Shown here: in pieces, positions 1 through 64,000 of the stretch | Position numbering within the stretch: the stretch's first letter is position 1 | Layout of the letters: every line of letters begins with the position of its first letter | Source of the DNA: a virus | IMG/VR virus record: IMGVR_UViG_3300010397_000041 | Span: 28,426 to 92,425 of that record | Direction: 5' to 3' (one strand) | Length of the DNA stretch: 64,000 nt | The notes under the pieces: generated by a model | Database searches by the model: none | What the model was told of the DNA's origin: nothing | The model's input: the letters and a program-made list of their open reading frames with translations, nothing else | Position numbers and translations under genes: made by a program

Positions 1-75
1 TCGCAGTAGCTCATCCATGACGCGCAGGCGCTCCGCCGTCGCGGCGGGCAAGGGCGGGCGGTCCGCGAGAGCCAT
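1..75 (-). CDS. Hypothetical protein, only the 5' end in window (MALADRPPLPAATAERLRVMDELLR...)
   Basis: ATG at 73-75 overlaps the TGA of the upstream gene; frame open to window edge. Confidence 0.6.
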   Translation of the reverse strand, partial: MALADRPPLPAATAERLRVMDELLR

Positions 76-425
76 CACGACGCGTTCGCCCTCCGGTTGA
101 GCGCGGCGACGTATTCGCGCGAGATCTCCGCGGTGCGGACGAGGGCGGGAACAACCTCGGCGCGGACGAAATTCTCGGCCTGGTCGAGCTTGGCCCGCAG
201 GGCGATGATCTCGGCGTCCTTCGCGGCGATGACCTGGTCTTTCGCCGCGATCTCGGCGTCGTGTGCCGCGTCCTGTCGGGTCACGACCCAGTAGGGCACC
301 AGCACCCGGAACACGATCATCGCGATGGCGAGACCGGGGATGCCGTAGCCGAGGAGCTGGGCGAGGAGGTCGGGCGGATCGTTGGCCGCGGCCGCGGCGA
401 GTGCCAATACGGACGCGGGCATCAT
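75..425 (-). CDS. Holin-like membrane protein (TM segment plus coiled coil)
   Basis: Hydrophobic LLGYGIPGLAIAMIVFRVLVPYW followed by a coiled coil; follows the tail genes; GAGG upstream of ATG. Confidence 0.6.
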   Translation of the reverse strand: MMPASVLALAAAAANDPPDLLAQLLGYGIPGLAIAMIVFRVLVPYWVVTRQDAAHDAEIAAKDQVIAAKDAEIIALRAKLDQAENFVRAEVVPALVRTAEISREYVAALNRRANAS

Positions 426-682
426 CGGCGACTGGCCTCGTTCCGCTCGTCGCAATCACAGGCGGACCGCCTGCGGTGGTGGCGCGCGGCTTCCGGTCGT
501 CGCGACAGGAGGCCCGGTCAGGGGCCGGCCGGATGTGGTGAGGTCGCGTCGTGGCGGCAGCGGACAATCACTCGCTCGTCGGCGGATACCAGCGACGGCT
601 GGTGACGGGGGGTCCATGCGCCGCAGGGTTTGCCTCTAACCTGCCAGGGCCGCGGTGGATCCGGTCGGGGTCGAGGATCGGT

Positions 683-3058
683 TTAGGTCGGTAGGACTGG
701 CGACAACTGGCAGGTCACTTTCCACGACTGCGACCCCGGCTCCACCATGATCGAATGGGACAGCGCGTCGACGTAGCCGTTGAACGTCCAGCTGGGTGCG
801 CCGAGCGGGCGGACCACCACCCGATTCAGGTCGGAGATGTCCATCAGGAGTGCGGGGGTAAAAAGCTGCGTCGGGTTAGCCGACGGTTCAAACTGGAAAG
901 CGGCCAGCCTGCTCCGCGGATCTTTATACTGGCGCAGCAACAGGTTCGCCCGGTTCTGTGCTTCCGAGGTGAGGGCGACTTTGATGGTCGCCGTATAGGT
1001 GCGAGACAAATACTGCTGCGCAGACGTGGCGTTAGTCACCCGGAACTGGGGGCCGCCGTCTTGGGTGATGCTGACCGTGTTGTAGATGTACGTCGGATCG
1101 TCATCAATCTGCAACGAGTCCAACTGGTACGGCAGGCCCGCGGTCGGGTCGAAAATGTTTTGCGGCGTGCTTTGGCCTGGCCGCCACTGGTTGTCCTCGA
1201 AACAGGGCGACCCGTCGGCCAGCGAGTAGACCTGGCCGTGTTCGGCGTCGCCCTGGTCCTGGGCGGCGTCCAAGGCCGACTGACCTGCCAGCCCCTTGAG
1301 CCCGTAGCTGTTGGACGCGGAGGCCACCGAGCCGGCGAACACCAGTCCGCCCATGATGCTGCGATAGTTGAACGGCCATCCCCAGTAGTTCAACACCCGG
1401 GCGAACCGCTCACCGGTGGTCTCACTCGCATAGCCGCCGTTCACACCCACCTGGGCGTGGGCCTGAATCCGGGCCAGTGGGAGCACCTGGTTGTAGAACG
1501 CGACATGGCTGACAAAGCCCTGGTAGACGTTGTTGGCGGAGCTGCCGAGCCAGTCGCCACCGACAACAGTGTGTGCGACCGTGGAGCCAAGCGACGGTGT
1601 TCCGGTGTACAGCTGGGTAAGCGACACGCCGTAGGTGCTGTAGTAGAAGGTCACCGTCCCGCCCGCAGAGACGGTGACGCACAGATAGACGCCGAGACCC
1701 AGGCCCGGGAAATACGCCCCCGGACTGGTGTAAACGGTAGTCCCACCGACAACCAGCCGAATGGTGTTCGTTGACCCGGCCCCGATGACGATTTCAATGC
1801 CAGTCGGCGATCCGCCCGAGGTGAGGTGGCAGAACAGTGGCCCGTTGGTCGTTGCTGTCGACCCGTCCTGCGCGGCGAACAGTTCGACTGTGTAATCCTG
1901 GCCGTGGACAAGGTTCGCCCCGGTCGCCGACGAGAAGTCGAGCACATCGCCGTGGGACGACGACACCCCGGACGGGTTCATGTTCACCGACGACGCGCCA
2001 TCGTAGATGATCGACGGTCCGCCGAACTGGGAGAAACCCGGGAACGGGGATGACGAGACGAATGTGGACGTGGCACCGGCGGCGACAATGTCGCCGCCCT
2101 GCGGTGTCGACGCCGCCTCGTCCAGTGGGTAGAAGCTCACCGGGTTGTCGAGGAGAACTTCCTCCTCATAGGTCGTCCGCAGTTCCCCCTGGGACAGGGC
2201 GGCCAGCGAGTCGACACAGGTGATCTGCGGCAGTGACAGTGCCGGGTCCTGCCAGGTCTGCGGCCATCTCTCGACGAACCCAGCCCACAGCGGGTAGGTG
2301 TTGCCCTGCCAAATCGCCTTGATCCGAATCGGGACGATCGGGGCAAGATTCGGATAGTAGGGTCCCGAGGTGTTGTTCGGATCAAACCTGCCACCCGTGT
2401 TGTCCACGGTGAGCGTCGCCGTGCCGGCCTCGAAACGCCCCAGCTCGTACTGCCTCGACGACCGGGTCAGATCCAAACTTCGGACGTATCGGCTGATGTC
2501 TGTCCAGCCGAACCCGGACGCTGGCGACACCGTCGTCACCACGGCGGCAAGCGAATGCAGCTCACCGCCCGAGCAGCCCAGCCACGTGACGAGGAGTTGC
2601 AGCCGCGACGCGCCGAAGCCCGCCGTCGAGGTGATCGTGACCGTGGTCCAGCTCGACGTCCCGTCGAGAAACCCCACCGACGTCGAGTTGATGAGGGTCA
2701 CGCCTGCGGCGTCGTACCACTGGGCGACCGCAGACCCGAATCGGCCCACGGAACCGGCCCGTACCCGCAAGGTGATCGTGTACTGCCCGGTGGGGACGAC
2801 TGTCCCCGGATCGGTATCGACACCAACGGTCATGTTGCCGTTGCTGGCCGCGCCGACGAGGAGACTGTTCCGGTAGGGCAGTGGTGCGAAGTTCGGGTTC
2901 AGCAACAGGTTGGCGTTGCCGCCGTTCTGCCAGTTGCCGATCGACCGGGCGAAGGTGGCGCTGTCGCCGCAGATCGGCGGGTAGGTCAACGGGCTCGCCG
3001 GGTCCAGGCTGAACGCGCACTCGACGGTGATCTGTGGCCAGGTCGCTGACATGGCCAC
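683..3058 (-). CDS. Tail tip/hub protein with carbohydrate-binding-like and LamG/concanavalin-like inserts
   Basis: Directly after tape measure; WTDISRYVRS...AGTATLTVDN..GRFDP hub motif; VSFYPLDE...HVAFYNQVL LamG pattern. Confidence 0.8.
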   Translation of the reverse strand: MAMSATWPQITVECAFSLDPASPLTYPPICGDSATFARSIGNWQNGGNANLLLNPNFAPLPYRNSLLVGAASNGNMTVGVDTDPGTVVPTGQYTITLRVRAGSVGRFGSAVAQWYDAAGVTLINSTSVGFLDGTSSWTTVTITSTAGFGASRLQLLVTWLGCSGGELHSLAAVVTTVSPASGFGWTDISRYVRSLDLTRSSRQYELGRFEAGTATLTVDNTGGRFDPNNTSGPYYPNLAPIVPIRIKAIWQGNTYPLWAGFVERWPQTWQDPALSLPQITCVDSLAALSQGELRTTYEEEVLLDNPVSFYPLDEAASTPQGGDIVAAGATSTFVSSSPFPGFSQFGGPSIIYDGASSVNMNPSGVSSSHGDVLDFSSATGANLVHGQDYTVELFAAQDGSTATTNGPLFCHLTSGGSPTGIEIVIGAGSTNTIRLVVGGTTVYTSPGAYFPGLGLGVYLCVTVSAGGTVTFYYSTYGVSLTQLYTGTPSLGSTVAHTVVGGDWLGSSANNVYQGFVSHVAFYNQVLPLARIQAHAQVGVNGGYASETTGERFARVLNYWGWPFNYRSIMGGLVFAGSVASASNSYGLKGLAGQSALDAAQDQGDAEHGQVYSLADGSPCFEDNQWRPGQSTPQNIFDPTAGLPYQLDSLQIDDDPTYIYNTVSITQDGGPQFRVTNATSAQQYLSRTYTATIKVALTSEAQNRANLLLRQYKDPRSRLAAFQFEPSANPTQLFTPALLMDISDLNRVVVRPLGAPSWTFNGYVDALSHSIMVEPGSQSWKVTCQLSPVLPT

Positions 3059-3067
3059 CCCTGCCGG

Positions 3068-5467
3068 TCAGGCGATCTGCAACCCGTTGTTGATGTTGCG
3101 GCGTTGGTTGCGCAAAGCCTGTTTCTGCACGATCCGGAACAGGGTCACACCGTCGACCTGGACGACAATGTCCGGCGGCTGCTGAGACCCGCGACTCCCC
3201 CCGCCGCTGGTCGCCGAGCCCCAGGATGAGGCGGAGCCGACCCAGCCGCCCGATGCCTTCCCGCCGGCGAGGATCGATCGGGTCTGGCTGGCGGTGTGGA
3301 TGTAGGCCGAGCCGCCGAACACCGCCAGCTCCGGGCCGCGCTCGCCGACCAAGACGGCGCGGCCGACCGGTGGGGAACCTCCCTCGGCGAACGGCAGGAT
3401 CTTGTTCGCTTTGCCGATGATCCCGCCGACTTTGCCTGCCGCGGTGGAGATCAGACCGATCCCTTTACCGATCACATCGAAAATCGGTTTCAGGAACTTC
3501 CACGCCACATCGACCGTGTCCTTGATCCCGCGCCACAGGAGATCCCAGCCGGCTTTGAACAGTCGCAGCTGGGCGCCGATGAACAGGTCGAGTCCGGTGC
3601 CGATCAGATGGAACGTCGGCCCGAGCAGGTTTTTCCACGCCCAGGAGACGACCGAGCTTAGAATGTTCCAGCCGATCCGCCAGGCGCCCACAAACAGCCG
3701 CAGCGCGAAACCGAGGATCACATCGAACGCGGCGGCGATCAGATGAAACGTCGGGCTGATGACGGTCCGCCACGCCCACAGCACCGTCGGAATGATCATC
3801 GCACGGAATAGCCAGATCCACATGGCGGCTTGCAGACGCAGCGGGATCAGTAGAATGTTAAGCCCGGTAGCGATGCCGCGAAAGACGGGTTGGAGAAAAC
3901 GCCAGGTGGCCTGCGCCGCGTCGACGATCTGCTTGTGGAAAAATCGCCAGGCCAGCAGGAAAGGTGCTAGCGGCAAGATCAGGATCGCGGCGACGATCTC
4001 CCAGTTTTTCTTCAGCCAGCCAATCGTGTCCCGCCAGCCGACCTTCATCCAGCCCCAGAAATCCGACAGCCAGCGTTTCACCGTCGACCAGTGCTTCACA
4101 ATTTCGTAGATCGCCACACCCAGGGCCACAACGGCGGCGATCACCAGGAACACCGGGTTCACAGCGAACGCCGCCTCGGACTCCTCTCCGGCCAAGATGA
4201 AGTCTTTGGCCGCCAGCAGCACGGCCTTCCCCATCTGGGCGGCACTCTTGGCGACATTCGCCATCCAGACGACGATCGACAGGGCCATCAGCGCGCCGAT
4301 CGCGGCGACCAGACCCTCGGTGATGTTCTTGTGACGGGCGAACCAGTCCCCGAGGGCCGTCAACGGCGGGATCAGTTTGTTTCCGATTTGAATGCCCAGC
4401 GACTCGGCCGAAGCCTTCAAACGGTCGACTTTGTTCTTGAAAGTGTCCTGAGTGGCCGCCCACGACGCGGCGAACTGATTACCGCCCCTGTCGACTTCCT
4501 CATACTTGTTCTGCAACTTGTCGTACTGGTCCATGAGCACATTGACGCCAGTGCCCGCCTTCTTGCCGAACATTGTCGTCAATACGGCGCCAGCCTGGGT
4601 GCCGGTGATCCCAGCCTTCTGCAGTCGGTCGTGCAGGTCGGTCAGCGCCTTGTTCAGGCCACCGGTCTGCATGTCTTTCGCCAGGGTCTTGCTGGTCAAG
4701 CCAAGCGCGGCGAGCTGCTCGCGCGCCGCCTTACCGGCCGCAGGTGTTGCCAGCGCCTGCACGGACATCCGCAACGCGGTACCAGCGGCAGCACCGCGAA
4801 TGTTGTTGTCACCGAAAAGCGCCAACGCGGCCGAGGCGTCGCGCATCGACAGGCCGTAGCCCTTGATGACCGCGATCATGCCGCCGCCCATCGCGTCGGC
4901 AAGGTCTTGCATGTGCATGTCACCGGCGCCGACGGTGGCGTTGAGCATTCCCATCGCCTTGTCAAGGTTCTCGTCGCCAGGTATCTGGGCGGTCATCGCG
5001 GCGCCGAGCGCGTTGGTGACGTCGACCAGGTTCGCGCCGCCGATCTTGGCACCTTCGGCGGACGTTTTGAGCAGCGCCATTGCCTTGGCGCCGGTCAGCC
5101 CTGTGCCGGCGAACTGCGATTCGATGTGGTAAAGCGCCTCGGCCAGCGAGTCGGGGCCTTCACCGACCTGCCCGGCGAGTTTGAGGACGCCGTTGGACAG
5201 GCCCTTGATCTGGTCCTGTGCCACACCGGCCTGGGTGTGAATCATCTCCATGGAGGCGTCGAAGTTCATCGCCAGATGAACCGACTCGGCGCCTACACCG
5301 GCGAGGGCCAGGGCGCCGACTTTGCCGAAGGTGGAGAAAGCCTTGTTCATCGCGCCGAGCCGGCCCTCGGACTCGGAAATGCCCTTGGAAAGCTCGGCCG
5401 TATCGCCCACAAACTTGATCAGTACCGGCGGGAGGAGGCCTCCGAACTCACCCATGGGCCCCGCCAC
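3068..5467 (-). CDS. Tape measure protein
   Basis: 799 aa, Ala/Gly-rich helical, AGTALRMS motif, periodic Trp repeats, FAEGG...LVGERGPEL motif. Confidence 0.95.
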   Translation of the reverse strand: MAGPMGEFGGLLPPVLIKFVGDTAELSKGISESEGRLGAMNKAFSTFGKVGALALAGVGAESVHLAMNFDASMEMIHTQAGVAQDQIKGLSNGVLKLAGQVGEGPDSLAEALYHIESQFAGTGLTGAKAMALLKTSAEGAKIGGANLVDVTNALGAAMTAQIPGDENLDKAMGMLNATVGAGDMHMQDLADAMGGGMIAVIKGYGLSMRDASAALALFGDNNIRGAAAGTALRMSVQALATPAAGKAAREQLAALGLTSKTLAKDMQTGGLNKALTDLHDRLQKAGITGTQAGAVLTTMFGKKAGTGVNVLMDQYDKLQNKYEEVDRGGNQFAASWAATQDTFKNKVDRLKASAESLGIQIGNKLIPPLTALGDWFARHKNITEGLVAAIGALMALSIVVWMANVAKSAAQMGKAVLLAAKDFILAGEESEAAFAVNPVFLVIAAVVALGVAIYEIVKHWSTVKRWLSDFWGWMKVGWRDTIGWLKKNWEIVAAILILPLAPFLLAWRFFHKQIVDAAQATWRFLQPVFRGIATGLNILLIPLRLQAAMWIWLFRAMIIPTVLWAWRTVISPTFHLIAAAFDVILGFALRLFVGAWRIGWNILSSVVSWAWKNLLGPTFHLIGTGLDLFIGAQLRLFKAGWDLLWRGIKDTVDVAWKFLKPIFDVIGKGIGLISTAAGKVGGIIGKANKILPFAEGGSPPVGRAVLVGERGPELAVFGGSAYIHTASQTRSILAGGKASGGWVGSASSWGSATSGGGSRGSQQPPDIVVQVDGVTLFRIVQKQALRNQRRNINNGLQIA

Positions 5468-5480
5468 TCTGCGTCGGAAA

Positions 5481-5903
5481 CTACCGGTAGAAGGTTTTCG
5501 CGAAGGCGGCGAGTGCTGCTGTCTGCGCGGGACCGGCCATCACGATCGCCCGTGCGGGTTCCACGTAGGGACGTGGTGGCAGTCGCCGGTAGCCGAGTTC
5601 CTGCGCCCGCGCGTAGACCATTGTCGGGCCGACCTCGACATAGGCCGGCCGTGAGTCCTTGTGCGGCTTGACGATGATCGATCGGCGCAGAGATCCGGAC
5701 ACGATCGCGGGCGGTTCCCCGGGTGGGCTCGGAGTCGGGGTGCCTTTCGGATGGCTGTACCGCGACAACTGCCTTTTGATCTCGGTTTCGCCGACATGGG
5801 CTGCTGCGGTCGCCGCGGCCAGCCCGGCGGCTTCAGCCTGGGCACCGAGCCGTTCCAACGCCCGCAGTGTCGCCTCCATCGAGATGACGAGTCCGCCGGC
5901 CAT
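5481..5903 (-). CDS. HK97 gp10-like neck/tail-completion protein
   Basis: PGEPPAIVSGSLRRSI, VYARAQELG, LPPRPYVEPA motifs; ATG at 5901-5903 coupled to the upstream stop. Confidence 0.8.
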   Translation of the reverse strand: MAGGLVISMEATLRALERLGAQAEAAGLAAATAAAHVGETEIKRQLSRYSHPKGTPTPSPPGEPPAIVSGSLRRSIIVKPHKDSRPAYVEVGPTMVYARAQELGYRRLPPRPYVEPARAIVMAGPAQTAALAAFAKTFYR

Positions 5904-6094
5904 CAGCCATCCCCCTGGCGGGCCTGCTCCATGTCGCGGCGCTGCCGCCGTTCCCGGCCCTTGTCGAGCGCAAGGGCGGCGTGCCGCATCTGATCCGCGA
6001 GGGGCAGCGGCAGCGCATCCACCTCGTTCGGCGTCCAGCGCCAGCGGTCGGCGAACCACACGTAGTCGGCGGCCTCGACCAGCCAGCCCGGCAA
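5903..6094 (-). CDS. Tail assembly chaperone, downstream (T-like) frame, probably made as a -1 frameshift fusion
   Basis: RWRWTPNEVDALP motif; frame is -1 relative to the upstream chaperone and open across its stop. Confidence 0.75.
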   Translation of the reverse strand: MPGWLVEAADYVWFADRWRWTPNEVDALPLPLADQMRHAALALDKGRERRQRRDMEQARQGDG

Positions 6095-6138
6095 CGGATG
6101 CTGACCGGGCCCCAGGTCGTAGCCCTCAGCGACCTGGC

Positions 6139-6594
6139 TTAGGCGGCTGAGGGCACGGAAGGGGACTGCGGATCGGAGCTTGGCTCCGTGTCGAGCTCCG
6201 CCGTCACGATCTCCATGACGGGGGCGAGGCGGCGCTCGATCGGGTTCGAGACGAGCATGTTCAGCTCGTCGAGCTCGTCGTCGGACAGGTCGCGGGGAAT
6301 CGGCAGCGGCGTGCCGTCAGCGCGGGTCAGCGACCAGGCGACGACCCAGAGGCGGAAGACCGCATCCAGGCTGGCGATGCCAGCACCAGTTGTCACCTCG
6401 TCGTCAACCTTTGACAGGTCGCCGTCGGCCTCGGCCACAGCCCGGGCGGCGCCACGAGACGCTGACATGATCTTCTTGCGGTCGCCGCGGGTGACGCGGT
6501 AGGGGTCGCGGATGTCGGCCCACTGATCTGGGCCGAACTCCCTGGTGGTGGGCAGGGGGACACGGACCAGTGCCGCATGCTGGGTGTTGGACAA
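6139..6594 (-). CDS. Tail assembly chaperone (G-like)
   Basis: Between tail tube and tape measure; VVAWSLTRADGTPLPIP motif; GGAGG 5 nt before TTG start. Confidence 0.8.
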   Translation of the reverse strand: MSNTQHAALVRVPLPTTREFGPDQWADIRDPYRVTRGDRKKIMSASRGAARAVAEADGDLSKVDDEVTTGAGIASLDAVFRLWVVAWSLTRADGTPLPIPRDLSDDELDELNMLVSNPIERRLAPVMEIVTAELDTEPSSDPQSPSVPSAA

Positions 6595-6716
6595 AGAGGC
6601 CTCCGACGGTAAGGCGGTCGAGACCCGCCCCCGGGGGGACCACACAGCCGGGGCGGGAAACAGAAGAGGCCCGCACACCGGCGGGCCTTGGGAAGGGGCT
6701 GCGGCGCAGGCGCCGG

Positions 6717-7934
6717 CTACTGGTAGGTGCCGGTCGGTGTAGCCGACTGCAAAGTGACCTTGATCGGGGAGTAGCCGCCGCTGGCCCCGGCGTCGGACGT
6801 GTTGGCGTCCGCTTCCAGGTCGGTTTCGACGGTGAGGTAGGTGCCGCCGCGTCCGAGCTTCGTGTTCTTGTAGACGCACTTGGACATGTGCAGCTTCACC
6901 TGCACCAGCGCACTTCCAGTCCCCTCGGTGAAGTTGATGTCGACCGACGGGATCGTGACGTTCAAATAGCGGCGGACCTCGGTCTCGTCCGCGGCGATGA
7001 ACGTCAACTTGCCGGTGACCTCGACCGGGCCGAGCCACACGTTGTAGGGGCCCTGCGCGCCGTCGGTCGTGTGCTGGACCTTGACGTCGCGTTTGATGCT
7101 GATCTCACCCGACTCGGTGTACTGCACCGCCGAGCCGCCGAGCGTGACCACACCGGTCCACACCGGGATCGGTGTGGTGGTGGATGTCCAGGACGCGGTC
7201 GGCTTGGTGACGATGCCGCTGGGCCAGCCCGTCAGCTTGACGGTGTAGGTGAGAAGACCCTCACTGTTAAACGTGATCGTCAGTTCGCTGACCACATGCC
7301 CCGGGTAGGCGCGGGCAGTGTTCGATCCGGCGAGGCCGGACTGGTAGTCGGTGACGGTGAGCGTCTCGGGCTGGCCGCCGCCGTAGTTCCCCGCAGAGTT
7401 CTTGATCGCGAACGTGTGGGTGTACGGAGCCGACCCACCCGAGCTCGTGTAGTCCCCGAGCAGCGCGCCCAGCCAGAAGCCGAACGACTCGGGGAACACG
7501 TCACCGGAGGCGCCGTACTCGCCGTGGATGACACCCGGCACCGTGCCGTAGTTGACGACCTCCGACCCCCGATAGCCGGTGTCCTTCAGCAGCGTCAGGT
7601 TGTCGAACGGCTCCGGCGGCTTCACCGGGATGAACATCGACGGGGCGTCGGCCGCCGCGGTCACCACGACCAGCACCCCCGCCGTGTGGGCGTTGGCCAG
7701 CGCCGAGCAGGTGATCGTCGTGCCGGCGATCGCAGAGTAGGCCACCGTCTCGGTGAGCGTTCCCGCGGACGACGGGTCGTAGATCGTGATGAAGCCGGAT
7801 GCCGGCCAACTCGTCGTGTCCGACACGACGATCGACGTCGCCGCCGCCGACACGGAGGTAGTCAGCAGCGACTTGTACTTGTCGAGCGCGACGCCGATAT
7901 AGCTGAGATTGGATGCCTGGCCTGGCGCGCCCAT
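6717..7934 (-). CDS. Major tail tube protein
   Basis: YIGVALD N-terminus, PYTHTF, TLTVTD, beta-rich; position before the chaperones. Confidence 0.85.
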   Translation of the reverse strand: MGAPGQASNLSYIGVALDKYKSLLTTSVSAAATSIVVSDTTSWPASGFITIYDPSSAGTLTETVAYSAIAGTTITCSALANAHTAGVLVVVTAAADAPSMFIPVKPPEPFDNLTLLKDTGYRGSEVVNYGTVPGVIHGEYGASGDVFPESFGFWLGALLGDYTSSGGSAPYTHTFAIKNSAGNYGGGQPETLTVTDYQSGLAGSNTARAYPGHVVSELTITFNSEGLLTYTVKLTGWPSGIVTKPTASWTSTTTPIPVWTGVVTLGGSAVQYTESGEISIKRDVKVQHTTDGAQGPYNVWLGPVEVTGKLTFIAADETEVRRYLNVTIPSVDINFTEGTGSALVQVKLHMSKCVYKNTKLGRGGTYLTVETDLEADANTSDAGASGGYSPIKVTLQSATPTGTYQ

Positions 7935-8128
7935 CAGCCCTCACCACCCTCGGAAACAGGCGCCGGAACCTCGAGGGGCTCGGCGGGGTCAGACCCGTCG
8001 GCGGGCTGCCAGCGATGCGGATCGGGCGCGGCCGCCAAGTCGACGACGTCACCGGGTCGTGCGGTCAGCGAGAGGTCCGGGTAGTAGCGCTCCAACCCGT
8101 CGGGCGGGTGGTAACGGAAGGCGGGCAC
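7934..8128 (-). CDS. Small virion-associated hypothetical protein
   Basis: 64 aa; its stop is coupled to the tail tube start. Confidence 0.6.
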   Translation of the reverse strand: MPAFRYHPPDGLERYYPDLSLTARPGDVVDLAAAPDPHRWQPADGSDPAEPLEVPAPVSEGGEG

Positions 8129-8138
8129 GGCGACGCGG

Positions 8139-8171
8139 CCCCTCCCTTCGGGCTCGTAATGGTGGGAGGGG
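8139..8171. terminator. Intergenic hairpin (CCCCTCCC...GGGAGGGG)
   Basis: 8-bp inverted repeat between two genes; no U-tract. Confidence 0.35.
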
Positions 8172-8185
8172 CTGGCTGACGGTGG

Positions 8186-8365
8186 CTACCCGCCGGCGAG
8201 GAAGCTGTCGAAGGCGCGAGCCCAGCCGATGACTACATCGGAGGTCGCCGAGCGGGCCGCCTGGTGTTCGCCAAGCCAGTCCAACGCCCGGTCGAGCGCG
8301 GCCAGCCTGCGCAGTTGCTCGGGCGGCAGGTCTGGGTAGACGTCGCCGGGCTCGTCGTCATCCAC
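8186..8365 (-). CDS. Hypothetical 59-aa protein (MDDDEPGDVYPDLPPEQLRRLAALDRALDW...AFDSFLAGG), below the ORF-track cutoff
   Basis: Translated by hand; fills the gap in the operon. Confidence 0.6.
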   Translation of the reverse strand: MDDDEPGDVYPDLPPEQLRRLAALDRALDWLGEHQAARSATSDVVIGWARAFDSFLAGG

Positions 8366-8371
8366 CGGGCA

Positions 8372-8785
8372 TCACGTCTTCTTTTTGCGTCGGGTGCTCT
8401 TGCGACGATGAGCGGGCTTCTTGTGGTGAACGCCTTTTCGCCGCGGTTTGTGAGATCCCCTGTGATGGTGTTTCAGCCCGCGTCGCCTGTGTTCGTGAAT
8501 CCCCTTGCGGCGGTGGATCGGATGTTTCAGGTGCCGGTGGCCACCCTTACGGCGATGGACGACCGTCCGGCGGTGCTGGTGGCGTAGGCCACGGCGACGG
8601 GTACCGCGTCGTCTCGATGCCCGTGTCCCTCCGCGGTTCCGCTTCGAGTTTTTGATCTCTTTGCGGACATGGAAGGAGCGGCGGAACGACTTGCCCGGGT
8701 TTCGGTTGCGGGACCGGAAGCCGCGGATATGCAGGCCCTTGCGGGCATGATGTCGGACGACGCGGACCCGGTAGTCGCGGGCCAT
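8372..8785 (-). CDS. Extremely basic protamine-like protein
   Basis: 39 R, 17 K, 20 H and 3 acidic residues in 137 aa; ATG overlaps the upstream TGA. Confidence 0.7.
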   Translation of the reverse strand: MARDYRVRVVRHHARKGLHIRGFRSRNRNPGKSFRRSFHVRKEIKNSKRNRGGTRASRRRGTRRRGLRHQHRRTVVHRRKGGHRHLKHPIHRRKGIHEHRRRGLKHHHRGSHKPRRKGVHHKKPAHRRKSTRRKKKT

Positions 8786-9327
8786 CAGGAGATCACAAGC
8801 TCGGTGGCGGTTGTGACCATGTCGACGCGCACGTAGAACCGGTTGTCCTTCACATCCGGCTCACCTGGGCTGATGTCGATCTCCTCGCCCGCTGTCGAGA
8901 TCGTGTCGAACTTCCGGCCGCCGGTGCCCCATGTCCGGTCCAGCCGGGTGCGGGTGACCAGAGAGTCGAGGAACGTGTCGAAGTCGGCCATCGCGGCCTC
9001 GGTGCGTTGCTGCCGCGAATGAAACTCGATCTCCAGGTAGATCGTGTAGTCGATCTGCTTCTCGCCGCCCGGCGCGATGCCGTCGACACCGCCGCCACCG
9101 AGCGCCCGGCGTCGCTCCTTGGAGTGGACGAGATGCACGGTGCAGACCGCGCCGCTGACCACACCGGAGCCGGGCCAGAAGTCGTCGTCGTTGATCGAAC
9201 GCGGGGGCGCGGTCCACAGGGTGCCCATGAACTGGACGGCGGAGTCGCGGTACATCGTCGGCCGGGTCGGCTGGGCCCGGCCGCCGAACCAGGTGGCGGT
9301 CGCCGCGCGGACGGTGGTGCGGGACAT
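8785..9327 (-). CDS. Tail terminator/head-tail joining protein
   Basis: Position; DFDTFLDSLVTRTRLDRTWG pattern resembling minor tail terminators. Confidence 0.6.
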   Translation of the reverse strand: MSRTTVRAATATWFGGRAQPTRPTMYRDSAVQFMGTLWTAPPRSINDDDFWPGSGVVSGAVCTVHLVHSKERRRALGGGGVDGIAPGGEKQIDYTIYLEIEFHSRQQRTEAAMADFDTFLDSLVTRTRLDRTWGTGGRKFDTISTAGEEIDISPGEPDVKDNRFYVRVDMVTTATELVIS

Positions 9328-9340
9328 GACGCCTCCCGGC

Positions 9341-10495
9341 TCAGATCGCCACGCGGGCGTACCGCTCGAGGATTTCCGCGGCCGCGGCTTCCATGGCCTC
9401 CATGTCCGGGCCGAGGTCCTTGTCGAGCGCGGCCGTGCCGGTGTCCGAGGACTTGCGGACGTAGACGGTCGCTATCTGCCCGACGGCGATCTTGATGTCG
9501 AAGGGGAGCGTGCCTATCCCCGTGCCGGCGCTGTGCGCGTTGACGGTGCCCACGGCGAGCGGCACCGTCCCCGGCCCGACCGCCGGTGTCCAGGTGGAGG
9601 CGACGGTGACCTGCTCCTCGACACCTGGGTCGGTGATGCGCAGCTGCTCACCGGGCTGGATCCCGGTCGTGTCAGCGAGGATCAGACTCGTCACGCCCGC
9701 GGTCGCCGCCGACGTGAGCGCGGAGATCGGGTAGCCGGCGATGTAGTCGAATTCGACGGCGACCGTGCCGCCGGACGGCGGGCCGAACTGGAATCCGCCC
9801 ATCCAGCTGCCCGACGGCGACAACGGGATGATCATCGCCCCGTCTTCGACCCACAGCGCGCCCGGTGTGACCGTGGTCGCCGGCCCGCCGACGGCCGCCG
9901 AGTAGGCGACCCGCGTGCAGGAGATCGGCGGCACATGACCGGAGGTCTGCCGGGGATGTAGCCGTAGGCAGCCGTCGCGGCCGATCCGCGCTGTCTCATG
10001 CTCGGCGAGCACCTGGTGGGCGCCGAGCTGAATGTTGCAGTAGTTGTCCGCCCACCTGCTCGCGCGCAACAAAATGTTCGCGAGCTCGCTGTCGTTCGCG
10101 GCCGCGGACGCGTTGGCGATCAGATCGTCGAAGTTCACACCGGTCGGCATCGCGCGGAACTCGGCGTTGGTCAGGTAGCTACCCGGCCAGCCGAAGATCT
10201 GCCCGGCGTCGCTGCCGACCGACGACGGGAGAACATCGAACTGGCCCTCGTAGGCCGTGTTCGGCAGCGTCGAGACCGCGTGATAGCCGTAGTGCCCGGA
10301 CGCCGGCGGCAGCCAGTCGACGTGGCAGGTGCCGGTAGCGTCGTGACTGACTGCCGGTGTCTGCGTCGTCCCGTCGGGGAGTTTGACAGTGACGACCATC
10401 GTCGCCGGGTCGATCGGCTGCCCGGTCGTCGGATCGGTGACGACGAACGGGCCGAGGCGGACCTCCTGGCCAAACGGGTAGGGCGTCGTCGACAT
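9341..10495 (-). CDS. Head-tail adaptor with N-terminal BppU-like beta domain
   Basis: YLTNAEF...LLRASRWADNYC and LPFDIKIAV...ILERY connector motifs; N-terminal IDPATMVVTVKLPDG domain. Confidence 0.75.
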   Translation of the reverse strand: MSTTPYPFGQEVRLGPFVVTDPTTGQPIDPATMVVTVKLPDGTTQTPAVSHDATGTCHVDWLPPASGHYGYHAVSTLPNTAYEGQFDVLPSSVGSDAGQIFGWPGSYLTNAEFRAMPTGVNFDDLIANASAAANDSELANILLRASRWADNYCNIQLGAHQVLAEHETARIGRDGCLRLHPRQTSGHVPPISCTRVAYSAAVGGPATTVTPGALWVEDGAMIIPLSPSGSWMGGFQFGPPSGGTVAVEFDYIAGYPISALTSAATAGVTSLILADTTGIQPGEQLRITDPGVEEQVTVASTWTPAVGPGTVPLAVGTVNAHSAGTGIGTLPFDIKIAVGQIATVYVRKSSDTGTAALDKDLGPDMEAMEAAAAEILERYARVAI

Positions 10496-10513
10496 CGGCG
10501 CCCCACCCGTCTG

Positions 10514-12712
10514 CTACTGATCCAGTCCGGTCATCGACCCTGCAGGCGAGTCGCCGCCCGTCATCCCGCCCGCCGCCATGTCTCCGCCGGTGACATGCGC
10601 CCACAGCGGATAGACCCGCGGCATGACGAGCTGCTGCCCGCGCCGCCACGGCCGCGACGGCGCGCGCCGCGTGGCGATCACCGGGGGTGGCACCCAGATA
10701 CCGCGCGGTCCCTGCGGCCACGGCGGCTCGGCGAACCTGCCCCTGCGGGGCCGGGCCGCAACCGGCCGCCGCGACGATGGCCGCGGCACCGGGCACGGCG
10801 TTGACCACGTGGGCTCGGCGAACCGACCCCGCCGGGACCGGACCGTGCCCGGTCGCCGCGACGCCATCGGCGACGGCGGCCAGGGGGCCGTCCCGCCGAA
10901 CGGGCCGCCGAGGAACCGTCCGCGGCGGACCGGGCGGACCGCAGGCCGCCGGCTGGTCGTGTTGCCCGGGGGGAACAGCGGACCAGGAGGCGGGATGTCG
11001 AAGACCCGTGCCCGGCGGACTACCCGGACCGCGGGCCGCCGGGACGCCGACGGCGACGATGGGACTGGTGGGATGACCTGCGGTGGAACCGTTTCGGCGA
11101 ACCGTCCCCGGCGGGTGGGCCGGGATGGTGCCCGCCGGGTTGCGGCGACCGCCGGAGGCAGCCACAGACCCTGCAACCCTTGCGGCCAGGGCGGTTCGAA
11201 TGAATGCCCGCGCCGCAGCTTCGGCGCCCACCTTGGCCGGTTGCCCGCCGGCGCGACCGCCGGTGGCAGCCACTTGCCCTGAGTGCCCTGCGGCCACGGC
11301 GGGGAAGCGACCTTGCCTCGGCGAGGCAGCGGGAACCAGCGGGGACGGAACCCGGCCGGGTCCGAGATCCCCGGAAACGGCTGGGTTTGTAGGCCCTGTG
11401 GCCACGGCGGCGACCAGCTGGCCCCACGCCGCAACTTCGGCGCCCACCGCGGGCGGGAGCCAGGCTGGTCGTAGATCCCGGGGTACGGCTGCGACTGGAC
11501 GCCCTGCGGCCAGGGAGGCTGGAAGAACCGGCCGCGTGGCTTCGGCTGCCAGCGGGGTTTCGACCCGGGCTGGCTGGTGAAGCTCGGCCACGCCTGCCCG
11601 GTGTTGCCCTGCGGCCACGGGGGCTCGAACAGCCGGCCTCGGCGGGTCGGCCGGGCAGGAGCCCGCCGCATCGCGATGGTCGCCGGTAGGAACGTGCCGA
11701 TCGGCGCCGGCGGGACCGCGATGATCTGCCCACGCCGGGTCGGACGTGCCGGGGCCCGTCGGGCGGGGATCGACTGGCCGACCAGAGCCGGTGGGGTGAG
11801 CGCCGGCCACGGCGGCTCAAACAGCCGGCCCCGGCGGGGCAGCGGGAACCAGCGTGGATGAGTGCCGGCCTGCCGCGTCTGGTCGGGCAGCCACCCACCG
11901 CGGGTCGCCTGCGGCCACGGCGGCTCGGCGAACCGGCCTCGGCGGGTCGGCCGGGCCGGCTGATGCCGGGCCGTGACCGACGGCGGAGGGAACGGGACCG
12001 GCGGATACCACGGCGGCTCGGCGAACCGGCCGCGGCGGGGACGCGGGAACCAGCGTGGATGGCTGCCCGCCTGGGCGGTGACGGTCGGCCAGCGCTGCCC
12101 AACCGGGCCCTGGGGCCACGGCGGCGACCAGCTGGCCCCGCGGCGGAGCTTCGGCGCCCACCGCGGGCGGGAGCCAGGCTGGTCGTAGATCCCGGGGTAC
12201 GGCTGCGACTGGACGCCCTGCGGCCAGGGCGGATCGAACCGGTGGCCACGGGCGATCCGCGGCGCCCAGCGGGGCCGGTAGCCCGCTGGCTCCGTGAAGC
12301 TCGGCCACGCCTGGCCCCGGGTGGCCTGCGGCCACGGCGGCTCAAAGGTCTTGCCACGTCGCAGCTTCGGAGCCCACCGCGGCCGCGACCCCGACTGGTC
12401 GTAGATCCCCGGGTACGGCTGCGACAGCGGCCCCTGCGGCCACGGCGGGTCGAACGACCTGCCCCGCCGAAGCTTCGGCGCCCACCGCGGCCGCGAACCG
12501 GCCGGCTCGATGAACGACGGCCAGCTCTGCCCGGTGTTGCCCTGCGGCCAGAAGTCGAAGTACCGGCCCCGGCGAGGACGCGGGAACCAGCGGGGACGGC
12601 TACCGGCTTGCTTCGGGTCGGTGGGCCACGCCTGGCCTTGATTGGCCTGGAGGAGGTTGGGCTCGAACCTCTTGCTGCGACGCGGCCAGGCGCCGCGCCA
12701 GCGCCGCAGCAT
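10514..12712 (-). CDS. Arg/Pro/Trp-rich tandem repeat protein (about 20 repeats of 30-36 aa)
   Basis: Recurrent GSRPRWAPKLRRGRxFEPPWPQG unit; fills the operon gap on the coding strand. Confidence 0.7.
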   Translation of the reverse strand: MLRRWRGAWPRRSKRFEPNLLQANQGQAWPTDPKQAGSRPRWFPRPRRGRYFDFWPQGNTGQSWPSFIEPAGSRPRWAPKLRRGRSFDPPWPQGPLSQPYPGIYDQSGSRPRWAPKLRRGKTFEPPWPQATRGQAWPSFTEPAGYRPRWAPRIARGHRFDPPWPQGVQSQPYPGIYDQPGSRPRWAPKLRRGASWSPPWPQGPVGQRWPTVTAQAGSHPRWFPRPRRGRFAEPPWYPPVPFPPPSVTARHQPARPTRRGRFAEPPWPQATRGGWLPDQTRQAGTHPRWFPLPRRGRLFEPPWPALTPPALVGQSIPARRAPARPTRRGQIIAVPPAPIGTFLPATIAMRRAPARPTRRGRLFEPPWPQGNTGQAWPSFTSQPGSKPRWQPKPRGRFFQPPWPQGVQSQPYPGIYDQPGSRPRWAPKLRRGASWSPPWPQGLQTQPFPGISDPAGFRPRWFPLPRRGKVASPPWPQGTQGKWLPPAVAPAGNRPRWAPKLRRGHSFEPPWPQGLQGLWLPPAVAATRRAPSRPTRRGRFAETVPPQVIPPVPSSPSASRRPAVRVVRRARVFDIPPPGPLFPPGNTTSRRPAVRPVRRGRFLGGPFGGTAPWPPSPMASRRPGTVRSRRGRFAEPTWSTPCPVPRPSSRRPVAARPRRGRFAEPPWPQGPRGIWVPPPVIATRRAPSRPWRRGQQLVMPRVYPLWAHVTGGDMAAGGMTGGDSPAGSMTGLDQ
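10600..12640. repeat. Degenerate coding tandem repeats of about 90-108 bp
   Basis: Recurrent GGCCACGGCGG; near-identical ~115-nt copies at about 11400-11514 and 12114-12228. Confidence 0.85.
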
Positions 12713-12797
12713 GGACTACCCCCGACACCGTCGGCGACGACGAGATTCTTCCTCGCCGACGCCGCCCTGCGAGTGGCCAGCGACTACAAAGGGTGAT

Positions 12798-13295
12798 CTA
12801 CTCTTCCCACTCCGCGCTGAGCGTGTACAGGTGCGCCGTGGGCAGCGCGTTGCCGACGTTGATGAACGCGATGCCGTTCGCGGTACCCGACGCGACGATC
12901 AGCTCCTCCAGCAGCTCGAACGGCAGGTCGACGCCGCTCTGCGAGTTGAACGACACCTCGTACAGGTACGGCGCGGTCCACGTCGCGGTGGGTACGGTCG
13001 ACCAGGCGGTGTCCAGGCCGGTGATCTGGCTGGCCGCAGTGTTGGGGTCGAGCTTGTTCCCGGTGCTGGTCGCGGTCGCGGTGCCGCGGGCGGTGGTACG
13101 AACCAGGGCAATGGTGAGCTGCTGCGAGGTCGGCGCGCCGGTACCGGCGCGGACGCCGATCGTGAGCCGGCGCAGCTTGTAGCCGGCCGACGCACCGGCC
13201 TGGAGGCTGCCGAACAGCGCGTTGGCCGTGCCGCCGGACGGGGCGGTCGCGACGATCGCCGTCGCCGACTCCACGGTGATGTTGTAGCGGGCCAC
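12798..13295 (-). CDS. Virion structural protein (beta-rich)
   Basis: GAAAGG before GTG; T/A/G-rich; ends AEWEE. Confidence 0.65.
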   Translation of the reverse strand: MARYNITVESATAIVATAPSGGTANALFGSLQAGASAGYKLRRLTIGVRAGTGAPTSQQLTIALVRTTARGTATATSTGNKLDPNTAASQITGLDTAWSTVPTATWTAPYLYEVSFNSQSGVDLPFELLEELIVASGTANGIAFINVGNALPTAHLYTLSAEWEE

Positions 13296-13318
13296 CTGAA
13301 AGCCTTTCTCGAAACAGG

Positions 13319-13346
13319 AAAAGCCCGCCGGATGGTCCGGGCGGGC
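13319..13346 (-). terminator. Rho-independent terminator/attenuator-like hairpin
   Basis: GCCCGCCCGGA-CCA-TCCGGCGGGC followed by TTTT on the - strand. Confidence 0.5.
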
Positions 13347-13374
13347 AAACGTGCAGGGAACGGCCTCGGTGGGC

Positions 13375-14088
13375 CTAGAAGAAGCTGTTGTACTGGCCGG
13401 TGATCGGCGGGACGACCACACCGCCATAGGGGCCGGGGTATGTGGTGTCTGTCCAGACGACGTCGTCGATGTTGACTGTCGTGTTTGAGGCGCCAGTCGG
13501 CATGCCCACGCGAAGCTGGCTGATTGCGGACGACGAGCCGGTGTTCGTGGCCCCGCTGTTCAGGGTTTCGGCTGGGTTGGTCCCGTCCGGCGCGGTGAAA
13601 ATCTTGAGAGTCGCCGAGCCGTTGGTGCCGGTGCCAGCGGTCGCGCCGAGCTCAAACCTGTACCAGGTGGACGTGGACAGCGTGGTGGTGCTGGTCGTCG
13701 AACCGGTCGTGCCGTTCCACAGCAGGGTGATGGTGCCGGCCGAGTTGAGGCGGATCCCCGCGATGTTGGTAATACCACCGGACATCAACGTCGCGATGAC
13801 AATGTTGCTGCTCAGCGACGATGGGAGCAGGGCGTACACCCGGCAGTAAGTGGTGGTGGCCGAGACGCCGGAGGTCCAGGCGCAGTACGGCGAGCCACTG
13901 ACCCCTGTCGTCGCGTACTGGCCGCTCAGCGTGCCGTGGGCGGCGAAGGTGGAGTCATATTTGGCGGTGCCGATGGTTGTGGAAACCGTGTTCCACTGGT
14001 TGTCGCTGGCGCCTGAGTTGGACGTCGAGATCGCAGTTCCGGAGGACTGGCCGGATTCGTAGGAGTTGGTGAGGGTCGCCACCGGCAC
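13375..14088 (-). CDS. Virion protein with concanavalin/lectin-like beta sandwich
   Basis: S/T/G-rich; LSTSTWYRFEL and VNIDDV motifs. Confidence 0.65.
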   Translation of the reverse strand: MPVATLTNSYESGQSSGTAISTSNSGASDNQWNTVSTTIGTAKYDSTFAAHGTLSGQYATTGVSGSPYCAWTSGVSATTTYCRVYALLPSSLSSNIVIATLMSGGITNIAGIRLNSAGTITLLWNGTTGSTTSTTTLSTSTWYRFELGATAGTGTNGSATLKIFTAPDGTNPAETLNSGATNTGSSSAISQLRVGMPTGASNTTVNIDDVVWTDTTYPGPYGGVVVPPITGQYNSFF

Positions 14089-14120
14089 CGACCATCCTTC
14101 TCAGGCCAGTTCCCGGACAG

Positions 14121-14387
14121 TCAGCTCACGATGCGGATGATCGTGTCCGTGTCCGGGTCGACCTCGACCGACAGCGGGCCGTGCTCGGTATCCACCGACG
14201 CGGAGGTGTAGCCCGAGTGCGGGACCAGCCCGGCGATGGACTGGCCCACCGCAGGATTGGCCGGGTCGAACGGCGGCGGCGGGGCCGGCGGTATCGGGGC
14301 TGGTGGCGGTGTTGGGGCTGGCGGCGTCGGTTTCGGGGTGGCGGCGGCGCGGGGCTGCCGCGCCGTCGCCGTGTTGGCCCCGGCCAT
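14121..14387 (-). CDS. Pro-rich hypothetical protein
   Basis: ATG overlaps the upstream TGA. Confidence 0.55.
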   Translation of the reverse strand: MAGANTATARQPRAAATPKPTPPAPTPPPAPIPPAPPPPFDPANPAVGQSIAGLVPHSGYTSASVDTEHGPLSVEVDPDTDTIIRIVS

Positions 14388-15250
14388 CAGGTGACGATGA
14401 CCAGCGGAATCGTTCCGACGGTCGTCGCGCCGGTGATCGTCGCCGGGGCGGTGGTCGTCAGCGATGAACCTGACGTCTGCGCGAGGATCTTGTTCCCGGC
14501 GATGACCGCCGCCGACGCCCCCGCACCGGCCCGGCCGGTGCCGGCGAGCGACGGCGGAGTGGTCGCCTTCACCATGATCGCCGCGTAGTACACGGCCGTC
14601 GTGGTGATCGTCTGCGGGGTGGTGAGCGCGACGGTCTTCGCTGTCTCCGCCGCCCACGCCGTCGACGTCTGGTCCGCGGTCTGCGCGAGCAGCGCCGGCG
14701 TCGCGGCCGAGCTGTACAGGGCGAACCACCAGTTGGTGGGCGTGCCCGCCGCCGTCGCACCCGAGACGAAGGTCAAGTTCGTGACGACCGTTCCGGCGGG
14801 CAACCAAATCGCGACCGACGTCATCACCTGCGTCGTCAGCGCGGCCAGATCCGTCCCCGCCTGGCTACGCGCCAGGTTGCTGTAGTTCACGCCAGCCGGT
14901 GACCCGTCGAGGGCGTACGCCTGCTGGGCCGCATAGGCCGCCGCGAGACCACCGGCCGCGTTCAGCGGCGCGTCGATCGGCAGGTAGATCCCGACCGGGT
15001 AGTTGGCCGCGATCAGAATCGAACCGTTGTACAGGTCGACCGCGGCGACGCCGTTCGTCGCGAACTCGGCGAACCCCGAGCCGTCCGTCGTGAACTGGCC
15101 CGACGAGGACAGCACGGTGGTCAGCGTCGGATCGGTGTACAGGGTCACCGTCGTGCTGGTGCCAGGGACCTTGGCGGTGAGGGTCGTCGACCGGATCGGG
15201 TTGACGCCGTCCGGCGCCACGACGCGGGCGAAACGAAAAGCGGTGGCCAT
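14387..15250 (-). CDS. Virion fibre/decoration-like protein
   Basis: TLYTDPTLT...FTTDGSGFAEF head-binding-like N-terminus; GGAG RBS. Confidence 0.65.
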   Translation of the reverse strand: MATAFRFARVVAPDGVNPIRSTTLTAKVPGTSTTVTLYTDPTLTTVLSSSGQFTTDGSGFAEFATNGVAAVDLYNGSILIAANYPVGIYLPIDAPLNAAGGLAAAYAAQQAYALDGSPAGVNYSNLARSQAGTDLAALTTQVMTSVAIWLPAGTVVTNLTFVSGATAAGTPTNWWFALYSSAATPALLAQTADQTSTAWAAETAKTVALTTPQTITTTAVYYAAIMVKATTPPSLAGTGRAGAGASAAVIAGNKILAQTSGSSLTTTAPATITGATTVGTIPLVIVT

Positions 15251-15252
15251 CG

Positions 15253-15504
15253 TCAGTTCTCCTTCGGGTTGTCGCGCCCGCAGCGGGAACAGCGACGAAA
15301 CAGCGACTTGAAGCCGCAAGGGCACGGAAAGCCGGCCGCGCGCGTCACGCCGCCGACATCGGCAGGGAAAGCGCCCTGGTCGCGAAGCATCCGAATGTGC
15401 CGCCGGTCTTCCACATCGAACGTGCGGCCGTTGTAACGGGCCGTGCCGGTTTCGGTGCGGACGTCGATGCCCCTGCAGGCGCCGTCGGGTACGGCCATGC
15501 GCAT
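15253..15504 (-). CDS. Small Zn-finger protein (CPCG...CSRC)
   Basis: Cys motifs; operon fit. Confidence 0.6.
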   Translation of the reverse strand: MRMAVPDGACRGIDVRTETGTARYNGRTFDVEDRRHIRMLRDQGAFPADVGGVTRAAGFPCPCGFKSLFRRCSRCGRDNPKEN

Positions 15505-15507
15505 CGG

Positions 15508-15789
15508 TCAGCTCCCGGGGGCGTAGGCGTAGGAAATGGTTCCGGTGCCGGCCGACGTGGCGACCAGCTTGGCGCCGCCGAGCAGCCAGGACACGGGCAC
15601 GCCGACGGGCAGCACAAACCCGGTCGGACAGGTCGGGCCGGTCAGGGTGACCGCGGTCGTGCCGGCGATCAGCGTCACCGCGCCCGCGAGCCCCGGCGCC
15701 GGGCGGATGTTCTCGACCGGGATCGACACCCCGCCGACCGTGGCTGTGACGTTGCCGGTGACGAACGGCGGGGTTGGGGCGGCGACCAT
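15508..15789 (-). CDS. Small virion structural protein
   Basis: Coupled to upstream gene; beta-rich. Confidence 0.6.
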   Translation of the reverse strand: MVAAPTPPFVTGNVTATVGGVSIPVENIRPAPGLAGAVTLIAGTTAVTLTGPTCPTGFVLPVGVPVSWLLGGAKLVATSAGTGTISYAYAPGS

Positions 15790-16109
15790 CAGAGGCTCAC
15801 GTTCGCCGCGGTCTGCACGATCGTCGTCAGCGCCGAGATCTGCCCGGCCACGTCGGCGGTCAGCGCCGGGTAGGCGCAGCCTGAGACGTCTACGTGGATG
15901 TCGACGCCGACCTGGCTGCCGGTGAGCCGCAGGATCGACGTCATCTTCGACGAGGTGAGATAGCCGGTGATCTGGGTGAGGACGGCGGCGACGCCGGCCG
16001 CTGTCAGGTTGAACGAGTTCCGGGCGCCCAGGGAGATTTCGACGACACCGGTCGACCCGGGTGACGTTTCGATCAGATATGGGCTGCCGGGGATGGCGTA
16101 GGTCGCCAT
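15789..16109 (-). CDS. Hypothetical virion protein
   Basis: First gene after the capsid gene; AAAGGGG upstream. Confidence 0.6.
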   Translation of the reverse strand: MATYAIPGSPYLIETSPGSTGVVEISLGARNSFNLTAAGVAAVLTQITGYLTSSKMTSILRLTGSQVGVDIHVDVSGCAYPALTADVAGQISALTTIVQTAANVSL

Positions 16110-16188
16110 GATGCCCCTTTCCGGGGAAACGCCGACGGCCCGCGTCTCGCAGGAGCAGGACGCGGGCCGCCGGGAACGGGAAGGGGTG

Positions 16189-17973
16189 TCAGCTCGTCGG
16201 CTGAATCCCGACGATCATCGACGAGCGGTCGGGGGCGTACGCGGCCATCGTCGACGTCCAGTACACGGACGTGTCGTACGACATCTGCATGACGGGCCAA
16301 TCGATGCTCATGTAGTCCTGTGGGCCGCGGATCTCCCAGCAGTTCGCGACGTTCACCCCGGGAACGGTGATCGACGACTGGAGGACGACGGCGTTACCCT
16401 GCGGCATCCAGGGGTGCACCTTGATGTCGACGGAGCGGCCGGTCGTCTCGTTCACGATGCTCGTGACGACGCTGCCGAGCTTGACGCCCATCAGCTGGTC
16501 CTCGGAGATCTCCAACCTGTAGTTGGAGGCGGACTGGCCGCGCAGCGTCGAAGAGATCTGATGCCTGTCCTGACCCGACAGCCAGATCTCCTCGGGATCC
16601 GCCTTCGTCGCCGCGTAGGTCGCGGCGAACGCGGCCTGGAACTCGGCACCCGGGCTTGCCGTGGAGAACGGGGCGTTGAGCCGGCCGACGTAGCCGGTGG
16701 TGGCGGCCTGCGACCAGATCCACGGGATGATCCCGTCGTAGTTGTCCGGCCGGGCCGACACACCGTCACCGGTGGCGAGGTTGACGGTCGCGCCGCCCTG
16801 GATCGGCCAGGCGGCGACGGTCGCCGTGGCGAGGCTTCCCGAACCGGGGGTACCGATCGCGCCCTGCAGGGTGAGGGTCTGCGTCGGGGTGCGGCCCGCG
16901 GACTGGTTGCTCGGAAACGCCGGGCCGACGTACAGGTAGCGGCTCGCGTCCCCGGGGTCCGAGGCGCCGGTGGAGACGAACACCTTGTAGCCGGTGGTCC
17001 CGGTCACCGGGTTCGGGATGGTGATGTCGACGACCTGGCCGGCCGAGACTGCGATACCCGAGGACGCGGACGACGCCTGCGAGACGCCGAACTCGCCGCT
17101 TTCGGCGACGACGCGGACGTAGACGTTGCTGGTGAACCCGGTCAGCGCCGTCTCACCGGTCGCCGCGTTCCGGGCCGCGCCGGTCGGCGTGCCCGACGGG
17201 GCGGCGACGAGGCCGCTGTACCCCTGCAGGGTCCCGCGGCCGTAGAGCATCACCCGCTCCTCGGCCAGCATCGAGGCGTAGAGCGTGGCCATGCGGCTCA
17301 GCTCGCGAGTGTCCTGGAATCCCATCGCGCTGAAATAGGTCCAGAACGACTGTTCATCGCTGGCGCCCATCTGCACATAACTGAGATTGGTGTCGTCACC
17401 GGCGTAGCTGATCTTCTGCGGGCGGTTCCACCACAGCGGGTTCGCCGAGCCCGGGTTCGCGAAGTTGACCTGGGTCGGATCGGTGAATCCGGGGTTGAAC
17501 GCGCCCAGCCCGCCGGTTCCGGAACCGGAAATACCGGTCACCCTCTTGTAGCGGTATGAGGTGCCCATTCCCTGCGTGCGGGGGAACTTGTTCCTCATCG
17601 GCGTCAAGATCGGAGCGAGGAGCAGCGCCGGGGCACGCAGGTCGAAGCCGACGAGACCACCGGGCACGGGCGACGTCGGGGTGATGTCCTTCTGCAGCCA
17701 GTCCGCGCCCAACTGCTGGGCGACCGCCGCCTCGACCGCCGCCATCTTGTCCGCGGACACGCCCAGGTTGCCGTACGCCTTCGTCAGAACCTGACGGGCG
17801 TTGCCGCGGACCGTCGGGACTAGCGCCTTGTTCATGACGTCGAGTTCGACGTCACCACGTTGCGTGTTCGGCGTCGTCTCGACCGCCATCCGGAAATCAG
17901 CGGCGGCCTTGACCAGGTCGGCGTCGGAAAGCTTCGCGCCGAACAGCTCGCGCAGCAGCGTCGTCGAACTCAT
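16189..17973 (-). CDS. Major capsid protein with an internal Ig/FN3-like insertion
   Basis: GFDLRAPALLLAPILTPMRNKFPR, EERVMLYGRG, VHPWMPQG motifs; follows protease/scaffold; AGAGG RBS. Confidence 0.88.
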   Translation of the reverse strand: MSSTTLLRELFGAKLSDADLVKAAADFRMAVETTPNTQRGDVELDVMNKALVPTVRGNARQVLTKAYGNLGVSADKMAAVEAAVAQQLGADWLQKDITPTSPVPGGLVGFDLRAPALLLAPILTPMRNKFPRTQGMGTSYRYKRVTGISGSGTGGLGAFNPGFTDPTQVNFANPGSANPLWWNRPQKISYAGDDTNLSYVQMGASDEQSFWTYFSAMGFQDTRELSRMATLYASMLAEERVMLYGRGTLQGYSGLVAAPSGTPTGAARNAATGETALTGFTSNVYVRVVAESGEFGVSQASSASSGIAVSAGQVVDITIPNPVTGTTGYKVFVSTGASDPGDASRYLYVGPAFPSNQSAGRTPTQTLTLQGAIGTPGSGSLATATVAAWPIQGGATVNLATGDGVSARPDNYDGIIPWIWSQAATTGYVGRLNAPFSTASPGAEFQAAFAATYAATKADPEEIWLSGQDRHQISSTLRGQSASNYRLEISEDQLMGVKLGSVVTSIVNETTGRSVDIKVHPWMPQGNAVVLQSSITVPGVNVANCWEIRGPQDYMSIDWPVMQMSYDTSVYWTSTMAAYAPDRSSMIVGIQPTS

Positions 17974-17997
17974 GGAAATGCCTCTTTCGGGCATACG

Positions 17998-18028
17998 AAA
18001 AGCCCGCCACCCTGCGGGAGGACGGGCC
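17998..18028 (-). terminator. Hairpin with T-tract just upstream of the capsid gene
   Basis: GCCCGTC...GGCGGGCTTTT on the - strand. Confidence 0.4.
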
Positions 18029-18055
18029 TCGAATGTGGTCTGGGGGGATGCGCCG

Positions 18056-20041
18056 CTATGCGGCGGCGGGCGGGTCCAGCGCGTCGAGCTGCCGCTGAAT
18101 CTCGGCCCGCATCGCCGGGTCGGCGCCGGGGGCGTCACGCATCGCGCGCAGCACGCCCTTCTTCACGTCCGCCTCCGCTGTCTTTGCGAGCTCGGCGGGC
18201 GACACCGGAGGCTGCACTCGCGTCCTGGCAGGGCCGCCCGGCCTCGGCGTCTCGTGCAGCGTGGCCTTCACCTCTGCCAGCCCCTGCGCGAGGGGCTCCA
18301 TGGCCTTCGTGATGGCGTCGCCGAACTGCGCCGCGAGGTCGGCACTCACCCGTGCGGTGATCGCCTTCGTCAGCGTATCGGTGTCGGTGGTGCTGGCCGC
18401 CTTCGCCATGTCAGGCTCGGCGGGGGTCTCGGTGCCGGCCTCGCCGGCGTGGGTCGCGGCCGCGGCCGCGGCCGCCTTCTTCAGGCGCTTCCGCATCTTC
18501 TTCGCGGCCTTTTCGGCGGCAGCCTTCATCAGGTCGGGGGTGCCGGCCTTCTCGGCGCCGTCCTCGGTCGGCTCGGACAGCGCGCCGGCGTCAGGCTCGG
18601 TCATGTGCTTGATCTCCATGGCTTCGTTCCTCATGAACCAGGTCACGAGCTCCGCCGCCTGCGCGAGCAGCGCGATGTCCGCCACCTCGCCGAGCTCGCC
18701 GAGGAACAGGCCCATCGCCTCGGAGCGGATCAGGCACGCCAGGCCCTGGATGACGGCCTTCGCGGCCGCGATGTCGTCCATCTCGGACGCGGCCGCGGCG
18801 TTGTCGGTGAGCTGCAGCCCGCCTTCGTCGCCGTCGTCGGCCTTGACCACGTCGGGCGCCGTAGCCTTCTCCTTCGGCTTGGTGGAGCCGGGCCAGTCGG
18901 CGGGCAGCAGGTCCGTCGCGTCGAGGGCCTTTGCGCGATCGGTGATGTGCTTCTTCGCGGCCGCCGGGTCCTTCGCACGGCCGAACGCCTGGATCGCGTC
19001 GTTGAGCTGGGCCCGGTTCTGGATCGGGAACCCGCCCGACGGCATCGCCTCGCCCGCGGCGGCCGCGTCCTCGCGCTCGCCGGCGGTGAACTTCCGCTTC
19101 TCGAGCTCGGTGGCGACCGCCTTGATCAGCGTGTCGAAGTCGGGCTCGACGGCCTTGCTCGAGGACTTCGCGCTGCCGGTGTCGTCGGCGTCCTCGCTGT
19201 CGGGCTTGCCGTCCCCGTCGTCGTCCTCATCGTCCCGGTTGTGGACACCGTCGCCGTCAGGGTCGGAGCCGCCCTGGCCGCCGTCCTCCGATTGGAAGGG
19301 CTTGGCCTTCCGGCCACCGAACTTGCCGGCCTTCTTCCGCTTCGCCAGCGTCTCCGGATCCGCGGCGTCCGGGTCGTCAGGGTTGGCGACGACGGAGGGG
19401 GCGGTGAGCTGGTCGACCAGGGCGGCGGTCATCGGCAGCACCCGACCATCCGAGGTCTTGAGCAGCATCTGTGGGCCGGGCGCGACAGGGACCGCATCGA
19501 CCGCCTTCTCGACCTCGTCGCCTTCGACGAACTCGGGGCTGTCGACGAGGTCGAGCGAGCCGGTCGCCTTGTTCAGCGCGGCCATGCGAAACAGCGCCGA
19601 CGGCAGCGAGGGCCGGTCGACGGCGCTGACTTCGATCACGTCGCCCCGGCAAACCTTCCCGTTGGGCGCGTCGGTGGCCTTGGCAAGGCCGTAGTTCGCG
19701 ACACCGACCGAGAATCCGGTCAGGATTCCGTGCTCGATCTTCGCTTCGGCGACCGGGTCGACGATCTTCGCCCGCATGTGCCACGAGTGGTCGTCGGTCT
19801 CCCAGACCTCGACCGCCTTACCAATCGGCCGTTGGGCCGAGTGGCCCTCGCGGACATTCCCACCTGACGGCCCGTGCATGTACGCCGGGATCGCGGCCTT
19901 GAGCCACGTCGGGTCCATGCGCTGGCCGTCGGAGTCCAGGTCCGGGCCGGTGAACTTGCCCTCTACCCAGAGGATGCCGGCTTCGTCGCGTTCCTTGCGC
20001 AGGAACGGGGTGTAGATGTCCAGACGCTCAGCAACGGGCAT
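18056..20041 (-). CDS. HK97-family prohead protease fused to scaffold
   Basis: DSDGQRMD, GNVREGH, GILTGFSVG, IEVSAVDRP motifs; long acidic/Ala-Lys C-terminal region. Confidence 0.88.
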   Translation of the reverse strand: MPVAERLDIYTPFLRKERDEAGILWVEGKFTGPDLDSDGQRMDPTWLKAAIPAYMHGPSGGNVREGHSAQRPIGKAVEVWETDDHSWHMRAKIVDPVAEAKIEHGILTGFSVGVANYGLAKATDAPNGKVCRGDVIEVSAVDRPSLPSALFRMAALNKATGSLDLVDSPEFVEGDEVEKAVDAVPVAPGPQMLLKTSDGRVLPMTAALVDQLTAPSVVANPDDPDAADPETLAKRKKAGKFGGRKAKPFQSEDGGQGGSDPDGDGVHNRDDEDDDGDGKPDSEDADDTGSAKSSSKAVEPDFDTLIKAVATELEKRKFTAGEREDAAAAGEAMPSGGFPIQNRAQLNDAIQAFGRAKDPAAAKKHITDRAKALDATDLLPADWPGSTKPKEKATAPDVVKADDGDEGGLQLTDNAAAASEMDDIAAAKAVIQGLACLIRSEAMGLFLGELGEVADIALLAQAAELVTWFMRNEAMEIKHMTEPDAGALSEPTEDGAEKAGTPDLMKAAAEKAAKKMRKRLKKAAAAAAATHAGEAGTETPAEPDMAKAASTTDTDTLTKAITARVSADLAAQFGDAITKAMEPLAQGLAEVKATLHETPRPGGPARTRVQPPVSPAELAKTAEADVKKGVLRAMRDAPGADPAMRAEIQRQLDALDPPAAA

Positions 20042-20099
20042 GGTGAAACCACCTCGCGGGTGTTAGACCAGCCGCGCGAGGGGCTGGGAGAATGGAGAG

Positions 20100-20429
20100 A
20101 TGAGCGACGACAGCCCGCAGTACGAGCCACTCGCGGCCGGCGGCGCAGTGAAAGCGACTGCCTACCTGCCCGACTTCGATCGGTGTGAACTCGCCATCGC
20201 CAACCCGCAGATCAGTGACCGGGGTGTGGTCGATGGCGGCCGGCTCGTAGAGGTCTCGCTACCGAAAGACATCGCGGCGAAGCTGACGCCCGGCCTGCTG
20301 CATGGGCTGTCGGTTGGGCAGACCGCTGATCGGGTCATCCCGCATTGGAACCGCACATCGATGCCGATCGACGCGCCAGCGCTCGGGATGCTGACAGATA
20401 CCGACGAGCCGGAGACGGATCAGCCGTAG
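20100..20429 (+). CDS. Small antisense-oriented protein with permuted prohead-protease-like motifs
   Basis: GGAGA RBS; GGRLVEVSL and AKLTPGLLHGLSVG resemble motifs of the adjacent protease. Confidence 0.6.
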   Translation: MSDDSPQYEPLAAGGAVKATAYLPDFDRCELAIANPQISDRGVVDGGRLVEVSLPKDIAAKLTPGLLHGLSVGQTADRVIPHWNRTSMPIDAPALGMLTDTDEPETDQP

Positions 20430-20686
20430 AGCATCCCGAGTAGCGCCGGATACTCCCCGCCGGTCGGTGCAGGTTCGGTCTCGGCCGGGCCCAGCGCGCG
20501 CTCGACCGCGTCGACGAGCCGGCCGAGCTCCCGCACCCGGCTGAGCGTCGGCCGGTCGGTCAGCGCGGTGGCCGCGACGGTCAGCAGCGCGTCCGCCAGC
20601 GGGACGGCCAGCGGGCTGGGGTCCCGCTGCAGTGCGATGCGGGCCTCGTGGACGCGGGCGCCGAGATCGTCAGGATCCGCCCGCAT
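20420..20686 (-). CDS. Hypothetical helical protein
   Basis: GAGGAG RBS; overlaps the upstream gene end. Confidence 0.55.
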   Translation of the reverse strand: MRADPDDLGARVHEARIALQRDPSPLAVPLADALLTVAATALTDRPTLSRVRELGRLVDAVERALGPAETEPAPTGGEYPALLGMLYG

Positions 20687-21110
20687 CGGCGCTCTCCTCG
20701 GACTCGGGGGCGTCGAGGCGCATCTGCTTGTCGCGCGCTGCGATCTCCCAGCGGGAGAAGGCGGTATAAACGTCGCGCTCGTCCTTCCACCCGTCCGATG
20801 GGAAGACCATCGCCGGAATCGACGGGTCCCTGCAGAGCACAGCGGCATAGACCCGGTGCTGGCCGTCTATGCCGACCATAGAGCCGCTTTTCCGGACTCC
20901 GACGATCACCCGCTTGGACTGACGGTCGGCCTCGGACAGTTTCATCAGCGCAGCGACCTTGTCAGGGTCGAGTGGGCGCTGGCTGTGGACCCGGTCGAAC
21001 ATGATCAGCTGAGGGTCCAGGTAGACCGGCGACAGCTCGTCGTCGTCGAGGCCCAGGTCGGCGGCGGTGTACGTCGTCGGGTGGTTGTGTTCGCCGTCCT
21101 GGTCAGCCAT
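20670..21110 (-). CDS. ParB/Srx-fold DGQHR-motif protein
   Basis: SQRPLDPDKV...IDGQHRVYAA. Confidence 0.7.
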   Translation of the reverse strand: MADQDGEHNHPTTYTAADLGLDDDELSPVYLDPQLIMFDRVHSQRPLDPDKVAALMKLSEADRQSKRVIVGVRKSGSMVGIDGQHRVYAAVLCRDPSIPAMVFPSDGWKDERDVYTAFSRWEIAARDKQMRLDAPESEESADAGGS

Positions 21111-21483
21111 CGGCGGGCACCGGGTCGCCGAGGAACGTCACCGTGTTGCCGGCCCTGACGGACCGCTGGTCCGCTTCGGGGATGTCCAGCGGTGGCATGT
21201 CCAGCGCAGCGCGCGCCTCGTTGACCGTCATCCGTCCGGTTCCGACCTCGGCCGCGAGTCGGCGGTCCTCGAACTCGTGCCAGGCACGCCACTGGGCGTC
21301 CGACATGGGGACGAGCGAGTAGGCGATCTGGTTCTGATCGTCCGGGTTCGGCAGGGTGACGATCAGGTCGACGGTGACAGCCGTGCGGTTGGGCCACGCG
21401 ATAGTGAGAGTCACCTCGCCGGGGGCGACGGCTATCCCGGTTGGCCGAACCGGCGAGACGCTGATCTCAGGCAGGTCAGACAC
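21103..21483 (-). CDS. Small protein carrying a portal C-terminal-like segment
   Basis: GRMTVNEARAALDMPPLDIPEAD aligns with the window's portal; GGAGG RBS. Confidence 0.7.
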   Translation of the reverse strand: MSDLPEISVSPVRPTGIAVAPGEVTLTIAWPNRTAVTVDLIVTLPNPDDQNQIAYSLVPMSDAQWRAWHEFEDRRLAAEVGTGRMTVNEARAALDMPPLDIPEADQRSVRAGNTVTFLGDPVPADG

Positions 21484-21817
21484 GGGGACCTCCGAAGCCG
21501 GGGCCGTTGCGCAGCCTCTGCCGTTGGATCTCTTGCCACAGCCGCTGGCCGTCGATGTGAACCGGTGTGCCGTCGGGGAGGGAACCGATCGGGGCGCGCC
21601 GCTGGATCGCGTCGACCTTGGCGTGCAGCGCGGCGAGGGCCTGCTCGTGGGCGTCGTGGCGAGCGTGCAGCTCGTCGCGATGCCGGGCGAGGTGTACACG
21701 CATCCGCCAGACGGCGAGGGCGCCGGCGGGGGCCGCCCAGATCGCCGAGGCGATCAGGTTCGACCAGATGCCGCCAGCCGGCCACGCGAAGAACACGTCG
21801 AGAAGATGCACAGGCAT
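21476..21817 (-). CDS. Membrane protein carrying a tape-measure C-terminal-like segment
   Basis: GAGGAG RBS; N-terminal TM; VHIDGQRLWQEIQRQRLRN aligns with the TMP C-terminus. Confidence 0.65.
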   Translation of the reverse strand: MPVHLLDVFFAWPAGGIWSNLIASAIWAAPAGALAVWRMRVHLARHRDELHARHDAHEQALAALHAKVDAIQRRAPIGSLPDGTPVHIDGQRLWQEIQRQRLRNGPGFGGPRV

Positions 21818-21827
21818 CTCCTCACGG

Positions 21828-22103
21828 TCAGAACCTGGCGCCAGGCGGGGCGTCGCTCTCAAGGTCGAACACGGGTGGGGATCCGGTCGGGGTCATGCCC
21901 TTGCTGGCCAGCCAGAGGAACACGGTCGGCTCGTCGTCGAGGGCGAGCGGAACGCGCGGCCCGGTGGCGGTATATCGGACGAGGACGCCGCGGGCAGCTT
22001 CACGGCGAGCGCGGATGGTGACGGGCTCCGGCCAGTCGACAGGGCCGCCGTCCCAGCGCAGCGTGCGATGCCGCCCGTACAACTCCCCCGCCATCTCCCA
22101 CAT
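21828..22103 (-). CDS. Small protein, candidate immunity partner of the MuF extension
   Basis: Starts 4 nt after the MuF stop; function inferred from position only. Confidence 0.5.
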   Translation of the reverse strand: MWEMAGELYGRHRTLRWDGGPVDWPEPVTIRARREAARGVLVRYTATGPRVPLALDDEPTVFLWLASKGMTPTGSPPVFDLESDAPPGARF

Positions 22104-22107
22104 GCCT

Positions 22108-23919
22108 TTACAATACCGCCCAAAGGCCGAGAATGAAATACAGATAATCCTCGTCCTGCGCGAGCATCATCGGGTCATCTGATGATCCGATAAGCATTTC
22201 CGAGCCCATCGACGCGACTTCCCAACCGTCCGAGGGCGAGTCGCTGTAAACCCTGCCGATGTAGGGGTCTTTGAACTCGTCGGGGCGGGACATTTCGTCC
22301 GCGTCGTAGGGTTCAGGTGACAGCGCCCGCATGGACCTTTTACGGCCCAACCGGGTCCACGTTCGGACACCATCGACGAGGTGGCTGTTCCGGTCGGCCC
22401 AGAACACCCATTGGGCGCCGACGATACCTGGCACGGCCCACTCCATCATGTGGGCCAGCTCGTGAACCGCGATCACGTCGCTGTCCATCATCGCAACGAC
22501 GATCTTAGGGGTTTTCCCTTTCGCGCCAGCCGAGAAGTAGGCCCGGCCGCGCTGCTTCATTGCCGCGCGGAGCGGTGCCTTGTCGGAGGCGCGCCGCACC
22601 CAGTCTGACGGAAAATGGCGCAGCATCCGGGAGATCCGTCGCTGTGCCGCTTCGGCCGACGACTCGGTGAAGGCGATCTGGCCGCCCATGGGCCGCAGGT
22701 CACCGAGGACTTGAAGCCGGACGTCGGCCAGACGGCCGGAGATCTGGTCACGGCGCTGCTCGGCGGCTTGCAGGTCGTCCAACGCCCGCTCGTATCGCTG
22801 GCGCAGGTCGTCGACGTGCGCCTGATCGGGCGTCGCCTCAGCGGCGGCCTGCTCGAGCTGGTCGCCGAGACGTTCGGCGTCGGCTTCCAGTGCCGCGATC
22901 CGCTGGGCCAGCGCTTCCTGTTCGGCGAGCTGCACCGCCAGTCTCTGCCGCGCTTCCTGTTCGATCTGCTTTCCGACGTCGCGCAGGACGTTGACCTTCG
23001 CGATCGACGCTTGGTCGGGTAGCCCCTGGGTGTCGGCGTCGTACACCGGTTTGCCGTCTTGGAGGATCGTGCCGATCCGCTCCGGGTCGCCGATCTCGCT
23101 TCGGGCGTTGTTCACAGCGTCCTGGAGCCGCCCTGTCGACCTGTGGGGGGTCGGCGACGCGGCTGGGCGGGGGCTGTCGACGGCGTCGGGTGGCATGCTG
23201 GCATGCCGCGGCGTCGGCTCGTCCGCCAGGCCCGTCTCGTCGTCGGCCGTCTCGTCGTCGGACTCTGCGCCGGCGTCGTCCTCGGCGATGTCGTCGTCTT
23301 CGAGATCGTCGGCGGCGTCCAACTCGCCGCCGGCTTCGCCGTCCAGGCCGAAGTCGGACAGGCTGTAGCCCATCGAGGTCAGATCCGCCGGGGTCAGGTA
23401 ATCCGCCGTTACTGCGCACCGGCATTTCGGATGGGTCGGCGGCCAGCCATTAGGTGGTTCATCGTTCACGGGGATCGGCCCGGCGTCCTCGTTCTCCTGG
23501 CAAAGAGCACACACGCGAAGATCGTTGGAGCTGAGCACCGAGGCGGCGGGGAATCCTGCATCCCGGTAGGACGCGAGACTGGCCGCCGTCATCGCCCGGG
23601 CCATCTCAGTGGTGGCAACCATCTCCGCCCACGCCGGGTCGTCCAAAACTCCTTGCAGCGTGCGGGCAAGCTCGTCAGACGAAGCGCCGCGGGCAACAGC
23701 GTCCGACACAGCGCCTGACAGCTTGTCGAGCCGGTTGTCTTCGATCGAGGCGAGCAGGCTCCCGCGTTGCGCGGCCCGGTCGGACCAGGAGGCGTCGCGG
23801 CCTACGGCCTGGGCGATGAGCTGGTCCTGCTGGCGGGCGAGACGTGCGGCTGGCTCGTGGCCCGGCGTCCAGCTGTCCCAGTCGATCGAGGACTCGACGA
23901 TGGGCGCGGCCACGGTCAC
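22108..23919 (-). CDS. MuF (SPP1 gp7-like) minor head protein with C-terminal HEXXH domain
   Basis: MVATTEMARA, RVCALC, PPTHPKCRC MuF motifs; VHELAH...EVASMG in the extension. Confidence 0.82.
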   Translation of the reverse strand: MTVAAPIVESSIDWDSWTPGHEPAARLARQQDQLIAQAVGRDASWSDRAAQRGSLLASIEDNRLDKLSGAVSDAVARGASSDELARTLQGVLDDPAWAEMVATTEMARAMTAASLASYRDAGFPAASVLSSNDLRVCALCQENEDAGPIPVNDEPPNGWPPTHPKCRCAVTADYLTPADLTSMGYSLSDFGLDGEAGGELDAADDLEDDDIAEDDAGAESDDETADDETGLADEPTPRHASMPPDAVDSPRPAASPTPHRSTGRLQDAVNNARSEIGDPERIGTILQDGKPVYDADTQGLPDQASIAKVNVLRDVGKQIEQEARQRLAVQLAEQEALAQRIAALEADAERLGDQLEQAAAEATPDQAHVDDLRQRYERALDDLQAAEQRRDQISGRLADVRLQVLGDLRPMGGQIAFTESSAEAAQRRISRMLRHFPSDWVRRASDKAPLRAAMKQRGRAYFSAGAKGKTPKIVVAMMDSDVIAVHELAHMMEWAVPGIVGAQWVFWADRNSHLVDGVRTWTRLGRKRSMRALSPEPYDADEMSRPDEFKDPYIGRVYSDSPSDGWEVASMGSEMLIGSSDDPMMLAQDEDYLYFILGLWAVL

Positions 23920-24174
23920 CTACCCGGGCAGCAGCTCGCGGGACGACACCCGCACCTCGCCGGTGCTGTGGTCCTTCTCCAGCCAGACGCCGACCTTGCG
24001 GCCCTCAAAGTCGGCCGGAGCATCGTCGTCCTCGACGACCGTCGTTCTGCTGGCATGGCCGCCATCGGCCGGGCCGTGCCAGCGCGGGCCGGCTTCGATG
24101 AAGCGGAAGCCGGCGGGGAGTTGCAGGTCCTGGTCGAGGATCACTTCGGCTACGTCGACGAGGTACCGGGTCAC
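23920..24174 (-). CDS. Hypothetical protein
   Basis: GAGGTG RBS; abuts the MuF start. Confidence 0.55.
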   Translation of the reverse strand: MTRYLVDVAEVILDQDLQLPAGFRFIEAGPRWHGPADGGHASRTTVVEDDDAPADFEGRKVGVWLEKDHSTGEVRVSSRELLPG

Positions 24175-24234
24175 AGGTCACCTCAGTGGTGCGTGCTGGC
24201 GCCGGGACCGCCTCAAGGACCGGCGCCAGCACGG

Positions 24235-24501
24235 TCAGTCGGCCGGCGGCGTCCACCCCAGTTGGATCAGCGCTTCACGGGTCGTATCGGGGAGGACCAC
24301 CCGGGCCTCGTCGACCTGGACGTCGACCGCGCCGAGCAGGACCAGATCGACCGTCAGCGTGGGCAGCTGCTGCGGGTCTGGAGCCGCCAGGGTGAAACCG
24401 ACAGCCGCATCGGCGAGGTCGATGTCGTCGTCGACAACCAGCCGGCCGCCGGGTTTGCCCGGTCCGGGCAGGTGGATGCGGGCGCGATGCTGGTTGGCCA
24501 C
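24235..24501 (-). CDS. Hypothetical protein
   Basis: AGGAGG RBS; beta-rich. Confidence 0.65.
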   Translation of the reverse strand: MANQHRARIHLPGPGKPGGRLVVDDDIDLADAAVGFTLAAPDPQQLPTLTVDLVLLGAVDVQVDEARVVLPDTTREALIQLGWTPPAD

Positions 24502-24511
24502 GGCCGCCTCC

Positions 24512-25045
24512 TTAGAAGATGCTGCGGCCGCCGCGTGGCGCGCCGGGCGCTTCTCTCATCAGCTGGTCGAGGCCGCGTCGCTCCCGGTGCCGTTTCCGGT
24601 GCTGCCGATCGTCCTGGCCGCCCGGCGTCGCTGCCTTGACCGCCGGTGCCGGCTGGTGGTGCAGCCTCGGCGGATCGAGCGGCACAGGCTTCGGCGCGGC
24701 TTTGGCCTGCGCTCGCCGCACTGCGTCGTCGGCCGCCAGTTCCCCGGCCGCCCAGCCGGCCCGGTAGCAGTCCCTCAGAGCCGGGCCCAACGCGCCTTTG
24801 CGGGCGTGTTGGTCGAGGATCAGCCGGATCTCGTGCCGCAGGATCTGCGGGTCGGTGGTCGTCCCGCCGGGCCAGCGGGCCGCGAGGACGCGGGCGACGG
24901 CTTCCGGGTCAATAAGTCGGCTGGCAGCCTGGGATACCCGCTCGGCGTAGCGCGGGTTCAGCGCGTCGTGCGCCTGGAAGCCGATCCACTGCGCCCGCTC
25001 CCTGGTCAGGTCGCGGGCTTGCGGCTCGCCCCCCGCCACCACCAC
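24512..25045 (-). CDS. MuF N-terminal-like region overlapping the portal end; possibly a frameshifted portal extension
   Basis: ALRDCYRAGWAAGELAA helix typical of MuF N-termini; no clear RBS; +1 frame relative to portal at a G6 run. Confidence 0.5.
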   Translation of the reverse strand: MVVAGGEPQARDLTRERAQWIGFQAHDALNPRYAERVSQAASRLIDPEAVARVLAARWPGGTTTDPQILRHEIRLILDQHARKGALGPALRDCYRAGWAAGELAADDAVRRAQAKAAPKPVPLDPPRLHHQPAPAVKAATPGGQDDRQHRKRHRERRGLDQLMREAPGAPRGGRSIF

Positions 25046-27218
25046 CAGCCTTCGCCAGCTCGGCTACGGCCGCTTTGGCTCTCAGGGCGGCGAGCCCCGG
25101 CTGGTTGTCCTGCACCATGACGTTCAGTTCGCGGGCCAGCTGCTCCGGCACTGCAGTGAACGTGAACGCGCGGGACCTGCCACCCGACTTCTCCAACCGG
25201 GTTGCGTAGCGGGCGAACGCACCCAGCTCGGCCGCGACCGCCTTCGCCTCGTCCTTCGGACGGTGCGGAAAGCCATCCTCGGCCAGCCCGTAGGCCAGAC
25301 AGCCCGGCTCGCCGTCCGTGGGGACGAACCGGTGCTGGATGTCCTGGGCGTCGCCGGCGGTGCCGTCGATGCCCTGCGCCTGGCGGGCCGCCTCGCCAGC
25401 CTCCTGGAAGGCCTGCGTGGTGGCGGTCTTGGCTACGGCCGTCTTCTGGCCCGAGCCGTCCGAGGCGGACGCCGGCTTGGGCGGCGCAGCTTCCTCGCCG
25501 GCGTCGGAATCGTCGCCGGAGTCGTCGTCGGATTCTTCGGACTCGTCGGCCTGCTTCCCGCGGGCCGGTCGCTGCGCGGGCGCGGCTTGGAAACCCGCGA
25601 CGGCGGCCTGCGAGCCGGCCCTCGCCGCGGCCCCCTGCGCCTCCTGGATCGCCTTCTGGCCGTCGAGGAACAGGACGCCGCGGCCGTAGGCGACGAACGG
25701 CTCGTCGGCTTCTTCGATCGGCAGCGGCGGCAGGCCCATCTCGTCGCGGGCCTCGTTCAGCGTCCGCCGGCCGCCTTTGACCTGCGTGTCCAGCACCGCA
25801 TCGGCCGATGCCTGGTCTTCTTCCTCGAGGCCGAGGAATTTGAACTCGACGGCGGGGTGGACACCGAGGTAGCGGTGGTTGATGTCGTTGAAGATCGCGG
25901 CGAGCCATTTGCACCACGGGTGGATCAGCTTGCGGTACTGGATGTTCTCCTGGCCCTCGTGGTAGCTGCTGCCCCCCAGGCCGCCGGACTCGATGAAGCC
26001 GATCTCCGCCGGGGTGACACCGAACGCGGCGGCGATCAGCTTGACCAGGAACAGGTCGTACTCGGGCTTGTACTTCTGCGCGTTGTCCGTGAAGGTTGCC
26101 AGCTTGCCGCCGGGCAGGCCGATCTGGATCCGCTGCCGTTCGGAAAGGTTCCCCGACAGCGTGTTGTTGATCTCGGCGCGCCAGCGGCGGACCTCGGCCG
26201 GGGTCATACCCTTCGCCGACTCAGGGACCTCGAGGAACGCCATCGGCAGCGACGAGGCGTCGAACTCCTGGGTCAGCCAGTCGGCGCGTTTCAACCACAG
26301 GTTGATCTCGATCAAGGCTTTTTCGACGGGGCTGATGCCGTAGGGCGAGATGGTACGGACCTCGCGGCGGCAGTAAATCAGCTCGTCGGCGGTCAGCCCG
26401 CCGTCGATCGTGCCGTCCTTCCCGATCGCCGCGGTGAACTCGCCACGAGGGAAGCCGTACATGATCTGCTGGAACGCGGGATCGGGCGGCAACGGCCGCC
26501 GGCCGCGGTTGTCCAGAAGCGGCTTCACGAACTCGCCTGCGATGATCTCGCAGGCCAGGTCGTTGCCGTACGACCAGCGCGGATTGATCGCCAGCGCGTC
26601 GAGGACCAACGACTCTTCGAGCGCCATCCCGAGCCAGTCGACGAAGTTGTAGCCGCCGAACCGGTCGGGCCGCTTCCAGAACGCACGCGCCTTCGCGATG
26701 TCCGGTGCGAGCTTCTCCCGCAGCGCCGACTTCGCCTGGACCTTGCGGATCCCGTCGAGTTCCATCGCGGTGGTGACGGCATCCTCGGACACGGTGGTCG
26801 CCCAGTCGAGCCCGCAGATCTCCGATTTGATCAGGGAGATGCAGTAGCGGACGATCCCGACGTCGGCTGCCTTCCGCAGCGTCTCGAACGGCACATGCCG
26901 CCGTTCACCGCCGGGGACGTTCCAGCCGACCGGATATTCCCAAACCCTGGGGTCCGTGCGGCCGTCGGGGCGAAGCGGGTCGATCGCGTACGGCCCGGGC
27001 GGGGTGAGCGGGCCGAACGGAGCCGTGTAAGGAAGTTCGCGGGGCAGCGGCTCGTAGGCGCCGATCGCCACACCCGACTGCACCGCGCCCGCCGCGGCCG
27101 CGGCCGCCTGCGCGGACATGTCCCGGGTCTGACCGCCGGCGGCACGGGCCGCCGCCGCGTACGACGCCTTGTCGAGCTGGCGGCGCTTACGGTTGCGGGC
27201 ACGGCTGCGAGACGACAC
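24909..27218 (-). CDS. Portal protein
   Basis: Follows terminase; YGISPVE, AAAFGVTPAEIG, TLNEAR..MGLPPL motifs; GAGG RBS before GTG. Confidence 0.92.
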   Translation of the reverse strand: MSSRSRARNRKRRQLDKASYAAAARAAGGQTRDMSAQAAAAAAGAVQSGVAIGAYEPLPRELPYTAPFGPLTPPGPYAIDPLRPDGRTDPRVWEYPVGWNVPGGERRHVPFETLRKAADVGIVRYCISLIKSEICGLDWATTVSEDAVTTAMELDGIRKVQAKSALREKLAPDIAKARAFWKRPDRFGGYNFVDWLGMALEESLVLDALAINPRWSYGNDLACEIIAGEFVKPLLDNRGRRPLPPDPAFQQIMYGFPRGEFTAAIGKDGTIDGGLTADELIYCRREVRTISPYGISPVEKALIEINLWLKRADWLTQEFDASSLPMAFLEVPESAKGMTPAEVRRWRAEINNTLSGNLSERQRIQIGLPGGKLATFTDNAQKYKPEYDLFLVKLIAAAFGVTPAEIGFIESGGLGGSSYHEGQENIQYRKLIHPWCKWLAAIFNDINHRYLGVHPAVEFKFLGLEEEDQASADAVLDTQVKGGRRTLNEARDEMGLPPLPIEEADEPFVAYGRGVLFLDGQKAIQEAQGAAARAGSQAAVAGFQAAPAQRPARGKQADESEESDDDSGDDSDAGEEAAPPKPASASDGSGQKTAVAKTATTQAFQEAGEAARQAQGIDGTAGDAQDIQHRFVPTDGEPGCLAYGLAEDGFPHRPKDEAKAVAAELGAFARYATRLEKSGGRSRAFTFTAVPEQLARELNVMVQDNQPGLAALRAKAAVAELAKAGGGGGGRAASPRPDQGAGAVDRLPGARRAEPALRRAGIPGCQPTY

Positions 27219-27240
27219 GGGGCCACCTCGCGCGCCTTGG

Positions 27241-27438
27241 TTAGTCGTGCCGCGGACAGCCGCCCATGACCACCAGGCCGTAGGTCGGATGCCAGTGGCA
27301 GCCGCATCCCAGGCCGCGGCGAAGCCACACGTGGGCGATGAACAGGAAGCGCCGCGGGCCGGGCCTGTACCCGGCCTCACGCCAGAGGGGACGCATGAAC
27401 CGGACGTAGCCGATCAAAGTCACAGGGTCCGCCTCCAA
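27241..27438 (-). CDS. Hypothetical small protein
   Basis: Fills the terminase-portal gap; Cys/His-rich end. Confidence 0.4.
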   Translation of the reverse strand: MEADPVTLIGYVRFMRPLWREAGYRPGPRRFLFIAHVWLRRGLGCGCHWHPTYGLVVMGGCPRHD

Positions 27439-29054
27439 CCCTGCGCGGATTCGCCCCCGCCGAACCAGGCCGACATGTCGACCGCCGCAGGCTCCCGCGC
27501 TTCGGGCGGCGGCTGCTGGTGCGCGTTGGCGTCGGATTCGGCGATCAGCTGGTCCATGAAGCTGGCGAAATCACCCCGCAGATCCACGAAGGCGAGGATG
27601 AGCGCGTCGGCGTTGTCGGGCGACCGGCCGAGCCGCTCCCGTTGATCGTCCTTCGGCTCGACCTGGATCTGCCCGCGGCTGTTCGGATGCCACTTCGCGG
27701 TCAGCAGCTGATTGCAGGCGTCGTCAGGATTCTCCGCGCCCGACTGCCACACACCGTCAGCGTTGTAGACGGCCGGGGAGAGGTCCCACGCCTGCTGCTC
27801 GGACTGGAGCCGGCCAACCTCCCACCAGATCTCCGACCGCAGGTTCGCGAACCGCTTCGAGTCGGTTGCCTGCTGGCCGACGTTCACCCCGGTCACCGTC
27901 GCCGTGTGGGTGCCGTCGCCGCGGAGCTCCTTCAGCCGGTCGGCTACGCCGGCGCCGATACCGATGCTGTCGACGTTGACGGCCGTCGCCCCGGTGATCT
28001 CAATCGCTTTGAGGACCAGGCGGACGACGGACATGGTGTCGTCGTCGCGGTCCCGCCACTCCCGGCCGACCATCCGGCCGCGCCGCTCCCGGATCACAGT
28101 CTCATCGCCGCCGCCACCGACGTCGACACCGAGGACAACCGGGGTGAGCTCGTCCGGGGTGTACTCGCGGTCGGTGGGCTGCCGGCACTTCGCCAGGTCA
28201 GAGGAGCGCACGACCTGATCGGAGGCGTCCAGCGGGAACTCGCCGAGAACCTTCTCGAACCAGAGCGGAGAGCCCTCACCCCAGTCGGCGCGCTTCTCCT
28301 CCACCCACGTCTTCGAGACCAGCGCGCGGCGCAGCAGATCCGGGACCCGTTCGCCGGTCAGGTTCGGCGTGTCGAACGCGGAGATGGTGATGACGTGCCA
28401 GCCCGAACCGGGACGGCAGACCTGCGCGAATTCGCTGGAAGGGTCGGCAGGGTTGCCGATCGCCAACAGGGCGCAGCCCTCGTTGGTCATGAGCGCGTCG
28501 GCGGCGGTCCACAGCCAGCCGGGGATCCCGCTCGCCTCGTCCAACGCAACCAGAACGCCGTCGGGGGCGTGGATGCCCTGAAAGGCGGTGCGGCCCTGCT
28601 CCGTGTCGGGCGGTTTCCGGCCGAAGCCGATCAGCTCTTTGCCGAGCTTCCACTCCGTGGTGAGCACCCGGCCGGGTAGGGGCGTGCCACGTTCCGCGGC
28701 GACCGCCGCGGCCTGGCCGATGTAGCGCCACAGGATCGCCTGGACCTGGGCAGCCGACGGCGCGGTCGTGACCGCGAACGCCTGACCGGGAGTCCGGGTC
28801 GCAAGCCAGTGGGCCACGACCCGAGAGGCAGTGTGGGACTTTCCGCAGCCGTGTGCCGACTTGACCGCGACCTTACGGTGCCTGGTCAGCGCGGTGACGA
28901 TCTCAACCTGCTTGGACCACAGATGCTCGCCGAGCACGTCCGACACCCACAGCGCGGGGTCGGTGCGGTACTGCTGCTGGCGGGCCTCGCTGTCGAGCCG
29001 GTCGAGAGCGGCGAGCAGGTTGGATGACAGCCGGTCGGGCAGCGCTACCACCAT
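27420..29054 (-). CDS. terL: Terminase large subunit
   Basis: Walker A SAHGCGKS, Walker B VALDEA, IGNP, nuclease LGVDVG, SPDNADAL. Confidence 0.96.
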   Translation of the reverse strand: MVVALPDRLSSNLLAALDRLDSEARQQQYRTDPALWVSDVLGEHLWSKQVEIVTALTRHRKVAVKSAHGCGKSHTASRVVAHWLATRTPGQAFAVTTAPSAAQVQAILWRYIGQAAAVAAERGTPLPGRVLTTEWKLGKELIGFGRKPPDTEQGRTAFQGIHAPDGVLVALDEASGIPGWLWTAADALMTNEGCALLAIGNPADPSSEFAQVCRPGSGWHVITISAFDTPNLTGERVPDLLRRALVSKTWVEEKRADWGEGSPLWFEKVLGEFPLDASDQVVRSSDLAKCRQPTDREYTPDELTPVVLGVDVGGGGDETVIRERRGRMVGREWRDRDDDTMSVVRLVLKAIEITGATAVNVDSIGIGAGVADRLKELRGDGTHTATVTGVNVGQQATDSKRFANLRSEIWWEVGRLQSEQQAWDLSPAVYNADGVWQSGAENPDDACNQLLTAKWHPNSRGQIQVEPKDDQRERLGRSPDNADALILAFVDLRGDFASFMDQLIAESDANAHQQPPPEAREPAAVDMSAWFGGGESAQGWRRTL

Positions 29055-29120
29055 CGGTCACGCTCCGTCGACCACAACCGCCATCCGTGATCTTAATCCA
29101 GGGGTTATGGCTACGAAGCG

Positions 29121-29696
29121 TCACGCCGCTGTGAGATGCCGGCGCGCGGACTCGATGAACGCCTGCCGCTGCTCCGGCGACATGCCGATCTGCGGGTCGT
29201 TGAGCACGGCACGCAGGAAATCCTCGAGGAGGCTCGTTTCCCGCTCGGCCATCTGGACTCGCCGTTCCTCGATGCCGGCGGCGAGCGCCAGCCGGGCGAA
29301 GTTCGCCGCCCGGTCGCGCTCCTCGGACTCCAGCTGCGCGAGGCCGCGGATGTACTCGCCCTGCGCGCCACCCTCGCCGAACGCGACACCGACGGTCGCC
29401 TTCTCCAGTCCCAGCTCTTCGACCTTCTCCTGCAGCTCGGCGGCGTAGACGTTGGCGCGGCGTGCGGCCTGGGACAGCAGACGCAGGAGCGTCTCCCCGG
29501 GGTCGACTTTTTCGTCGGTGATACCCCAGTCGGCGAGTTCGGCGCGGACAGCGGCTTTGTTGGCGACTTGCGGCGCTGCGGCGCCGTGTTTCCAGCAGAC
29601 GGTGGCACCTTTGACGGCCCACTGGGTGCAGCGCTTCTTCGTGGATTTCGCGATCGCAATGCATTTGCGTCGTTGCACTGCCATGGGGTTGTCCAA
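29121..29696 (-). CDS. Terminase small subunit-like protein
   Basis: C.A..K.T.KRC...A..GATVCWKHG motif; directly upstream of terL. Confidence 0.7.
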   Translation of the reverse strand: MDNPMAVQRRKCIAIAKSTKKRCTQWAVKGATVCWKHGAAAPQVANKAAVRAELADWGITDEKVDPGETLLRLLSQAARRANVYAAELQEKVEELGLEKATVGVAFGEGGAQGEYIRGLAQLESEERDRAANFARLALAAGIEERRVQMAERETSLLEDFLRAVLNDPQIGMSPEQRQAFIESARRHLTAA

Positions 29697-29754
29697 CGTT
29701 CTGTGGGTCGGTCGGTCGGCTGGCTGCCGGGAGAGGTCGAAGTTCCCGGCGGTG

Positions 29755-29916
29755 CTACTGGCAGGCGGCGCGGTGGGCGTCGATCTGTCGGCGTACCGCG
29801 GCCGTGTCGAGCTCGGCCGACAGTGCCACTTGCGTGCCGCGCGGCGGGCCCCAGGTCACTGGGATGTTCACAGTGACGGTGTGGCCGCAGTCGAGATGCA
29901 GGTCGAGGTCGAGCAC
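29755..29916 (-). CDS. Hypothetical 53-aa protein (MLDLDLHLDCGHTVTV...AHRAACQ), below the ORF-track cutoff
   Basis: Translated by hand; fills a gap. Confidence 0.45.
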   Translation of the reverse strand: MLDLDLHLDCGHTVTVNIPVTWGPPRGTQVALSAELDTAAVRRQIDAHRAACQ

Positions 29917-29947
29917 GGCGGGCAGAGCGACCCTGCGGGATGCCTGC

Positions 29948-30217
29948 CTACTCGACGTCGTTGGCGGCGCGGGGGCCGTCGGCCAGCCGCTTGTACTTCT
30001 CGGCGGTCGTGTGGCCGTCCCAGTCGTTCGGCTTGACCTTCAGCGAGTCCGGGAACAGTTCGACGTCGGCTTGGGCTATGTGCCAGCACATCTGCCCACC
30101 CGGTCCGTGGATGCAGATCACCGGCCAGTCGGGTTCGTCCGGATCGACGGCCCAGTGGGCGTCGTACAGCCGGGCGAGATGGGCGACGAGGTAGGCACGC
30201 TCGCGGTAAATGTCCAC
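29948..30217 (-). CDS. Hypothetical phage protein (YRERAYLVA...QMCWHI...WDGHTT)
   Basis: Natural-looking composition; motif recalled from actinophage proteins. Confidence 0.7.
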   Translation of the reverse strand: MDIYRERAYLVAHLARLYDAHWAVDPDEPDWPVICIHGPGGQMCWHIAQADVELFPDSLKVKPNDWDGHTTAEKYKRLADGPRAANDVE

Positions 30218-30220
30218 GGG

Positions 30221-30436
30221 TCAGTCCAGATCGTGGGAGGCGGCGCTGGGGGCGAGATGCGCGAGCGGCGCCAGGTCGGCGAAGCGCCACAGCGACGGGA
30301 TGCGCTGGTGGCCGCGTACTACAGGTTTGATGCCCTCTCGGGCCAGCAGCTTGTGTGTAGCGCGGCAGCGGTTCGCCGTCGACCGGCCGAGCCAGGCTGT
30401 GATCTCCCAGATATCAACAAGCCCGGTAGGCCGCAT
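30221..30436 (-). CDS. Small putative DNA-binding protein
   Basis: GGAGG RBS; HTH-like LVDIWEITAWLGRS. Confidence 0.5.
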   Translation of the reverse strand: MRPTGLVDIWEITAWLGRSTANRCRATHKLLAREGIKPVVRGHQRIPSLWRFADLAPLAHLAPSAASHDLD

Positions 30437-30479
30437 GGCGACCTCCGGGCAATCTCGTGGCTCCCTGCCATTATGCGCC

Positions 30480-30725
30480 CTACGCTGTCGACTGCAAGCA
30501 TGCGGTTGATCGCGGCGCTTCGCGGCGGCAGCGGGAGCACAGGTGCCGGGCCCGTCGTCGGACCATGACCGCGCAGTCGTCGAGTTGCGCGCCGCAAACG
30601 GTGACCACGGGGCCGATAGGAATCGTGTTCCAGCCGGCCGGTTCGGGTGGCGGGTCGGCGATCAGGGTGAGGTGTAGCTGCTGCTCGAGGCGGCCGCGGA
30701 GCACGGCCCGAAGCTGGTCAGGCAT
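30480..30725 (-). CDS. Zn-finger hypothetical protein
   Basis: H...CG...CSRC; paralog of part of 30980-32005. Confidence 0.55.
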   Translation of the reverse strand: MPDQLRAVLRGRLEQQLHLTLIADPPPEPAGWNTIPIGPVVTVCGAQLDDCAVMVRRRARHLCSRCRREAPRSTACLQSTA

Positions 30726-30987
30726 CGTCGCCGAGTAGTGCGGCCAGCTTCCCGTGGGCCACCGAGGTTTCCAACGGTACGACCGCCCTGCCCGCGAGGA
30801 TCGCCTTGCCGAGGGAAACCGCAAACTCGCGGGCTGCGACCTCGACAGCGAGGAGCTGGCCGAGCCATCCGTACTCCGGGCCGATGGCGTGGTCGGACAG
30901 CTCCTGGAGCCATTCCGCGCCTGGCCGTCGGTGGTCGCGTTCTCCGGGCATGCCGCACAGCTCGTACCAGTCCCCGCTGTCACCCAT
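30718..30987 (-). CDS. Hypothetical protein
   Basis: Paralog of the N-terminus of 30980-32005. Confidence 0.55.
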   Translation of the reverse strand: MGDSGDWYELCGMPGERDHRRPGAEWLQELSDHAIGPEYGWLGQLLAVEVAAREFAVSLGKAILAGRAVVPLETSVAHGKLAALLGDDA

Positions 30988-32005
30988 CGAGGGGGCCTGC
31001 CCTCTTCCCGGCGCTCGGCTGTGCAGCACGGAGCATCGCCAGGAACTCGCCGCGGGTCTCGGCGCCGTGCGTGTTCCGGCCGTGCAGCCACAGCGCGTTC
31101 TCGACTCGCCGCTCGTAGAGCAGGTCGACGGCGCCCGGCAGGCCAAGCTCTGCGGCGTACGACGCGAGGTTGGGGGGATGTTCGTACTCCCAGCCGCACA
31201 GCGGGCAGATCGACACGGTCGCGCCTGGCCGGTGCCGGTGGATCTGACCCGGCATGCCGGCGGTCTCACGGCGGCAGCGGGAGCATGCGCCCTTGGATCG
31301 GCGGCGGGTCAACACCGCGGAGGGGATCCCGATGCCGCAGGCGGTGCGGACCGGGCCGACCGCGCGGTCCCGGTTGGCGATCAGGATGTCCGAGGGCCAG
31401 CGAGGATTGGGATCGTCCATGTTGGCCGGGGCTTTCGCGGCCAGGTGGGCTGACAGCCAGGTGAGGTGGATCTGTCGGCGACGGTCGGCCGCGTACGGCC
31501 GGCAGACCGCGCGCAGGACGAGGAGTTCGCTCACCCGTTTCTCCCGGTGCCCCTGCAGCGGTCGACGCAGTCCGACGACACATAGCAGCCGCCGTCGAGG
31601 TCGAAGCTGGACGGCGGGGCGATCCAGCAGGGGTGACGGCGGACACGCAGGATCGAAGTCGGGTGCGTCTGAGGATTGCGCGGGCTGGGCGTGCGCCTCG
31701 CCGAGCAGTACGGCGAGCTTCTCGTGGGCCTCGGCCAGCCGTTCGTGCAGCTTCTCGCCGTCAGCCCCAGCGTGGGTGTCGATCTCCCAGGCGGACCAGT
31801 ACGGGGAGACCGTCTCATCGTCCACTAGGGGAGCGACCGCGGCGGCCAGCTCGCGTGCTGCGGCCTCGATGGCGAGCAGTCGGCCATAGGGCCCGTACTC
31901 GGCTCCAACGAGATGGTCTTCCGCGAAGTGCTCGACGTCGTCCTCGGCGAAGTGGGATCGGGGAAACCAGTCCCGGCAGAGCGCACACGACTCGCCCTTG
32001 ACCAT
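30980..32005 (-). CDS. Hypothetical ORF, probably two or more genes in one frame (second likely starts at GTG 31534)
   Basis: Two halves each resemble one of the two downstream genes. Confidence 0.5.
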   Translation of the reverse strand: MVKGESCALCRDWFPRSHFAEDDVEHFAEDHLVGAEYGPYGRLLAIEAAARELAAAVAPLVDDETVSPYWSAWEIDTHAGADGEKLHERLAEAHEKLAVLLGEAHAQPAQSSDAPDFDPACPPSPLLDRPAVQLRPRRRLLCVVGLRRPLQGHREKRVSELLVLRAVCRPYAADRRRQIHLTWLSAHLAAKAPANMDDPNPRWPSDILIANRDRAVGPVRTACGIGIPSAVLTRRRSKGACSRCRRETAGMPGQIHRHRPGATVSICPLCGWEYEHPPNLASYAAELGLPGAVDLLYERRVENALWLHGRNTHGAETRGEFLAMLRAAQPSAGKRAGPLDG

Positions 32006-32008
32006 CGC

Positions 32009-32425
32009 TCAATTCCCCGTTCGCAGACGCAGCCACCGGGCCCGGTAGTCCGGGTGGTGTTCCCAGATCTTCATGGCGGTCCGTACGTCCATGCAGGGGT
32101 AGGCGGCCCATTCGCAGCCACGGCAGCGGACCCAGATTTCGTCGTCGTCGTGGACAGCGCCCGGCCCGTGTGGACGCAGGATCGTCGCGAGGGCCTCGGT
32201 GACCTCCACATCAAGCTGGGCGGGGGTACGGGCGGTCAGCTCGGCGAGACGGGCTTCGAGGAAGGCGGCAAGGTCGGCCTTCTGAGCGGCGAAGCGGACC
32301 GCACGGGCCCGGGGCTGCGGGTAGCAGGCGTGCCAGGTTGCGCCGCCTTCCCGTGCCGCCGCGGCGTCGGCGATACGCACCAGCTCGTCGCAGCGGGCGA
32401 CGATCGCGGCGCGAAGGTCAGGCAC
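32009..32425 (-). CDS. DUF6221-like actinophage protein
   Basis: LAAFLEARLAE and YPC..VR...WEHHPDY motifs. Confidence 0.6.
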   Translation of the reverse strand: MPDLRAAIVARCDELVRIADAAAAREGGATWHACYPQPRARAVRFAAQKADLAAFLEARLAELTARTPAQLDVEVTEALATILRPHGPGAVHDDDEIWVRCRGCEWAAYPCMDVRTAMKIWEHHPDYRARWLRLRTGN

Positions 32426-32834
32426 GACGCCGCCCCTCGAACCCCGCGACCACCCGGGCAACGTTCGCGTCGATCACGGCCCGCGTCTCGGCGACACGCG
32501 CCAGGTCCGGCGGTGGCACCTCGACGCCCAGCGCGGCGTGGATCTCCTGCCACAGGCCAGACTCCGTCAGGTCGATGCCGACCTGTTCCCACGGTGTCGG
32601 GCCGACGAGCGCCGTCCAACGGGCGATGCGGAGCACCGCCGAGTCACAGCCCATCGACCACACCCCGTTGGCCGCCAGGTTTCGGGCCGCGGACAGGTCG
32701 TGCCACAGGCAGATCAGTTCGGTCCGGGCGGCTTCTTCCCAGCCGGATGGTTCGTCCGCGAGCTCGGCCAGCGCCCGGGCGGCGGAGGCGCGTGCCTCCC
32801 GCTGGGCGGCGGCCAGGCTGCCGGGCTCAGCCAT
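32418..32834 (-). CDS. Hypothetical protein
   Basis: GGAGG RBS; coupled overlap. Confidence 0.6.
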   Translation of the reverse strand: MAEPGSLAAAQREARASAARALAELADEPSGWEEAARTELICLWHDLSAARNLAANGVWSMGCDSAVLRIARWTALVGPTPWEQVGIDLTESGLWQEIHAALGVEVPPPDLARVAETRAVIDANVARVVAGFEGRRRA

Positions 32835-32840
32835 CGGTGT

Positions 32841-33180
32841 TCACCTCCAGCCGGGCCGCGGCATCGGCCATCGGCTCACACGGCCACGAATCCACCCAGG
32901 CGTATCGGGCGCGTCGGCGACCTGCTTGGCGATCGCGGTCAGGGCCTTCGCGATGCTGCGCGCCGTTCGGCGGTTGAATCCGGCGGCGATGCGCATGGCG
33001 GCGAGGACAGCGGCGTCGGGGAGGTCTTCGGCTTCGGCGGTGAGCACCGGGTCGACGCGGCCGAGGACCTCGAAGTCGCCTCGGCAGCCGCAGGGGGATG
33101 TCGGCGGCCTTCCGCACTCGGGCCGGGTTCCCGTCGGCGATCCAGGCGGCGAGCGGCGCGCCGAGCGTCGGAGTGTTCAC
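32841..33180 (-). pseudogene. Probably frameshifted hypothetical gene
   Basis: Coupled GTG start frame turns into Arg/Pro-rich text while another frame (CGCRGDFEVLGRVDPVL...) looks coding. Confidence 0.35.
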
Positions 33181-33281
33181 CGCTGCCACCGGTCCCGCTC
33201 GAAGTAGACGCCGAGGGTGAAGCCGAGCAGACCGGAGGCGAGGGCGGCCAGCACGATGATCAGGATGGTGCTCGCGGTCAT
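33177..33281 (-). CDS. 34-aa membrane peptide (MTASTILIIVLAALASGLLGFTLGVYFERDRWQR)
   Basis: Translated by hand; ATGA and GTGA couplings on both sides. Confidence 0.55.
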   Translation of the reverse strand: MTASTILIIVLAALASGLLGFTLGVYFERDRWQR

Positions 33282-33730
33282 GATGTTGACTCCGCTGCGA
33301 GCAGGAACCGCATCGCCTCGTCGCGGCGGAACCCTGCCTGCAGGTGCGCGGCGAGCGTCTCGTACCGGGCCCTCGCAACCGGGTCAGGAGGCAGGGCTGT
33401 CGGCCCGGTGACGACCGCCGTGGCTGACGGCAGCCAGTTGCACGTCAGGATCGGCACACCCCGGCCGGTAAGCGGATGGGCCACCGTCTCGATAAATGCG
33501 GGCTTGTTCAAAGCATCGTCGTAAGTCCGAGGCGGCCGGACCGCGACGGCAAGCACCGTTTGCGCCGTCGACGACATGTAGATCCCGGCCGGTTCGCCAC
33601 CCCAGTCCCGGACAATCGTTTCCAGGGCGTCGAACAGCCGGTCTGGTGCTGCGACCCTACTGACGTCGATTTGGCGGAGTTCGCCGGTCTCGCCGTCGGC
33701 CCAGTAGATGTGGGTCAGGTCGCCGGTCAT
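33278..33730 (-). CDS. Small protein resembling the C-terminal (A-domain) part of the major capsid protein
   Basis: EPAGIYMS and LTGRGVPILTCNWLPSATAVV align with the window's capsid; GGAGG RBS, ATGA coupling. Confidence 0.65.
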   Translation of the reverse strand: MTGDLTHIYWADGETGELRQIDVSRVAAPDRLFDALETIVRDWGGEPAGIYMSSTAQTVLAVAVRPPRTYDDALNKPAFIETVAHPLTGRGVPILTCNWLPSATAVVTGPTALPPDPVARARYETLAAHLQAGFRRDEAMRFLLAAESTS

Positions 33731-34530
33731 GAGGCCTCCGCGAGGCGCATCGTCAGCGCGTGCAGCTGGTCGTTGCCGAGGCGCCAGGCGTGGCGCATCG
33801 ACCGGTCGTTGACCCGGCAGCTGACGGGTGGATTCCCCCAGCACCAGGGGCAGTCGGGGTTGCGCGCGTCTCCGCAGCCGCCGGTCTGGGTTTCGGGGTC
33901 TCCGAGGCAGAGCATGCGGCAGGACGGATAGTTGTGATCGTCGTGGCAGCCGTTCGGGCCGCCGGTGCCGCAGTAGATCAGCCCCGTATCCGGGGAGATC
34001 ATCAGCGAGGGTTGTTTGCAGGCGTCGCACGTCGCCGCCGCGAGGCGCAGCGGGTAGGGCGCGCGGATCAACCCGAGTTCGATCTTTGTCCGACCGTGGT
34101 AGGAGCGAAGGTCGGCGAGGACTTCCTCGCCGAGGGGATGGTCTGCCGCGAGCTCAGGGAGTAGGGCCAATGCCCGGTCGAATGGGATCGCGAGGGCCCT
34201 GACCCGCCGGCCGTCGGGGGTTCGGCCGCGGTCGAGTGCCGGGTGGACGACCGGCAGCCAGTAGGTCACGGCCTTGCGTATCTCGCTCGCGAGGGACAGC
34301 GGGTAGTCGTCTGTCGGCGGCTGCGAATGCGGCTTCGACGACGAACCCGATACCTGCTCGACGACAGGTCGCTGCTCGTACTTCTCGGCGAGGCGGTCGA
34401 GGAGGCTTGGGTGCGCTTTCTTCCCGGGCGCCAGTTGCTCGGCCGGCGGGTCGTCTCGGTGTTTGAACTCGACGTGTTGTTCGTGGAGCAGTGCCCGAAG
34501 TTCTTCAGCGATCGCGTCGTTCGCTGTCAC
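33727..34530 (-). CDS. Zn-finger protein, candidate late transcription regulator
   Basis: HPSLLDRL, SKPHSQPP, CDAC...IYCG motifs; upstream of the packaging module; function inferred. Confidence 0.55.
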   Translation of the reverse strand: MTANDAIAEELRALLHEQHVEFKHRDDPPAEQLAPGKKAHPSLLDRLAEKYEQRPVVEQVSGSSSKPHSQPPTDDYPLSLASEIRKAVTYWLPVVHPALDRGRTPDGRRVRALAIPFDRALALLPELAADHPLGEEVLADLRSYHGRTKIELGLIRAPYPLRLAAATCDACKQPSLMISPDTGLIYCGTGGPNGCHDDHNYPSCRMLCLGDPETQTGGCGDARNPDCPWCWGNPPVSCRVNDRSMRHAWRLGNDQLHALTMRLAEAS

Positions 34531-34570
34531 GGTTCCGACCGTACCCGGACCATCGGGACGCCCGGTGGCC

Positions 34571-34891
34571 CTAACGGGACGAATCGGGTGGCGTGTCGCC
34601 GGGCCGGACGGCGCGCAGCGGCCGGCCGGCGGGCGGCTGGGCTGAGGGGTGCCCGACGGCGGCGGCGGTGTCGGCGGCAACGTTGCGGGTCGCGTCGCGC
34701 CACGCTTCCTTGATGGCGCCCCAGGCGTCGCCGATGGCGGACATCGCGCGGCTGGCGAGGGCGGTCGAGAGCCGGTTGGCGTCGTCATCGGTGATCTTGC
34801 GGCGGTCGATGCGGGTGACCAGCTCGTCGACGAGGAGCGCGGTCGGCAGGTTGTCGAGGTCGGGCGGCGCGCTGGTCATGTGGATCAGCAT
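34571..34891 (-). CDS. Hypothetical protein
   Basis: Plausible ORF on the coding strand. Confidence 0.45.
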   Translation of the reverse strand: MLIHMTSAPPDLDNLPTALLVDELVTRIDRRKITDDDANRLSTALASRAMSAIGDAWGAIKEAWRDATRNVAADTAAAVGHPSAQPPAGRPLRAVRPGDTPPDSSR

Positions 34892-34922
34892 GCCGTACCC
34901 GGCAGGTCGCGGCGCGAGTACG

Positions 34923-35117
34923 TCATGGCGGCGCCGGCCGGGGGGCTGGGCCGACCAGGACGGTCCGGACTGAGCGCCAGTTCACGAGCATGCCGCGGCC
35001 GTCGGCGAGGTGCAGCAGTTCGACTTCGCTGCGGGCGAGTGCCTGCGCGACGCGGCGGTGAAGCTCGTCGGTGTCGGTGTCTCGGGGAATTCGTACGGCT
35101 CGCCCGCCGCGAGTCAT
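34923..35117 (-). CDS. Hypothetical protein
   Basis: GGAG RBS; LVNWRSV motif. Confidence 0.5.
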   Translation of the reverse strand: MTRGGRAVRIPRDTDTDELHRRVAQALARSEVELLHLADGRGMLVNWRSVRTVLVGPAPRPAPP

Positions 35118-35153
35118 GGCCGGTTGCTCCGCTCTCTGACGACGGTTCGGAGG

Positions 35154-36605
35154 TCAATTCACCATGTCGACAAACCGGCTGTAGTGCCCTTGGAATGCCA
35201 CGGTGATCGTGCCGGTCGGGCCGTTGCGGTGCTTGGCGACGATCAGATCGGCCTCGCCGGCCCGCGCTGACTCCTTCTCGACCATGTCTTCGCGGTACAG
35301 CAGGATCACGATGTCCCCGTCCTGCTCGATCTGGCCAGAATCACGCAGGTCGGCCAGCGTCGGGCGCTTGTCCGCGCGCAGGTCGGAGGCCCGGTTGAGC
35401 TGGCTGACGACCACGACTGGGATCTCCAGCTCCATCGCGAGCGTCTTCAAGCCGCGGCTGATCTCGCTGATCTCCTGGACCCGGTTGTCGCGGCGGCCCG
35501 CCGTCATCAGCTGCAGGTAGTCGACGAGCAGCAGTCGCAGGTCGTTTCGCTCGTAGAGACGCAGCGCCGCAGCGCGCAGCTCCTGCACGGTCAGGCGAGG
35601 CCAATCGTTGATGAACAGCGGCGCCTCGGCGACCTCGCCCATCCGCCGGGCGAGCCGGCCCCAGTCGTCCTCGGTCAGCCGGCCGGTGCGCATGTTCTGC
35701 AGCGAGACTCGCGCCTCCGCGGCCAGCAGCCGGAGCGTCAGATCGACCCCGGGCATCTCCAGGCTGTACAGCGCCGTCGTCATCCCGTATTTGATCGCCG
35801 CGGCGCGGGCGATGTCGAGACACAGCACCGACTTTCCGACGCCCGGCCGGCCCCCGACGACGACCAGCTGGCCGGGCTGCAGCCCATTCGTCAGGTCGTC
35901 GAGCTCGGCGAACCCGGTCGGCACCCCGGTGATCCCACCTTCGTGGGCAGCGATGGCCTCGATCGCGCCAAGCGCCGAGCCGAGCAGGTCTCCCAGGGGT
36001 CGGGATGGCGGCAGCTTCGTCGATCCGGACAGCCGGGCCGTCGGTCGGGCCACAGACGGCGCTTCGAGGACGACCTGGTCGAGGGTTCTCTCGGTGACCC
36101 GCCGGGCCGGCCGGTCGAAGTCCGCCCACGCTCGGACCGCGGCTAGCACCTCCCTGCAGGGGGCGTCCGGCGTGACCCGGGTGTCCAGGATGATCGCCGA
36201 CTCGTGGTTGCCCCGCAGGCCGGAGAATGTCAGGTTCGCCGACCCGGCCAACACGGTCTCGGACCCGTCGCCGCGGCGGATGTAGTAGCTCTTGGCGTGC
36301 ATCAGCGGTTGTTCGTCGTCGCCGTCGACGAGCAGTAGCGTCGCCCGCGAGCCGTGCGGCTCGAATAGCGCCGCGACTGCAGCCAGGTCGGCCGCGGAGA
36401 CCTGCTCCTCCCGGGCGCCGGTGACCAGGTGGACTTCACCGCCGCGGTCAAGGATGGCCGCCAGGTGCGGCTGGATCAGCTTCAGTCCGTGCTCGGTCAG
36501 GTAGCCGGTTTGGGCGGCAAAGACTCGCGCTTCCTTGAGCTCGGTGAGCATCCATCGCTCGACGGTGTGGTCGGGGCCGCCGGCGGCGGTGTCGAGATAG
36601 CGCAC
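35154..36605 (-). CDS. PLD-family nuclease domain fused to a DnaB helicase C-terminal (RecA-fold) domain
   Basis: MHAKSY...GSANLTFSGL..NHE; GRPGVGKS, YSLEM, VDYLQLM, SQLNR, DLRDSGQIEQDGD, AKHRNGPTG. Confidence 0.9.
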   Translation of the reverse strand: MRYLDTAAGGPDHTVERWMLTELKEARVFAAQTGYLTEHGLKLIQPHLAAILDRGGEVHLVTGAREEQVSAADLAAVAALFEPHGSRATLLLVDGDDEQPLMHAKSYYIRRGDGSETVLAGSANLTFSGLRGNHESAIILDTRVTPDAPCREVLAAVRAWADFDRPARRVTERTLDQVVLEAPSVARPTARLSGSTKLPPSRPLGDLLGSALGAIEAIAAHEGGITGVPTGFAELDDLTNGLQPGQLVVVGGRPGVGKSVLCLDIARAAAIKYGMTTALYSLEMPGVDLTLRLLAAEARVSLQNMRTGRLTEDDWGRLARRMGEVAEAPLFINDWPRLTVQELRAAALRLYERNDLRLLLVDYLQLMTAGRRDNRVQEISEISRGLKTLAMELEIPVVVVSQLNRASDLRADKRPTLADLRDSGQIEQDGDIVILLYREDMVEKESARAGEADLIVAKHRNGPTGTITVAFQGHYSRFVDMVN

Positions 36606-36643
36606 AGGAAGGGGCCTTCGTCCGGAACGGGTGGAGATCGCCT

Positions 36644-36857
36644 ACCGTAGCCGCCGGGCTCGACACGTCCAGACCCGCACTGCCAACTACCCCTGGGAAG
36701 ATTCGCCAACCATCGCTCGAACCTGAGTCGAGTCCCAGGCCACGAAAGATCATCGCCGTTTATCGTTGGTGGTTACACGAGGCGGCGGTGTCGCTCTCGT
36801 CGTCGACCCGGCCTTCCCGGAGGGTTTTGGTCGGCGCCGCCCGGGCGGGGTTACGGT
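36644..36857. promoter_or_regulatory. Divergent promoter region with TACGGT -10-like hexamers on both strands
   Basis: TACGGT at 36852-36857 (+), 6 nt before the PIN GTG, and at 36644-36649 (-) upstream of PLD-DnaB. Confidence 0.4.
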
Positions 36858-36863
36858 GTTCAG

Positions 36864-37358
36864 GTGCCCAGACGCTTTGTGCTCGATTCCAATTTCTTTG
36901 ACGAGCTGGTGAAGTCGCCCGAGGCCTACCAGGCCACCAGAGCCGCGGTCGAGGGAGCCGCCACCGAGCTGCTCGTCGACACAATGGTGCTCGGCCAGCT
37001 CGGCGCCACCAAGGACATCGCCAAGCGGACTCAGATGCTGGCGTATGCCAATGAGCTGTGCCGCCGGGTGGAGCACGGCGGCGCTGGGTATGGCATCGGT
37101 CCGTACGGTGCAGGCCCGTACGGCGGCGCCCGGCCCGCCGAGATGCCGATCGCGACCGCCGTGATCGGCAACGCCACCAATAACGGCACGATGGCCGACT
37201 CCGCCATCGCCGCGACCGCACACTACGAAGGCGCCGTCCTCGTCACTCGCGACGGCGCGCTCCGGAAGAAGGCAACTGCAGAGGGCGTGGAGGTTCTCTC
37301 GCCTGCGGAGTTCTTCACCGAGATCGGTTTCGACACTGCGGAGGCCGCCTCGCCGTAA
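36864..37358 (+). CDS. PIN-domain ribonuclease-like protein
   Basis: FVLDSNFF, ADSAIAATA, LVTRDGAL PIN motifs. Confidence 0.85.
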   Translation: MPRRFVLDSNFFDELVKSPEAYQATRAAVEGAATELLVDTMVLGQLGATKDIAKRTQMLAYANELCRRVEHGGAGYGIGPYGAGPYGGARPAEMPIATAVIGNATNNGTMADSAIAATAHYEGAVLVTRDGALRKKATAEGVEVLSPAEFFTEIGFDTAEAASP

Positions 37359-37569
37359 ACGGGCCGGTTGTCAGCCGCAGGCACCGTGGCGTCTCTCCCG
37401 ATGGAGCCGGGCGTCGAGTCGGAGGCCGGGGCACAGCTGCGCGAGCTGCTCGCCCGGGTCCACCGGATGCCCGGGTGACCGGCCTCCGCCTGCCGTCGTG
37501 CGGCACGCGGAGGCCGGTCGTCGGCCCGGCTGGAAGGTGAGGCGGTATTCGTGGGACCATCTCCGGGAC

Positions 37570-37600
37570 GGCCCCGGGGTGCTTCTCTCACCCCGGGGCC
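37570..37600. terminator. Strong hairpin GGCCCCGGGGT-N9-ACCCCGGGGCC
   Basis: 11-bp perfect stem just after the stop of 37607-37804. Confidence 0.55.
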
Positions 37601-37606
37601 TCCTGG

Positions 37607-37804
37607 TTACTGGCCCCTCTCGTGCTCTGCGGCCAGGAGGTTCGCGGTGTCCTCCTCGATGTTGACGAAGGTCCGCTCCCACTCCTTGCAGGAGCAGTTG
37701 AGGTGCCAGGTGGCCGTGGTTCGCAGGTGGCGGCCCCGACGGTCAGTTTCAACCTTTTCGGTGCCGGGGACCTGTCGGACCAGGACCACGTGGCCTTCTT
37801 CCAT
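37607..37804 (-). CDS. Small hypothetical protein (H...CSC...H)
   Basis: GAGGGGG RBS; TAGTAT -10-like hexamer upstream. Confidence 0.6.
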   Translation of the reverse strand: MEEGHVVLVRQVPGTEKVETDRRGRHLRTTATWHLNCSCKEWERTFVNIEEDTANLLAAEHERGQ

Positions 37805-37932
37805 TTCTCACCCCCTCTCCGTCGGTGTCTCTATACTAGCATCGCGATACCAGTAAAGGCAAATCGCGGGAGTCATGGACGGCTCGAATTTTGGCCTTTT
37901 CTTCACACTGCCATCATGCGTATAGTGGATGC

Positions 37933-38490
37933 ATGATGGCAGTAGACATGAATGCTGATGCGGTACGCGCCAGCTACGACGCGGCCGACCCGATCACCTG
38001 GCGGCGAGCCGTCGCCGACGCTCGAGCACTCGACATCGCCGACGCCGCCGCCCGCCACGGCCGTGAAGCGGTCCGGATCGCGCTCGGCCACGCCGACGTG
38101 TCCGGCGTCGACAAGCTGATCCGCGCCGCGAAAGACACCCGAACCGACCCGGCACGCCTGGCCCTCGCCCTAGCCATCCGGCCGGCGCTCCTACGCGCCG
38201 CGCTCATCAACGCCGCGCCTGGCTGGCACGTCGACCCGCCGAGCGGGCTCGTCTACCGGCTCTACGACGCCGACGGCCAGGAGCTCGCGGACGAAACCGC
38301 GGCCGTGTACCGGCGCGCCGCGTTCGTCGATCTTGGTCGCTTCTGCTGGGGCGTCGCCCGGGTTGACCTCGCAGGCCGGCAGGGCCGGGTCGTGCACGGA
38401 ATGTGCGACGACCCGGCCGAGGCGATCCGCGCCGTGCTCGCCGAGCCGTTCACGTCGGCGCCGACCGAAACCCTCCCGCCGGTCCGCTGA
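37933..38490 (+). CDS. Hypothetical moron-like protein, likely leaderless
   Basis: TATAGT at 37921-37926, 6 nt before ATG; opposite strand to the early operon. Confidence 0.6.
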   Translation: MMAVDMNADAVRASYDAADPITWRRAVADARALDIADAAARHGREAVRIALGHADVSGVDKLIRAAKDTRTDPARLALALAIRPALLRAALINAAPGWHVDPPSGLVYRLYDADGQELADETAAVYRRAAFVDLGRFCWGVARVDLAGRQGRVVHGMCDDPAEAIRAVLAEPFTSAPTETLPPVR

Positions 38491-38652
38491 GTGCCCGCCG
38501 ACGAGGGCGACGGTCATCCTGGCATCCGGCTCGCCCGCCAGGGTTCCGTGAGCATCCAGCGGAACGGCACCCCGGCGACTGCCCGCGCACGTGATGGTGT
38601 GTCGGGTCATCGGGGTTCCAGCGTTTTGACACGAGCGAGAAGGTCACGCAGG

Positions 38653-38985
38653 TCAAGGGCGCGGCGTTAGCGGTGGCCGTGGCCGCCAGCCGAACCGTGG
38701 ACGGCGTAGCTGGGCGCCGCAGTCGCCGCACCATCCCGGGTCGTCAGGGTCGCGGCGGTGCCGGTGCTGACCGGCTGTCGGCGGCGCCGGGATCGGCCTG
38801 CGCGCCGGCCACGGCGACCGCCAGCGCCGGCCGCGGTGGAACTTCGGGCAGTCGCAGCGGCTCAGCCCGACGACTGGCCGGCCGGCCTCGTCGAAGCCGA
38901 TCGGCATCGGCGCGATGCAGCGGCCGGAGAGGCGGCGGCGATGCCAGAACCGTTGGTGGCCGCAGGTGCAGCGGGCCCGGTTCAT
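38653..38985 (-). CDS. Cys/His-rich hypothetical protein
   Basis: CTCGH...H...C...CDC; ATGA coupling. Confidence 0.55.
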   Translation of the reverse strand: MNRARCTCGHQRFWHRRRLSGRCIAPMPIGFDEAGRPVVGLSRCDCPKFHRGRRWRSPWPARRPIPAPPTAGQHRHRRDPDDPGWCGDCGAQLRRPRFGWRPRPPLTPRP

Positions 38986-39167
38986 GTCTGCGCCTCAGCG
39001 GCCGTGTCGGGGGCCGACTCGTGCTCGGCGGCGGATATGCCGCAACGCAGGCAGCTGTCGTCGTCCTCGTCCCGGTCGGCCGCGATGAAGTCGGCGCACG
39101 GGTCGCTGGTGCATAGGTACACGGTGTTGGTGTTGCCGCGTCGCCGCGGCTGCTTCGTACTGGTCAC
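38982..39167 (-). CDS. Small Cys-rich hypothetical protein
   Basis: GAGG RBS; C...C...CLRCG...H. Confidence 0.5.
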   Translation of the reverse strand: MTSTKQPRRRGNTNTVYLCTSDPCADFIAADRDEDDDSCLRCGISAAEHESAPDTAAEAQT

Positions 39168-39387
39168 GGTGTCCTCGCGGGGGTGGGCCGTACGGGGATT
39201 GCCAGCGGGGCCGGTCCGCCGGCCGGGTGAGCGCCTCTGCGAGTGCGTCCCACGCGGCGACCTGGGCGAGCAGCGCCTCAGCTATCCGCCCGAAGGCCTC
39301 GACGAGGGCCGGTGCGGTCTCGGTGAGCTTCTGCCAGGCGGCGGCGGGCGTTCCCAGGTCGAACGACGCCGGCTCGTCGTCGGTCAT
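38995..39387 (-). CDS. Hypothetical protein (RPRWQSPYGP motif); 3' end overlaps the next gene
   Basis: ATGA coupling at the start. Confidence 0.45.
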   Translation of the reverse strand: MTDDEPASFDLGTPAAAWQKLTETAPALVEAFGRIAEALLAQVAAWDALAEALTRPADRPRWQSPYGPPPRGHRDQYEAAAATRQHQHRVPMHQRPVRRLHRGRPGRGRRQLPALRHIRRRARVGPRHGR

Positions 39388-39653
39388 GGGTCGACCAGGC
39401 CGGGTGTCCGGTCGGCGGGGGGCAGGTAGTTGACGAACGGCCCGGGTGAGGTCGGTGCGGGGTCGATGGAGTCGGCCCAGCCGTCGCCGTCCTGGTCGGG
39501 CTGGCACGCTGCCGACGTGGCGGTGGCCACGACGACCTGGCCGGCGGGGCAGTCGACGGGCCACGGTGTCGGGACGAATCCGCTGAGGGCGAGGGCGACA
39601 CCGCCGCCGGCGGCGGCCAGGCCGACGATGGTGATCAGGTTGCGGATGTTCAC
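39384..39653 (-). CDS. Membrane/secreted protein with a DxDGDG Ca-binding-like repeat
   Basis: N-terminal hydrophobic helix; DQDGDGWADSID. Confidence 0.55.
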   Translation of the reverse strand: MNIRNLITIVGLAAAGGGVALALSGFVPTPWPVDCPAGQVVVATATSAACQPDQDGDGWADSIDPAPTSPGPFVNYLPPADRTPGLVDP

Positions 39654-39657
39654 CGGG

Positions 39658-40005
39658 TCACCGGGTCAGCTCGAGGATGGTGATGCCGGCGGCGAGGCCT
39701 CCGATGGCGGCGAGTGCGATCAGGCCGAGGGCTGCCGCGAGCCGGCGGCGCCACCCGGGCCGTGGCGTGCCGGTTGGGGCTTCGGTGTCGGGTTCGCCGC
39801 GCTGTCTGGTGATCGTATCGGCGGCGAGGTGCGCGAGTTCGACCGTCGACCCGTCGTCTGCGGCTGGCCATAGCGACGCGAGAACAGCCCGGACCTGGTC
39901 GAGTTCGGCGCGGGTCTGGTCGTGGCTGGCGCGTTCCGCGATGCGCGCCCGCGTAAGAGCTGTGATCATTTCGAGGGCGCCGTCGATTGGCCGGGCCGTG
40001 GTCAT
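39658..40005 (-). CDS. Coiled-coil protein with C-terminal TM
   Basis: ATGA coupling; hydrophobic C-terminus. Confidence 0.55.
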   Translation of the reverse strand: MTTARPIDGALEMITALTRARIAERASHDQTRAELDQVRAVLASLWPAADDGSTVELAHLAADTITRQRGEPDTEAPTGTPRPGWRRRLAAALGLIALAAIGGLAAGITILELTR

Positions 40006-40376
40006 CGCGGCCCGGTTTCCGCGTCGCCGCCGGCCGGGGCGGCGCAGGACGTGCAGAGGACGACGGGGCGGACGTCGCTGGGCGGGATGCCATCGACGAT
40101 CATCCGGGCCGTCTGGGCTCGGTAGGTGTCGAACGGGACGCTGGCCCCGCAGGCGGAGCAGGTCGCCGCGCAGTGGAGCGGGGCCGCGGCGAGCTGCCGG
40201 GCGAGCTGGGCGACGGATTCGAGCGTCGGGTAGTTGCCTTCGTGGCTGGCGATGAGCGCGGCGTCGCGGGCCTTCTCGCGTCGTTCGAGCTCGTCGACGA
40301 CGGCGGCGGCGAGGTCGGCGATGACGCCCTTGTCGAGGGTCACGACCATGTAGTTCGGGGTTGTGTCGGTGGCCAT
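40002..40376 (-). CDS. Zn-finger hypothetical protein
   Basis: CSAC...CTSC; GGAAAGG RBS. Confidence 0.55.
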   Translation of the reverse strand: MATDTTPNYMVVTLDKGVIADLAAAVVDELERREKARDAALIASHEGNYPTLESVAQLARQLAAAPLHCAATCSACGASVPFDTYRAQTARMIVDGIPPSDVRPVVLCTSCAAPAGGDAETGPR

Positions 40377-40402
40377 GGGTAGGCCCTTTCCATCAGTGGT
40401 GG

Positions 40403-40606
40403 TCAGAGAAGTCCGGTCTGGTGGAGCAGGAGGGCGATGCCGGCGCCGACGGCCAGGCCGAGCGCGGCGGCGCTGGCGAGGTGGGCGCCGAGGACCGCCA
40501 TGCCGTGCCGCCAGGACCGCCGCCCAGGTGCGGGACGGCCGGGCTGGCGGCGGCAGGGGCGTCGGCGGGCGCCGATGCCGATGAGGGTGACCACGAGGGC
40601 GATCAC
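40403..40606 (-). CDS. Small membrane protein
   Basis: Two hydrophobic segments; GTGA coupling. Confidence 0.5.
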   Translation of the reverse strand: MIALVVTLIGIGARRRPCRRQPGRPAPGRRSWRHGMAVLGAHLASAAALGLAVGAGIALLLHQTGLL

Positions 40607-41715
40607 GGCTGCTCCGGTCCCATGGCCGCTTGCCGGAGCGTGCCGACGCCATCGGCCCAGCGGTAGTCGCCCTCCGCGTGCTCGCCCTCGTGGCCGCGAG
40701 GGAGCCGACAGGCCCAGCGAAATGCCGACAGGGCGTAGCTGGTTTGGCAGCGCGTTGGATCGTCGAGGTCGAGCCCTAGTGATCTACCAGGTTTGGCGGA
40801 GCTTGGCGCAGGCTGGGAGTTGAGGGTCTCCAGCGGAGGCGGCGGCCACAGGGTCCCGGCGATCATTCCGGCGACGTCGGCGAGGTCGTCGAGGCGGGCC
40901 GGGTTGAAGCCGGTCCAGTCGAGGCCGCGGAGCGCGTCGACGACGGCGAAGATTTCGGGGCGCCAGGAGCCGTGTTCGGCGGTGCCGGGTTCGCGGTCGA
41001 GTACGAGCCGGCCGTCTGCGGTTCTTGGACTACTTGCAGCCCTACTCGAAAGATCGCTTGGACCTTCTGCCTGCGGTTCCAACGGCTTGGCCTGGTTACT
41101 TGGAACTTCGAGCGCCCGCTCGACGTGGGCGACCTTGACGATCTGCGTCGGGCAGATGCCGGTATGCCCGAGGCTGCCGCGGCCGGAGCAGCGGCAGGGC
41201 CGGCCGGTGAGTAGCGCCCGCACCCGGGCCGTCTGCGCCTCGGCGGTCTCAGCCCGTTCGCGCCAGTGAAGTGCGTCCTGCCCGCGGTCGGCGGCGGTTT
41301 CCTCTGCGCTGGCGAGCGCGGTTTCAAGCTCGGCCGCCCGTGCCTCGGCGGTCTCGGCGTGCCGGGTCATCTCGGTCAGCTCGATGGCGACCTGTTCGAC
41401 GGCCTGTTCCTCAGTGGCGTGGATCGTGACCCACATGGACGGGTAGCCGTGCTGGTTGACGGAGCGGTGCGCCTTGTCGTGGCCAGGCTGCCGCGTGCAG
41501 CAGACGTTGTGCCAGCCGCGCGACAGCTTGCCGATCTCGGCGAGCAGCGCGGTCCGGCCCGCTTCCAGCGCGGCGACGCGGGTGCGCAGCTGCTCGACCT
41601 CGGCCCCGACTGCGGGAGGTGTGGGGTTGGTGTCGGCGGGAACCGGTTCGTCGACCTCGCGGGCCTCTCGGGCGCTGAGGCCGCAGTTGCAGGGACACAT
41701 CTCGTCGTCGATCAC
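40603..41715 (-). CDS. Mosaic coiled-coil hypothetical protein with CxxxxGHxxxH modules
   Basis: GTGA coupling; coiled coils. Confidence 0.55.
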   Translation of the reverse strand: MIDDEMCPCNCGLSAREAREVDEPVPADTNPTPPAVGAEVEQLRTRVAALEAGRTALLAEIGKLSRGWHNVCCTRQPGHDKAHRSVNQHGYPSMWVTIHATEEQAVEQVAIELTEMTRHAETAEARAAELETALASAEETAADRGQDALHWRERAETAEAQTARVRALLTGRPCRCSGRGSLGHTGICPTQIVKVAHVERALEVPSNQAKPLEPQAEGPSDLSSRAASSPRTADGRLVLDREPGTAEHGSWRPEIFAVVDALRGLDWTGFNPARLDDLADVAGMIAGTLWPPPPLETLNSQPAPSSAKPGRSLGLDLDDPTRCQTSYALSAFRWACRLPRGHEGEHAEGDYRWADGVGTLRQAAMGPEQP

Positions 41716-42137
41716 CGCATGCCGCCTGGTCGGCGGCCGGCCTCGTACGCCTCGGCGATGAGCGCGGGATTGATCGGGGCTGGTGGAGGGCTGTCGCTGG
41801 CCTGGATGTGGACGTGCGCGCGGCCGTCGGTGCGGAACTGGCCGCAGCTGCCGCACCGGTCCTCGGCGAGCGCCGCGTCGAGGAGCGTGAGGAACTCGCC
41901 GGCGGTCGGCGTGCGCTCCGTCGACCGCCACAGCCGGTAGGCACGGACCAGTTCGGGGATGCCCGCGGCCAGGCGGGCGACGTGCTCGTCGTCGGACTCG
42001 GCGAGGAGCTTGAGGACTTTGCCGGTCCACGAGTCGGGGCTGCCGCCGAGGGCGAGGGCGAGGTCGCCTGTAGCGTCGAGCGGATGGTCGTCGGCTACGG
42101 CGCACGGCTTGCGTTCGCTGCGCCTGATGGCGGTCAT
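41712..42137 (-). CDS. Hypothetical protein
   Basis: GGAG upstream; coupled. Confidence 0.55.
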   Translation of the reverse strand: MTAIRRSERKPCAVADDHPLDATGDLALALGGSPDSWTGKVLKLLAESDDEHVARLAAGIPELVRAYRLWRSTERTPTAGEFLTLLDAALAEDRCGSCGQFRTDGRAHVHIQASDSPPPAPINPALIAEAYEAGRRPGGMR

Positions 42138-42138
42138 C

Positions 42139-42453
42139 TCAGAACTCCGGCTGGTCGTCGTGGTTGTAGGTCGGTGCCTCCAGCTCCCACGGCCGCACTG
42201 GCTCAGGCCGCCATTTCCCGGCGGCTGTCCGCGCGGTCGCCTCGGAGGTGGGCGTCAGCGCGTAGATCGCCTTGGGGTTGAGGAGCTGGGTGATCCAGCC
42301 GTCGCCGTCGGGGATGTCGAGGCGGATGAAGCCGGCGCCGGCGACGTCCTGTTCGCGGACGCGCCCGGCGCGGCGGATGTGGCCGAAGAGTTCGACGATT
42401 GCCCAGATGTCCAGCGGGCCATCCTCAGCGCCGGTTGGCGCGGTGTCGGTCAT
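42139..42453 (-). CDS. Phage hypothetical protein (WAIVELFGH..AG)
   Basis: Motif recalled from phage proteins; ATGA coupling. Confidence 0.65.
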   Translation of the reverse strand: MTDTAPTGAEDGPLDIWAIVELFGHIRRAGRVREQDVAGAGFIRLDIPDGDGWITQLLNPKAIYALTPTSEATARTAAGKWRPEPVRPWELEAPTYNHDDQPEF

Positions 42454-42683
42454 CGGGCTGCCTGCCCGGTGCGGATCCGCCGGGCGCCGCCGTTCCGGGG
42501 TGGGACGGCCGGCGGCTGGTAGCCGGACCGGTTGGAGCCGCAGCCGTCGATGTGGGGGACGACGAGCGCGCCGGGGTGGCGGTAGTCGTCGATCGCGGGC
42601 CGGCGGCAGGACGGGCACGTCCAGGCGAGAAGTGGGATCGGCCCGTCGAGCGGGGTATAGCCGGAGGCGGTTGGGCGGATCAT
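42450..42683 (-). CDS. Hypothetical protein
   Basis: ATGA couplings. Confidence 0.45.
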   Translation of the reverse strand: MIRPTASGYTPLDGPIPLLAWTCPSCRRPAIDDYRHPGALVVPHIDGCGSNRSGYQPPAVPPRNGGARRIRTGQAAR

Positions 42684-42988
42684 CGGCTGGCGGCCTCTCG
42701 GGGTCGTTGGGCGTGGGCGTTGCAGGTCGGGCACTTCGCGGCCGCGCCGTCGGGGGCCGCGACGCCGGAGGTCTGGACCGCGGGCCCGTGGACGCCGGGT
42801 GTGGTCGCGCCGGGTCTGGGCTGGGTCCAGCCGTGGTCGCAGCCAGGCCCGTCGGTGGGTGTCCAGGCGGGGTTGTGGTGGCAGGGGCAGCGGTCGCCGG
42901 GCCGGTCTGCGTAGCAGCGCGCGACGAACGGGGCGCGGCGCTGCGGCAGCGCGGCGGGATCGGGGTGGAGGTCGGTCATGCCGATCAC
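42680..42988 (-). CDS. Cys-rich hypothetical protein
   Basis: Coupled ORF. Confidence 0.45.
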   Translation of the reverse strand: MIGMTDLHPDPAALPQRRAPFVARCYADRPGDRCPCHHNPAWTPTDGPGCDHGWTQPRPGATTPGVHGPAVQTSGVAAPDGAAAKCPTCNAHAQRPREAASR

Positions 42989-43311
42989 CGGGTGCCGTCG
43001 GGGTCGGTGATGGTGAGGACGACGCCGGGGCCGAGCCGGTGTTCACCGGCGCCGAGGCGGGCGCACCACCAGGCGAACTCGACGTGAAGTCCGGTTTTGA
43101 GGAGGTGGATGACGCGGACGACTGCGATCCCTTCGGCGACGTCGTAGGTGCGGATGTGGCCGCTGCCCCTGCCTGCCTGGTGGGCGTGGATGCGGCCTGT
43201 GCGCGTCCAGTGGTCGATCTGCCGGTAGGTCGCGCCGAGGGCGACGAGGTCGGCGGCGACGAGCCGGCCGGTACGGGCGCGGAGTTCGGCGAGGGACGCC
43301 TGGGTGGTCAT
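42985..43311 (-). CDS. MerR-like HTH protein
   Basis: GATYRQIDHWTRTG...GSGHIRTY. Confidence 0.8.
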   Translation of the reverse strand: MTTQASLAELRARTGRLVAADLVALGATYRQIDHWTRTGRIHAHQAGRGSGHIRTYDVAEGIAVVRVIHLLKTGLHVEFAWWCARLGAGEHRLGPGVVLTITDPDGTR

Positions 43312-43317
43312 CGCCGA

Positions 43318-43557
43318 TCACCGCCCGGGTTCGAGGTCGCGGAGCAGTTCAGCGAGCGGGCAGCCGACCGCGCGGGCCAGCGCGGGCAGGCGGGCGACGG
43401 CGGGATCGTTTCGGCCGGTCTCCCAGTTCGCGATGACGTGGCGGCTGACGTCGAGCGCGTCGGCGAGTTCGAGCTGGGTGAGGCCGGCGATCCGGCGGTG
43501 GTGGGCGATCGCGCGGCCGAGGGTGACCAGGACGTGGTTGCGTTCGCGGCTGGTCAT
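43318..43557 (-). CDS. XRE-family HTH protein
   Basis: GLTQLELADALDVSRHVIANWETGRNDP. Confidence 0.88.
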   Translation of the reverse strand: MTSRERNHVLVTLGRAIAHHRRIAGLTQLELADALDVSRHVIANWETGRNDPAVARLPALARAVGCPLAELLRDLEPGR

Positions 43558-44072
43558 GGCGTGTCACCTGCTGCGGTGTCGGCGAACAGGCCGTCCTGTC
43601 CGTAGGAGCGGGCCGCCAACGGCTTAGGCGAGGGTCTGGCTGCGGGTCCGGCCGGTTCCGGCGTGGCGAGCTCGGCCCGGCTGGCCGGGTGGATAGCCGG
43701 TGGCATGGCGACGGCCCGCGGCGCTCCCGCCTGCCGGCCGGCCCGCGCGACGGCGGCGACCGGGCAGGGCGCGCACACGTCGGCGACGGGCAGCCGGTCC
43801 AGGCCGGCGATGTTGACGACGCGGCCGTACCAGCCGCCGGCGGTGCAGCGCCAGGCGAGGCGCCGCCCGGCCCGCTGGCGGGCTGGCCACGCAGCTTTCG
43901 ACCGGCCGGTTACTCGCGGATCCCGTAGGTGCGGGATGACACGGCCTGGGCCGCCGTGGCGGCGGGTCGCGGGCAGGATCCGCCCGCAGTCCTCGCACAG
44001 CGTCCAGGTGATCCCGTGGGCGTCGACGCGGACGGGGATGACCCGCGGCGTTGGGAGGTCCTTGTAGGTCAT
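43554..44072 (-). CDS. Hypothetical protein
   Basis: ATGA couplings; CEDC. Confidence 0.45.
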   Translation of the reverse strand: MTYKDLPTPRVIPVRVDAHGITWTLCEDCGRILPATRRHGGPGRVIPHLRDPRVTGRSKAAWPARQRAGRRLAWRCTAGGWYGRVVNIAGLDRLPVADVCAPCPVAAVARAGRQAGAPRAVAMPPAIHPASRAELATPEPAGPAARPSPKPLAARSYGQDGLFADTAAGDTP

Positions 44073-44356
44073 GGGGTACCTGCCCGGAGGATCGCGCGGG
44101 CCCAGGTCAGGGCGACGGGTAGCGGCCGGTAACAGCGGGCACGGAGTGCGTCGTCGCGGTAGGAGGGGATCGGTTCGATTTCCCAGCCGCCGCCGTGGTT
44201 GCGGATGCGGCGGCCGCGGGTGACGGCCCACAGGTCGTCGCGGCGCCAGGCGACGGTGATGGACGCGGTCGGGTCGAGGGAGTTCCGGTCGCCGAGGATG
44301 AATTCGGTGGCGTGTTCGGCGGCGGAGCGGGCGGCGGCGAGGTCGGCGGCGTTCAT
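44069..44356 (-). CDS. Hypothetical protein (WEIEPIPSYRDD motif)
   Basis: Coupled; natural-looking composition. Confidence 0.55.
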   Translation of the reverse strand: MNAADLAAARSAAEHATEFILGDRNSLDPTASITVAWRRDDLWAVTRGRRIRNHGGGWEIEPIPSYRDDALRARCYRPLPVALTWARAILRAGTP

Positions 44357-44670
44357 GAATCGCCTCGCTGTCGCGCGGCGTCGCGCCGGTCGGCGGCCCG
44401 GGCGTAGCACGCGTTGTTGAGGGCCCGGTTGCGGCCGGTGCGGCATTCGTCGTTGGTGTGCCACCAGGTTTTGCCGACGCCGCGGCCTCGCCCGGGGTTG
44501 ACGGGCCTGCCGCAGTGGCCGCACGGCTGGGCGCTGGTGCGCCGCCGACGCTGGCGGTATCCGGCGACGCATGCGGGCCGGTCGCGGTGCCACCAGGTCA
44601 ACCCGGGGACGCGTCCGGGCCCGGCCGCGACGGGTTCCCCGCAGTGACCGCAGGGCTGGGGGGCGTTCAC
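44353..44670 (-). CDS. Protein with two CGHCG...WWH...C Zn-finger repeats
   Basis: Internal duplication; coupled. Confidence 0.55.
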   Translation of the reverse strand: MNAPQPCGHCGEPVAAGPGRVPGLTWWHRDRPACVAGYRQRRRRTSAQPCGHCGRPVNPGRGRGVGKTWWHTNDECRTGRNRALNNACYARAADRRDAARQRGDS

Positions 44671-44996
44671 GGCGTGGGGTCCTCTCCGGTGGCGGCGAGG
44701 ATCGCGGCGGTGCGGGCGGCGGCCCAGCCAGCCCGCCACCAGGCGAGCCGTTCTGGGTGGTCGGCGAGGCCGCCGGGCGCAGGCGGCGCGGCGGCGAGGT
44801 CGACGACGGCGGCCAGGCGGCGGCGCAGCTCGCCCTCGGGTGGCCGTTCTTCGCGGCGGCCGGGCTGCCAGCCGGGGCAGACGCCGTCGTCGGTGCCGCC
44901 GCGGCTCCGCCCGTCGGTGCGGATCTTGTGCTCAGTTTCGAGGCGGCCGCACTCGGGTCGGGCGCAGTGGACGACGACGGGCCAGCGAGCGGTCAC
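44667..44996 (-). CDS. Hypothetical protein
   Basis: GTGA couplings. Confidence 0.5.
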   Translation of the reverse strand: MTARWPVVVHCARPECGRLETEHKIRTDGRSRGGTDDGVCPGWQPGRREERPPEGELRRRLAAVVDLAAAPPAPGGLADHPERLAWWRAGWAAARTAAILAATGEDPTP

Positions 44997-45304
44997 AGCG
45001 GAAGCACCCCCTGGCCGCGGTTCGTCCAGACGACCCCGCCACGGCCGGCGACGCCCGGATGAAGGTCGATGACCTCGACCGCGCCGCAGCGCAGACAGCC
45101 GGAGGCGCTGTAGCGGCCGTGCCGGCCCCAGCTGTGCTCAACCCAGCCCGGCGACCACGCGCCGCCGTCGGTCGCGCCGCAGGCCGGGCATTCCCATGGC
45201 AGGTGGGTGACGTGCGGGTGCCGTTCCCACGGCGTCCAGGTGACTGGCTGGCCGGCGACATCGGCGGGGAGTTCGAGGCCGGCGAGAGTGGCGCTGGTCG
45301 TCAT
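44993..45304 (-). CDS. Zn-ribbon hypothetical protein
   Basis: CPAC...CLRC; coupled. Confidence 0.55.
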   Translation of the reverse strand: MTTSATLAGLELPADVAGQPVTWTPWERHPHVTHLPWECPACGATDGGAWSPGWVEHSWGRHGRYSASGCLRCGAVEVIDLHPGVAGRGGVVWTNRGQGVLPL

Positions 45305-45747
45305 GAGGCCCCCAGTTCGGCGAACAGGTCGGCCTGGCCGGCGAGCTCGGCCGGGCCTTCGGGGAGCGGCTCGGCGGCGGCCGGCCGCGGCGCTGCGGCC
45401 GGTACGCGGGCGGCGTCGAGCGCGGCGGCCCACGCGCCGGACCGGTTGTACTGGATGAAGATCCGAACTGGGGCGCCGGATCTGGGGATGCGGAACTCGG
45501 CGCGGACCTCATAGGCGTCGCCGTCGTGGACGGCCTGGGCGTAGATGAGGTCTTTCGCTGCGGTGATGGTGACGTTGGCGAGCCAGGCGAGGGCGCGGTC
45601 GACGCCGTAGACGACGCCGAGGCGGAGGTTCCAGGTCTCGCCGGCGACGCAGTGCAGGGTCTCGAAGGGGTGGCCGTAGGACGGCAGCCCGGTGAGCCAT
45701 TGGGCGACGGCGGCCATGTCGGCGGCGGACTGCTGCGTGATGTTCAT
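45301..45747 (-). CDS. Hypothetical protein
   Basis: ATGA couplings. Confidence 0.55.
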   Translation of the reverse strand: MNITQQSAADMAAVAQWLTGLPSYGHPFETLHCVAGETWNLRLGVVYGVDRALAWLANVTITAAKDLIYAQAVHDGDAYEVRAEFRIPRSGAPVRIFIQYNRSGAWAAALDAARVPAAAPRPAAAEPLPEGPAELAGQADLFAELGAS

Positions 45748-46052
45748 CGACGCCGCCCGCGGGTCGGGATCGCGGCGGCGAGCCTCGCCATCGTCATCGG
45801 GTCGCGCATGGCGGCAGGGAACGCGGCGGCGAGCGCCTCGGTGCCCGGCAGGATGCCCGTCTCGGCCGCGGGGTCAGTGGCGATCCGGCGGACGGCGCAC
45901 GGGCCGCAGACCCGGGTCGTGTTCTCGGCGCGCTGCCCTTCGACCGACAGCATGATCGGCTGGGTGCAGTCGGCGCAGTGGGCGTTGATCGCTCCTGCGG
46001 GGCGGATGGGGGCGTCGGCGGGTGCGCAGATCAGGATTGGCATGGTCACCAC
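45744..46052 (-). CDS. Zn-finger hypothetical protein
   Basis: CADC...CGPC. Confidence 0.55.
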   Translation of the reverse strand: MVTMPILICAPADAPIRPAGAINAHCADCTQPIMLSVEGQRAENTTRVCGPCAVRRIATDPAAETGILPGTEALAAAFPAAMRDPMTMARLAAAIPTRGRRR

Positions 46053-46288
46053 CCGGCCCAGGTGGCGAGGGCATTCGCGGCGCGGGCCGACAGCTCGGGT
46101 GATCGGTGGACGGCCCGGTACGGCTCAGTCGGCGTGACACCAGCCTCTGCGGAGACGTCCAGGTAGTTGATGTTCCGGCGCAGCGCGACGGTCACGACCC
46201 GGCCGCCGAGGTCTTCGAGTGCACGCATCGCGCGGACCCGGCGCCAGGCCGCCCGGCGGCGTGCCCAGTAGGCGGCAGCTTCGCTCAC
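46046..46288 (-). CDS. HTH-like protein (paralog family)
   Basis: DVSAEAGV...AANALATWAGW. Confidence 0.55.
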   Translation of the reverse strand: MSEAAAYWARRRAAWRRVRAMRALEDLGGRVVTVALRRNINYLDVSAEAGVTPTEPYRAVHRSPELSARAANALATWAGW

Positions 46289-46617
46289 CATCGGGCCCAC
46301 CTCGCGAGCGCGTTCGCCGTCCGGGCGCGGGCGTTCCACGGCTGCTGGAGCACGGCCGACACGTCGGCCATCCGCACGCCGGCGACCGACGCGATGTCGC
46401 GCATCGACTCGCCGGGCCGCCGCAGGACGGCGACCGCGCCGGCGAGTCCCTCGAGGAACGGGCAGGCCTCGGCGGCGAACCGTTCGGCGGCGGCCCGGGC
46501 GACGGTCCGGATCGCTTCCTCGGCGGCGTGGCTTAGCGGGCCTGTGCCGTGGACGATGACGGTGATGCCGTCATCGGCGTTGACTACGCGGCAGACTTGC
46601 CGCTCCCGGCCGGTCAT
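46285..46617 (-). CDS. HTH-like protein (paralog family)
   Basis: MRDIASVAGVRMADVSAVL...TANALARWARW. Confidence 0.6.
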   Translation of the reverse strand: MTGRERQVCRVVNADDGITVIVHGTGPLSHAAEEAIRTVARAAAERFAAEACPFLEGLAGAVAVLRRPGESMRDIASVAGVRMADVSAVLQQPWNARARTANALARWARW

Positions 46618-46973
46618 GCCTGGGCCCCCGCGCTCGGTGGCTCGTCGCTCCAGCCGGCCCAGCTGGCGAGCTTCGCCGCAGCCTGGGGGTCCAACCGGGG
46701 CGACTGGAGCCGGAGCCGTGTGATGTCACGCCGGTTGACGCCTGCGGCGTCGGCGACGGCGACGGGGCTGAGCCCGCGGTCGATCCCGGCGACGGTGACA
46801 GCGTTCGCGAGGCCGAGAAGGTGGGGATCGATGGGCTGAATGCCTGCGATGAGGGTGACGACCCTTGCACGCTGGTGAAGGGCGTCGGCGGCTTGGCCGG
46901 CGGCTTCGGCGCGGACGGTGAGGCCGCCGCCGAGATCGACCCGCTCGCCGACTTCCCGCTCCGGCCCGGTCAC
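46614..46973 (-). CDS. HTH-like protein (paralog family)
   Basis: AVADAAGVNRRDITRL...AAAKLASWAGW. Confidence 0.6.
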   Translation of the reverse strand: MTGPEREVGERVDLGGGLTVRAEAAGQAADALHQRARVVTLIAGIQPIDPHLLGLANAVTVAGIDRGLSPVAVADAAGVNRRDITRLRLQSPRLDPQAAAKLASWAGWSDEPPSAGAQA

Positions 46974-47485
46974 CGGGCACGCTCCGACGTCTCGCCGCGG
47001 TCCGAGCCGCCCGGGTCACGGAACGGCCGGACGGGCGCCGGGCCGCCTTCGACGATGTGGTCCCACCAGCCGGCGCACACCATGTAGCCGAGTGGGAGGC
47101 CGCCGGCCCAGGCCGCTGGCGCGTAGCCGACCTCGCCGGCCTCGTTCTCCAGCCGGTGCATGCCGTGGTGGCAGAAGAACGGCGTGCCGGCGTCGTCTGG
47201 CCGGCCGCTGTCCGGGACGTCTTCGGGTGAGCCGAGCCGGTAGGCGCAGTCGACGCATGAGGCCTTCATGACCGCGGGCGGCCGAGGGAGCTTGACCGGG
47301 CGATCCGGATGGCCCGGGCCTGGATCGTGGACGTCGTCGACGAGCTGTGTGCCGGCGCAGCGGTAGCAGCGGCCGCCGTCGCCCGGGTCGCGGCCGGTGC
47401 CGTCGCAGCCGGGGCACACGTAGCGGTTGATCGTCGCGCGGGCGGTGCTGCGGGCCTGGCCGTCGCCGCAGATGTGCACGCTCAT
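46970..47485 (-). CDS. Cys-rich protein with DnaJ-type CxxCxGxG and FFCH...CAGW motifs
   Basis: Motifs in translation; coupled. Confidence 0.6.
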   Translation of the reverse strand: MSVHICGDGQARSTARATINRYVCPGCDGTGRDPGDGGRCYRCAGTQLVDDVHDPGPGHPDRPVKLPRPPAVMKASCVDCAYRLGSPEDVPDSGRPDDAGTPFFCHHGMHRLENEAGEVGYAPAAWAGGLPLGYMVCAGWWDHIVEGGPAPVRPFRDPGGSDRGETSERAR

Positions 47486-47820
47486 CGCAGCCGCCGGTGC
47501 TCGTCAGCGTTCGGGCAGGTCGTGAAGTGCGAGACCCACCGCGTGCCAGCTCGCTCCCGGTCCGCCGGGATCACCCGGGCGACGACGATGCCGCCGGTCC
47601 GGGTGCAGGCGACGTTGCCGGTGGGCGTCGGGTCGCGGTCGATCGGTATCCACTCCCCCTTCGGCCAGGTCAGCGCCCAGCGGATCGATGCGCGGCAGGA
47701 CTGGCACGTCGGCCGCTTCTGGCCGTACTCGGCCCGCCAGCGGGTCGTGAGCGCGTCCAGGAGGGCCGCGTCGAGCTGCGCAGCGACCTGCGGGATGTCG
47801 ACGAACAGGTCGGCGCTCAC
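47482..47820 (-). CDS. Phage Zn-finger protein (CQSC.ASIRWA...SHFTTCP)
   Basis: Motif recalled from phage proteins; GTGA coupling. Confidence 0.7.
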   Translation of the reverse strand: MSADLFVDIPQVAAQLDAALLDALTTRWRAEYGQKRPTCQSCRASIRWALTWPKGEWIPIDRDPTPTGNVACTRTGGIVVARVIPADRERAGTRWVSHFTTCPNADEHRRLR

Positions 47821-48191
47821 CAGCGCTTCTCCAACGCGAAGTCCCGGTGGAAGCCGGAGTGGCCGGCCGCGAGACCGCAGGTCGCGCGGGTCCACGTCGG
47901 CGGCGGCCCGGCTGCGACAAGCGGCGCGACGTCGGCCTTCATCGCGCAGCGCCAGTGCTGCTCGCCGAGGAGCCAGCCGGGCGACACGGCGAGCGCCTCG
48001 GCCAGCTTGATCAGGTTGGGGATGGTGATTGCCCGGTGGCCGTGTTCCCAGAGGCTGATCGTGTGGCGGCTGACGCTGACGGCGTCCGCGAGCTCCGCCT
48101 GCGTGCGGCCCTGCTGGCCGCGTTCGGTGGCGATGCGGGCGCCGATCGTCTTGAGGAGTTCGTCGCGCGGGTCTGGGCTTGGCGCGGTCAT
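47817..48191 (-). CDS. XRE-family HTH protein
   Basis: RTQAELADAVSVSRHTISLWEHG...LAEALAVSPGWLL. Confidence 0.88.
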   Translation of the reverse strand: MTAPSPDPRDELLKTIGARIATERGQQGRTQAELADAVSVSRHTISLWEHGHRAITIPNLIKLAEALAVSPGWLLGEQHWRCAMKADVAPLVAAGPPPTWTRATCGLAAGHSGFHRDFALEKRW

Positions 48192-48709
48192 GTCAGTCCT
48201 GCCAGCCGGTAGGCGACCAGCGACCCTGCCACCGCGACGTTCAGCGAACTGCCGACCCCGGCCATCGGGATCTCGACCAGCTCGTCGAACAGGTGGAACG
48301 CCGACGCGGGGATGCCGTGGCCCTCGTTCCCGAGGACGATCACTGTCGGCCCGGTCGCCGGTGCCAGCTCGCCGAGCGGGACCGCGCCGTACGCGAGCTC
48401 GACGCCGACGACCCGGGAGCCCGCCGCCCGGGCGCCGGCGATCCAGGCGAGCACGGACGGCTGCAGGTCCGCCAGGTCGAGCGCGAACTTCCCCCGGTCA
48501 CCTTTTCGCAGGGCCTGGATCGCGGTCGAAGTGGACGGGACGACGAGCCGGGCGTGGAGCGCGTCGCACGTCCGGGCGAGCGTGCCGAGATTCAGCCCGT
48601 TCTTCACCCACGGCATCGCGATTGTCAGGAGGCCGTCGACGGCGACCTGGCGGAGCCGCTCGCCGCGCAGCTCCTCGCGGCTTTTCGGCCGGATCTCGAT
48701 GGTTGTCAT
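48188..48709 (-). CDS. TrmH/SpoU-family (SPOUT) RNA 2'-O-methyltransferase
   Basis: NLGTLARTCDAL, VLGNEGHGI, VEIPMAGVGSSLNVAVAG. Confidence 0.9.
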   Translation of the reverse strand: MTTIEIRPKSREELRGERLRQVAVDGLLTIAMPWVKNGLNLGTLARTCDALHARLVVPSTSTAIQALRKGDRGKFALDLADLQPSVLAWIAGARAAGSRVVGVELAYGAVPLGELAPATGPTVIVLGNEGHGIPASAFHLFDELVEIPMAGVGSSLNVAVAGSLVAYRLAGLT

Positions 48710-49023
48710 CGGCCGGCTCCGTCCAGCGTGGCCGGGTCGAGGAGCCGCGGACCGGCGTCCTGCTGGAGGCCGGCCGGCGCCGGCCGCGGCGGGAGCGCCC
48801 TACGTGCGGCGTCAGCGCCGCGGACGGCCGCGTCCCGCTGCTGCTGCCGCAGGGCGGCCTGGGCCTGCTCGTGGCGCTTCTGGCGGGCAGCGAGACGCCG
48901 GGCGCGGGTCTCCGACGGCGGGACAGTCGTGATCTCGCCGGTCGACTCGTTGACGTAGGTGTTCGAGCCGTCGGGGATCTCGCGGCCGAACACGTGGCCG
49001 GGGAGCGGCGGCGGGGTGCTCAC
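48706..49023 (-). CDS. Hypothetical protein
   Basis: GGAGG RBS; coupled on both sides. Confidence 0.55.
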   Translation of the reverse strand: MSTPPPLPGHVFGREIPDGSNTYVNESTGEITTVPPSETRARRLAARQKRHEQAQAALRQQQRDAAVRGADAARRALPPRPAPAGLQQDAGPRLLDPATLDGAGR

Positions 49024-50180
49024 GCGGACCTCCTGCACGGCTCTGTGCGCGCGCTCTGGCCGATGACTGGTCGCGGGCCGGCTGGGTGCTGGTCCGTGTG
49101 CCTGTCGTCGGTTTCGAGGCGTCTGAGGGCTTCGGTGAGGGCTGGGGCGTCGTCTCCGTGCCGGGTGGCTGTGTCGGGGCAGTGGCAGGCGCCGTGAAGC
49201 GCGCAGTGGCCGCTACAGCCGCGGAGTCCTCGGAGGTGGGGGGTTTGTCCGGTACGCGGGGGGTGCGGGGGGCGCGCGTTTGCGCCCCCCGCGGTGGGCT
49301 GGGTGGTGGGCATCGGGACCTCGTGCGCGCCTGCTCGCGCGCTGGTGAGTGGTCGCTGGGGGTGGCTGGTCTGGGTGGGTGGCTGGTCCAGCCCAAGCGG
49401 GTCCGTTGGTTCGGTCGGGTGCCGCTTCGGGGGGCCGAGACGCCGGCCCCCCGCACCCCCGGCGTCTCGGGACGTTGGCTCGCTCTGCGTGGTGGGTTGC
49501 GGGGCGTGCCGGGTCGCGCTGTCGGCCGGCGGGTCCGCTGGGGTGGCGTCGGTGGTTGCGTGGCGTCGGGGTCGGAGGGGGATCACCTTCGCGAGGCCGG
49601 GCTCAGCTTGGGTGGGTGGCTGCGCCGCGCGGGGCGCGTCGCCGCGGCTGGCGTCGTGGCCATGTCGCCGGTCGCGGTCCGGGTCTACTGCTCCGACCTC
49701 GCTGCGCGAGGACTGGTTTTTATAGCGGGCCACAGGGTGGCTCACAACTTCGGCGAGTTGGGTACGAGTGGCTGGCTCACAACTTCCGGGAGTTGTGAGC
49801 CGTTCGTGGCTCACAACTCGGGGAGTTGTGAGCCGAACTTGGCTCACAACTTCACCGGGTGGGACCTTCGTCGTCCATCCTCGGAACGCCTCCCAGCGGC
49901 CGAGGCGGCCATTCCCGCCTTCCCTCGTGTTCTTCATCCAGCCGTGTTCGGCGAGCCAGGTGAGGTGGCGGCTGAGGCTCCGCTCGGGCATGCCGAGCGC
50001 TGCGGCGAGGTATGGCCGGCTTCTTTCCAGCGTGCCGTCAGGCTTCATGAAGGCGACGACCTCGAGTGCTGTCGCTTTGTAGGTGCGGGTCGCGGTCGGC
50101 CAGGTCGCGGCCTTGATGGCCCGCTGCCATCCGGCCCTGTCGACGCGCGTCTGGTCGTCACTCACCGTTGACGTGCTCAC
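49020..50180 (-). CDS. Phage replication initiator-like wHTH protein
   Basis: YLAAALGMPERSLSRHLTWLAEHGWM winged HTH followed by an iteron-containing linker. Confidence 0.7.
   Translation of the reverse strand: MSTSTVSDDQTRVDRAGWQRAIKAATWPTATRTYKATALEVVAFMKPDGTLERSRPYLAAALGMPERSLSRHLTWLAEHGWMKNTREGGNGRLGRWEAFRGWTTKVPPGEVVSQVRLTTPRVVSHERLTTPGSCEPATRTQLAEVVSHPVARYKNQSSRSEVGAVDPDRDRRHGHDASRGDAPRAAQPPTQAEPGLAKVIPLRPRRHATTDATPADPPADSATRHAPQPTTQSEPTSRDAGGAGGRRLGPPKRHPTEPTDPLGLDQPPTQTSHPQRPLTSARAGAHEVPMPTTQPTAGGANARPPHPPRTGQTPHLRGLRGCSGHCALHGACHCPDTATRHGDDAPALTEALRRLETDDRHTDQHPAGPRPVIGQSARTEPCRRSA
49715..49851. repeat. Iteron cluster, putative replication origin
   Basis: GGCTCACAACT at 49739, 49774, 49808, 49841; reverse complement at 49791, 49824; adjacent TTTTTATA. 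Confidence 0.75.
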
Positions 50181-50451
50181 GGCGGGTGGAGCTGTGTTCG
50201 GCGCCCGCGGCCTTGGCGGATTCCTCTGCGAGGAGTCGGAGGTACTGCTCGCGGTGGGCGCGGGCGAGCCGGGCCAGGGCGCGCCACTGGGCGGTGCGGC
50301 GTTCGGCGCGGGTCAGGCGGAGGTTGTCGGCGGCGGCGCGAGGCATCGACAGCGGCGGCCGGCGGGCGGTGGCCCGGTCGGCAAGTTCACGGTCGAGCTG
50401 GTCGCGGCGTTCGGCTGGCGTGCGGCCCGGGGTGTTGGGGTCAGGTTTCAT
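50158..50451 (-). CDS. Hypothetical basic protein
   Basis: RALARLARAHREQYLRLLAEE, similar to 52194-52424. Confidence 0.55.
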   Translation of the reverse strand: MKPDPNTPGRTPAERRDQLDRELADRATARRPPLSMPRAAADNLRLTRAERRTAQWRALARLARAHREQYLRLLAEESAKAAGAEHSSTRREHVNGE

Positions 50452-50458
50452 CGGACGC

Positions 50459-50983
50459 CTACCGGCTCTTCGCGTCGACGCGCCGGGCGGCGACCTGCTC
50501 GCGGGTCCAGCCGGTAACGGCGGCGAGATCGGCGTGGGAGGCCTGTTCCAAGGCCCAGCGCCAGAGCACCGCGGCGAGGCTCGCGGGTAGATGTCCTGGC
50601 TCGGGGTCGGCGATCAGCTCGGGCCGCGCGGCGCGTAGCTCCCGTTCGACGTCGCGAATGTGCCGGGCGTTGATGCTGGCGAGGGCGCGGTCGAGCTGCC
50701 GGATCGCGAGATCGCCGGGGCGGCCGCCGCCAGCGGCGAGCGGCTCGCCGGTGCGCCAGTGGGTGATCGCCCAGTGGGCGTCGAGCCTGCTACCGCCGAG
50801 GCCGCCGTCGATGACCTGCAGGTCGGTGGTCTGTTCGATCTCGCGGACCCGCGCGGCGAGGGCCGCATGCCAGGCGTCACGCCGGTCGAGGACGGTCCGG
50901 ACGTAGCCGGCGATGGCGTCACCGAGGGTGGTTGCTGGCGGGTTGCCGGTCCCGACTGAAGAATCGCATGCCAAAATGAGCAC
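50459..50983 (-). CDS. Hypothetical protein with C-terminal HTH-like segment
   Basis: GAAGGGA RBS; SHADLAAVTGWTREQV. Confidence 0.55.
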   Translation of the reverse strand: MLILACDSSVGTGNPPATTLGDAIAGYVRTVLDRRDAWHAALAARVREIEQTTDLQVIDGGLGGSRLDAHWAITHWRTGEPLAAGGGRPGDLAIRQLDRALASINARHIRDVERELRAARPELIADPEPGHLPASLAAVLWRWALEQASHADLAAVTGWTREQVAARRVDAKSR

Positions 50984-51301
50984 TGCGTCATTCCCTTCTG
51001 TTACTGCAGTAGGGGTGGTGCGTGCGCCGGACCGGTGCCCGCCGGAAAGGCGCCTCGTCCGAGCGGCGAGGTCGGACCGAGATGCTGAACCCATCTCGGT
51101 CCGGCGCCGCTGGACGTCTCCCAGCCTAGGGCCTTCGGTTGGATATGTCCTGGCCAGGAGGCGTGTCGTTCCGTCCACAGACGGTTCCTCATTTCTCAAC
51201 GTCGGCACGATTCCAAGCCACCGGTGGTGGCGGACTGGAAACGCGGGCAGGCTGGAATGGCCGCTTGTCGGCGGCCCTCCAGCGAGAAATGTGATAGCCG
51301 T

Positions 51302-51781
51302 CTACTGGCCGTTTCTCACCGCCGTCTCCAACGCAGCCTCGGGAATCAACGGGCAAACATGGGGCAGCCATATGACGGCGCCTGATGTCGGCTGGGCGGC
51401 GATCGCGACGACGAGCCGGCCGCTGGCCTCGTCATCGACGGCCAGGCCCCATTCGCCGGTCAGCGTCAGGAGGCCCTTCGCGAGCGCCGCCCCCGCCTGG
51501 CCGCGCCACGATTGGAGTTCACCGCAGAACCCGCAGCGGGCCACGCCGCGCAGCGGGTCGAACGCGAACCGGTCGGCGCCCGGCAGGCCATCGAGCGTGC
51601 TCGCCGCCTGAGTTGGCGCGGGCGGCGGCGGCCCGTCGACGAGCTGTCGGGGTGTCACCTCGCGGGCCGAGCCGGCGCACGTCGCCACCGTCCCGCGGCC
51701 CTGGTGGGAGACCATCCGGCCGGTCGCGGTTACCGCGTAAATGTCGCCGCAGACCCTGCAGCAGGCACGTTGCAACGTCAT
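51302..51781 (-). CDS. Zn-finger hypothetical protein
   Basis: CRVC...H...C.GS; CGFC. Confidence 0.55.
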   Translation of the reverse strand: MTLQRACCRVCGDIYAVTATGRMVSHQGRGTVATCAGSAREVTPRQLVDGPPPPAPTQAASTLDGLPGADRFAFDPLRGVARCGFCGELQSWRGQAGAALAKGLLTLTGEWGLAVDDEASGRLVVAIAAQPTSGAVIWLPHVCPLIPEAALETAVRNGQ

Positions 51782-52032
51782 CACCCGCCAGCCTCGGTGG
51801 GCGTGTCGGCCAGCTCGCGGAGCCATTCGTCGATGAGCGTGAGGAGGTCCACGCCGAGCGCGTCGGCCAGCGCGGGGAGGCGCGGCAGCGTGGGGGCGAG
51901 CGCGCCGGCCTCCCATCTGCGGTACGTCATGAAGTGGATTCCGGCGGCATCCGCGATCTCCGCTTGCGTGCGGCCGCCCCGGTGGAGTCGGATCACCCGG
52001 CCGAACGTGGTCAGCGCGACGTCGCGGTCCAT
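51781..52032 (-). CDS. XRE-family HTH protein (frame open upstream to ATG 52194)
   Basis: RTQAEIADAAGIHFMTYRRWEAG...LADALGV. Confidence 0.82.
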   Translation of the reverse strand: MDRDVALTTFGRVIRLHRGGRTQAEIADAAGIHFMTYRRWEAGALAPTLPRLPALADALGVDLLTLIDEWLRELADTPTEAGG

Positions 52033-52193
52033 CAGGCACCGTCCGGGTTCTCGGTCTGCCCGTCGGGCTCGGCCGGCCGCTCGGTCAGCTCTCGTCGCGA
52101 GGCCCGAGTGGTTGTGGCCCGCCGGCCCGGGTGCGATGCCCGTCGACAGAACCGGGCCGGCGGGGGTCTTCGGTGTGAACAGGTCGTGGTCCA

Positions 52194-52424
52194 TCACCGG
52201 GTCCGCGCCATTCGGGAGCGTGCGGCCCGTTCCTCGGCGAACAGGACAGCGAACCGGCCCTCGTGCTCGGCGGCTAGACGGCGGTAGGCAGCCTGCCGGG
52301 CGGCGTTGTAGACCCGGTTCCCGTCGCCGCAGGAGCCGGCCCTGTAGGCCGCCTGGGCGGCGTTGCAGCCGTCGCAGCCAGCGGTGTAACGGCGATGGTC
52401 GGCACAGCGGTGCATGGTCGACAC
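52194..52424 (-). CDS. Small Cys/His hypothetical protein
   Basis: GGAGG RBS; C..H....GCDGC. Confidence 0.5.
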   Translation of the reverse strand: MSTMHRCADHRRYTAGCDGCNAAQAAYRAGSCGDGNRVYNAARQAAYRRLAAEHEGRFAVLFAEERAARSRMARTR

Positions 52425-52549
52425 CGGCCTGGCACCTCCCTTCTGTCTGGTACGCCCCACCCCGGGCCGCTGTGAACTTCCAGCCCGAGGCGGGGCGGTT
52501 CTTTCGGGCCCGGCCGCCGCGGGGGACGGCGGCCGGGCGGATCGGGGGG

Positions 52550-52747
52550 TCAGAACGGCGGCAAGCTGCGGACCCAGACGTCGAGCGCGCCGAGTGCCGC
52601 TGGGGCCACACCGGGCCGGCCGGCGAGGACCCGTTCGACGTCGGAGCGGAGGACACCGGCCGCACGGGCGACCGCGCCTATGGGCAGGTCTCCAGCGACG
52701 GCCACGAGCCGATCCGCCAGGCCGGCCCCAGGCCCGGGCGGCGTCAC
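52550..52747 (-). CDS. Small HTH-like protein (tandem paralog)
   Basis: IGAVARAAGVLRSDVERVLAG...ALDVW. Confidence 0.6.
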   Translation of the reverse strand: MTPPGPGAGLADRLVAVAGDLPIGAVARAAGVLRSDVERVLAGRPGVAPAALGALDVWVRSLPPF

Positions 52748-52944
52748 GGCTCGCCGTCCAGACGGCGACGCATCCATCCGTCGAGCGCGTCCACGGCGGT
52801 CTGCCGAACGCCGCTCTCGCCGTTGAGGACGCGGGCGACGTCGTCGGCGGACACACGCGCGGCATCGGCGACCGCGCCAACGGTCATCCCGCCCGCGGCG
52901 CGCATCAGCCGGCCGGCCAGCGAACTGCTGGGTGGCGGCGTCAC
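52744..52944 (-). CDS. Small HTH-like protein (tandem paralog)
   Basis: VGAVADAARVSADDVARVLNG...ALDGW. Confidence 0.6.
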   Translation of the reverse strand: MTPPPSSSLAGRLMRAAGGMTVGAVADAARVSADDVARVLNGESGVRQTAVDALDGWMRRRLDGEP

Positions 52945-53879
52945 AGCTTCCGCTCCCGCACCCGGCCTCCGACGGCGGGAGGGACGAGGCCGGTGCCGCG
53001 GCAGTGGCCGCACGGCGTCTGTTCGACGACCTGGCCGACCGCGTCGAGGATCTCGGCGGTCAGCGTGCCGAGGTAGGCGACCGCGTCGGCGAGGTTCGGC
53101 GCTTTGATCGCCCGGCCGAGATCGACTTTGAAGTACCAGGTGTGCTCGTCCGGCTTTTGGGTGACCTTTCGCCGGCCACGGCGGTCGCGTTCCTGGACGG
53201 GACGCATAAGGACGGGCTGGTACGGCCGACGAACGCTGATCTTGATCTGGCCGGGTTCGTGGCTGTACCAGCTGGTGTCGACGTGCGGCCACCGTGCCTT
53301 GACCGCGTTGGCGATGCCGTTCTGGTAGCCCGTGAGCTCGCCCGGAAACAGGTGCCGATACTCGGCCCGGGTCGACAACTCCGACGGAAGCGTCGCCGTC
53401 CACGTGCAGCCGGGCGGCGGCTCGGGCATCTCTCCGTCGAGGTCGAGCCACGACGACACGTCCACCGGGACGACGGCCGGAGCGGTTTCCTCGGTGACCG
53501 GCCGGTAGAGGCCGACGACAGCGGCATCGTAGGTGTCCGCGACGTGATCGTCGGTCCGGAGCTCGTAGTCGCCGATGTCGAGGGTCGCCGGGTAGCGGGC
53601 AGATGCCGCTTCCGGATGGTGCAGCTCGTAGCGGACGACTTCTCGACGGCCGGCGATTGTGGCGTGGAGGGTGTTCACGCGGCCCGGGGCGGCGTGCCAG
53701 CGGTGTTGGAGCGGTTCGAGCGGGGTTCCGTCGGGAAGGGTCCAGCTGATGGATCCCCAGACGCCCTTCGGAACGTCCGCGCCGAGATCGACGAGGCCGC
53801 CGGAGGCGTACGTGTCGCTGGGCAGGTAGTAGGCGGCCCGCCCGTCAGGCAGGTTGACCACGAAACGAGATTTCGTCAC
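52941..53879 (-). CDS. Hypothetical protein with C-terminal CxxCxGxG
   Basis: GGAGG RBS; EYRHLFPGEL; CGHCRGTG. Confidence 0.65.
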   Translation of the reverse strand: MTKSRFVVNLPDGRAAYYLPSDTYASGGLVDLGADVPKGVWGSISWTLPDGTPLEPLQHRWHAAPGRVNTLHATIAGRREVVRYELHHPEAASARYPATLDIGDYELRTDDHVADTYDAAVVGLYRPVTEETAPAVVPVDVSSWLDLDGEMPEPPPGCTWTATLPSELSTRAEYRHLFPGELTGYQNGIANAVKARWPHVDTSWYSHEPGQIKISVRRPYQPVLMRPVQERDRRGRRKVTQKPDEHTWYFKVDLGRAIKAPNLADAVAYLGTLTAEILDAVGQVVEQTPCGHCRGTGLVPPAVGGRVRERKL

Positions 53880-54430
53880 CGCGCACCTCCGGCGGCTGTG
53901 TCGTCGTCGTCCAGCGCGATCCCCGACCGGAGCCGGAACGCCTGCATCGCGACGTAGTCGGTGAGTTCGCCGAAGATCCGGCCCAGGGACGGAACTCGCG
54001 CCCGCTCGGCCGCAGTGGACCGCTCGCCGCGGGCGTTGCGCTCGTGCGCGGTCCGGAGCAGAAGCAGGCGGGCGACGAGCAGGGCCTTCTCGGCAGCCCA
54101 GGCGTCCGCTTCCCGCAGGTGGCGGTCCCGCTCGGCGGTCTGCTGCTCGCGCAGCTCCCGGACCGTCTGGGCATGGCCGTCGGCGTCGGCGCGGGCCTGC
54201 TGCACCTCGTCGGCCAGGCCGCCATTCCTGCCCCGTAGGAAGGCCGTCTCCTCCCGGGCGGCGGCGAGCGCAGCGCGCGCGTCGTCGCGCTCCCGGCCGA
54301 GCCGCTCGATACCAGCCATCACGGTCGGCGCCTGTGCCTCGGACAGGCCGAGGAGCCGGGCGAGCAGCAGCGGCGCGTTCGCCGCCTCCACCATCAGCGC
54401 GAGCGTCCGCGCGTCGGCCCGGTCAGCCAT
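53876..54430 (-). CDS. Coiled-coil hypothetical protein
   Basis: Coupled; heptad pattern. Confidence 0.55.
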   Translation of the reverse strand: MADRADARTLALMVEAANAPLLLARLLGLSEAQAPTVMAGIERLGRERDDARAALAAAREETAFLRGRNGGLADEVQQARADADGHAQTVRELREQQTAERDRHLREADAWAAEKALLVARLLLLRTAHERNARGERSTAAERARVPSLGRIFGELTDYVAMQAFRLRSGIALDDDDTAAGGAR

Positions 54431-54842
54431 GACGCCTGCCCAGGCAGTAATCGGCACAATCGGCGACCTCGTGATGGGTGCGGACCACGGTGCGAAGCTC
54501 CGCGTCGTCCAGCTCCTCGAGCGCGTTCTCCGCGGCGTAGACATCGCCAGCAGCAAGCGCCGCGAGCACACGGCCGACGGCCCGCTCGAGACGCGGCCGC
54601 TCAGCCGCGTCGACCAGCTCGGGCACCGCGTTCAGCGCCGCCGCGATGAGCCGCGCGAGCGACCAGGCAAGCGGGCTGGTCGCGGCGCCGACCATGCACA
54701 CGGCCCGCACGCCGACGACCTCACGGCTGACGACGACTGACTTGCCGACCTGCCGGGCGATGACGTTCTCGGCGTCGTCTGTTCTGGAGCGCACGTCGTC
54801 GAGGAGCGCGCGCAGCTCGCCCGCCGCCGTCAGGGCGGTCAC
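54423..54842 (-). CDS. Hypothetical protein
   Basis: Coupled; LIAAALNAVPELV. Confidence 0.55.
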   Translation of the reverse strand: MTALTAAGELRALLDDVRSRTDDAENVIARQVGKSVVVSREVVGVRAVCMVGAATSPLAWSLARLIAAALNAVPELVDAAERPRLERAVGRVLAALAAGDVYAAENALEELDDAELRTVVRTHHEVADCADYCLGRRHG

Positions 54843-55072
54843 GGGAGTCTCACCTTCGCGATGCGGGCGGGCCGGCCGGTGTACCGCTCGATGACGACGT
54901 GGCCGTCGTGGTCGAGCTGGCGGAGAATCTGCAGCGCTCGCTGCGGCGTGACGCCAGCCGCGGCGGCCACAACCGTGGTCACAGCGCCCGCGTGGGACGG
55001 CGCCAGACCGCCGCGGTTGCGGATGAGGTCGAGGACCTCCTTCGCCTTGCCGGCGGGCTCAGTCGTCGTCAT
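54839..55072 (-). CDS. Small winged-HTH-like protein
   Basis: AAAAGVTPQRALQILRQLDHDGHV. Confidence 0.55.
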   Translation of the reverse strand: MTTTEPAGKAKEVLDLIRNRGGLAPSHAGAVTTVVAAAAGVTPQRALQILRQLDHDGHVVIERYTGRPARIAKVRLP

Positions 55073-55772
55073 CGGTCTGGTCTCCCGGCGCGATCCGCAT
55101 CTTCGGCATGCATTCGGTCTCCGACGCCTCGGTGATCGCGTCGGCGAGCCGGCCGATCAGCGCGGCCTCGGCGGCGGTCAGCGGCATCACGACACGGGTC
55201 TTGTCGTCGCAGCCCGAGACGGTCACCGTGTGCGGCACCGCCGGCTCCGTGCCGGCCCCGGCCTGCTCGGCGAGCCAGCTGCGGTACACCTCAAGCGCGT
55301 CGGTCACGCCGGCGCCGTCGTACTCGTCGCCCGGGCCGGCCAGCGCGTACGCCTCCCCCGCCGCCTCGACCACACCGCCAGGCGGCGCCGGCGGGTTCGC
55401 GAGCGCAGCCTGGAGACGTGCGACCTCAGCGAGCAGGACGTCGACGTACTCCCACGACCGGGCGAGGAAGTCGGCGTCCGGATGGCGAACGCCGATCACA
55501 TCGGCCCGGTAGACCCGGCTGTCCCAACGGGAGATGGCGGTCGGCGCGACCTCGAACACGGGCAGCTCGACGGCCTTGACCATCAGCCGGTTCACCGGGA
55601 ACCGGGGCTGCGCGCGCGCCGCACCCCAGCGGACGAAGTCCATGACGACGTTCCGGCCGCGCCGCGACGCGAGATACAGGTTCTGAACGTCGAGGTTGCC
55701 GAACCATCCCCACGGGCCTGGGGTGACCGACCGGTGGTGGGCCCGGATCTCGGGCACAGTCGGCTCACTCAT
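55059..55772 (-). CDS. Ead/Ea22-like phage protein
   Basis: TPGPW...DADFLARS...LLAEVARL. Confidence 0.65.
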   Translation of the reverse strand: MSEPTVPEIRAHHRSVTPGPWGWFGNLDVQNLYLASRRGRNVVMDFVRWGAARAQPRFPVNRLMVKAVELPVFEVAPTAISRWDSRVYRADVIGVRHPDADFLARSWEYVDVLLAEVARLQAALANPPAPPGGVVEAAGEAYALAGPGDEYDGAGVTDALEVYRSWLAEQAGAGTEPAVPHTVTVSGCDDKTRVVMPLTAAEAALIGRLADAITEASETECMPKMRIAPGDQTDDDD

Positions 55773-56052
55773 GGCGACCACCGACCGGAGTCGGCGGCAC
55801 CTCGAAGGCGTGCCACATGCGCGACCCGGCGAGCCAGCTACCGAGGTGCGTACCGCCTGGAAAGGGCTCGGCGGTCTGCACGACCACGAAGGAACGCGCC
55901 GGGGCCGCTGGTGCGCCTTCCCGGTGGACCTCCCAGATGCAGGGCAAGCCGTCTGGGTCCAGGCCCGCGTGGATGATGCTGGCGCCTACTGGCAGTTTGA
56001 GGGCCGCAGCAGGAATGCGGTGCTTCCAGATGACATTCGGAACCGCGCTCAC
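55765..56052 (-). CDS. Phage hypothetical protein (IWK...LPVGA...CIW...WHAFE)
   Basis: Motif recalled from phage proteins; coupled. Confidence 0.65.
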   Translation of the reverse strand: MSAVPNVIWKHRIPAAALKLPVGASIIHAGLDPDGLPCIWEVHREGAPAAPARSFVVVQTAEPFPGGTHLGSWLAGSRMWHAFEVPPTPVGGRHE

Positions 56053-56609
56053 CGCGGATCACCGCCTGCCGGCGCCGTGGTGGTGCCAGTCGTGGCAGCC
56101 GGCGCGCCCGGAGTCACGCCCGACGACATGACGAATGGCGCGCACGCAGCGGCGAACAGCAGTAGCGCAACCACGACGACGACCACCGCGAAGCCGATCG
56201 CCATCCGTCGGCCCGACGGCGGCCGAAGCGCCTCCGGCGGGCCGACCGGCTTGGTCAACGCCATCCAGCGGGCCGGCCGTACCTCCGCCGTCGGCTCAGG
56301 CGCCGGCGCCGGCTCGGGCTCCGCCGGCGGGAGCGGCACAGAGATGGTCGCTGGCGTCGGGTCCGGGCCGAGCGGCAGCCGCGCCGCGAGAAGCACCCGC
56401 GGAATCCGCACCGTCGAGGTCGAGTCTTCCCCCGGAGGCCGGGACGGCGGCAGCGGCGGCACCCAGCTACCGCGCGGCGGAAACGCCAGGTCCTCCGGCA
56501 GTGCGGCCGGGACGGCGGCCGGAGGCAGCCCGGACACGCCGTCCCGCCAATCCGGGATGTCCTGAGTCGCCTGAATACCGGCCTTCCTGACGCTGTGGCG
56601 GCCGCTCAT
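56049..56609 (-). CDS. Pro-rich membrane protein
   Basis: C-terminal TM helix. Confidence 0.55.
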   Translation of the reverse strand: MSGRHSVRKAGIQATQDIPDWRDGVSGLPPAAVPAALPEDLAFPPRGSWVPPLPPSRPPGEDSTSTVRIPRVLLAARLPLGPDPTPATISVPLPPAEPEPAPAPEPTAEVRPARWMALTKPVGPPEALRPPSGRRMAIGFAVVVVVVALLLFAAACAPFVMSSGVTPGAPAATTGTTTAPAGGDPR

Positions 56610-56857
56610 CGGGCGCACCTTTCTGCGGTGAGACCCAGCGCGGCCAGCAGCTCACGCAGGTCATCCGGCCCGGTGGCGGCCCGAGCGCAAGCCAGCGCCG
56701 CCGCCCTGTCCTGGCCCCGCGTCGTCTCAATCACCGGGCCGACCAGTCCGAGCGTGTCCACAACGCTTCCGCCGAAGGCCTGGTTCGTGGGGTCGCCCGT
56801 CGGCCGGGTGTGGTCACGGCGAAGGCGACTGTCGGGCTTCCACGCACGGGCGCTCAT
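56606..56857 (-). CDS. Hypothetical protein
   Basis: ATGA couplings; DDLRELLAALGL. Confidence 0.55.
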   Translation of the reverse strand: MSARAWKPDSRLRRDHTRPTGDPTNQAFGGSVVDTLGLVGPVIETTRGQDRAAALACARAATGPDDLRELLAALGLTAERCAR

Positions 56858-57063
56858 GCCGCTGCCCGCCGCTCCGTTGAGCCGGTGAGCTGGCCGTTCC
56901 GGTCGGCGTAGGCATCCACGACCATCTGGTGGAGCGATTCGATGAACCGGCTCAGGTCGCCGACCTCCTGGTGCAGCACGTCCATCCGCCGCCGGCCTGT
57001 ATCGCCGTACACGCTGTGCTCGGCGGGCCGGCCGGCGCTGACGCGGAGCGGGGTCGCCGTCAT
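56854..57063 (-). CDS. Hypothetical protein
   Basis: ATGA couplings. Confidence 0.5.
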   Translation of the reverse strand: MTATPLRVSAGRPAEHSVYGDTGRRRMDVLHQEVGDLSRFIESLHQMVVDAYADRNGQLTGSTERRAAA

Positions 57064-58361
57064 CGCATGCTCTCCGCGATCTCGTCGGGCGACCGCAGGT
57101 CGGTCCAGTCCTCGTCGTCCGGGCTCGCGCCGCCTGCCTCATCGGCCGGCTCCGTGTCCGCGACATCGCCGGCCGGCGCCAGAGGGAAGAGGGCGGACAT
57201 GGCGCCGGTCTCCATGGCCTTCGCAGCGGCCTTCCACACCTGGTCGACCTCGGCGCGGGTGAGGTCATTCGCCGTCGTGATCGGCCGGCCCACGACGTTC
57301 GTCATCGCCTTGTGCCGGTCCGCATCTGCCGTGATCTTGAGGTCGGAGAGGTATTTGTGCATCCGCCGCATCTCGTTCTCCGGCGCCGGAAGCTGCCAGA
57401 GGCGGACCCGTAGCGCCTCGTCCATCGCCGCGGCGATGTCTGCAGGCAGGCCCTGCCGCTTCGCGTGCGCGACCTGGCCGTTCAGCTCCCGCCAGGTGTC
57501 GACGTCCGCCGCTGGAATCGCAGCGAGCGTCTTCTCGATCCACCGCCGGTCGTCGTCCGCCATCGCACCGTCAGCCGGCGCGTCCGCGCCATTGCCGACG
57601 ATCACGGTCGTCTGGTCTGCGATCCGCTGGCGTGCGGTCGGCGGACCTGCCTGCCGCGACTCCGAGTCGAGATGGTCCATCTCGCCCTCGTAGAAGACGC
57701 CGGAGAAGTCCTCCGGGTAGGCCATCCGCAGCGCCAACGCCTCGCAGCATTTGGAGAGCATCTGGTCGCCGCCGCCTTTGCCCCACCGGCCGGTCGGCGT
57801 GCCGGAGCTGTTCGTCTGGACGTAGGCCGCCCAGCGGCAGACCGCGACGAACTCCTCGACCCGTCCAAGCCGGTCAGTGCGGATCACGGTGAAGCGGGCG
57901 GCGTGCGGGTTCCCGTCGCCGAGCCAGACGTCGCGCCAGACGCCGTCCTTGCCGCACCATTCGGCGGCTGGGATCTTCCGCTCGCGGTCGCCGTAGCTGT
58001 AGGACGAGCCGTCGAGGCGGGCGGCACGGCGGCCGATGAGCCGGTAGCCGTCGATCCCCGTCTGGATTGTGTACTTGGTGACGTACACGTCGCGCCACTG
58101 CCCATGCTCGTCCTGACGCCGTTCCTTCGACTGCCGGCCGATCATGTAGATCTGTTTGGTGAACGGATCGAGGCCGCGGCGCTGCGACTGGTGCAGGAAC
58201 ACGGCGAGATCGCCTTCGGGGGCGTCCTTGAGGCCGAGCTGCGCGAGCGCGGCCCGCTGGTGCGGCAGCCATGTCGTCTGTGCGTCCGAGATCGCGAGGA
58301 CGCCGCCCGCGCGCGGTTCGGCGACCGCGACGGCGGCGTGGTCGGTGGTAGCGACGGTCAT
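57060..58361 (-). CDS. recT: RecT/Bet-family single-strand annealing protein
   Basis: FLHQSQRRGLDPFTKQIYMI, IQTGIDGYRLI, MLSKCCEALALRMAYP. Confidence 0.9.
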   Translation of the reverse strand: MTVATTDHAAVAVAEPRAGGVLAISDAQTTWLPHQRAALAQLGLKDAPEGDLAVFLHQSQRRGLDPFTKQIYMIGRQSKERRQDEHGQWRDVYVTKYTIQTGIDGYRLIGRRAARLDGSSYSYGDRERKIPAAEWCGKDGVWRDVWLGDGNPHAARFTVIRTDRLGRVEEFVAVCRWAAYVQTNSSGTPTGRWGKGGGDQMLSKCCEALALRMAYPEDFSGVFYEGEMDHLDSESRQAGPPTARQRIADQTTVIVGNGADAPADGAMADDDRRWIEKTLAAIPAADVDTWRELNGQVAHAKRQGLPADIAAAMDEALRVRLWQLPAPENEMRRMHKYLSDLKITADADRHKAMTNVVGRPITTANDLTRAEVDQVWKAAAKAMETGAMSALFPLAPAGDVADTEPADEAGGASPDDEDWTDLRSPDEIAESMR

Positions 58362-59230
58362 AGGTCGTAGTCCTCGTCTGGGATCCACGTCGCGTAGGAC
58401 GGGAGGGAAAGCGGCTGGATGTCGACCGGGTACCCGGGCCAAAGGCCGGTCGCCTGGCAGTCGCGGAATGTCTTCAGCGCCTTCGTGACGCGAGCGTCGC
58501 CGACCTCGCACGCCAGCCGGTCGAACTCGTAGGCCGCAGTGAGGTATGGCGGCGTCTTCTCGACGACGAGATGGATGAACTCGGGCTCTACGTCGTCGTC
58601 GATGCCGAGCTGCGCGCGTAGCGCTCTCACGCCGCGCAGGTAGAGCGCGTACTGGTCGTGGTAGCCGTAGTTCGCGGCGTCACGCCGGAAAGCCTCCTTG
58701 GAGGCGTTCTTCGACGTCTTGAGGTCGACGATCGTGGCCTTGTTCGACAAGTCGAGCCGGCCGCGACACCAGACGCCCGTCTCCTCGTCGCGCCAGAACA
58801 TCGACCGCTCCGCGATGCCACCGTCGAGGAGCGCGGAGAGAGGCGACGCCCGGAATCCGGCGACCATCGCCTGGACCTGCGCCCACTCGCTCGTCTTCAG
58901 CGGAGTGAGACCGGCCTGGAGCGCCTGAGCGCGCGCGGCCTTGGCGTCCTTGGTCGTCCAGGCGTCGAAGGGCAGGGGAACGTACTCGGCGCCGGTTCCG
59001 AGCACGATGGAGTGAAAGACCCGGCCGAGCTCGAAGTCGGTCTTGTCGGGCCGTCCGTGCTCCCGATACCAGGCGAAGTGCGCCGGAGTTCGGAGGATTT
59101 CCTTGACGCCGGTCGAGGAGATCGACCCTTCGGCGACAGGATCAAGGTGGTACAGGTCCTCCGGCATGCCGTCGACGAGGCATGGTTCAGTGATGATCGC
59201 CGGCACGGCTGGCGCCGTCGGGGCGGTCAC
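58358..59230 (-). CDS. recE: RecE-like PD-(D/E)XK exonuclease
   Basis: ISSTG, AERSMFW, CRGRLD, IVDLKT, YGYHDQYALY; adjacent to recT. Confidence 0.88.
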   Translation of the reverse strand: MTAPTAPAVPAIITEPCLVDGMPEDLYHLDPVAEGSISSTGVKEILRTPAHFAWYREHGRPDKTDFELGRVFHSIVLGTGAEYVPLPFDAWTTKDAKAARAQALQAGLTPLKTSEWAQVQAMVAGFRASPLSALLDGGIAERSMFWRDEETGVWCRGRLDLSNKATIVDLKTSKNASKEAFRRDAANYGYHDQYALYLRGVRALRAQLGIDDDVEPEFIHLVVEKTPPYLTAAYEFDRLACEVGDARVTKALKTFRDCQATGLWPGYPVDIQPLSLPSYATWIPDEDYDL

Positions 59231-59526
59231 AGGAGTCCGTCCCGATAGCGCTGCCGGTAGAACCGCAACGCGCTGTGCTGCTCGACGAGCAGATCGGCCA
59301 GGTCGCTGTGCGGCATCCGCCGGATGAGTTCCTCGGCGAACGCCTTCCACCGGTCCCGCTCACCGCGCAACTCGGCGACGTCCTCGGCGTGCATCGCCTC
59401 TCGGCAGTCACACGCGGGGTGGTGGTTGCCGCAGAGCGCGGCCCGCAGGTCGCCGGTGTCCCGCGGCGCCGTGTAGGCGACGGTCGATCCGTCGAGAAAC
59501 CGGATCGTGGGCAGGAGCGCCTTCAC
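59227..59526 (-). CDS. Hypothetical protein
   Basis: CGNHHPACDCREA; coupled. Confidence 0.55.
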   Translation of the reverse strand: MKALLPTIRFLDGSTVAYTAPRDTGDLRAALCGNHHPACDCREAMHAEDVAELRGERDRWKAFAEELIRRMPHSDLADLLVEQHSALRFYRQRYRDGLL

Positions 59527-60002
59527 CGGCCACCGCCGAGCGCGCCCGGCCCGCCGAGTGCGGCGACGTGCGCCCGGGCGGCCGTCTCGACGTCCTCGCA
59601 CGCTGCCGCGTACGAGGCGAGGGACGCCTGCGACGGCTCCTCGAACGACTCGGCCGCAGCACGGACCGCCGCCCCGATCAGCGCCTGGAGCGTCTCGCCG
59701 GCCGCACGGGGCGCCGCCTGCGCTGGTTGCGAGGGCTCGACGCAGACGGGCAGCGGCTTCCCAACGATCCGGGCGCCCACGTCGAGGAGATCGTCGGTGT
59801 CCAGCGGAGCGCCGGAATGGGCACCCCAACCGTCGGTCGCGCGGCGGAAGCGAAGGCCGCCGTCCGTCTCGACGACCGTGTCCACGGGCGCCGAGTCGAG
59901 CTGCTGGCGGGTCGCGTGCCGCTCCGGATCGGCCATGATCCACGGGTTCGCGGCCAGCCACGCGGCGGTGATCTGCGGCGCGGGCATGGCGATGTTGACC
60001 AT
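59523..60002 (-). CDS. Hypothetical protein
   Basis: Coupled on both sides. Confidence 0.5.
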   Translation of the reverse strand: MVNIAMPAPQITAAWLAANPWIMADPERHATRQQLDSAPVDTVVETDGGLRFRRATDGWGAHSGAPLDTDDLLDVGARIVGKPLPVCVEPSQPAQAAPRAAGETLQALIGAAVRAAAESFEEPSQASLASYAAACEDVETAARAHVAALGGPGALGGGR

Positions 60003-60550
60003 CAGGCCACTGCCACGGAAATCTCGCCGTTTCGGATCCGCTGCGAGGCGTCGGCGATCACGCGGGCCTGCCTGCCGCCGCGGACGAGGAGCATCAGCCG
60101 CTGCGAGGGGAGGAGCTGGCCGCGGATCTGATCGAGCGTCAGGAGTAGCGGGCCGGGCCAGTTCCCACCGCCGGCGTGCCAGCCGCCTGCGTCGCCGTCG
60201 TACAGCCAGACGCGGGCGTCGCCGTCGTCGCCGGTCGCGATGAGGTCGCCGTGCCGTTCGGCGCCGTCGTAGAGCGGCGGCACGTCGAGCAACTGGTGTC
60301 CGGCCGGGCCGACGAGCAGCCCGCCGCCGTCGGCGGGCTCGGTGGTCTGGGCGGTCCGATGCCAGGCGGCGAGGCCGGCGAGGAGCTGGCCCATCGCGGC
60401 CAGCTCGGCGGCGTCGGGATGCTCGACGAGCGACAGCTCGTGGAGGCGCGCGACCATGCGGCCGGCGGCGCGGTCGGCGGTGTCGACGAGGTTGCCGGCC
60501 CACTGGGTCCGTGGGATCGGCCTCGTCTCGGCCGGTAGGGTAGTGGTCAA
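60002..60550 (-). CDS. Hypothetical protein
   Basis: AGGAG RBS before TTG. Confidence 0.5.
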   Translation of the reverse strand: MTTTLPAETRPIPRTQWAGNLVDTADRAAGRMVARLHELSLVEHPDAAELAAMGQLLAGLAAWHRTAQTTEPADGGGLLVGPAGHQLLDVPPLYDGAERHGDLIATGDDGDARVWLYDGDAGGWHAGGGNWPGPLLLTLDQIRGQLLPSQRLMLLVRGGRQARVIADASQRIRNGEISVAVA

Positions 60551-60663
60551 CAGGACTCCTGCAGAGGACTTGTTGGTGTGCGGGCCCCGGCCGGGCAGCG
60601 GCCGGGGTTTCGTGCTTTCCGGGCCGTGTCGCCAACGCGACATCCCGGGGTGAAGCAGTGGCG

Positions 60664-60990
60664 TCAGACAGCCGGGTTGGCGCCCGCCTTCGTCCGCCGT
60701 CCCCGGCCGGGCCGCTTCTCGGCGGCGCTCAGGTCCTCCCGCCGCTTCTGGTACGCAGCGAGAACGGACCTTCGGACAAAGCGCTTCGCCCTGGGCCCGT
60801 CGCTGTTCTGGTAGGAGGCCAGGAACGCCGGGTCGCTCGGGTCGCGGCCGATCAGGTCGAAGACCTTCCAGCGGCTGACGCCGAGGATCTGGGCCACGTC
60901 ATCGATGCCGAGGGCCTCGTCCGGAGAGCCGTCCGCGGTCACACCGGCCGCGCCTGCGGAGTCTTTTACGGTCGTGTTCGACGTGGCCAT
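60664..60990 (-). CDS. Excisionase/Cro-like HTH protein
   Basis: LGIDDVAQILGVSRWKVFDLI; first gene of the leftward operon, divergent from the repressor. Confidence 0.75.
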   Translation of the reverse strand: MATSNTTVKDSAGAAGVTADGSPDEALGIDDVAQILGVSRWKVFDLIGRDPSDPAFLASYQNSDGPRAKRFVRRSVLAAYQKRREDLSAAEKRPGRGRRTKAGANPAV

Positions 60991-61109
60991 GAACGCACTC
61001 TAGACCAGACAAGACCGTGTCTGTCCAACAACGGGTCGTCTACGACCGTCCCGTGCGTCTAGTGCGGTCTTGTTGGGTCTAGGTGGTCTGTTGTGGCACC
61101 ATCTGGCCT
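60991..61109. promoter_or_regulatory. Genetic-switch intergenic region with phased AGACC/GGTCT repeats
   Basis: AGACC at 61002 and 61012; (G)GTCT at 61057, 61066, 61076, 61085. Confidence 0.6.
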
Positions 61110-61511
61110 GTGGCAGAGGAACCGACGCTTGAGGACCGCCTGCGCCTCGCCGCGCTCGTCGAGAGAGATCGAGACCGGCTCGGCAAGAGCATCGTTGAGG
61201 TCTACGGCCAACACGAGACGAAAGATCGTTTCGTCGCGGGCGGCAAGGCCCAGGTCAAGACTCTCCGCCGCATCGAGAGGGCGTTGGAGTGGGCAGATCT
61301 CGCAGCGAACGAGATCCTCGCGGGCGCCGCCGAGCCGCGCCTGCGCGACGACGACGCCGAGGGCAGAGCCAAGACGAGGAAAGTCTGGTACGCCGAGGGA
61401 GCGCAGGTGCTGGAAGCCCTCGCGTACACGAGCCCCGAGGAGCACGCGCAGATTATGGCGATCTTGGATGCGGCTCGGCGGCGTGAACAGGGGCATACTA
61501 GACCTAACTAG
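61110..61511 (+). CDS. Putative immunity repressor
   Basis: RLAALVERDRDRLG...TLRRIERALEW pattern; lies between excisionase and integrase. Confidence 0.6.
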   Translation: MAEEPTLEDRLRLAALVERDRDRLGKSIVEVYGQHETKDRFVAGGKAQVKTLRRIERALEWADLAANEILAGAAEPRLRDDDAEGRAKTRKVWYAEGAQVLEALAYTSPEEHAQIMAILDAARRREQGHTRPN

Positions 61512-61630
61512 GTCGTGTAATATCCCATCAAAGCCAACGATGAGCCAACGCCCTAGACAGTGGTGCGACAACCGCGCAGTGTGCCTTGCTGCGCAACAAC
61601 ACTGCACCGCTGTACAGCAAAGGGGCGCTC

Positions 61631-61813
61631 ATGAAGATCCACGTCTCCAAGGCTGACCTACCTGGCCGGGCGTGGCTGGCGGGCGAGACATACGCCGACG
61701 CTGGGGACCCACATGCCAACGTCGTGGTCGACCCATCAAAGATCCCACTTGATCCGGTCGACGCGATCTTTGCCGCAGTCACCCTCGGCATGATCATCTC
61801 AGGGTCCATGTAG
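61631..61813 (+). CDS. Small hypothetical protein with hydrophobic C-terminus
   Basis: AAGGGG RBS; ends just before the integrase RBS. Confidence 0.5.
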   Translation: MKIHVSKADLPGRAWLAGETYADAGDPHANVVVDPSKIPLDPVDAIFAAVTLGMIISGSM

Positions 61814-61822
61814 GGAGAAAGC

Positions 61823-63097
61823 GTGGCCCACATCCGTGGCCTCGGTCCGCCGAACCCGCACTATCCCAAGCGGGGCAAGAAGAACCTAGGCCCATACAAG
61901 ATCACGGTTAAGCGGAAGGGCTGGGACGACCGCTTCTTCACCCGCGACACCCTGGCCGCCGCAGAAAAATGCGCTCTGCACGCGGAGGAGGACCTCGACA
62001 ACGGGATCGACCCCTACGACCGGTACAAACAGAAGCACAGCGCCGACACCACCACGCTCGAGGCGTTCGCGGAACTGTGGCTCGCCGCCCACTTCCACGA
62101 ACCCAGCACCCGCTACAACGCCGAGCTGACCGTCGCCAAACACATCTTGCCGGTCTTCGGGACACGCGAGCTGACCGACGGCCAGCACCGCATCCGCCCC
62201 ATGGAGATCGACGCCTGGCTGGGGCGGCTCCGGCGCGACCGCGTCCCGAAGACCGGCCGGCCACTCGCGAACGCCACCATCCGCAAGATCTTCGGGCACC
62301 TTGATGGACTCCTCACCGCGGCCGTCCTCGAGGGCCACCTGGCCAAGAACCCCTGCGTCGGCATCGTTCCCCCAAGGGTGCCGAAACGTCCCAAGGTTCG
62401 GCCTGGGCACATCCTGACGCCGGCGCAGGTCATCGCCATCGCCGAGGTGATCCAACGCCCCCGCAAGGGCGCAAAGCCCGGTGCTCCCGTCCTAGAGCGC
62501 AGGCGCCGGTTCGCGATCCTCGTGATCGTGCTCGCGTGGTCCGGGTGTCGGCCGGAGGAGCTGCGGGGGCTGCGCCGCGACGAGGTCCACCCTCTGCGCC
62601 GGCCGGCGCCGACGCTGACAGTGGTCGAGCCGGTGAAGCGGGGCCTGGTCGCGAATCCCACGGAGAACGGGCCGAAGACCGAGCTCTATCACGGCTCGCC
62701 GAAATCGGACGCCGGCCAGCGGGATGTCGAGCTGATCCAGCCTGTCTGGCTGCTGATCGCCGAGCTGATGGCGAACAAGCGGCGGTATGTGTTCGGCACC
62801 CGCAACCAGACGCCCTTTCAGGCGCCGGACTTCCAGGAGATCTGGGACGAGGCGGTGACCTCGCTCGGGCATCCGGAGTGGAGGCCCTACGACCTACGCC
62901 GGTCGCACGCCACCTGGCTGAAGCGGGCGCCGCGGCGTGCGCTGCAGGAGCGGCTCGGGCACGAGCCGCAGGACGTCACCGACCTCTACCAGGACGTGGA
63001 GCCGGAGGACCGCGCGGAGATCCTCACCGTGCTGAACCGGCTCTGGAAGGAGGGCCAGGCCGGCGCGGCGCTGGTCGCGGCGGCCGCCGCACAGTGA
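61823..63097 (+). CDS. int: Tyrosine integrase
   Basis: WSGCRPEELRGL, PYDLRRSHATWL, RLGH, TDLY catalytic motifs; SAM-like N-domain. Confidence 0.95.
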   Translation: MAHIRGLGPPNPHYPKRGKKNLGPYKITVKRKGWDDRFFTRDTLAAAEKCALHAEEDLDNGIDPYDRYKQKHSADTTTLEAFAELWLAAHFHEPSTRYNAELTVAKHILPVFGTRELTDGQHRIRPMEIDAWLGRLRRDRVPKTGRPLANATIRKIFGHLDGLLTAAVLEGHLAKNPCVGIVPPRVPKRPKVRPGHILTPAQVIAIAEVIQRPRKGAKPGAPVLERRRRFAILVIVLAWSGCRPEELRGLRRDEVHPLRRPAPTLTVVEPVKRGLVANPTENGPKTELYHGSPKSDAGQRDVELIQPVWLLIAELMANKRRYVFGTRNQTPFQAPDFQEIWDEAVTSLGHPEWRPYDLRRSHATWLKRAPRRALQERLGHEPQDVTDLYQDVEPEDRAEILTVLNRLWKEGQAGAALVAAAAAQ

Positions 63098-63124
63098 TCG
63101 ACTCTGGCCCCCGTACGGCCCCCT

Positions 63125-63250
63125 CGGGCCAATCTAGACCCGTCCAGTTGACTCTAAAACGGTCTAGTCTTACGGTGGAACACGACCGCACACGACCGTT
63201 TCCGCAGGTCACGGGAGTTGCCTTACAACCTTCTCAGGTTGTCGAGGAAT
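63125..63250. other. Candidate attachment region (attP or attR)
   Basis: Non-coding, lower GC, directly after int; TCTAGACC/GGTCTAG, CACGACCG tandem, TTTCCGCAGGTCA. Confidence 0.45.
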
Positions 63251-63318
63251 CGCCTCTGCCTGCCGGGACGGTTGCCACATATCGCTCTGGCCCCCATACG
63301 GCCCCCGGCAGGGAGACG

Positions 63319-64000
63319 ATGACCACTGACCCCACCGCGCCCAACGGCGCGGTCCCCATCGGCCCGGACACTAGCCGGACCGATCACCACACGAGCGACA
63401 GCCCCGAAGAGCTGGCCATCGAGGTCGACCCGGGCCCGTGCGCCCGCTGCGAACAGCCCCACGCCGCGCACACGCCGCGCGTGCGCTTCTGCCCCGGCTC
63501 CTCGCACGAGACCTACCTCATCCCCGCCGAAATCGCCGACGACGGGGCCGCTGGTGGGAGTGCGCCGACGCCGTCCGCCCAGACGGCGACCGACGACCTC
63601 GCCGACTGGCTGGCCAGCGTCCAGCAGACCGTCTCGGCCGCCCTCTGGTCGCTCGCGAAGGGCGAGAGCGCGGAGGCGATCCAAGCCGACACGCTGACCG
63701 ATCTGTACGCCGCGCTCACCGAGCTCGGAGGGACATCGCCGGCCCCCGGCAGCTCGACCGCCACCGAGAGGCCTATCTCGCTCGACCAGGTGCTCGTTGA
63801 AACCGGCCACCGCCGGGACGAGATCGATGCCGGCCGCGAGTCGGCCTTGGCGGACATCGTAGCCGGCGGCCTCGCCGACGACGAGGCGATCACGAGCCTC
63901 CTGATCTACATCACGGCCCGCGCGACCACACTTCTGCGCGACCGGCGGGACGGCCTTCATACCGGCACGATCGCCGGGCTCCAGGAGATCGCGAGCCTGA
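63319..64000 (+). CDS. Hypothetical protein, runs off the window (MTTDPTAPNG...CARCEQPH...)
   Basis: GGGAG RBS; frame open to the window end. Confidence 0.55.
   Translation, partial: MTTDPTAPNGAVPIGPDTSRTDHHTSDSPEELAIEVDPGPCARCEQPHAAHTPRVRFCPGSSHETYLIPAEIADDGAAGGSAPTPSAQTATDDLADWLASVQQTVSAALWSLAKGESAEAIQADTLTDLYAALTELGGTSPAPGSSTATERPISLDQVLVETGHRRDEIDAGRESALADIVAGGLADDEAITSLLIYITARATTLLRDRRDGLHTGTIAGLQEIASL

Follow-up and report, generated by a model that had tools for sequence, protein, structure and literature searches.

A small gene in the head module of a 92-kb, terminally redundant, high-GC phage encodes a 126-residue protein, here called the mini-protein, whose C-terminal module is homologous to part of the crown in the portal made by the same phage. 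The window, meaning the whole 64,000-nucleotide stretch of DNA that was analyzed, spans bases 28426-92425 of a virus record that is 92,425 bp long and bears direct terminal repeats; GC content in the window is ~70%. Judged from its sequence features, the mini-protein gene is an intact, coding-like, translationally coupled member of the late head-morphogenesis operon (Table 1).

Table 1. The mini-protein gene, its parts and its surroundings. Positions are those of the window unless a contig is named.
Feature	Position	Strand	Remarks
Large terminase	27420-29054	-	
Portal gene, longest ORF	24909-27380	-	Pfam PF04860, E 2.8e-13; phrog_2662, E 2.8e-62
Resident-portal segment matching the module, ORF residues 527-574	25659-25802	-	BLASTP and hhalign
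Two small ORFs between the portal and MuF genes		-	
MuF-domain protein with C-terminal extension	22108-23919	-	
91-aa ORF between the MuF and 113-aa genes		-	
113-aa protein, upstream neighbor	21476-21817	-	48-64% identical in L003, L004, L006 and L010 (tblastn)
Ribosome-binding site GGAGG	21489-21493	-	5 nt upstream of the mini-protein GTG; read from sequence
Upstream junction GTGTCTGA	21476-21483	-	mini-protein start overlaps the stop of the 113-aa gene
Mini-protein gene	21103-21483	-	GTG start at 21483, 126 codons, TGA stop 21103-21105
N-terminal orphan region, residues 1-72	21268-21483	-	predicted beta-rich
Portal-crown-like module, residues 73-120	21124-21267	-	helix, short helix, beta-hairpin; sequence homology and AF2
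Downstream junction ATGGCTGA	21103-21110	-	TGA stop of the mini-protein gene overlaps the ParB-like ATG start
ParB-like protein, 146 aa, downstream neighbor	20670-21110	-	phrog_1033, E 1.7e-7; 55-62% identical in relatives
Protease/scaffold protein	18056-20041	-	
Major capsid protein	16189-18138	-	
P0011, 55-aa module-only ORF	L018:10001-10165		begins 1 nt past the stop codon of a tape-measure gene (1457 aa)

On the minus strand, the head module runs in the order terminase, portal, two small ORFs, MuF, the 91-aa and 113-aa genes, the mini-protein gene, ParB-like, protease/scaffold and capsid. The mini-protein gene lies 3.4 kb downstream of the portal gene, whose true start is probably ~50 codons downstream of 27380 because relatives align from residue 51 onward, and the MuF gene is 0.6 kb upstream of it. 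Each of the two overlaps with a neighboring gene measures 8 nt. In addition, the GC content at codon positions 1, 2 and 3 of the ORF (0.70, 0.50 and 0.86) is like that of the terminase, portal and MuF genes, and the N-terminal 70 codons show this pattern on their own, as do the C-terminal 57 codons. Since both halves of the ORF match the neighboring head genes in this respect, the frame is likely to be translated and to have resided in this genome for a long time.

The similarity to the portal was noticed in a first-pass annotation, which aligned the mini-protein to the portal without gaps at 20 of 39 identical residues and described the preceding ~85 residues as lacking portal similarity. The count and both coordinate ranges are correct, and BLASTP extends the ungapped match to 22 of 46 identical residues (mini-protein 73-118 and portal ORF 527-572, window 25665-25802; E 2e-8). 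Comparison with portal profiles, which had been proposed as a check, agrees as well: when hhalign was used with a 17-portal profile built from the portals of this phage and related uncultured phages, residues 73-120 aligned to profile columns 516-563 with a probability of 96.7% (E 3.7e-10). Nothing in that profile aligns to residues 1-72, and thus the description of the N-terminal portion stands except for its length, which is about 72 residues.

Other comparisons point in the same direction. The Smith-Waterman score of the mini-protein against the portal is 93, compared with 35.3 +/- 4.8 (maximum 59) for 1000 shuffled versions of the mini-protein, which places the similarity 12 SD above shuffled sequences. 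The portal family phrog_2662 matches residues 69-112 (E 3e-4), a match that spans only positions 378-424 of its 717-position profile. The module is 46-48% identical to the resident portal and likewise to the profile consensus. All of the portal-invariant positions are kept in the module (G83, R91 and E103), as are N88, E89 and P97-P98, and the pattern G-x-x-T-x-N-E-x-R ... P-P ... E-A-D ... hairpin is retained. These observations show that residues 73-120 are homologous to the resident portal. The Pfam search at E up to 10, which included the PF04860 family model, returned no match to the mini-protein other than a weak one to GntR; at E 0.069 this match is below any threshold, and the corresponding helix-turn-helix reading was rejected.

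The crown is the innermost ring of the portal, where it faces the packaged DNA. The motif had been assigned at first pass to the C-terminal crown region of HK97-type portals, and alignment to solved portals places it there: the matching segment of the resident portal aligns to residues ~445-485 of the phage 812 portal (8q7d), in which the crown comprises residues 437-507 (PMC12886913). In an alignment of the resident portal to HK97 gp3 (8cez), the segment falls at residues ~380-397 of 424.

Only over residues 61-120 does AF2 model the mini-protein with confidence (pLDDT 78-91), and there it predicts a strand, a long helix, a short helix at T-x-N-E-A-R, a one-turn helix at P-E-A-D and a beta-hairpin. 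The order of elements is the same in segment 461-521 of the portal model (strand 461-465, helices 472-485, 491-498 and 506-509, strands 512-515 and 518-521). In the portal model the hairpin is followed by a long helix (522-549), which the mini-protein lacks, ending 6-8 residues past its own hairpin. Because this helix is absent, the module is the basal or first part of a portal crown and not a complete crown.

Structural searches retrieved portals as well, with a query that was the AF2 model and whose input alignment had included portal segments. In VIA-align, the module superimposes on residues 335-380 of the T5 portal (9imv_A) with Z 6.3 and an rmsd of 1.9 Å over 46 residues, and the top four rows are all portals (Z 6.3, 6.2, 5.3 and 4.7), compared with Z 2.6 for the best non-portal row. 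The top three Foldseek matches in the PDB are T5-family portals (probability 0.89-0.99, E 0.1-0.4), and the top BFVD matches are portal/COG4695 proteins; the E-values of these searches are weak because the match is short. All portal structural matches lie within model residues 62-114, and the clip, stem and wing are absent from the mini-protein. A co-fold of the portal (550 aa, 17-row alignment) with the mini-protein, run with no controls, scored 0.00 and weighs neither for nor against binding.

The N-terminal region is probably beta-rich, as judged from a model of low confidence. Residues 1-72 have no domain match in Pfam, and AF2 predicts three strands there with pLDDT 33-55. In phmmer searches this region, for which an FN3/Ig-like beta-sandwich was considered, matches FN3/cadherin-like repeat proteins by way of sums over multiple stretches, and the VIA-align rows for it reach Z <=2.6.

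Evidence for how the gene arrived comes from comparison with related phages. Using the portal as query, 15 related viral contigs were retrieved, among which the closest relatives covering the region (L003, L004, L006 and L010) have portals about 56-57% identical over the full ORF. In all four, the 113-aa gene and the ParB-like gene are directly adjacent, and tblastn finds the mini-protein gene absent. In L003 and L010, TTGGCTGA joins the flanking genes with the same overlap geometry as both mini-protein junctions. Because the flanking genes abut in the four closest relatives examined, the mini-protein gene is a lineage-specific cassette of ~373 nt, with a chimeric product, that was inserted exactly at a gene boundary, with the overlap junction reproduced at both ends. 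It had been suggested that the proposed role would fall if the whole ORF were a decayed portal remnant with no intact homologs elsewhere. The idea of a decayed portal was rejected, since just 48 columns align and an intact, coupled frame is inserted between otherwise adjacent genes. The lack of intact homologs nearly holds, in that the full-length protein is a singleton and only its module recurs.

The idea that the module recently duplicated from the resident portal was also rejected. The two segments are 62% identical in nucleotides, and the same codon is used at 15 of the 22 identical residues, where codon usage alone predicts 11.5. With synonymous sites this close to what codon usage would give, the module is evidently old or foreign and has diverged. 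Its similarity to portals of several clades is roughly equal (49% to L099, 46-56% to L003-L009 and 48% to the portal of its own phage). In a 55-column tree, the module groups with the small protein P0006 and the foreign portal-MuF fusion L099 and not with the resident portal (support 89/89), a grouping that is weak owing to long branches.

Several observations concern the plasticity of this neighborhood in related phages. In L006, a gene whose 423-aa product has numerous CxxC/CxxH repeats and a C terminus of EndoVII/HNH-like type (L006:15228-16499) lies between the ParB-like and protease genes, which indicates that this part of the head operon accepts insertions. The portal, MuF and ParB-like domains are encoded by separate genes in the window. 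In the distant relatives L007, L008, L013, L014, L016 and L017, a portal, a MuF and a ParB-like (DGHHR) domain occupy a single ORF of roughly 1100-1500 aa (for example, L007:9722-13033 and L013:5652-9836), suggesting that rearrangements near the portal C terminus are common in this group. A Nudix-like stretch is also present in the fusion ORFs of L013, L014 and L017. Furthermore, the portal ORF of L017 (L017:8831-13360) carries in its N-terminal part an insertion of ~280 aa that looks like an intein and ends in ...YSHNS before the conserved portal sequence resumes. The tail of the resident portal past the glycine run A-K-A-G-G-G-G-G-G (window 24909-25100) has protein-level similarity in L003, L004, L006 and L010; the in-frame reading of the tail is therefore conserved, which bears on a frameshift proposed there.

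Free-standing copies of the module are scarce. A word-indexed search of 5.8 billion clusters matched the mini-protein only to itself, and an exhaustive phmmer search of 1.84 billion representatives found the mini-protein itself, beta-repeat proteins (through summed repeats in the N-terminal part) and one small protein, P0006. On this basis, the full-length mini-protein can be regarded as a singleton of which only the module recurs. P0006, the best non-self match among these representatives, is a 125-aa hypothetical protein from a JGI metagenome that matches the portal profile with a probability of 93% and whose residues 77-122 are 54% identical to the mini-protein module. The two proteins are alike in size and in the C-terminal position of the module, whereas P0006 has an unrelated, Cys-rich N terminus with CxxC and a low-GC-style composition. 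P0006 had no homologs in the search and is thus itself a singleton, and it was not located in the viral or metagenome contigs searched. A TGR/SV/GNT signature was considered as a feature exclusive to the mini-protein and P0006 and was dismissed, since AGNT-V/I-x-FL occurs in the portals of L047 and L058 and TGRMT in L099.

A profile search among small proteins added the module-only P0011 and two entries that resemble C-terminal portal pieces. No clear ribosome site is visible upstream of P0011, and a split portal was rejected as its explanation because it adjoins a tape-measure gene. The other 79 matches of P0011 in viral contigs are all inside long portal or portal-fusion ORFs. The 53-position profile phrog_25202, which matches the portal, matched neither the mini-protein nor P0011. 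Like the mini-protein, P0011 is a free-standing crown module outside any portal gene; unlike it, P0011 has no N-terminal domain, no obvious ribosome site and a different portal clade, grouping in the 55-column tree with the portals of L019-L021. This difference in clade implies independent origins, so that free-standing crown modules have arisen at least twice. Small ORFs carrying the module are rare and come from different portal clades.

A module-only query of the ESM Atlas gave about 30 clusters of hypothetical proteins, 56-76 aa long and for the most part viral (score 0.94-0.95), in one of which 23% of members carry PF04860; these clusters serve as a lead only and could be gene fragments. 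Searches of deposited phage genomes by tblastn with the mini-protein, P0011 and the portal segment, queries too short for the size of that database, gave nothing. Two further sequences share a short string with the module. One is a 127-aa ORF among recombination genes, with RecT nearby (L100:5914-6297), that has the exact 11 residues TGRMTVNEARA in common with the mini-protein; it was rejected as a relative because nothing beyond this string is shared, and the string was treated as a short helix-capping motif. Similarly, scaffold/protease-region proteins of distant relatives (L013:14685-14729, L014:18707-18751 and L017:19205-19267) contain G-K-M-T-V-D-E-A-R-A, which resembles the crown motif G-R-M-T-V-N-E-A-R-A and may be a helix-capping motif only.

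The possibility of a wider "virion-mimic system" in the window was considered and is not supported, since only the pair formed by the mini-protein and the portal is significant. The other proposed pairs were at chance level when E-values over 14-30 residues were calculated against a database of 76 ORFs: the 113-aa ORF at 21476-21817 (-) against the tape measure (E 0.017 over 24 residues), a 109-aa ORF at 20100-20429 (+) against the protease (E 0.87 over 14 residues) and a capsid-like ORF at 33278-33730 against the capsid (E 0.05). Two small, coding-like ORFs, 43318-43557 (-) and 47817-48191 (-), are paralogs of one another, 43% identical across 67 residues (E 1e-10). They are the only pair reported from the all-against-all comparison of 76 composition-filtered window ORFs, in which the mini-protein ORF does not appear among the subjects.

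What the mini-protein does is best approached through its gene context and its module, which together suggest a putative modulator or accessory of portal assembly and not one of its core components; the first-pass annotation had proposed a portal decoy or a modulator of ring assembly. We favor this reading tentatively, with slightly less than half of our confidence behind it. The gene would be dispensable, because close relatives lack it. Since it is translationally coupled to the head genes, its synthesis should coincide with that of the portal. The module would then offer the side and base surfaces of a crown subunit, and because such surfaces would be made alongside the portal, the mini-protein would most likely dock onto subunits of the portal or onto the partner that normally touches the base of the crown within the procapsid. 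Recurrence of the architecture in P0006 and of the module in P0011 also speaks for this reading. Several facts count against an accessory role, namely that the protein is a singleton, as is P0006, that the closest relatives lack the gene and that the crown it carries is only partial.

Singleton status and absence from the closest relatives speak for the main rival, in which illegitimate or boundary recombination with another phage left a functionless chimeric ORF, composed of a portal piece and unrelated sequence, that simply has not yet been lost. We regard such debris as doubtful on balance and yet as a serious contender. It would also fit the other module-bearing small ORFs, which are singletons or nearly so and come from different portal clades, as sporadic and short-lived events would produce, and it would suit a region plastic enough to hold the HNH/EndoVII-like insertion of L006 and the portal fusions to MuF/ParB-like domains in distant relatives. 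Debris is harder to reconcile with a frame that is intact over 126 codons and fully adjusted to the genome in composition in both halves, and with synonymous sites near the codon-usage expectation, which imply that the sequence has long persisted with neither a frameshift nor a stop arising. The gene also keeps an intact ribosome site and intact coupling junctions at its two ends, every portal-invariant residue is retained and the module folds confidently in silico.

Two more roles are improbable. As an inter-phage weapon, the mini-protein would be a dominant-negative crown mimic: by capping portal subunits of satellites or of related phages infecting the same cell, it would keep their rings from closing and leave the resident portal unaffected. 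Portals of other clades resemble its module as closely as the resident portal does, and a patchy, lineage-specific distribution is typical of conflict genes; we nevertheless consider this role quite improbable, given that the gene lies within the late head operon and is coupled to it, and so would be expressed when the resident portal assembles, and that nothing points to early or lysogenic expression. More improbable still, to the point of being remote, is a bait or shield for a host immune sensor. Avs-type immune sensors recognize portal proteins, and the proposal draws on the general notion that immunity of this portal-sensing kind could be engaged by portal fragments made on their own. Nothing here indicates that a sensor recognizes the crown, however, the gene is in a late operon, and a sensor is unlikely to target a fragment of just 48 residues from an internal surface.

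Of all parts of the portal, the crown is the least understood. A soluble copy of its base that occurs naturally and is made with the head proteins would be a ready probe for the contacts of that surface, and if the mini-protein acts on portal assembly, it would represent a small regulator of a new type, one derived from a copied piece of the machine under its control. If the gene is debris instead, it would be a clean example of how recombination at gene boundaries makes chimeric ORFs from fragments of structural genes. Among the roles proposed for the crown are sensing of the headful state, anchoring of the DNA by its leading end and exertion of pressure on the tunnel loops (PMC12886913, PMC10359639). 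It is conceivable, although unlikely, that the mini-protein, P0006, P0011 and the small Atlas clusters belong to a recurrent and undescribed class of phage accessory proteins that imitate a crown subunit. Such a class may regulate portal ring formation, DNA-end anchoring or the incorporation of internal head proteins, or it may sabotage the portals of competitors.

Two known systems invite comparison. Residues 73-120 of the mini-protein match the crown of HK97/T5-type portals (PF04860; T5 9imv and 9ilp, DT57C 8hqo, phage 812 8q7d and HK97 8cez) in sequence and predicted fold. Those portals have a clip, a stem, a wing and the long helix after the hairpin, whereas the mini-protein has none of the four and, unlike a portal crown, is encoded by a separate small gene and carries an unrelated N-terminal region of 72 residues. 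Internal head proteins of the MuF/SPP1 gp7 type are encoded next to the portal in the head module and probably act on its inner face. The mini-protein resembles them in being the product of a head-module gene, but the two have no relation in sequence or fold, and in the mini-protein an association with the portal is a putative one.

Follow-up and report, generated by a model that had tools for sequence, protein, structure and literature searches.

A putative holin-like membrane protein with a tape-measure-like C-terminal tail in a temperate siphophage from a soil metagenome

The DNA analysed here (64,000 nucleotides, hereafter the window) comprises bases 28426-92425 of a 92,425-bp IMG/VR virus record, which has direct terminal repeats and is judged complete. 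The source is a temperate 92-kb siphophage from a soil metagenome, with a GC content of 70%. A soil DNA run is the only sequencing run in which it is present, probably as its source, and no RNA run is listed for it. The record encodes, among others, a tyrosine integrase (61823-63097), a portal protein (24909-27380), a tail tube protein and a DnaB-type helicase. The tape measure protein (TMP) gene is followed by genes for a 791-aa distal-tail-like protein, two proteins with one transmembrane domain (1-TMD), a beta-helix protein and a GH25-type lysin. The subject of this report is a small gene in the head module, whose product is a membrane protein with a C-terminal tail similar to the end of the TMP. 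The host is probably a high-GC actinobacterium, since Frankia sp. AgW1.1 encodes the nearest named relative of the N-terminal part of this small protein, a hypothetical protein. The features of the locus are listed in Table 1.

Table 1. Genes, protein segments and RNA structure discussed in the text, with their positions.
Feature	Position	Strand	Description
Small membrane protein gene	21476..21817	-	113 aa from ATG 21817, likelier 111 aa from GTG 21811; stop TGA 21476-21478
N-terminal module	21707..21817	-	residues 1-37, FFxWPxGGxWSNLxAS into TM helix (about 17-37)
Basic His-rich helix, predicted cytoplasmic	21596..21706	-	residues 38-74, RMRVHLARHRDELHARHDAHEQ..., AF2 pLDDT 93-98
C-terminal tail	21479..21595	-	residues 75-113; TMP-like core = residues 85-104, window 21506-21565
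RNA hairpin (predicted) over Shine-Dalgarno and both candidate starts	21799..21824	-	5' foot adjoins stop of 91-aa ORF
Upstream 91-aa ORF	21828..22103	-	stop 10 nt before the ATG of the small gene
Downstream 126-aa gene	21103..21483	-	starts at GTG 21483; 8-nt overlap with the end of the small gene
Tape measure protein, 799 aa	3068..5467	-	PF10145 at 1.9e-18, TMP PHROGs
TMP C-terminal strand-helix-RRN..NGL motif	3071-3166	-	common to 12 non-redundant related TMP C-termini
MuF-like head protein	22108-23919		same record
Protease/scaffold protein	18056-20041		same record

The frame of the small gene has codon-position GC values of 0.77/0.51/0.85, the pattern that is also found in the surrounding genes, and of an overlapping 198-aa frame only the part downstream of 21475 has a coding GC pattern. 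We conclude that the frame is coding and that this is a real gene. An earlier note, made from the letters of this DNA, had described the open reading frame, its coordinates and its motif, and all three hold, with the coding GC pattern and a protein in the database (P0001) in agreement. P0001 is an identical 111-aa protein and likewise starts at the GTG codon. This second codon is probably the true start, because the Shine-Dalgarno site GAGGAG abuts the ATG, while the same site lies at a spacing of 6 nt upstream of the GTG. The hairpin that covers this region has a predicted folding energy of -19.5 kcal/mol (z -2.35), and hairpins of different sequence also cover the start in two related phages, G001 (z -2.6) and G002 (z -2.2). 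No promoter-like site was seen upstream of the small gene in a consensus scan, a kind of scan that is weak for high-GC hosts. Based on the 10-nt gap to the upstream frame, the hairpin over the start and the result of the promoter scan, the small gene looks like a translationally coupled member of a late head operon.

Four related phages share the gene order MuF-like gene, small gene and ParB-like gene, and G001, G002 and G003 each carry an ortholog of the small gene in this place. The 91-aa ORF is missing from G001-G003, in which the MuF-like gene directly precedes the small gene. The 126-aa gene is missing from these three phages as well. It contains a 46-aa portal-like segment (22/46 identical to the portal of the same record, E 2.3e-7 by BLASTP; 3e-4 against the portal family phrog_2662). 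Since both flanking genes are absent from G001-G003, the small genes are not conserved as a set, whereas the membrane protein is conserved. As for a wider set of small genes that mimic virion proteins, two further candidates did not hold up well in all-against-all BLAST: the protease-like case had another protein as its best match (E 0.003), and the capsid-like case gave E 0.034.

Among 1.84 billion representative proteins, a profile search gave 82 matches at E<1e-3. Nearly all of them are 50-140 aa long and cover only profile positions about 4-75. They have in common FFxWPxGGxWSNLxAS, a hydrophobic segment, WRxRxH and a His-rich helix; most of them end soon after the helix, and the RRN..G end occurs only in P0002, P0005 and P0051. 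Profile similarity places the first ~72 residues of the small protein in a large family of small membrane proteins from actinophages that has so far been without annotation. No family model in Pfam, PHROG or NCBIfam covers the N-terminal module, and weak Pfam matches to DUF7310, DUF6779 and DUF5955 fell far below the cut-offs of those models. Atlas neighbours (DUF2730, DUF2746 and Holin_BhlA) score 0.78-0.83 and are leads only. In addition, tblastn searches of 50,697 deposited phage records with the whole protein, with its tail and with the TMP end yielded nothing usable (the best matches were at E 0.2, in a Pasteurella phage, and E 7), and two scans of genome contigs found no relatives.

The dominant association of this family, as seen in viral and metagenome contigs, is with the lysis cassette: a recognised endolysin gene follows a family member directly in no fewer than four lineages other than that of the window. 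Family members are encoded immediately upstream of a GH25 endolysin in L087/L088/L106, L104 and L105, and immediately upstream of an Rv2525c-like glycosidase in L115. In a fifth lineage, L102, the member is directly upstream of an unannotated domain, which P0058 carries as a fusion with the module (E 3e-10). Other members are found in head-tail regions (L089, L091, L093 and L111) or directly after an ECF-like sigma factor (L086). Consequently, the family may not have a single function.

Each of the small proteins has one hydrophobic segment. It is clear in the orthologs; in the window copy its hydrophobicity is no more than moderate, with a Kyte-Doolittle value over 19 aa of 1.38 (1.89 in the G001 ortholog). 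The N-terminal transmembrane helix described in the earlier note is nevertheless borne out by hydropathy and by an AF2 helix that begins at residue 17. The coiled coil said to follow it fared less well: there is a long helix after the membrane segment, but AF2 predicts it as part of a single helix, residues 17-74, that is continuous with the transmembrane segment. Counted across 78 family members, lysines and arginines (K+R) number 13 in the 15 residues preceding the segment and 318 in the 15 residues that follow; the same orientation fits four members with an extra N-terminal transmembrane segment preceded by basic residues. The window protein itself continues with RMRVHLARHR after the segment. 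According to the positive-inside rule, the N-terminus should therefore be outside, and the basic helix and the TMP-like tail should face the cytoplasm, i.e., a predicted N-out/C-in topology. The predicted cytoplasmic part, residues 38-113, consists of 37% D/E/K/R/H.

How similar, then, is the tail to the end of the TMP? Residues 86-104 of the small protein and residues 768-786 of the TMP (window 3110-3166) are identical at 9/19 positions, as had been counted before. BLASTP lengthens the match to 10/24, with an E value of 9e-4 when only these two proteins are compared and of 0.016 when the search covers the 21 large proteins that the genome encodes; note that shuffled small proteins gave 2-3 matches at E<0.05 per replicate. 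The TMP-like core starts with an extended V-H-I-D, followed by G, a 15-residue helix, LRN and a Gly-rich end. From the C-termini of 78 TMP loci, the 12 non-redundant ends that share the motif were used to build a profile (TMP-C HMM), in which a strand V-x-[IV]-D/N-G is followed by a helix ending in L-R and then by RRN-x-x-NGL. This profile scores the G001 ortholog at 22.9 bits (per-sequence E 2.4e-9), the G003 ortholog at 11.9 bits, the window protein at 11.3 bits and the G002 ortholog at 2.6 bits. The matches in the small proteins are all at the extreme C-terminus and in register. For the window protein, 11.3 bits correspond to E 0.02 over 1,446 six-frame ORFs, with one spurious 39-aa ORF tying. 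With an E of about 0.02 and the matches of shuffled proteins, the resemblance within this genome alone is suggestive, not decisive.

As a control, ~700 kb of DNA from related high-GC phages was translated in six frames, and the profile was run over the resulting 11,344 ORFs. There were 32 matches of at least 8 bits, and all 32 were either TMP C-termini (29) or these small proteins (3). AF2 places a helix on GQRLWQEIQRQRLRN of the small protein (residues 90-104, pLDDT about 80-90) and another on GVTLFRIVQKQALR of the TMP end, the segment aligned with it. Once the positional orthologs of three related phages are included, the sequence resemblance between tail and TMP becomes convincing. The small protein should not itself be taken for a TMP, and only its tail is TMP-like, because it has 113 aa and no PF10145 match. 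Since the 3' ends of the small gene and the TMP gene have no nucleotide similarity, a recent duplication of the TMP end is rejected. A word-based search found no short proteins that share the TMP end, a length-restricted search for sharers added one further TMP (P0085), and PDB sequence searches with the TMP-end profile, the whole TMP, the 791-aa tail protein and P0058 returned no relatives.

It could be argued that the resemblance carries no shared function, being due to chance or to an amphipathic helix of a general kind that ends in basic and Gly-rich residues, like those in the charged tails of numerous holins. We regard this as improbable. The match is indeed short (20-30 aa) and, as described above, marginal in its own genome; the reverse profile, made from the small-protein tails, finds the TMP at 7 bits only, and the G002 ortholog scores low. 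Moreover, a second 1-TMD protein (window 75-455) likewise ends in a helix plus RRAN. However, no ORF other than TMPs and orthologs of the small protein reached 8 bits in the control set, which is of similar composition, and the best-scoring ortholog, that of G001, matches its own TMP end further, through RRNP. The alignment also keeps the register of both C-termini, and the helices predicted for the two proteins fall on the same segment.

The ortholog in G001 (P0002) is 66% identical to the window protein. The tails of the G002 and G003 orthologs retain only the helix plus RRNG-x-GGL. The conservation of the motif among homologs, which had been put forward as a check, is thus a mixed result: the motif is complete in G001 and partly kept in G002 and G003, but absent from most of the ~80 family members. 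In a comparison of the window gene with its G001 counterpart, dN/dS amounts to 0.19 in the tail and 0.15 in the helix before it, against 0.85 in the N-terminus and transmembrane segment, at dS of ~0.6-0.9. The tail is under purifying selection and, on the value of 0.19, is maintained by it. We also looked for co-variation of the tail with the TMP end of the same phage, and it was not seen among these phages: G001 and G003 have identical TMP ends and differing small-protein tails, and in L089 and L093 the tails of the family members are unlike the TMP ends.

The end of a TMP is a segment with a known place in the virion. In mycobacteriophage Douge, TMP residues 1658-1699, the last 42, form a trimer in the lumen of the distal tail and baseplate hub (DTP-BHP), where ~3,564 square angstroms are buried, for the most part against the hub (PMC13033339). 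The earlier note had started from the docking of the TMP C-terminus in the tail tip, and for actinophages this premise is sound because the Douge TMP end docks in the hub lumen. The tail studied here is similar to the siphophage docking segment in its strand V-x-[IV]-D-G, its ~14-residue helix ending in L-R, its RRN and Gly-containing end, its location at the extreme C-terminus and its recognition by the same profile. Unlike that segment, it is carried by a 113-aa membrane protein and not by a TMP of ~800 aa, it has 40-50% identity to its own TMP end, and the window copy lacks the RRR of RRRN. It should be noted that the Douge TMP itself has no sequence match to the TMP-end profile.

For the protein as a whole, the closest known counterparts are the one-TMD lysis regulators of the LysF1b type from mycobacteriophages Girr, NormanBulbieJr and D29 (LysF1b/LysA2b). 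Members of the LysF1b class have 92-150 aa, N-out/C-in topology, basic residues after the TMD and a helical cytoplasmic domain with 30-50% DEKRH; their deletion causes severe lysis defects, their C-terminal 40 aa are required, and their sequences are of great diversity (PMC13056207). [quoted passage not shown] It also has the basic cluster after the TMD and a predicted helical, charged cytoplasmic domain whose composition lies within the range of the class. Thus, as predicted from the sequence and the AF2 model, it agrees with the LysF1b class in every architectural feature examined. As for the setting, the D29 LysA2b gene lies downstream of the tape measure gene, outside the lysis cassette (bioRxiv 10.64898/2026.08.27.747656), and distant relatives of the N-terminal module adjoin endolysin genes. 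On the other hand, the assignment as a lysis regulator is one of architecture and of the neighbourhoods of distant members, there being no sequence similarity to LysF1b/LysA2b. In this phage group the small gene is part of the head module, and in G000 ~24 kb separate it from the GH25-type lysin (25065-26120); no adjacent 2-TMD partner was identified, and a TMP-C-terminus-like motif is not described for the class. Two other kinds of lysis protein with a single TMD, the class III holins (T4 T) and the releasin of Mu, are set apart by their opposite topology or much larger periplasmic domain, and the LysF1b study likewise distinguishes its own class from both (PMC13056207).

The best reading of these data is that the small protein is of the one-helix lysis-regulator type with an unexpected TMP-like tail. 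More specifically, we tentatively favour, at a little less than even confidence, a holin-like late membrane protein of the LysF1b type, whose conserved cytoplasmic tail is, or derives from, a TMP-end module. Such a protein would be made late, at a level limited by the hairpin at the start site and by coupling to the upstream ORF, and would act in the membrane on the timing or the execution of lysis, with the charged cytoplasmic tail as its regulatory part, as in LysF1b-like proteins. As a copy of the hub-docking TMP segment, the tail may, speculatively, also have the hub or the TMP as an intracellular binding partner. That the tail is a working copy of the hub-docking end, so that a holin-like protein binds tail-tip hubs (those of its own phage or of a related phage infecting the same cell) or the TMP trimer, seems doubtful to us.

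A related possibility is a coupling of assembly to lysis, in which the tail binds the phage's own hub or TMP trimer at the site of the TMP C-terminus, and either the holin-like activity tracks free hubs or hubs may be kept at the membrane until needed. Judging from the operon, tail, hub and TMP would all be made late and in one compartment; the tail is TMP-specific and under purifying selection, and the C-terminal 40 aa are required in LysF1b-like proteins. However, such a coupling has no known precedent, competition with its own TMP would be costly to the phage, and little of the tail other than the helix and RRNG..GL is kept in G002 and G003. Moreover, no hub protein was recognised in this phage, the TMP being followed only by the 791-aa distal-tail-like protein and the beta-helix protein (G000 26137-27621). 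Overall, we give this coupling a small chance. A co-fold of tail residues 73-113 with a single copy of the 791-aa protein scored 0.00, which, with controls absent, speaks neither for nor against binding; the proper target would be a trimer or hexamer with the true hub.

The earlier note had proposed interference with other phages, in that a membrane-tethered mimic of the TMP C-terminus would trap tail-tip complexes or disturb injection by related phages. With its tail predicted to be cytoplasmic (K+R 13 vs 318), the protein would be unable to trap tail tips arriving from outside, and an external trap is unlikely. What is left is a block of related phages through hub capture or disturbance of the conduit during injection, which we consider quite unlikely. 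There is some ground for it: the tail specifically resembles TMP C-termini, the segment that docks in the Douge hub, and the phage is temperate. Furthermore, the TMP of lambda can be reached from the cytoplasmic face during injection, as labelling with TurboID-ManZ indicates (PMC13190303), so that even a cytoplasmic tail leaves an effect on entry possible. Small inner-membrane proteins of temperate phages with a link to DNA-conduit proteins also exist. HK97 gp15 is an inner-membrane superinfection exclusion protein encoded among structural genes. P22 SieA is an inner-membrane superinfection exclusion protein that blocks DNA entry (PMC10883804), and escape from it maps to the C-terminal regions of ejection proteins. 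However, SieA and gp15 have no homology to the window protein and are prophage-expressed accessory genes, whereas the window gene is tightly coupled to other genes of the late head operon, its start is covered by a predicted hairpin, no promoter-like site was found, and it is syntenic in four phages, unlike a moron. In addition, the wider family is lysis-associated, and no co-variation of tails and TMP ends was seen. With a lysis-type N-terminal module, late coupling and tails that vary independently of the TMP, interference as originally worded is unsupported.

One-helix N-out/C-in regulators have only recently been shown to control mycobacteriophage lysis. The link of the FFxWPxGGxWSN module to endolysin neighbourhoods is useful for annotation. 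If the tail is indeed a working copy of the docking end, the lysis clock would be tied to tail assembly, or the tail initiators of a competitor would be sequestered at the membrane, and, together with the neighbour that carries a portal segment, the gene would belong to a small late gene set assembled from fragments of virion proteins. Should the tail bind either the hub or the TMP, this would constitute a physical link between assembly and lysis, or a new form of intracellular interference between phages, and would supply a defined peptide for study.

As listed in the table, a stable hairpin lies over the start of the small membrane-protein gene, and the foot of this hairpin is located at the stop of the upstream gene. 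In two related phages (contigs L001 and L094), hairpins that differ in sequence occlude the Shine-Dalgarno and start likewise, with z of -2.2 to -2.6. The occurrence of start-covering hairpins in the window and in both relatives therefore suggests that the start of the small gene is occluded by the hairpin and freed via translational coupling.

The MuF-like protein comprises 603 aa in the window phage, whereas it has just about 261-275 aa in the three related phages with positional orthologs of the small gene (G001-G003). Since both the C-terminal extension and the 91-aa ORF are absent from these relatives, they look like an inserted module. The adjoining 126-aa gene is also missing in G001-G003. 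A 46-aa segment of its product shares 48% identity with portal residues 527-572 (E 2.3e-7), and the product matches a portal PHROG (3e-4), while no match was found for the protein outside this segment.

Two other virion-mimic candidates were poorly supported by all-against-all BLAST. The candidate protease mimic at 20100-20429 (+) matched the 544-aa protein at 27420-29054 (E 0.003) instead of the protease, and the one at 33278-33730 (-) matched the capsid-region protein at E 0.034 only.

Coordinates of the features discussed (TMP, tape measure protein)
Feature	Record	Positions	Strand	Remark
Start-site hairpin, small gene	window	21799-21824	-	covers Shine-Dalgarno and start codon
Start-covering hairpin	L001	9975-10030		unlike sequence
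Start-covering hairpin	L094	1475-1530		unlike sequence
126-aa gene adjoining small gene	window	21103-21483	-	portal-like segment
91-aa ORF	window	21828-22103	-	next after MuF-like gene
MuF-like protein, 603 aa	window	22108-23919	-	HELAH-containing C-terminal extension
Portal gene	window	24909-27380		
791-aa tail protein	window	683-3058	-	follows TMP
Relatives' regions listed with it	G001	39226-41601		
	G002	8615-10975		
	G003	48650-51025		
Two-TM family member and sigma factor gene	L086	874-1793		sigma factor matches TIGR02937, 9e-18
Domain as separate gene	L102	3219-4019		after module
Second 1-TMD protein	window	75-455	-	between tail genes and lysin
	L096	1366-1782		
	L097	1342-1758		

The 791-aa tail protein shows 61-62% identity to the C-terminal part of open frames of about 1,476 aa in G001-G003. 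The G001 frame begins immediately behind the TMP, and by eye its first part resembles a right-handed beta-helix; the window phage has a separate gene for a 494-aa beta-helix protein, farther downstream (26137-27621 of its own genome).

Elsewhere, contig L086 shows the classic sigma/anti-sigma layout: a gene for an ECF/sigma-70-like sigma factor is overlapped at its stop by a member of the N-terminal family that has two TMs. The terminase and portal genes lie downstream of this pair. In protein P0058, the N-terminal module is fused to a domain that is a gene of its own on contig L102, where it immediately follows the module; the two versions of the domain share 30% identity over 125 aa (E 3e-10). 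This domain occupies the lysin position and matched no Pfam, NCBIfam or PDB entry.

The second 1-TMD protein has a juxtamembrane helix similar to that of the studied protein, with weak profile matches in G002 and G003 (E about 0.03, about 11 bits), and its end consists of a helix and RRAN/RRAG. It could be a membrane protein of the lysis region, either paralogous or a partner.

Follow-up and report, generated by a model that had tools for sequence, protein, structure and literature searches.

In the present study, we analyzed P0001, a small gene of a phage recovered from soil, together with the major capsid protein of the same phage. P0001 looks like a real gene, and the sequence similarity between its product and the capsid is at the level of chance and noise. 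With about even confidence, we regard P0001 as an orphan accessory gene unrelated to the capsid, whose likeness to the capsid is a chance match. A preliminary description of the same DNA had proposed that P0001 is a stand-alone gene resembling the capsid A-domain, whose product would be either a decoy made before the true capsid or a modulator of capsomer assembly.

Gene order, coupled neighbours and the variable slot

The window, i.e., the whole stretch of 64,000 nucleotides that was analyzed, makes up the right-hand end of a virus record of 92,425 bp, which carries direct terminal repeats, comes from the assembly of soil metagenome data and has a GC content of ~70%. Among sequencing runs, the stretch was present only in the soil metagenome that is its likely source, in the form of contigs, and no RNA run was listed. 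The PLD-DnaB helicase encoded in the window was 81% identical to a copy on a contig of Frankia sp. AiPa1 (L001), and a capsid homologue recorded from Frankia sp. AgW1.1 was 68% identical. Because the relatives of both proteins were found in these strains, the sequences point to Frankia-type actinobacteria as the probable hosts. The AiPa1 locus was also considered as a relative of the P0001 region and was rejected, since only DnaB was common to the two and the flanks were unrelated.

From position 36605 down to ~14400, every gene lies on the minus strand. The order is PLD-DnaB, a 64-aa ORF, a Cys-rich gene, P0001, a membrane peptide and several small orphans, followed by the terminase, the portal, a MuF-like minor head protein, a ParB-like protein, the protease/scaffold gene and the capsid. 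The features needed for the analysis are as follows:

35154..36605, minus strand: PLD-DnaB helicase (Pfam DnaB_C, E 5e-95; PLDc_2, E 2e-9), the nearest recognisable gene upstream of P0001
33727..34788, minus strand: Cys-rich, zinc-ribbon-like gene directly upstream of P0001; the longest ORF has 353 aa, and the database call (P0123) has 267 aa with a start near 34530
33735..33739, minus strand: GGAGG ribosome-binding site of P0001, 4 nt upstream of its ATG, as read from the sequence
33278..33730, minus strand: P0001, a 150-aa orphan ORF, defined by translation and codon-position GC
33177..33281, minus strand: 34-aa single-helix membrane peptide, defined by translation
27420..29054, minus strand: large terminase (PHROG 2, E 1e-29), the first recognisable packaging gene downstream
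24909..27380, minus strand: portal
18056..20041, minus strand: protease/scaffold gene
16189..17973, minus strand: major capsid protein of 594 aa, with an HK97 fold and an inserted beta domain (PHROG 13692, E 2e-78)

The gene order from DnaB through P0001 to the terminase, portal and capsid places P0001 where the replication module meets the packaging module. The preliminary description had assigned it to an early region; this was not borne out, as P0001 is co-oriented with DnaB upstream and with the terminase, portal and capsid genes downstream. The distance of about 15 kb that it had given was accurate: P0001 lies 15,305 bp upstream of the capsid ORF on the same strand. A scan of 28.5-38.5 kb yielded no promoter-like site with the sigma-70 consensus, which is ill-suited to this host, and one terminator-like site, fewer than in shuffled sequences. 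In the helicase, a PLD-type nuclease domain (PF13091, E 2e-9, residues 47-143) replaces the usual DnaB N-terminal domain.

The ORF, strand and coordinates attributed to P0001 were correct, and 33278-33730 (-) translates to the 150-aa product. Its GC content by codon position is 0.68/0.54/0.79, which is the coding pattern of the genome. On the upstream side, the ATG of P0001 overlaps the stop of the Cys-rich gene in an ATGA (33727-33730), and on the downstream side, the stop of P0001 overlaps the ATG of the 34-aa peptide in a second ATGA (33278-33281). We considered the alternative that the ORF is untranslated and simply happens to stay open in the GC-rich DNA that separates two genuine genes, and judged it very improbable. 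Many long spurious ORFs occur in high-GC DNA, the GC3 of P0001 (0.79) stands at the low end of the genome's genes (0.81-0.92), and the lack of any homologue means that conservation and selection are not demonstrable. An untranslated frame would, however, have to account for a codon-position pattern of the coding type, for the GGAGG ahead of the ATG, and for a gap between two minus-strand neighbours that is filled exactly, with overlaps at both ends. Moreover, no other frame of the stretch had a better coding pattern or capsid-like sequence, and a second, independent gene caller arrived at an identical product of 150 aa. Over 33000-34000, capsid-like sequence was absent from the other reading frames.

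The coupling to the upstream gene that the preliminary description had noted was confirmed by the ATGA overlap. Its label of a candidate late regulator for that gene was not, because the matches were all sub-threshold (DUF7341, E 0.01; PHROG 1568, E 0.04; zf-HIT; zinc ribbon). The C-terminal half of the upstream protein is Cys-rich, with the pattern CxxC ... C ... CHDD ... C ... CPxCWG. Its homologue in the closest relative of the phage, a complete 115-kb record (G001) whose capsid is 80% identical, shared 41% identity across 261 aa and retained the Cys pattern, and zinc-ribbon and zinc-finger models matched this copy at E 0.01-0.03. This homologue surfaced only by tblastn on that genome; searches of viral and genome contigs returned no related loci, and the protein homologue search returned only the query itself. 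The counterpart that was compared lies at L013:17320-18069 (-). The 34-aa peptide combines a single hydrophobic helix with a basic tail (ERDRWQR); it may be a small membrane protein that is co-produced with P0001.

P0001 itself was found to be an orphan. Among 5.8 billion clusters it retrieved only itself, and an exhaustive HMMER search of 1.84 billion representative proteins returned no true homologue apart from the query. No match was obtained in Pfam (E <= 0.1), PHROGs, NCBIfam or PDB sequences, and none at E 0.01 by tblastn against 50,697 phage records. A protein of 2859 aa (P0002, E 6e-10) was rejected as an artefact: this extracellular protein of Planctomycete type contains 17 identical copies of a 109-aa repeat, each of which scored a weak 26 bits, and the summing of these scores inflated the E-value. 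The lone tblastn match (E 9) concerned an ORF of 142 aa that has neither an annotation nor a family, and was attributed to chance.

P0001 is absent from G001. There, the conserved Cys-rich gene is overlapped (ATGA) by a downstream 68-aa ORF that is unrelated to P0001. The slot thus varies between the two phages, and P0001 stands as a singleton for which no alignment could be built, which limits structure prediction and profile methods.

The two genomes have in common only the head-to-tail structural block (~75-27400), a few genes at the junction and the block that immediately precedes the window. In a tblastn comparison at E 1e-4, G001 had no counterpart from window position ~36900 onward and almost nothing that matched the first 23 kb of the genome; the large terminase was also unmatched. 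Between P0001 and the terminase, small genes whose products contain Cys residues form a mosaic. Within it, a 341-aa ORF (30480-32005 (-) region) begins with a CxxC ... G-x-EYGP-x-GRLLAIEAAA-x-ELA module, which recurs in the next downstream ORF; the counterpart of this region in G001 (89238-89763) is occupied by a 103-aa ORF next to one of 73 aa.

Sequence similarity to the capsid A-domain

The capsid was modelled by AF2 with a pLDDT of 75.6. A Foldseek search with this model retrieved SPO1, SU10, HK97 and encapsulin shells with E-values down to 3e-10, and the structural neighbours included PDB 9vel (SPO1), 7z48 (SU10) and 1ohg (HK97). According to the secondary structure of the model, a spine helix spans residues 222-244, the inserted beta domain ~264-369 and the A-domain ~415-535, followed by long P-domain strands. 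The A-domain elements are helices at 443-456 and 467-481 and strands at 462-465, 505-507, 514-519 and 527-531. We collected 120 capsid homologues, one of which carries PF17236 (SU10_MCP). A search of the phage's own genome with PF17236 gave no match even to the capsid; thus, this profile is unfit as a test of P0001. The segments compared were as follows:

33572..33595, minus strand: EPAGIYMS, P0001 residues 46-53, the first motif of the preliminary description
33383..33496, minus strand: P0001 residues 79-116 (TGR-V...W-P...AVV...LP-PD), the sole stretch with capsid-like sequence
16357..16642, minus strand: capsid residues 444-539, the A-domain segment paired by hhalign with P0001 residues 31-116

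The peptides quoted in the preliminary description were all found in their respective ORFs, two in P0001 and two in the capsid, and its long match was present as an ungapped alignment with 10 of 29 residues identical. The capsid segments concerned (459-466 and 502-530) fall, as it had held, in the A-domain of an HK97-fold protein according to the AF2 model and Foldseek. EPAGIYMS is identical to capsid residues 459-466 (DPEEIWLS) at 3 of 8 positions. The two motifs do occur in the same order; the spacing that had been called similar is 25 residues in P0001 versus 35 in the capsid.

These observations bear on an alternative to the accessory-gene reading, namely that P0001 is capsid-derived, which we consider possible but somewhat doubtful. 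P0001 would then be either a highly diverged stand-alone A-domain (residues ~1-116, with a pair of new helices added at the C-terminus) or a chimeric gene into which only the hairpin segment of the A-domain was captured. Freed from assembly, such a protein would have lost the invariant residues of the family, and it could act on neighbouring capsid subunits (assembly modulation) or on host capsid sensors (decoy). The location of the matched capsid segment within the A-domain is consistent with this origin; the alignment statistics, all within the noise of the proteome, are against it.

With BLASTP, P0001 and the phage's own capsid (residues 501-530) shared 10 of 30 residues (24.6 bits, with E 0.002 when this pair is taken by itself). 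When either partner was shuffled, 18-22 of 2000 trials scored at least as high by Smith-Waterman as the real pair (p ~0.01 for this one comparison). Proteome-wide controls were decisive because the earlier reader could choose among ~130 proteins. An all-against-all BLAST of the proteome produced about a dozen unrelated pairs at 24.6 bits or more.

Subsequently, P0001 was compared with the 120 capsid homologues. The best BLAST score was 29.6 bits, and 18 homologues scored at least 24 bits. The best match (P0032, 13/37 identical) reached into the family's LPxPD motif, and distant members of the capsid family matched P0001 better than the phage's own capsid did. This recurrence across the family, with its extension into LPxPD, favours a capsid origin. 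In the controls, however, two unrelated Ala-rich helical proteins reached 32.7 bits (26 homologues) and 29.6 bits (21 homologues), with matches that fell on helical regions of the capsid, and reversed decoys scored up to 30.8 bits against the same 120 homologues. The mean Smith-Waterman score of P0001 against the homologues, which are not mutually independent, was 45.5, compared with 35.3 +/- 2.3 for shuffles, and 76 of the 120 best alignments landed on one and the same segment of the capsid, which speaks for a capsid origin.

At 3946-4898 (+) of the full record (G000; window -24479 to -23527), neighbouring genes encode paralogous helical proteins of 152 and 165 aa, which are 38% identical (E 4e-22). 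One of them gave the best spurious capsid match of the proteome (32.7 bits) and is thus useful as a noise benchmark.

Profile methods were also applied. A capsid-family HMM built from 45 homologues gave P0001 an E-value of 2.4 with the full profile and 0.42 with the C-terminal third, values that, within the proteome, did not set it apart from other proteins. That the family profile scored below the single pair argues against a capsid origin, as does the replacement of invariant positions. Capsid N508, H520-P521 and Q525-G526 are not kept in P0001, which has H, C-N and S-A, respectively; V519 is aligned to T, and capsid T511-G512, W522 and P524 alone are retained. In hhalign, P0001 was paired with the capsid family at a probability of 3.2% (score 23.6). 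The alignment of residues 31-116 to capsid 444-539 puts both motifs on one colinear path, which is a point for capsid origin. Among 208 real and reversed queries, P0001 tied for second to third place, and reversed decoys scored 22.6 and 22.3.

The N-terminal half of P0001 carried no sequence signal, which also speaks against a capsid origin. When residues 1-78 were aligned with the 110-residue stretch that precedes the motif in 60 homologues, the score lay below the shuffle mean (p 0.68), and the profile version of the test gave p 0.11. The first motif, which had been offered as added support, thus gained none from these alignments, and similarity beyond one short motif that was colinear over the A-domain was not found. 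Likewise, the match did not hold up as exceeding chance, since it was equalled by unrelated helical proteins and reversed decoys in the proteome-wide BLAST, HMM and hhalign controls.

Fold predictions and a possible capsid origin

On the fold implied by the preliminary description, that of an HK97 A-domain, the predictions were divided. The single-sequence AF2 model of P0001 was too poor for a judgement of the fold (pLDDT 49), and when searched against the PDB and BFVD, this low-confidence model gave no capsid match, which counts against a capsid origin. In contrast, the ESM Atlas led to HK97 capsid families. The Atlas's own model of P0001 had a pLDDT of 0.61 and a pTM of 0.57. Among the language-model neighbours of the whole protein, those that bear a family all belonged to the HK97 clan (SrpI encapsulin, P2, SU10_MCP and GP7; scores 0.89-0.90). 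The structure match of the Atlas model reached a TM of 0.53-0.54 over 108-117 residues; the nearest clusters were one of SU10_MCP type (225 aa) and viral ones whose 527-574 aa fall in the length range of the capsid family. Residues 1-78 alone, which are free of the long motif, also retrieved only capsid families (scores 0.84-0.92), with 14 of 30 matches in SU10_MCP sets and others in GP7, Crass, P2 and lambda E.

These Atlas neighbours are the strongest point for kinship with the capsid, as both the feature and the structure look-ups gave HK97 capsid families only, even for residues 1-78. Against this, the scores are uncalibrated for protein parts, and in 4-10% of cases shuffled proteins score as high, as stated in the note that accompanies the tool. 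Furthermore, the shared-feature counts of 105-147 are low and lie in the range of chance or distant matches, true family members usually having at least 170.

The predicted secondary structures were then compared at the offset anchored by the motif. For residues 1-66, the agreement of the AF2 secondary structure of P0001 with the capsid model ranked in the top 1.5-6% of offsets. Helix 29-42 of P0001 fell on capsid helix 443-456, strands 18-21 and 47-54 on capsid strands 428-434 and 462-465, and strands 79-84 and 91-96 on capsid strands 505-507 and 514-519. This order of helices and strands on A-domain elements is consistent with a capsid origin; with the freedom of gap placement allowed for, the modelled agreement was rated at p ~0.05-0.1. 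The last 35 residues of P0001 form two helices without a capsid counterpart. A complex prediction of P0001 with capsid residues 100-594 gave a score of 0.00, which was uninformative either way.

The same genome carries a mini-gene (21103-21699 (-), between the MuF-like gene and the protease) with a copy of portal residues 527-572. The copy is identical to the portal at 22 of 46 positions (40.8 bits, E 2e-8), and the rest of the ORF is unrelated. In the all-against-all BLAST, this portal pair was the one that stood out among candidate mimics of virion proteins; the protease and tape-measure pairs were not among the top 40. In G001, the sole match of the mini-gene was the portal gene itself, and from these comparisons the mini-gene appears to be specific to this phage. 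Because this copy is statistically real, partial copies of virion genes can arise here, which lends support to a capsid origin of P0001; in the chimera version, P0001 would have captured the hairpin as the mini-gene captured its portal segment. Both are small ORFs with a virion-protein-like segment and an unrelated remainder. They differ in that the match of the mini-gene is statistically real, whereas that of P0001 is not. Known systems offer further support for a capsid origin: stand-alone A-domain proteins exist as Family 4 encapsulins (PMC8346489), and the A-domain is the part of the capsid bound by Avs7, Avs8 and Avs10 (bioRxiv 10.64898/2026.01.04.697583). On the other side, the gene is kept in no relative.

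In a more specific form of this origin, P0001 would be a highly diverged free-standing HK97 A-domain of an actinobacterial (Frankia-type) phage that presents the capsomer-forming face, is made together with the zinc-ribbon protein, and either soaks up host sensors of this face, such as those of the Avs7, Avs8 and Avs10 kind, or caps growing capsomers; we consider this unlikely. If the kinship were true, P0001 would add an actinobacterial phage to the cases of stand-alone A-domain genes, and since the A-domain is gripped by several bacterial immune sensors, it would be a testable decoy candidate. The results also carry two cautions. A by-eye match of 10/29 is expected by chance in a 130-gene, 70%-GC proteome, and neighbour lists from language models need a control from the same genome before they carry a claim.

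Proposed role and comparison with known systems

In the reading that we prefer, P0001 would be a small accessory gene unique to this phage lineage, occupying a fast-changing slot between the replication (PLD-DnaB) and packaging (terminase, portal) genes. It is likely translated in series with the conserved zinc-ribbon-like protein and the 34-residue membrane peptide, because stop and start codons overlap on both sides. The likeness of 30-37 residues to the A-domain hairpin would be coincidental or too faint to serve as evidence, and P0001 would neither build nor copy the capsid. By analogy with the variable slots of other phages, its product would most likely be a soluble alpha/beta protein with a putative role in host take-over, exclusion or anti-defence, which may act jointly with its two coupled neighbours.

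Previous work has described the Family 4 'A-domain encapsulins', which are free-standing A-domain proteins (Andreas and Giessen 2021, PMC8346489). They are small, at ~100-150 aa, and are represented by PF08967 (DUF1884) and PDB 2PK8; their genes follow enzyme genes (hydrogenase, OsmC, GAPDH, DeoC) in thermophilic archaea and Bacteroidetes (PMC8346489). P0001 is alike in being a small, free-standing, proposed equivalent of the A-domain. Unlike Family 4, it had no Pfam match at E <= 0.1, and so none to DUF1884, and 2PK8 was absent from its fold-search lists. It is flanked by the genes of a zinc-ribbon-like protein and of the 34-aa membrane peptide, whereas Family 4 genes form a two-gene operon downstream of an enzyme gene.

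Compared with the A-domain of the phage's own HK97 capsid (PHROG 13692, SU10-like), P0001 has an ungapped hairpin match of 30-37 residues (TG[RK]-V, W-P, LPxPD) and a similar predicted order of helix-strand-...-strand-strand, and its Atlas neighbours are capsid families. In contrast to an HK97 capsid, it is without a P-domain, E-loop and spine helix and without a confident fold match. The variable slots of phage genomes hold orphan accessory genes that are small, without homologues, tightly packed and coupled to their neighbours. P0001 is set apart from this class by the uncalibrated capsid lead alone, and it resembles these genes in being replaced by an unrelated ORF in the nearest relative.

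Follow-up and report, generated by a model that had tools for sequence, protein, structure and literature searches.

A phage gene on the minus strand, at 35154..36605 of the window (the whole analyzed stretch of 64,000 nucleotides, positions 28,426 to 92,425 of IMG/VR record IMGVR_UViG_3300010397_000041), joins a PLD nuclease domain to a DnaB-type helicase motor. This locus raises the question of whether such a protein is the replicative helicase of the phage or a DNA-cutting motor with another role. A sequence-only reading had favored the second view and described a nuclease-helicase defence effector. In this study, the two halves of the protein, its family and its genomic contexts were analyzed computationally.

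Architecture of the fusion protein

The gene encoded 483 amino acids from a GTG start, as determined from the ORF and Pfam analysis. The start codon was considered right because homologues begin at the identical MRYxD. The frame was uninterrupted, and GC3 was uniform at 0.89. Pfam identified PLDc_2 and a full DnaB_C in the protein, and PF00772, the DnaB N-domain that forms the primase-binding collar, had no Pfam match in it. The fold models agreed, confirming the earlier view that a PLD domain stands in place of the DnaB N-terminal domain.

From the N-terminus, the protein consisted of a half-site PLD nuclease domain of the BfiI/NgoAVII/SauUSI type (aa 1–170; 36096..36605, minus strand), a flexible tether (aa 171–203; 35997..36095, minus), a DnaB linker helix (aa 204–220; 35946..35996, minus) and a DnaB_C RecA-type motor (aa 227–479; 35169..35927, minus). 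The AlphaFold model of the full protein had a pLDDT of 86. It showed a compact N-domain at residues 1–170, a disordered tether at 180–198 with pLDDT below 50, a helix at 204–220 and the RecA-type motor.

PLD nuclease domain

PLDc_2 matched aa 47–143 with 37.8 bits (Pfam cut-off 27), and RE_NgoFVII also matched, weakly. The isolated N-domain, folded by AF2 with 89 homologues, reached a pLDDT of 96. Its best structural matches in Foldseek were SauUSI (7clg), BfiI, NgoAVII-R, Nuc and Zucchini. The PLD fold was found in matches to 7clg, 2c1l, 4rct, 1byr and 4gel, all with probability 1.00. The match to SauUSI 7clg had an E-value of 9e-12 and a TM score of 0.73–0.76; this was the best structural match, and sequence identity was 18–20%.

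All four active-site residues, H103, K105, N124 and E135, were present. They correspond to H105/K107/N125/E136 of BfiI and H104/K106/D124/E137 of NgoAVII. The motif series HAK...GSAN...NHE noted from the sequence was recovered as H103-A-K105 in the HxK catalytic motif (36285..36299, minus), with G121-S-A-N124 and N133-H-E135 in the active-site motifs at 36198..36245 (minus). Across the fusions, the G and S of GSxN were invariant, and the N and the downstream E were nearly so. The H and K of the fusion aligned with the invariant H and K of 67 relatives of the restriction-endonuclease type. The aspartate of the classical HxK(x)4D motif was absent, position 110 being Arg. This is no argument against activity, since the whole BfiI-like family lacks it and has the consensus HPKTYHxxR.

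An exhaustive HMMER search with aa 1–215 as query returned 405 clusters at 50% identity. Most were proteins of about 400 aa in which the N-terminal PLD domain was followed by a C-terminal part different from that of the fusion. In the 67 non-fusion relatives mentioned above (set A1), the H, K, G, S, N and E were all invariant. RE_NgoFVII matched 51 of the 67, and one of them carried the BfiI DNA-binding domain. Judged by their sequences, the A1 relatives are the BfiI/NgoAVII 'R-protein' family. In a tree of the PLD domains, 23 of 24 fusion domains fell on one side, with weak support.

In BfiI and NgoAVII, one active site is built from two PLD domains, and a His-to-Ala change abolishes cleavage (PMC4267654). 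The PLD restriction-enzyme lineage is reported to cut only with an ATP motor, supplied in trans in NgoAVII and CglI or fused in SauUSI (PMC4267654, PMC4267653, PMC5861437, PMC7913695).

DnaB motor domain

The DnaB_C match at aa 227–479 spanned the whole Pfam model (PF03796, positions 1–254 of 255, E 4.8e-95). Walker A was GGRPGVGKS at 251–259, with GKS at 257–259 (35829–35855, minus). Walker B contained D362 (35511–35534, minus). SQLNR lay at 401–405, and the arginine region LADLRDSG at 417–424, with the arginine-finger region at 35313–35357 (minus). All of these were canonical, and the claim that the DnaB helicase motifs were intact therefore held.

More than 150 canonical DnaBs were similar to the fusion from aa 203–204 onward, linker helix included. 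The structural matches of the C-terminal half in Foldseek were DnaB proteins, including 4esv, at 36–44% identity; the match to G40P (3bh0) had a TM score of 0.94 and an rmsd of 1.6 Å. Also among these matches was 7t22, an example of the DnaB collar arrangement.

The motor had been called host-like, and this was borne out. Residues 203–483 were 61–70% identical to chromosomal actinobacterial DnaB, with that of Frankia gtarii closest (70%); this dnaB gene was syntenic with the Streptomyces dnaB region. The same residues were 50–63% identical to canonical DnaBs on many viral contigs, and PF00772 was present in all the closest viral relatives of the motor. In a quick tree, the motor clade adjoined the Frankia chromosomal DnaB (SH-aLRT 99). 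The motor may have been captured once or repeatedly. A claim of repeated capture (polyphyly) was dropped, as the AU test did not reject a single fusion-motor clade (p 0.85) and the constrained tree scored better.

Motif classes of the fusion family

The 25 fusions were scored for the PLD His and the Walker A lysine. Both residues were retained in 9 of 25, the His was lost and the lysine retained in 6, and both were lost in 10. No member retained the His without the lysine (0/25). The fusion of the present phage kept every catalytic residue of both domains. The doubly inactive members still had the fold, the GSxN and the E.

Catalysis is thus dispensable in much of the family, because 16 of 25 fusions lack the His and 10 of these also lack the Walker A lysine. 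The absence of members with an intact nuclease and a dead motor fits a motor-dependent nuclease, as in NgoAVII, CglI and SauUSI.

Distribution, mobility and selection

The search for proteins with both PLD and DnaB_C, suggested in the sequence-only reading, yielded about 25 clusters among the best 150 of the 405. They were actinobacterial and small, with 1–3 sequences each. What is new here is a nuclease-motor fusion on an SF4 ring helicase; its database sequences are known under generic names only, such as 'HKD family nuclease/KaiC...RecA-like ATPase', and a literature search for the PLD plus DnaB_C architecture found no paper.

The fusion was rare in every collection searched. The N-domain had no match among 50,697 deposited phage genomes, and among 72,556 plasmids it was found in two Pseudonocardia megaplasmids only. 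All 401 sampled actinomycete genomes lacked the fusion; one candidate among them (G096) was rejected because its PLD protein had no DnaB_C. Among 56 Frankiaceae genomes, a single one carried the fusion. In IMG/VR, the fusion occurred in three contigs only, namely the present record and two others (G002 and G439), and a scan with a PLD-only pattern gave 3 viral loci only. A scan of genome contigs with the fusion alignment, keyed on the DnaB_C pattern, returned chromosomal dnaB loci only. A metagenome scan with the GC-biased VGSANLT DNA pattern returned 9 loci and 0 fusions.

The Frankia copy was 80% identical to the phage copy in protein and 84% identical in DNA over 1501 bp (blastn). The common block (36653->35164) was exactly the gene and a 48-bp leader (36606..36653, minus) that travels with it, and the flanks were unrelated. 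The rest of the 36-kb Frankia contig resembled neither the present phage nor any of about 130 further loci from actinophages, and neither an integrase nor phage genes were detected on it. There the fusion gene adjoined a lanthipeptide cluster, and the genome kept its own intein-bearing dnaB. No neighboring gene was conserved across five genomic contexts.

Comparison of the Frankia copy with that of the phage gave dN/dS values of 0.19 (PLD domain), 0.22 (motor) and 0.67 (tether), which indicate purifying selection on both halves. Because the Frankia block is limited to the gene and its leader, no neighbors are conserved and dN/dS is low, the fusion is real, selected in both halves and singly mobile, a one-gene cassette without a conserved partner.

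Comparison with known systems

SauUSI, an ATP-dependent type IV enzyme (7clg), resembles the fusion in that an N-terminal half-site PLD domain is joined to an ATP-driven DNA motor. The motors differ. That of SauUSI is an SF2 double-stranded DNA translocase accompanied by a target-recognition domain that reads modifications, whereas that of the fusion is an SF4 DnaB ring. SauUSI is reported to dimerise via its nuclease domains (PMC7913695).

The R-proteins BfiI, NgoAVII and CglI share with the fusion a PLD domain of about 165–170 aa, an equivalent active site and a long linker to a second domain. The A1 non-fusion relatives have this BfiI/NgoAVII R-protein layout. In the fusion, the B3-type DNA-binding domain of these enzymes is replaced by the DnaB_C motor; Pfam found no B3/BfiI_DBD or recognisable target-recognition domain in the fusion. 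NgoAVII and CglI are reported to require an ATPase partner (PMC4267653, PMC5861437). In contrast to these systems, neither a methyltransferase gene nor a separate gene for an N/H ATPase lay next to the fusion.

Canonical DnaB (4esv; SPP1 G40P 3bh0/3bgw) has the linker helix and the whole RecA-type motor in common with the fusion, but the helical PF00772 primase-binding collar is replaced in the fusion. T7 gp4 and Twinkle are SF4 ring helicases whose N-terminal enzyme acts on the strand leaving the ring. By the same logic as in the fusion, this enzyme either replaces the collar or is attached upstream of it. It is a primase, which builds, whereas the fusion carries a nuclease, which cuts, and the N-terminal parts are unrelated in sequence.

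Proposed mechanism and significance

The results suggested that the fusion was probably an ATP-driven DNA-cutting motor. The reading that we prefer, at a probability of roughly 0.4, is a hexameric translocase on single-stranded DNA with three PLD active sites and an accessory role in genetic conflict, not an ordinary replicative helicase. A conflict role is favored because the gene travels alone and is of use to cells that have their own DnaB as well as to a temperate phage. We take this role to be the exclusion of competing phages or plasmids, or an attack on host DNA.

The collar of DnaB is a trimer of dimers; it occupies the face from which the tracked strand emerges and on which DnaG docks. 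In the proposed mechanism, half-site PLD domains would dimerise to form one active site. Such dimers on a trimer-of-dimers collar would therefore give a hexamer with three nuclease sites. Their position would be the one usually taken by primase, at the exit of the tracked single strand from the ring. Translocation driven by ATP in the 5'->3' direction would feed the exiting strand, or the fork, to the nuclease, and forked or replicating DNA would be destroyed. The host-like motor may let the host DnaB-loading pathway put the fusion on DNA.

A bolder form of this proposal is doubtful. It makes the fusion the first SF4 (DnaB-type) helicase-nuclease effector and a 'Trojan-horse', which would be loaded by the host, cut the exiting strand at three PLD sites and kill the forks of a competitor or the host. 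The dead paralogues, such as that of G002, would then act as antidotes, ring poisons or loading partners.

Nuclease-helicase fusions such as Cas3, RecBCD, SauUSI and Dna2 have a central part in the immunity of bacteria and in the repair of DNA. To our knowledge, all known ones are built on SF1 or SF2 motors. If the preferred reading is true, a nuclease at the collar position of a DnaB ring would be a new coupling of translocation to cleavage, aimed at the replication fork. The family also supplies natural controls in its nuclease-dead and doubly dead members. The doubly dead members may point to an actinobacterial helicase partner or loader; we know of no DnaC/DnaI-type loaders in Actinobacteria. 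If the fusion is a replicative helicase instead, the DnaB collar would be swappable for an unrelated dimerising domain.

Phage genome and the replicative helicase

The record carrying the fusion was 92,425 bp long, with a 123-bp terminal repeat, and was 100% complete by CheckV. The phage is a temperate soil actinophage with about 70% GC, and its integrase lay at 61823–63097 on the plus strand. On the minus strand, the order of genes was a RecE-like nuclease, RecT, an HTH regulator, the initiator candidate, a SpoU methylase and then the PLD-DnaB_C gene. On the 3' side of the fusion followed, in order, the large terminase (27420–29054, minus), portal, Mu-F, tail tube and tape measure.

The fusion gene had been placed 12 kb from the replication initiator in an island with divergent promoters. 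The distance was correct (12.4 kb), but the identity of the initiator candidate (49020–50180, minus) rests on a weak phrog_270 match (E 4.9e-5). The divergence was likewise real, from two plus-strand genes over a 258-bp spacer (36606..36863), but the sigma-70 scan found no promoter-like sequence in it. The regulatory scan at the fusion gene gave neither a sigma-70 promoter nor a terminator, and the RNA downstream of the gene folded no better than shuffled sequence (z = 0.5).

The main alternative is that the fusion is the replicative helicase of the phage. The PLD domain would then take the structural role of the collar, or would nick the origin for self-loading like the HUH-helicase Rep proteins. 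This is possible but somewhat unlikely. It is consistent with the fusion being the sole DnaB-type (DnaB_C) gene in the complete 92-kb genome, and with a canonical motor so close to chromosomal DnaB (61–70% identity). Loss of the His in much of the family would suit an N-domain that is mainly structural. Catalysis by PLD enzymes proceeds by way of a covalent phospho-histidine intermediate, and this chemistry would suit a nickase.

The position of the gene also agrees with a replicative role. The fusion lay at the end of the early region, 6–7.5 kb upstream of the terminase, a position similar to that of canonical DnaB in three terminase relatives (G442, G456 and G457), where it was encoded on the terminase strand, 11–12 kb upstream of that gene. 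Strict synteny with the terminase relatives bearing canonical DnaB was not observed, as no flanking genes were in common. The two other viral copies had replication neighborhoods. The gene immediately before the fusion was a canonical DnaB in G002 and a DUF3987 gene in G439. DUF3987 is a domain that occurs in primase-helicase proteins of phages and plasmids.

The same two genomes also argue against this alternative, since both carry a canonical DnaB as well, in G439 at a distance of 54 kb. A query with DnaB_N found no match in the whole phage, and thus no DnaB N-domain anywhere in the 92 kb. Without this domain, the fusion would not bind DnaG in the known way, and Toprim_4 (DnaG-type), Prim-Pol, PolA and SSB had no match in the phage. 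Seven of ten near-complete terminase relatives had no DnaB at all, so this phage lineage needs no helicase of its own. The 80%-identical Frankia gene, with an omega of about 0.2, lies on a contig without detected phage genes in a genome with its own dnaB. The only initiator candidate is weak and 12 kb away. In addition, if the nuclease at the strand exit were active, the helicase would have its own template cut.

The claim that the fusion was not the replicative helicase was therefore upheld in part. The canonical DnaB alongside it in G002 and G439 and the retained cellular dnaB speak for it; the sole DnaB-type gene here and the replication neighbors in G002 and G439 speak against it. The intact catalytic sets, the restriction-enzyme lineage of the PLD domain, the mobile cassette and the co-occurring canonical DnaB argue that the fusion is not simply 'the' replicative helicase, and the accessory translocase-nuclease is preferred.

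Other explanations and the defence context

It is unlikely that the fusion is a modulator or poison of DnaB. In that case, DnaB_C and the linker would co-assemble with, cap or help to load the DnaB ring of the host or phage, and the PLD domain would serve in DNA binding or dimerisation. Doubly inactive members would act solely as loaders or inhibitors; intact members would cleave in addition. The copy in G002 fits this: it is doubly inactive, with the sequences FQNAK and, at Walker A, GRPAAGTST, and directly follows the canonical DnaB, like a helicase-partner gene pair. The 10 of 25 fusions that are doubly inactive yet keep the fold, GSxN and E also agree with it, as does a motor 70% identical to Frankia DnaB with the linker helix included. 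However, the present protein retains all catalytic residues of both domains under purifying selection (the copy in G439 is likewise motif-intact), and no canonical DnaB adjoins the fusion in the present phage, G439, Frankia or Pseudonocardia.

A defence role was examined with PADLOC-DB v2. No system-level match was found for the fusion, and nothing was found for four neighboring genes. Weak matches to the bare PLD domain were DrmC (3e-7), PbeA, ZacB and DpdK. In the Pseudonocardia plasmid, the fusion adjoined an AAA ATPase and UvrD-helicase pair, a methyltransferase and IS elements. The others of the five contexts examined were not island-like. The description as a nuclease-helicase defence effector was supported in part. 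The two intact catalytic sets, the motor-dependent restriction-enzyme PLD lineage and the canonical DnaB alongside the fusion in cells and in G002 and G439 speak for it; the lack of a PADLOC system, the replication neighbors in G002 and G439, the fusion being the sole DnaB-type gene here, and the 16 of 25 members without the His weigh against it.

The specific mechanism first suggested for such an effector was that the DnaB part is a decoy. Helicase loaders or inhibitors of other phages would bind it, and the resulting oligomerisation would activate the PLD domains. The host-like motor, the mobile single-gene cassette and the fact that half-site PLD domains must dimerise are compatible with this. 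It is nevertheless very unlikely, as the motor keeps under selection all the ATPase and translocation motifs, which a pure decoy would not need, and PADLOC gave no match.

An assembly artefact or decaying pseudogene, of which the first had been named as a result that would overturn the earlier interpretation, is hardly conceivable: the present record is a metagenomic assembly, but the architecture also occurs in the independent isolates Frankia CiP3, AiPs1/AiPa1, Saccharopolyspora and Pseudonocardia and in other metagenomes, and the open frame, uniform GC3 and an omega of about 0.2 in both halves also speak against it.

PLD Proteins and DnaB Helicases Related to the Fusion

The viral contig IMGVR_UViG_3300044658_000069 carried a canonical DnaB gene with intact motifs (L187:629-1996), immediately followed by an adjacent PLD-DnaB_C paralogue (L187:2024-3460). 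By motif, the paralogue was inactive in both domains: FQNAK replaced HxK, and the Walker A motif was GRPAAGTST. The two genes look like a helicase-plus-partner gene pair, and the doubly inactive paralogue might be a helicase loader or regulator. The DnaB_C match of the chromosomal dnaB in the Frankia genome (G418:C176:12496-14160) was in two pieces, positions 1–33 and 33–254, and the open frame was 896 aa. The split match is consistent with an intein.

The REase-type PLD relatives without DnaB_C formed a sizeable BfiI/NgoAVII-like family of 67 proteins of approximately 400 aa (for example, L192:2688-4172) with an invariant PLD active site; one member was carried by a viral contig. The C-terminal domain of this family had no Pfam match except BfiI_DBD in one member. 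Proteins of approximately 1040–1280 aa with an N-terminal PLD domain were found in 17 of the 401 actinomycete genomes searched (L168-L184). The similarity of this domain to the PLD domain of the fusion was weak (24–34% identity), and these proteins are probably SauUSI-like PLD-helicase restriction enzymes.

Genes Neighbouring the Fusion and Its Homologues

A 64-codon ORF, 34923-35117(-), occupied part of the 262-bp gap immediately 3' of the fusion gene in the window, and was not part of the sequence in common with the Frankia homologue of the fusion. Directly upstream of the fusion gene, two genes, 36864-37358(+) and 37891-38490(+), opposed the direction of the phage's minus-strand genes. The former matched a PIN domain weakly, at E 1e-4, which did not reach the cut-off. 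The two genes could be a moron or toxin-like cassette.

On the Pseudonocardia plasmid pBCI1-2, 3 kb separated the inactive PLD-DnaB_C gene from a gene pair that encodes an AAA ATPase and a UvrD-helicase-domain protein (L165:6178-8963) and is truncated by an IS21 element. This gene pair may represent a Gabija-like defence system. On the 173-kb viral contig G439, a gene for a TROVE (Ro60-like) and VWA protein (L191:2979-4601) was located upstream of the fusion, at a distance of a few kb. A DUF3987 gene of this contig (L191:8002-9578) consisted of two ORFs that overlap, a split that may reflect a frameshift or be programmed.
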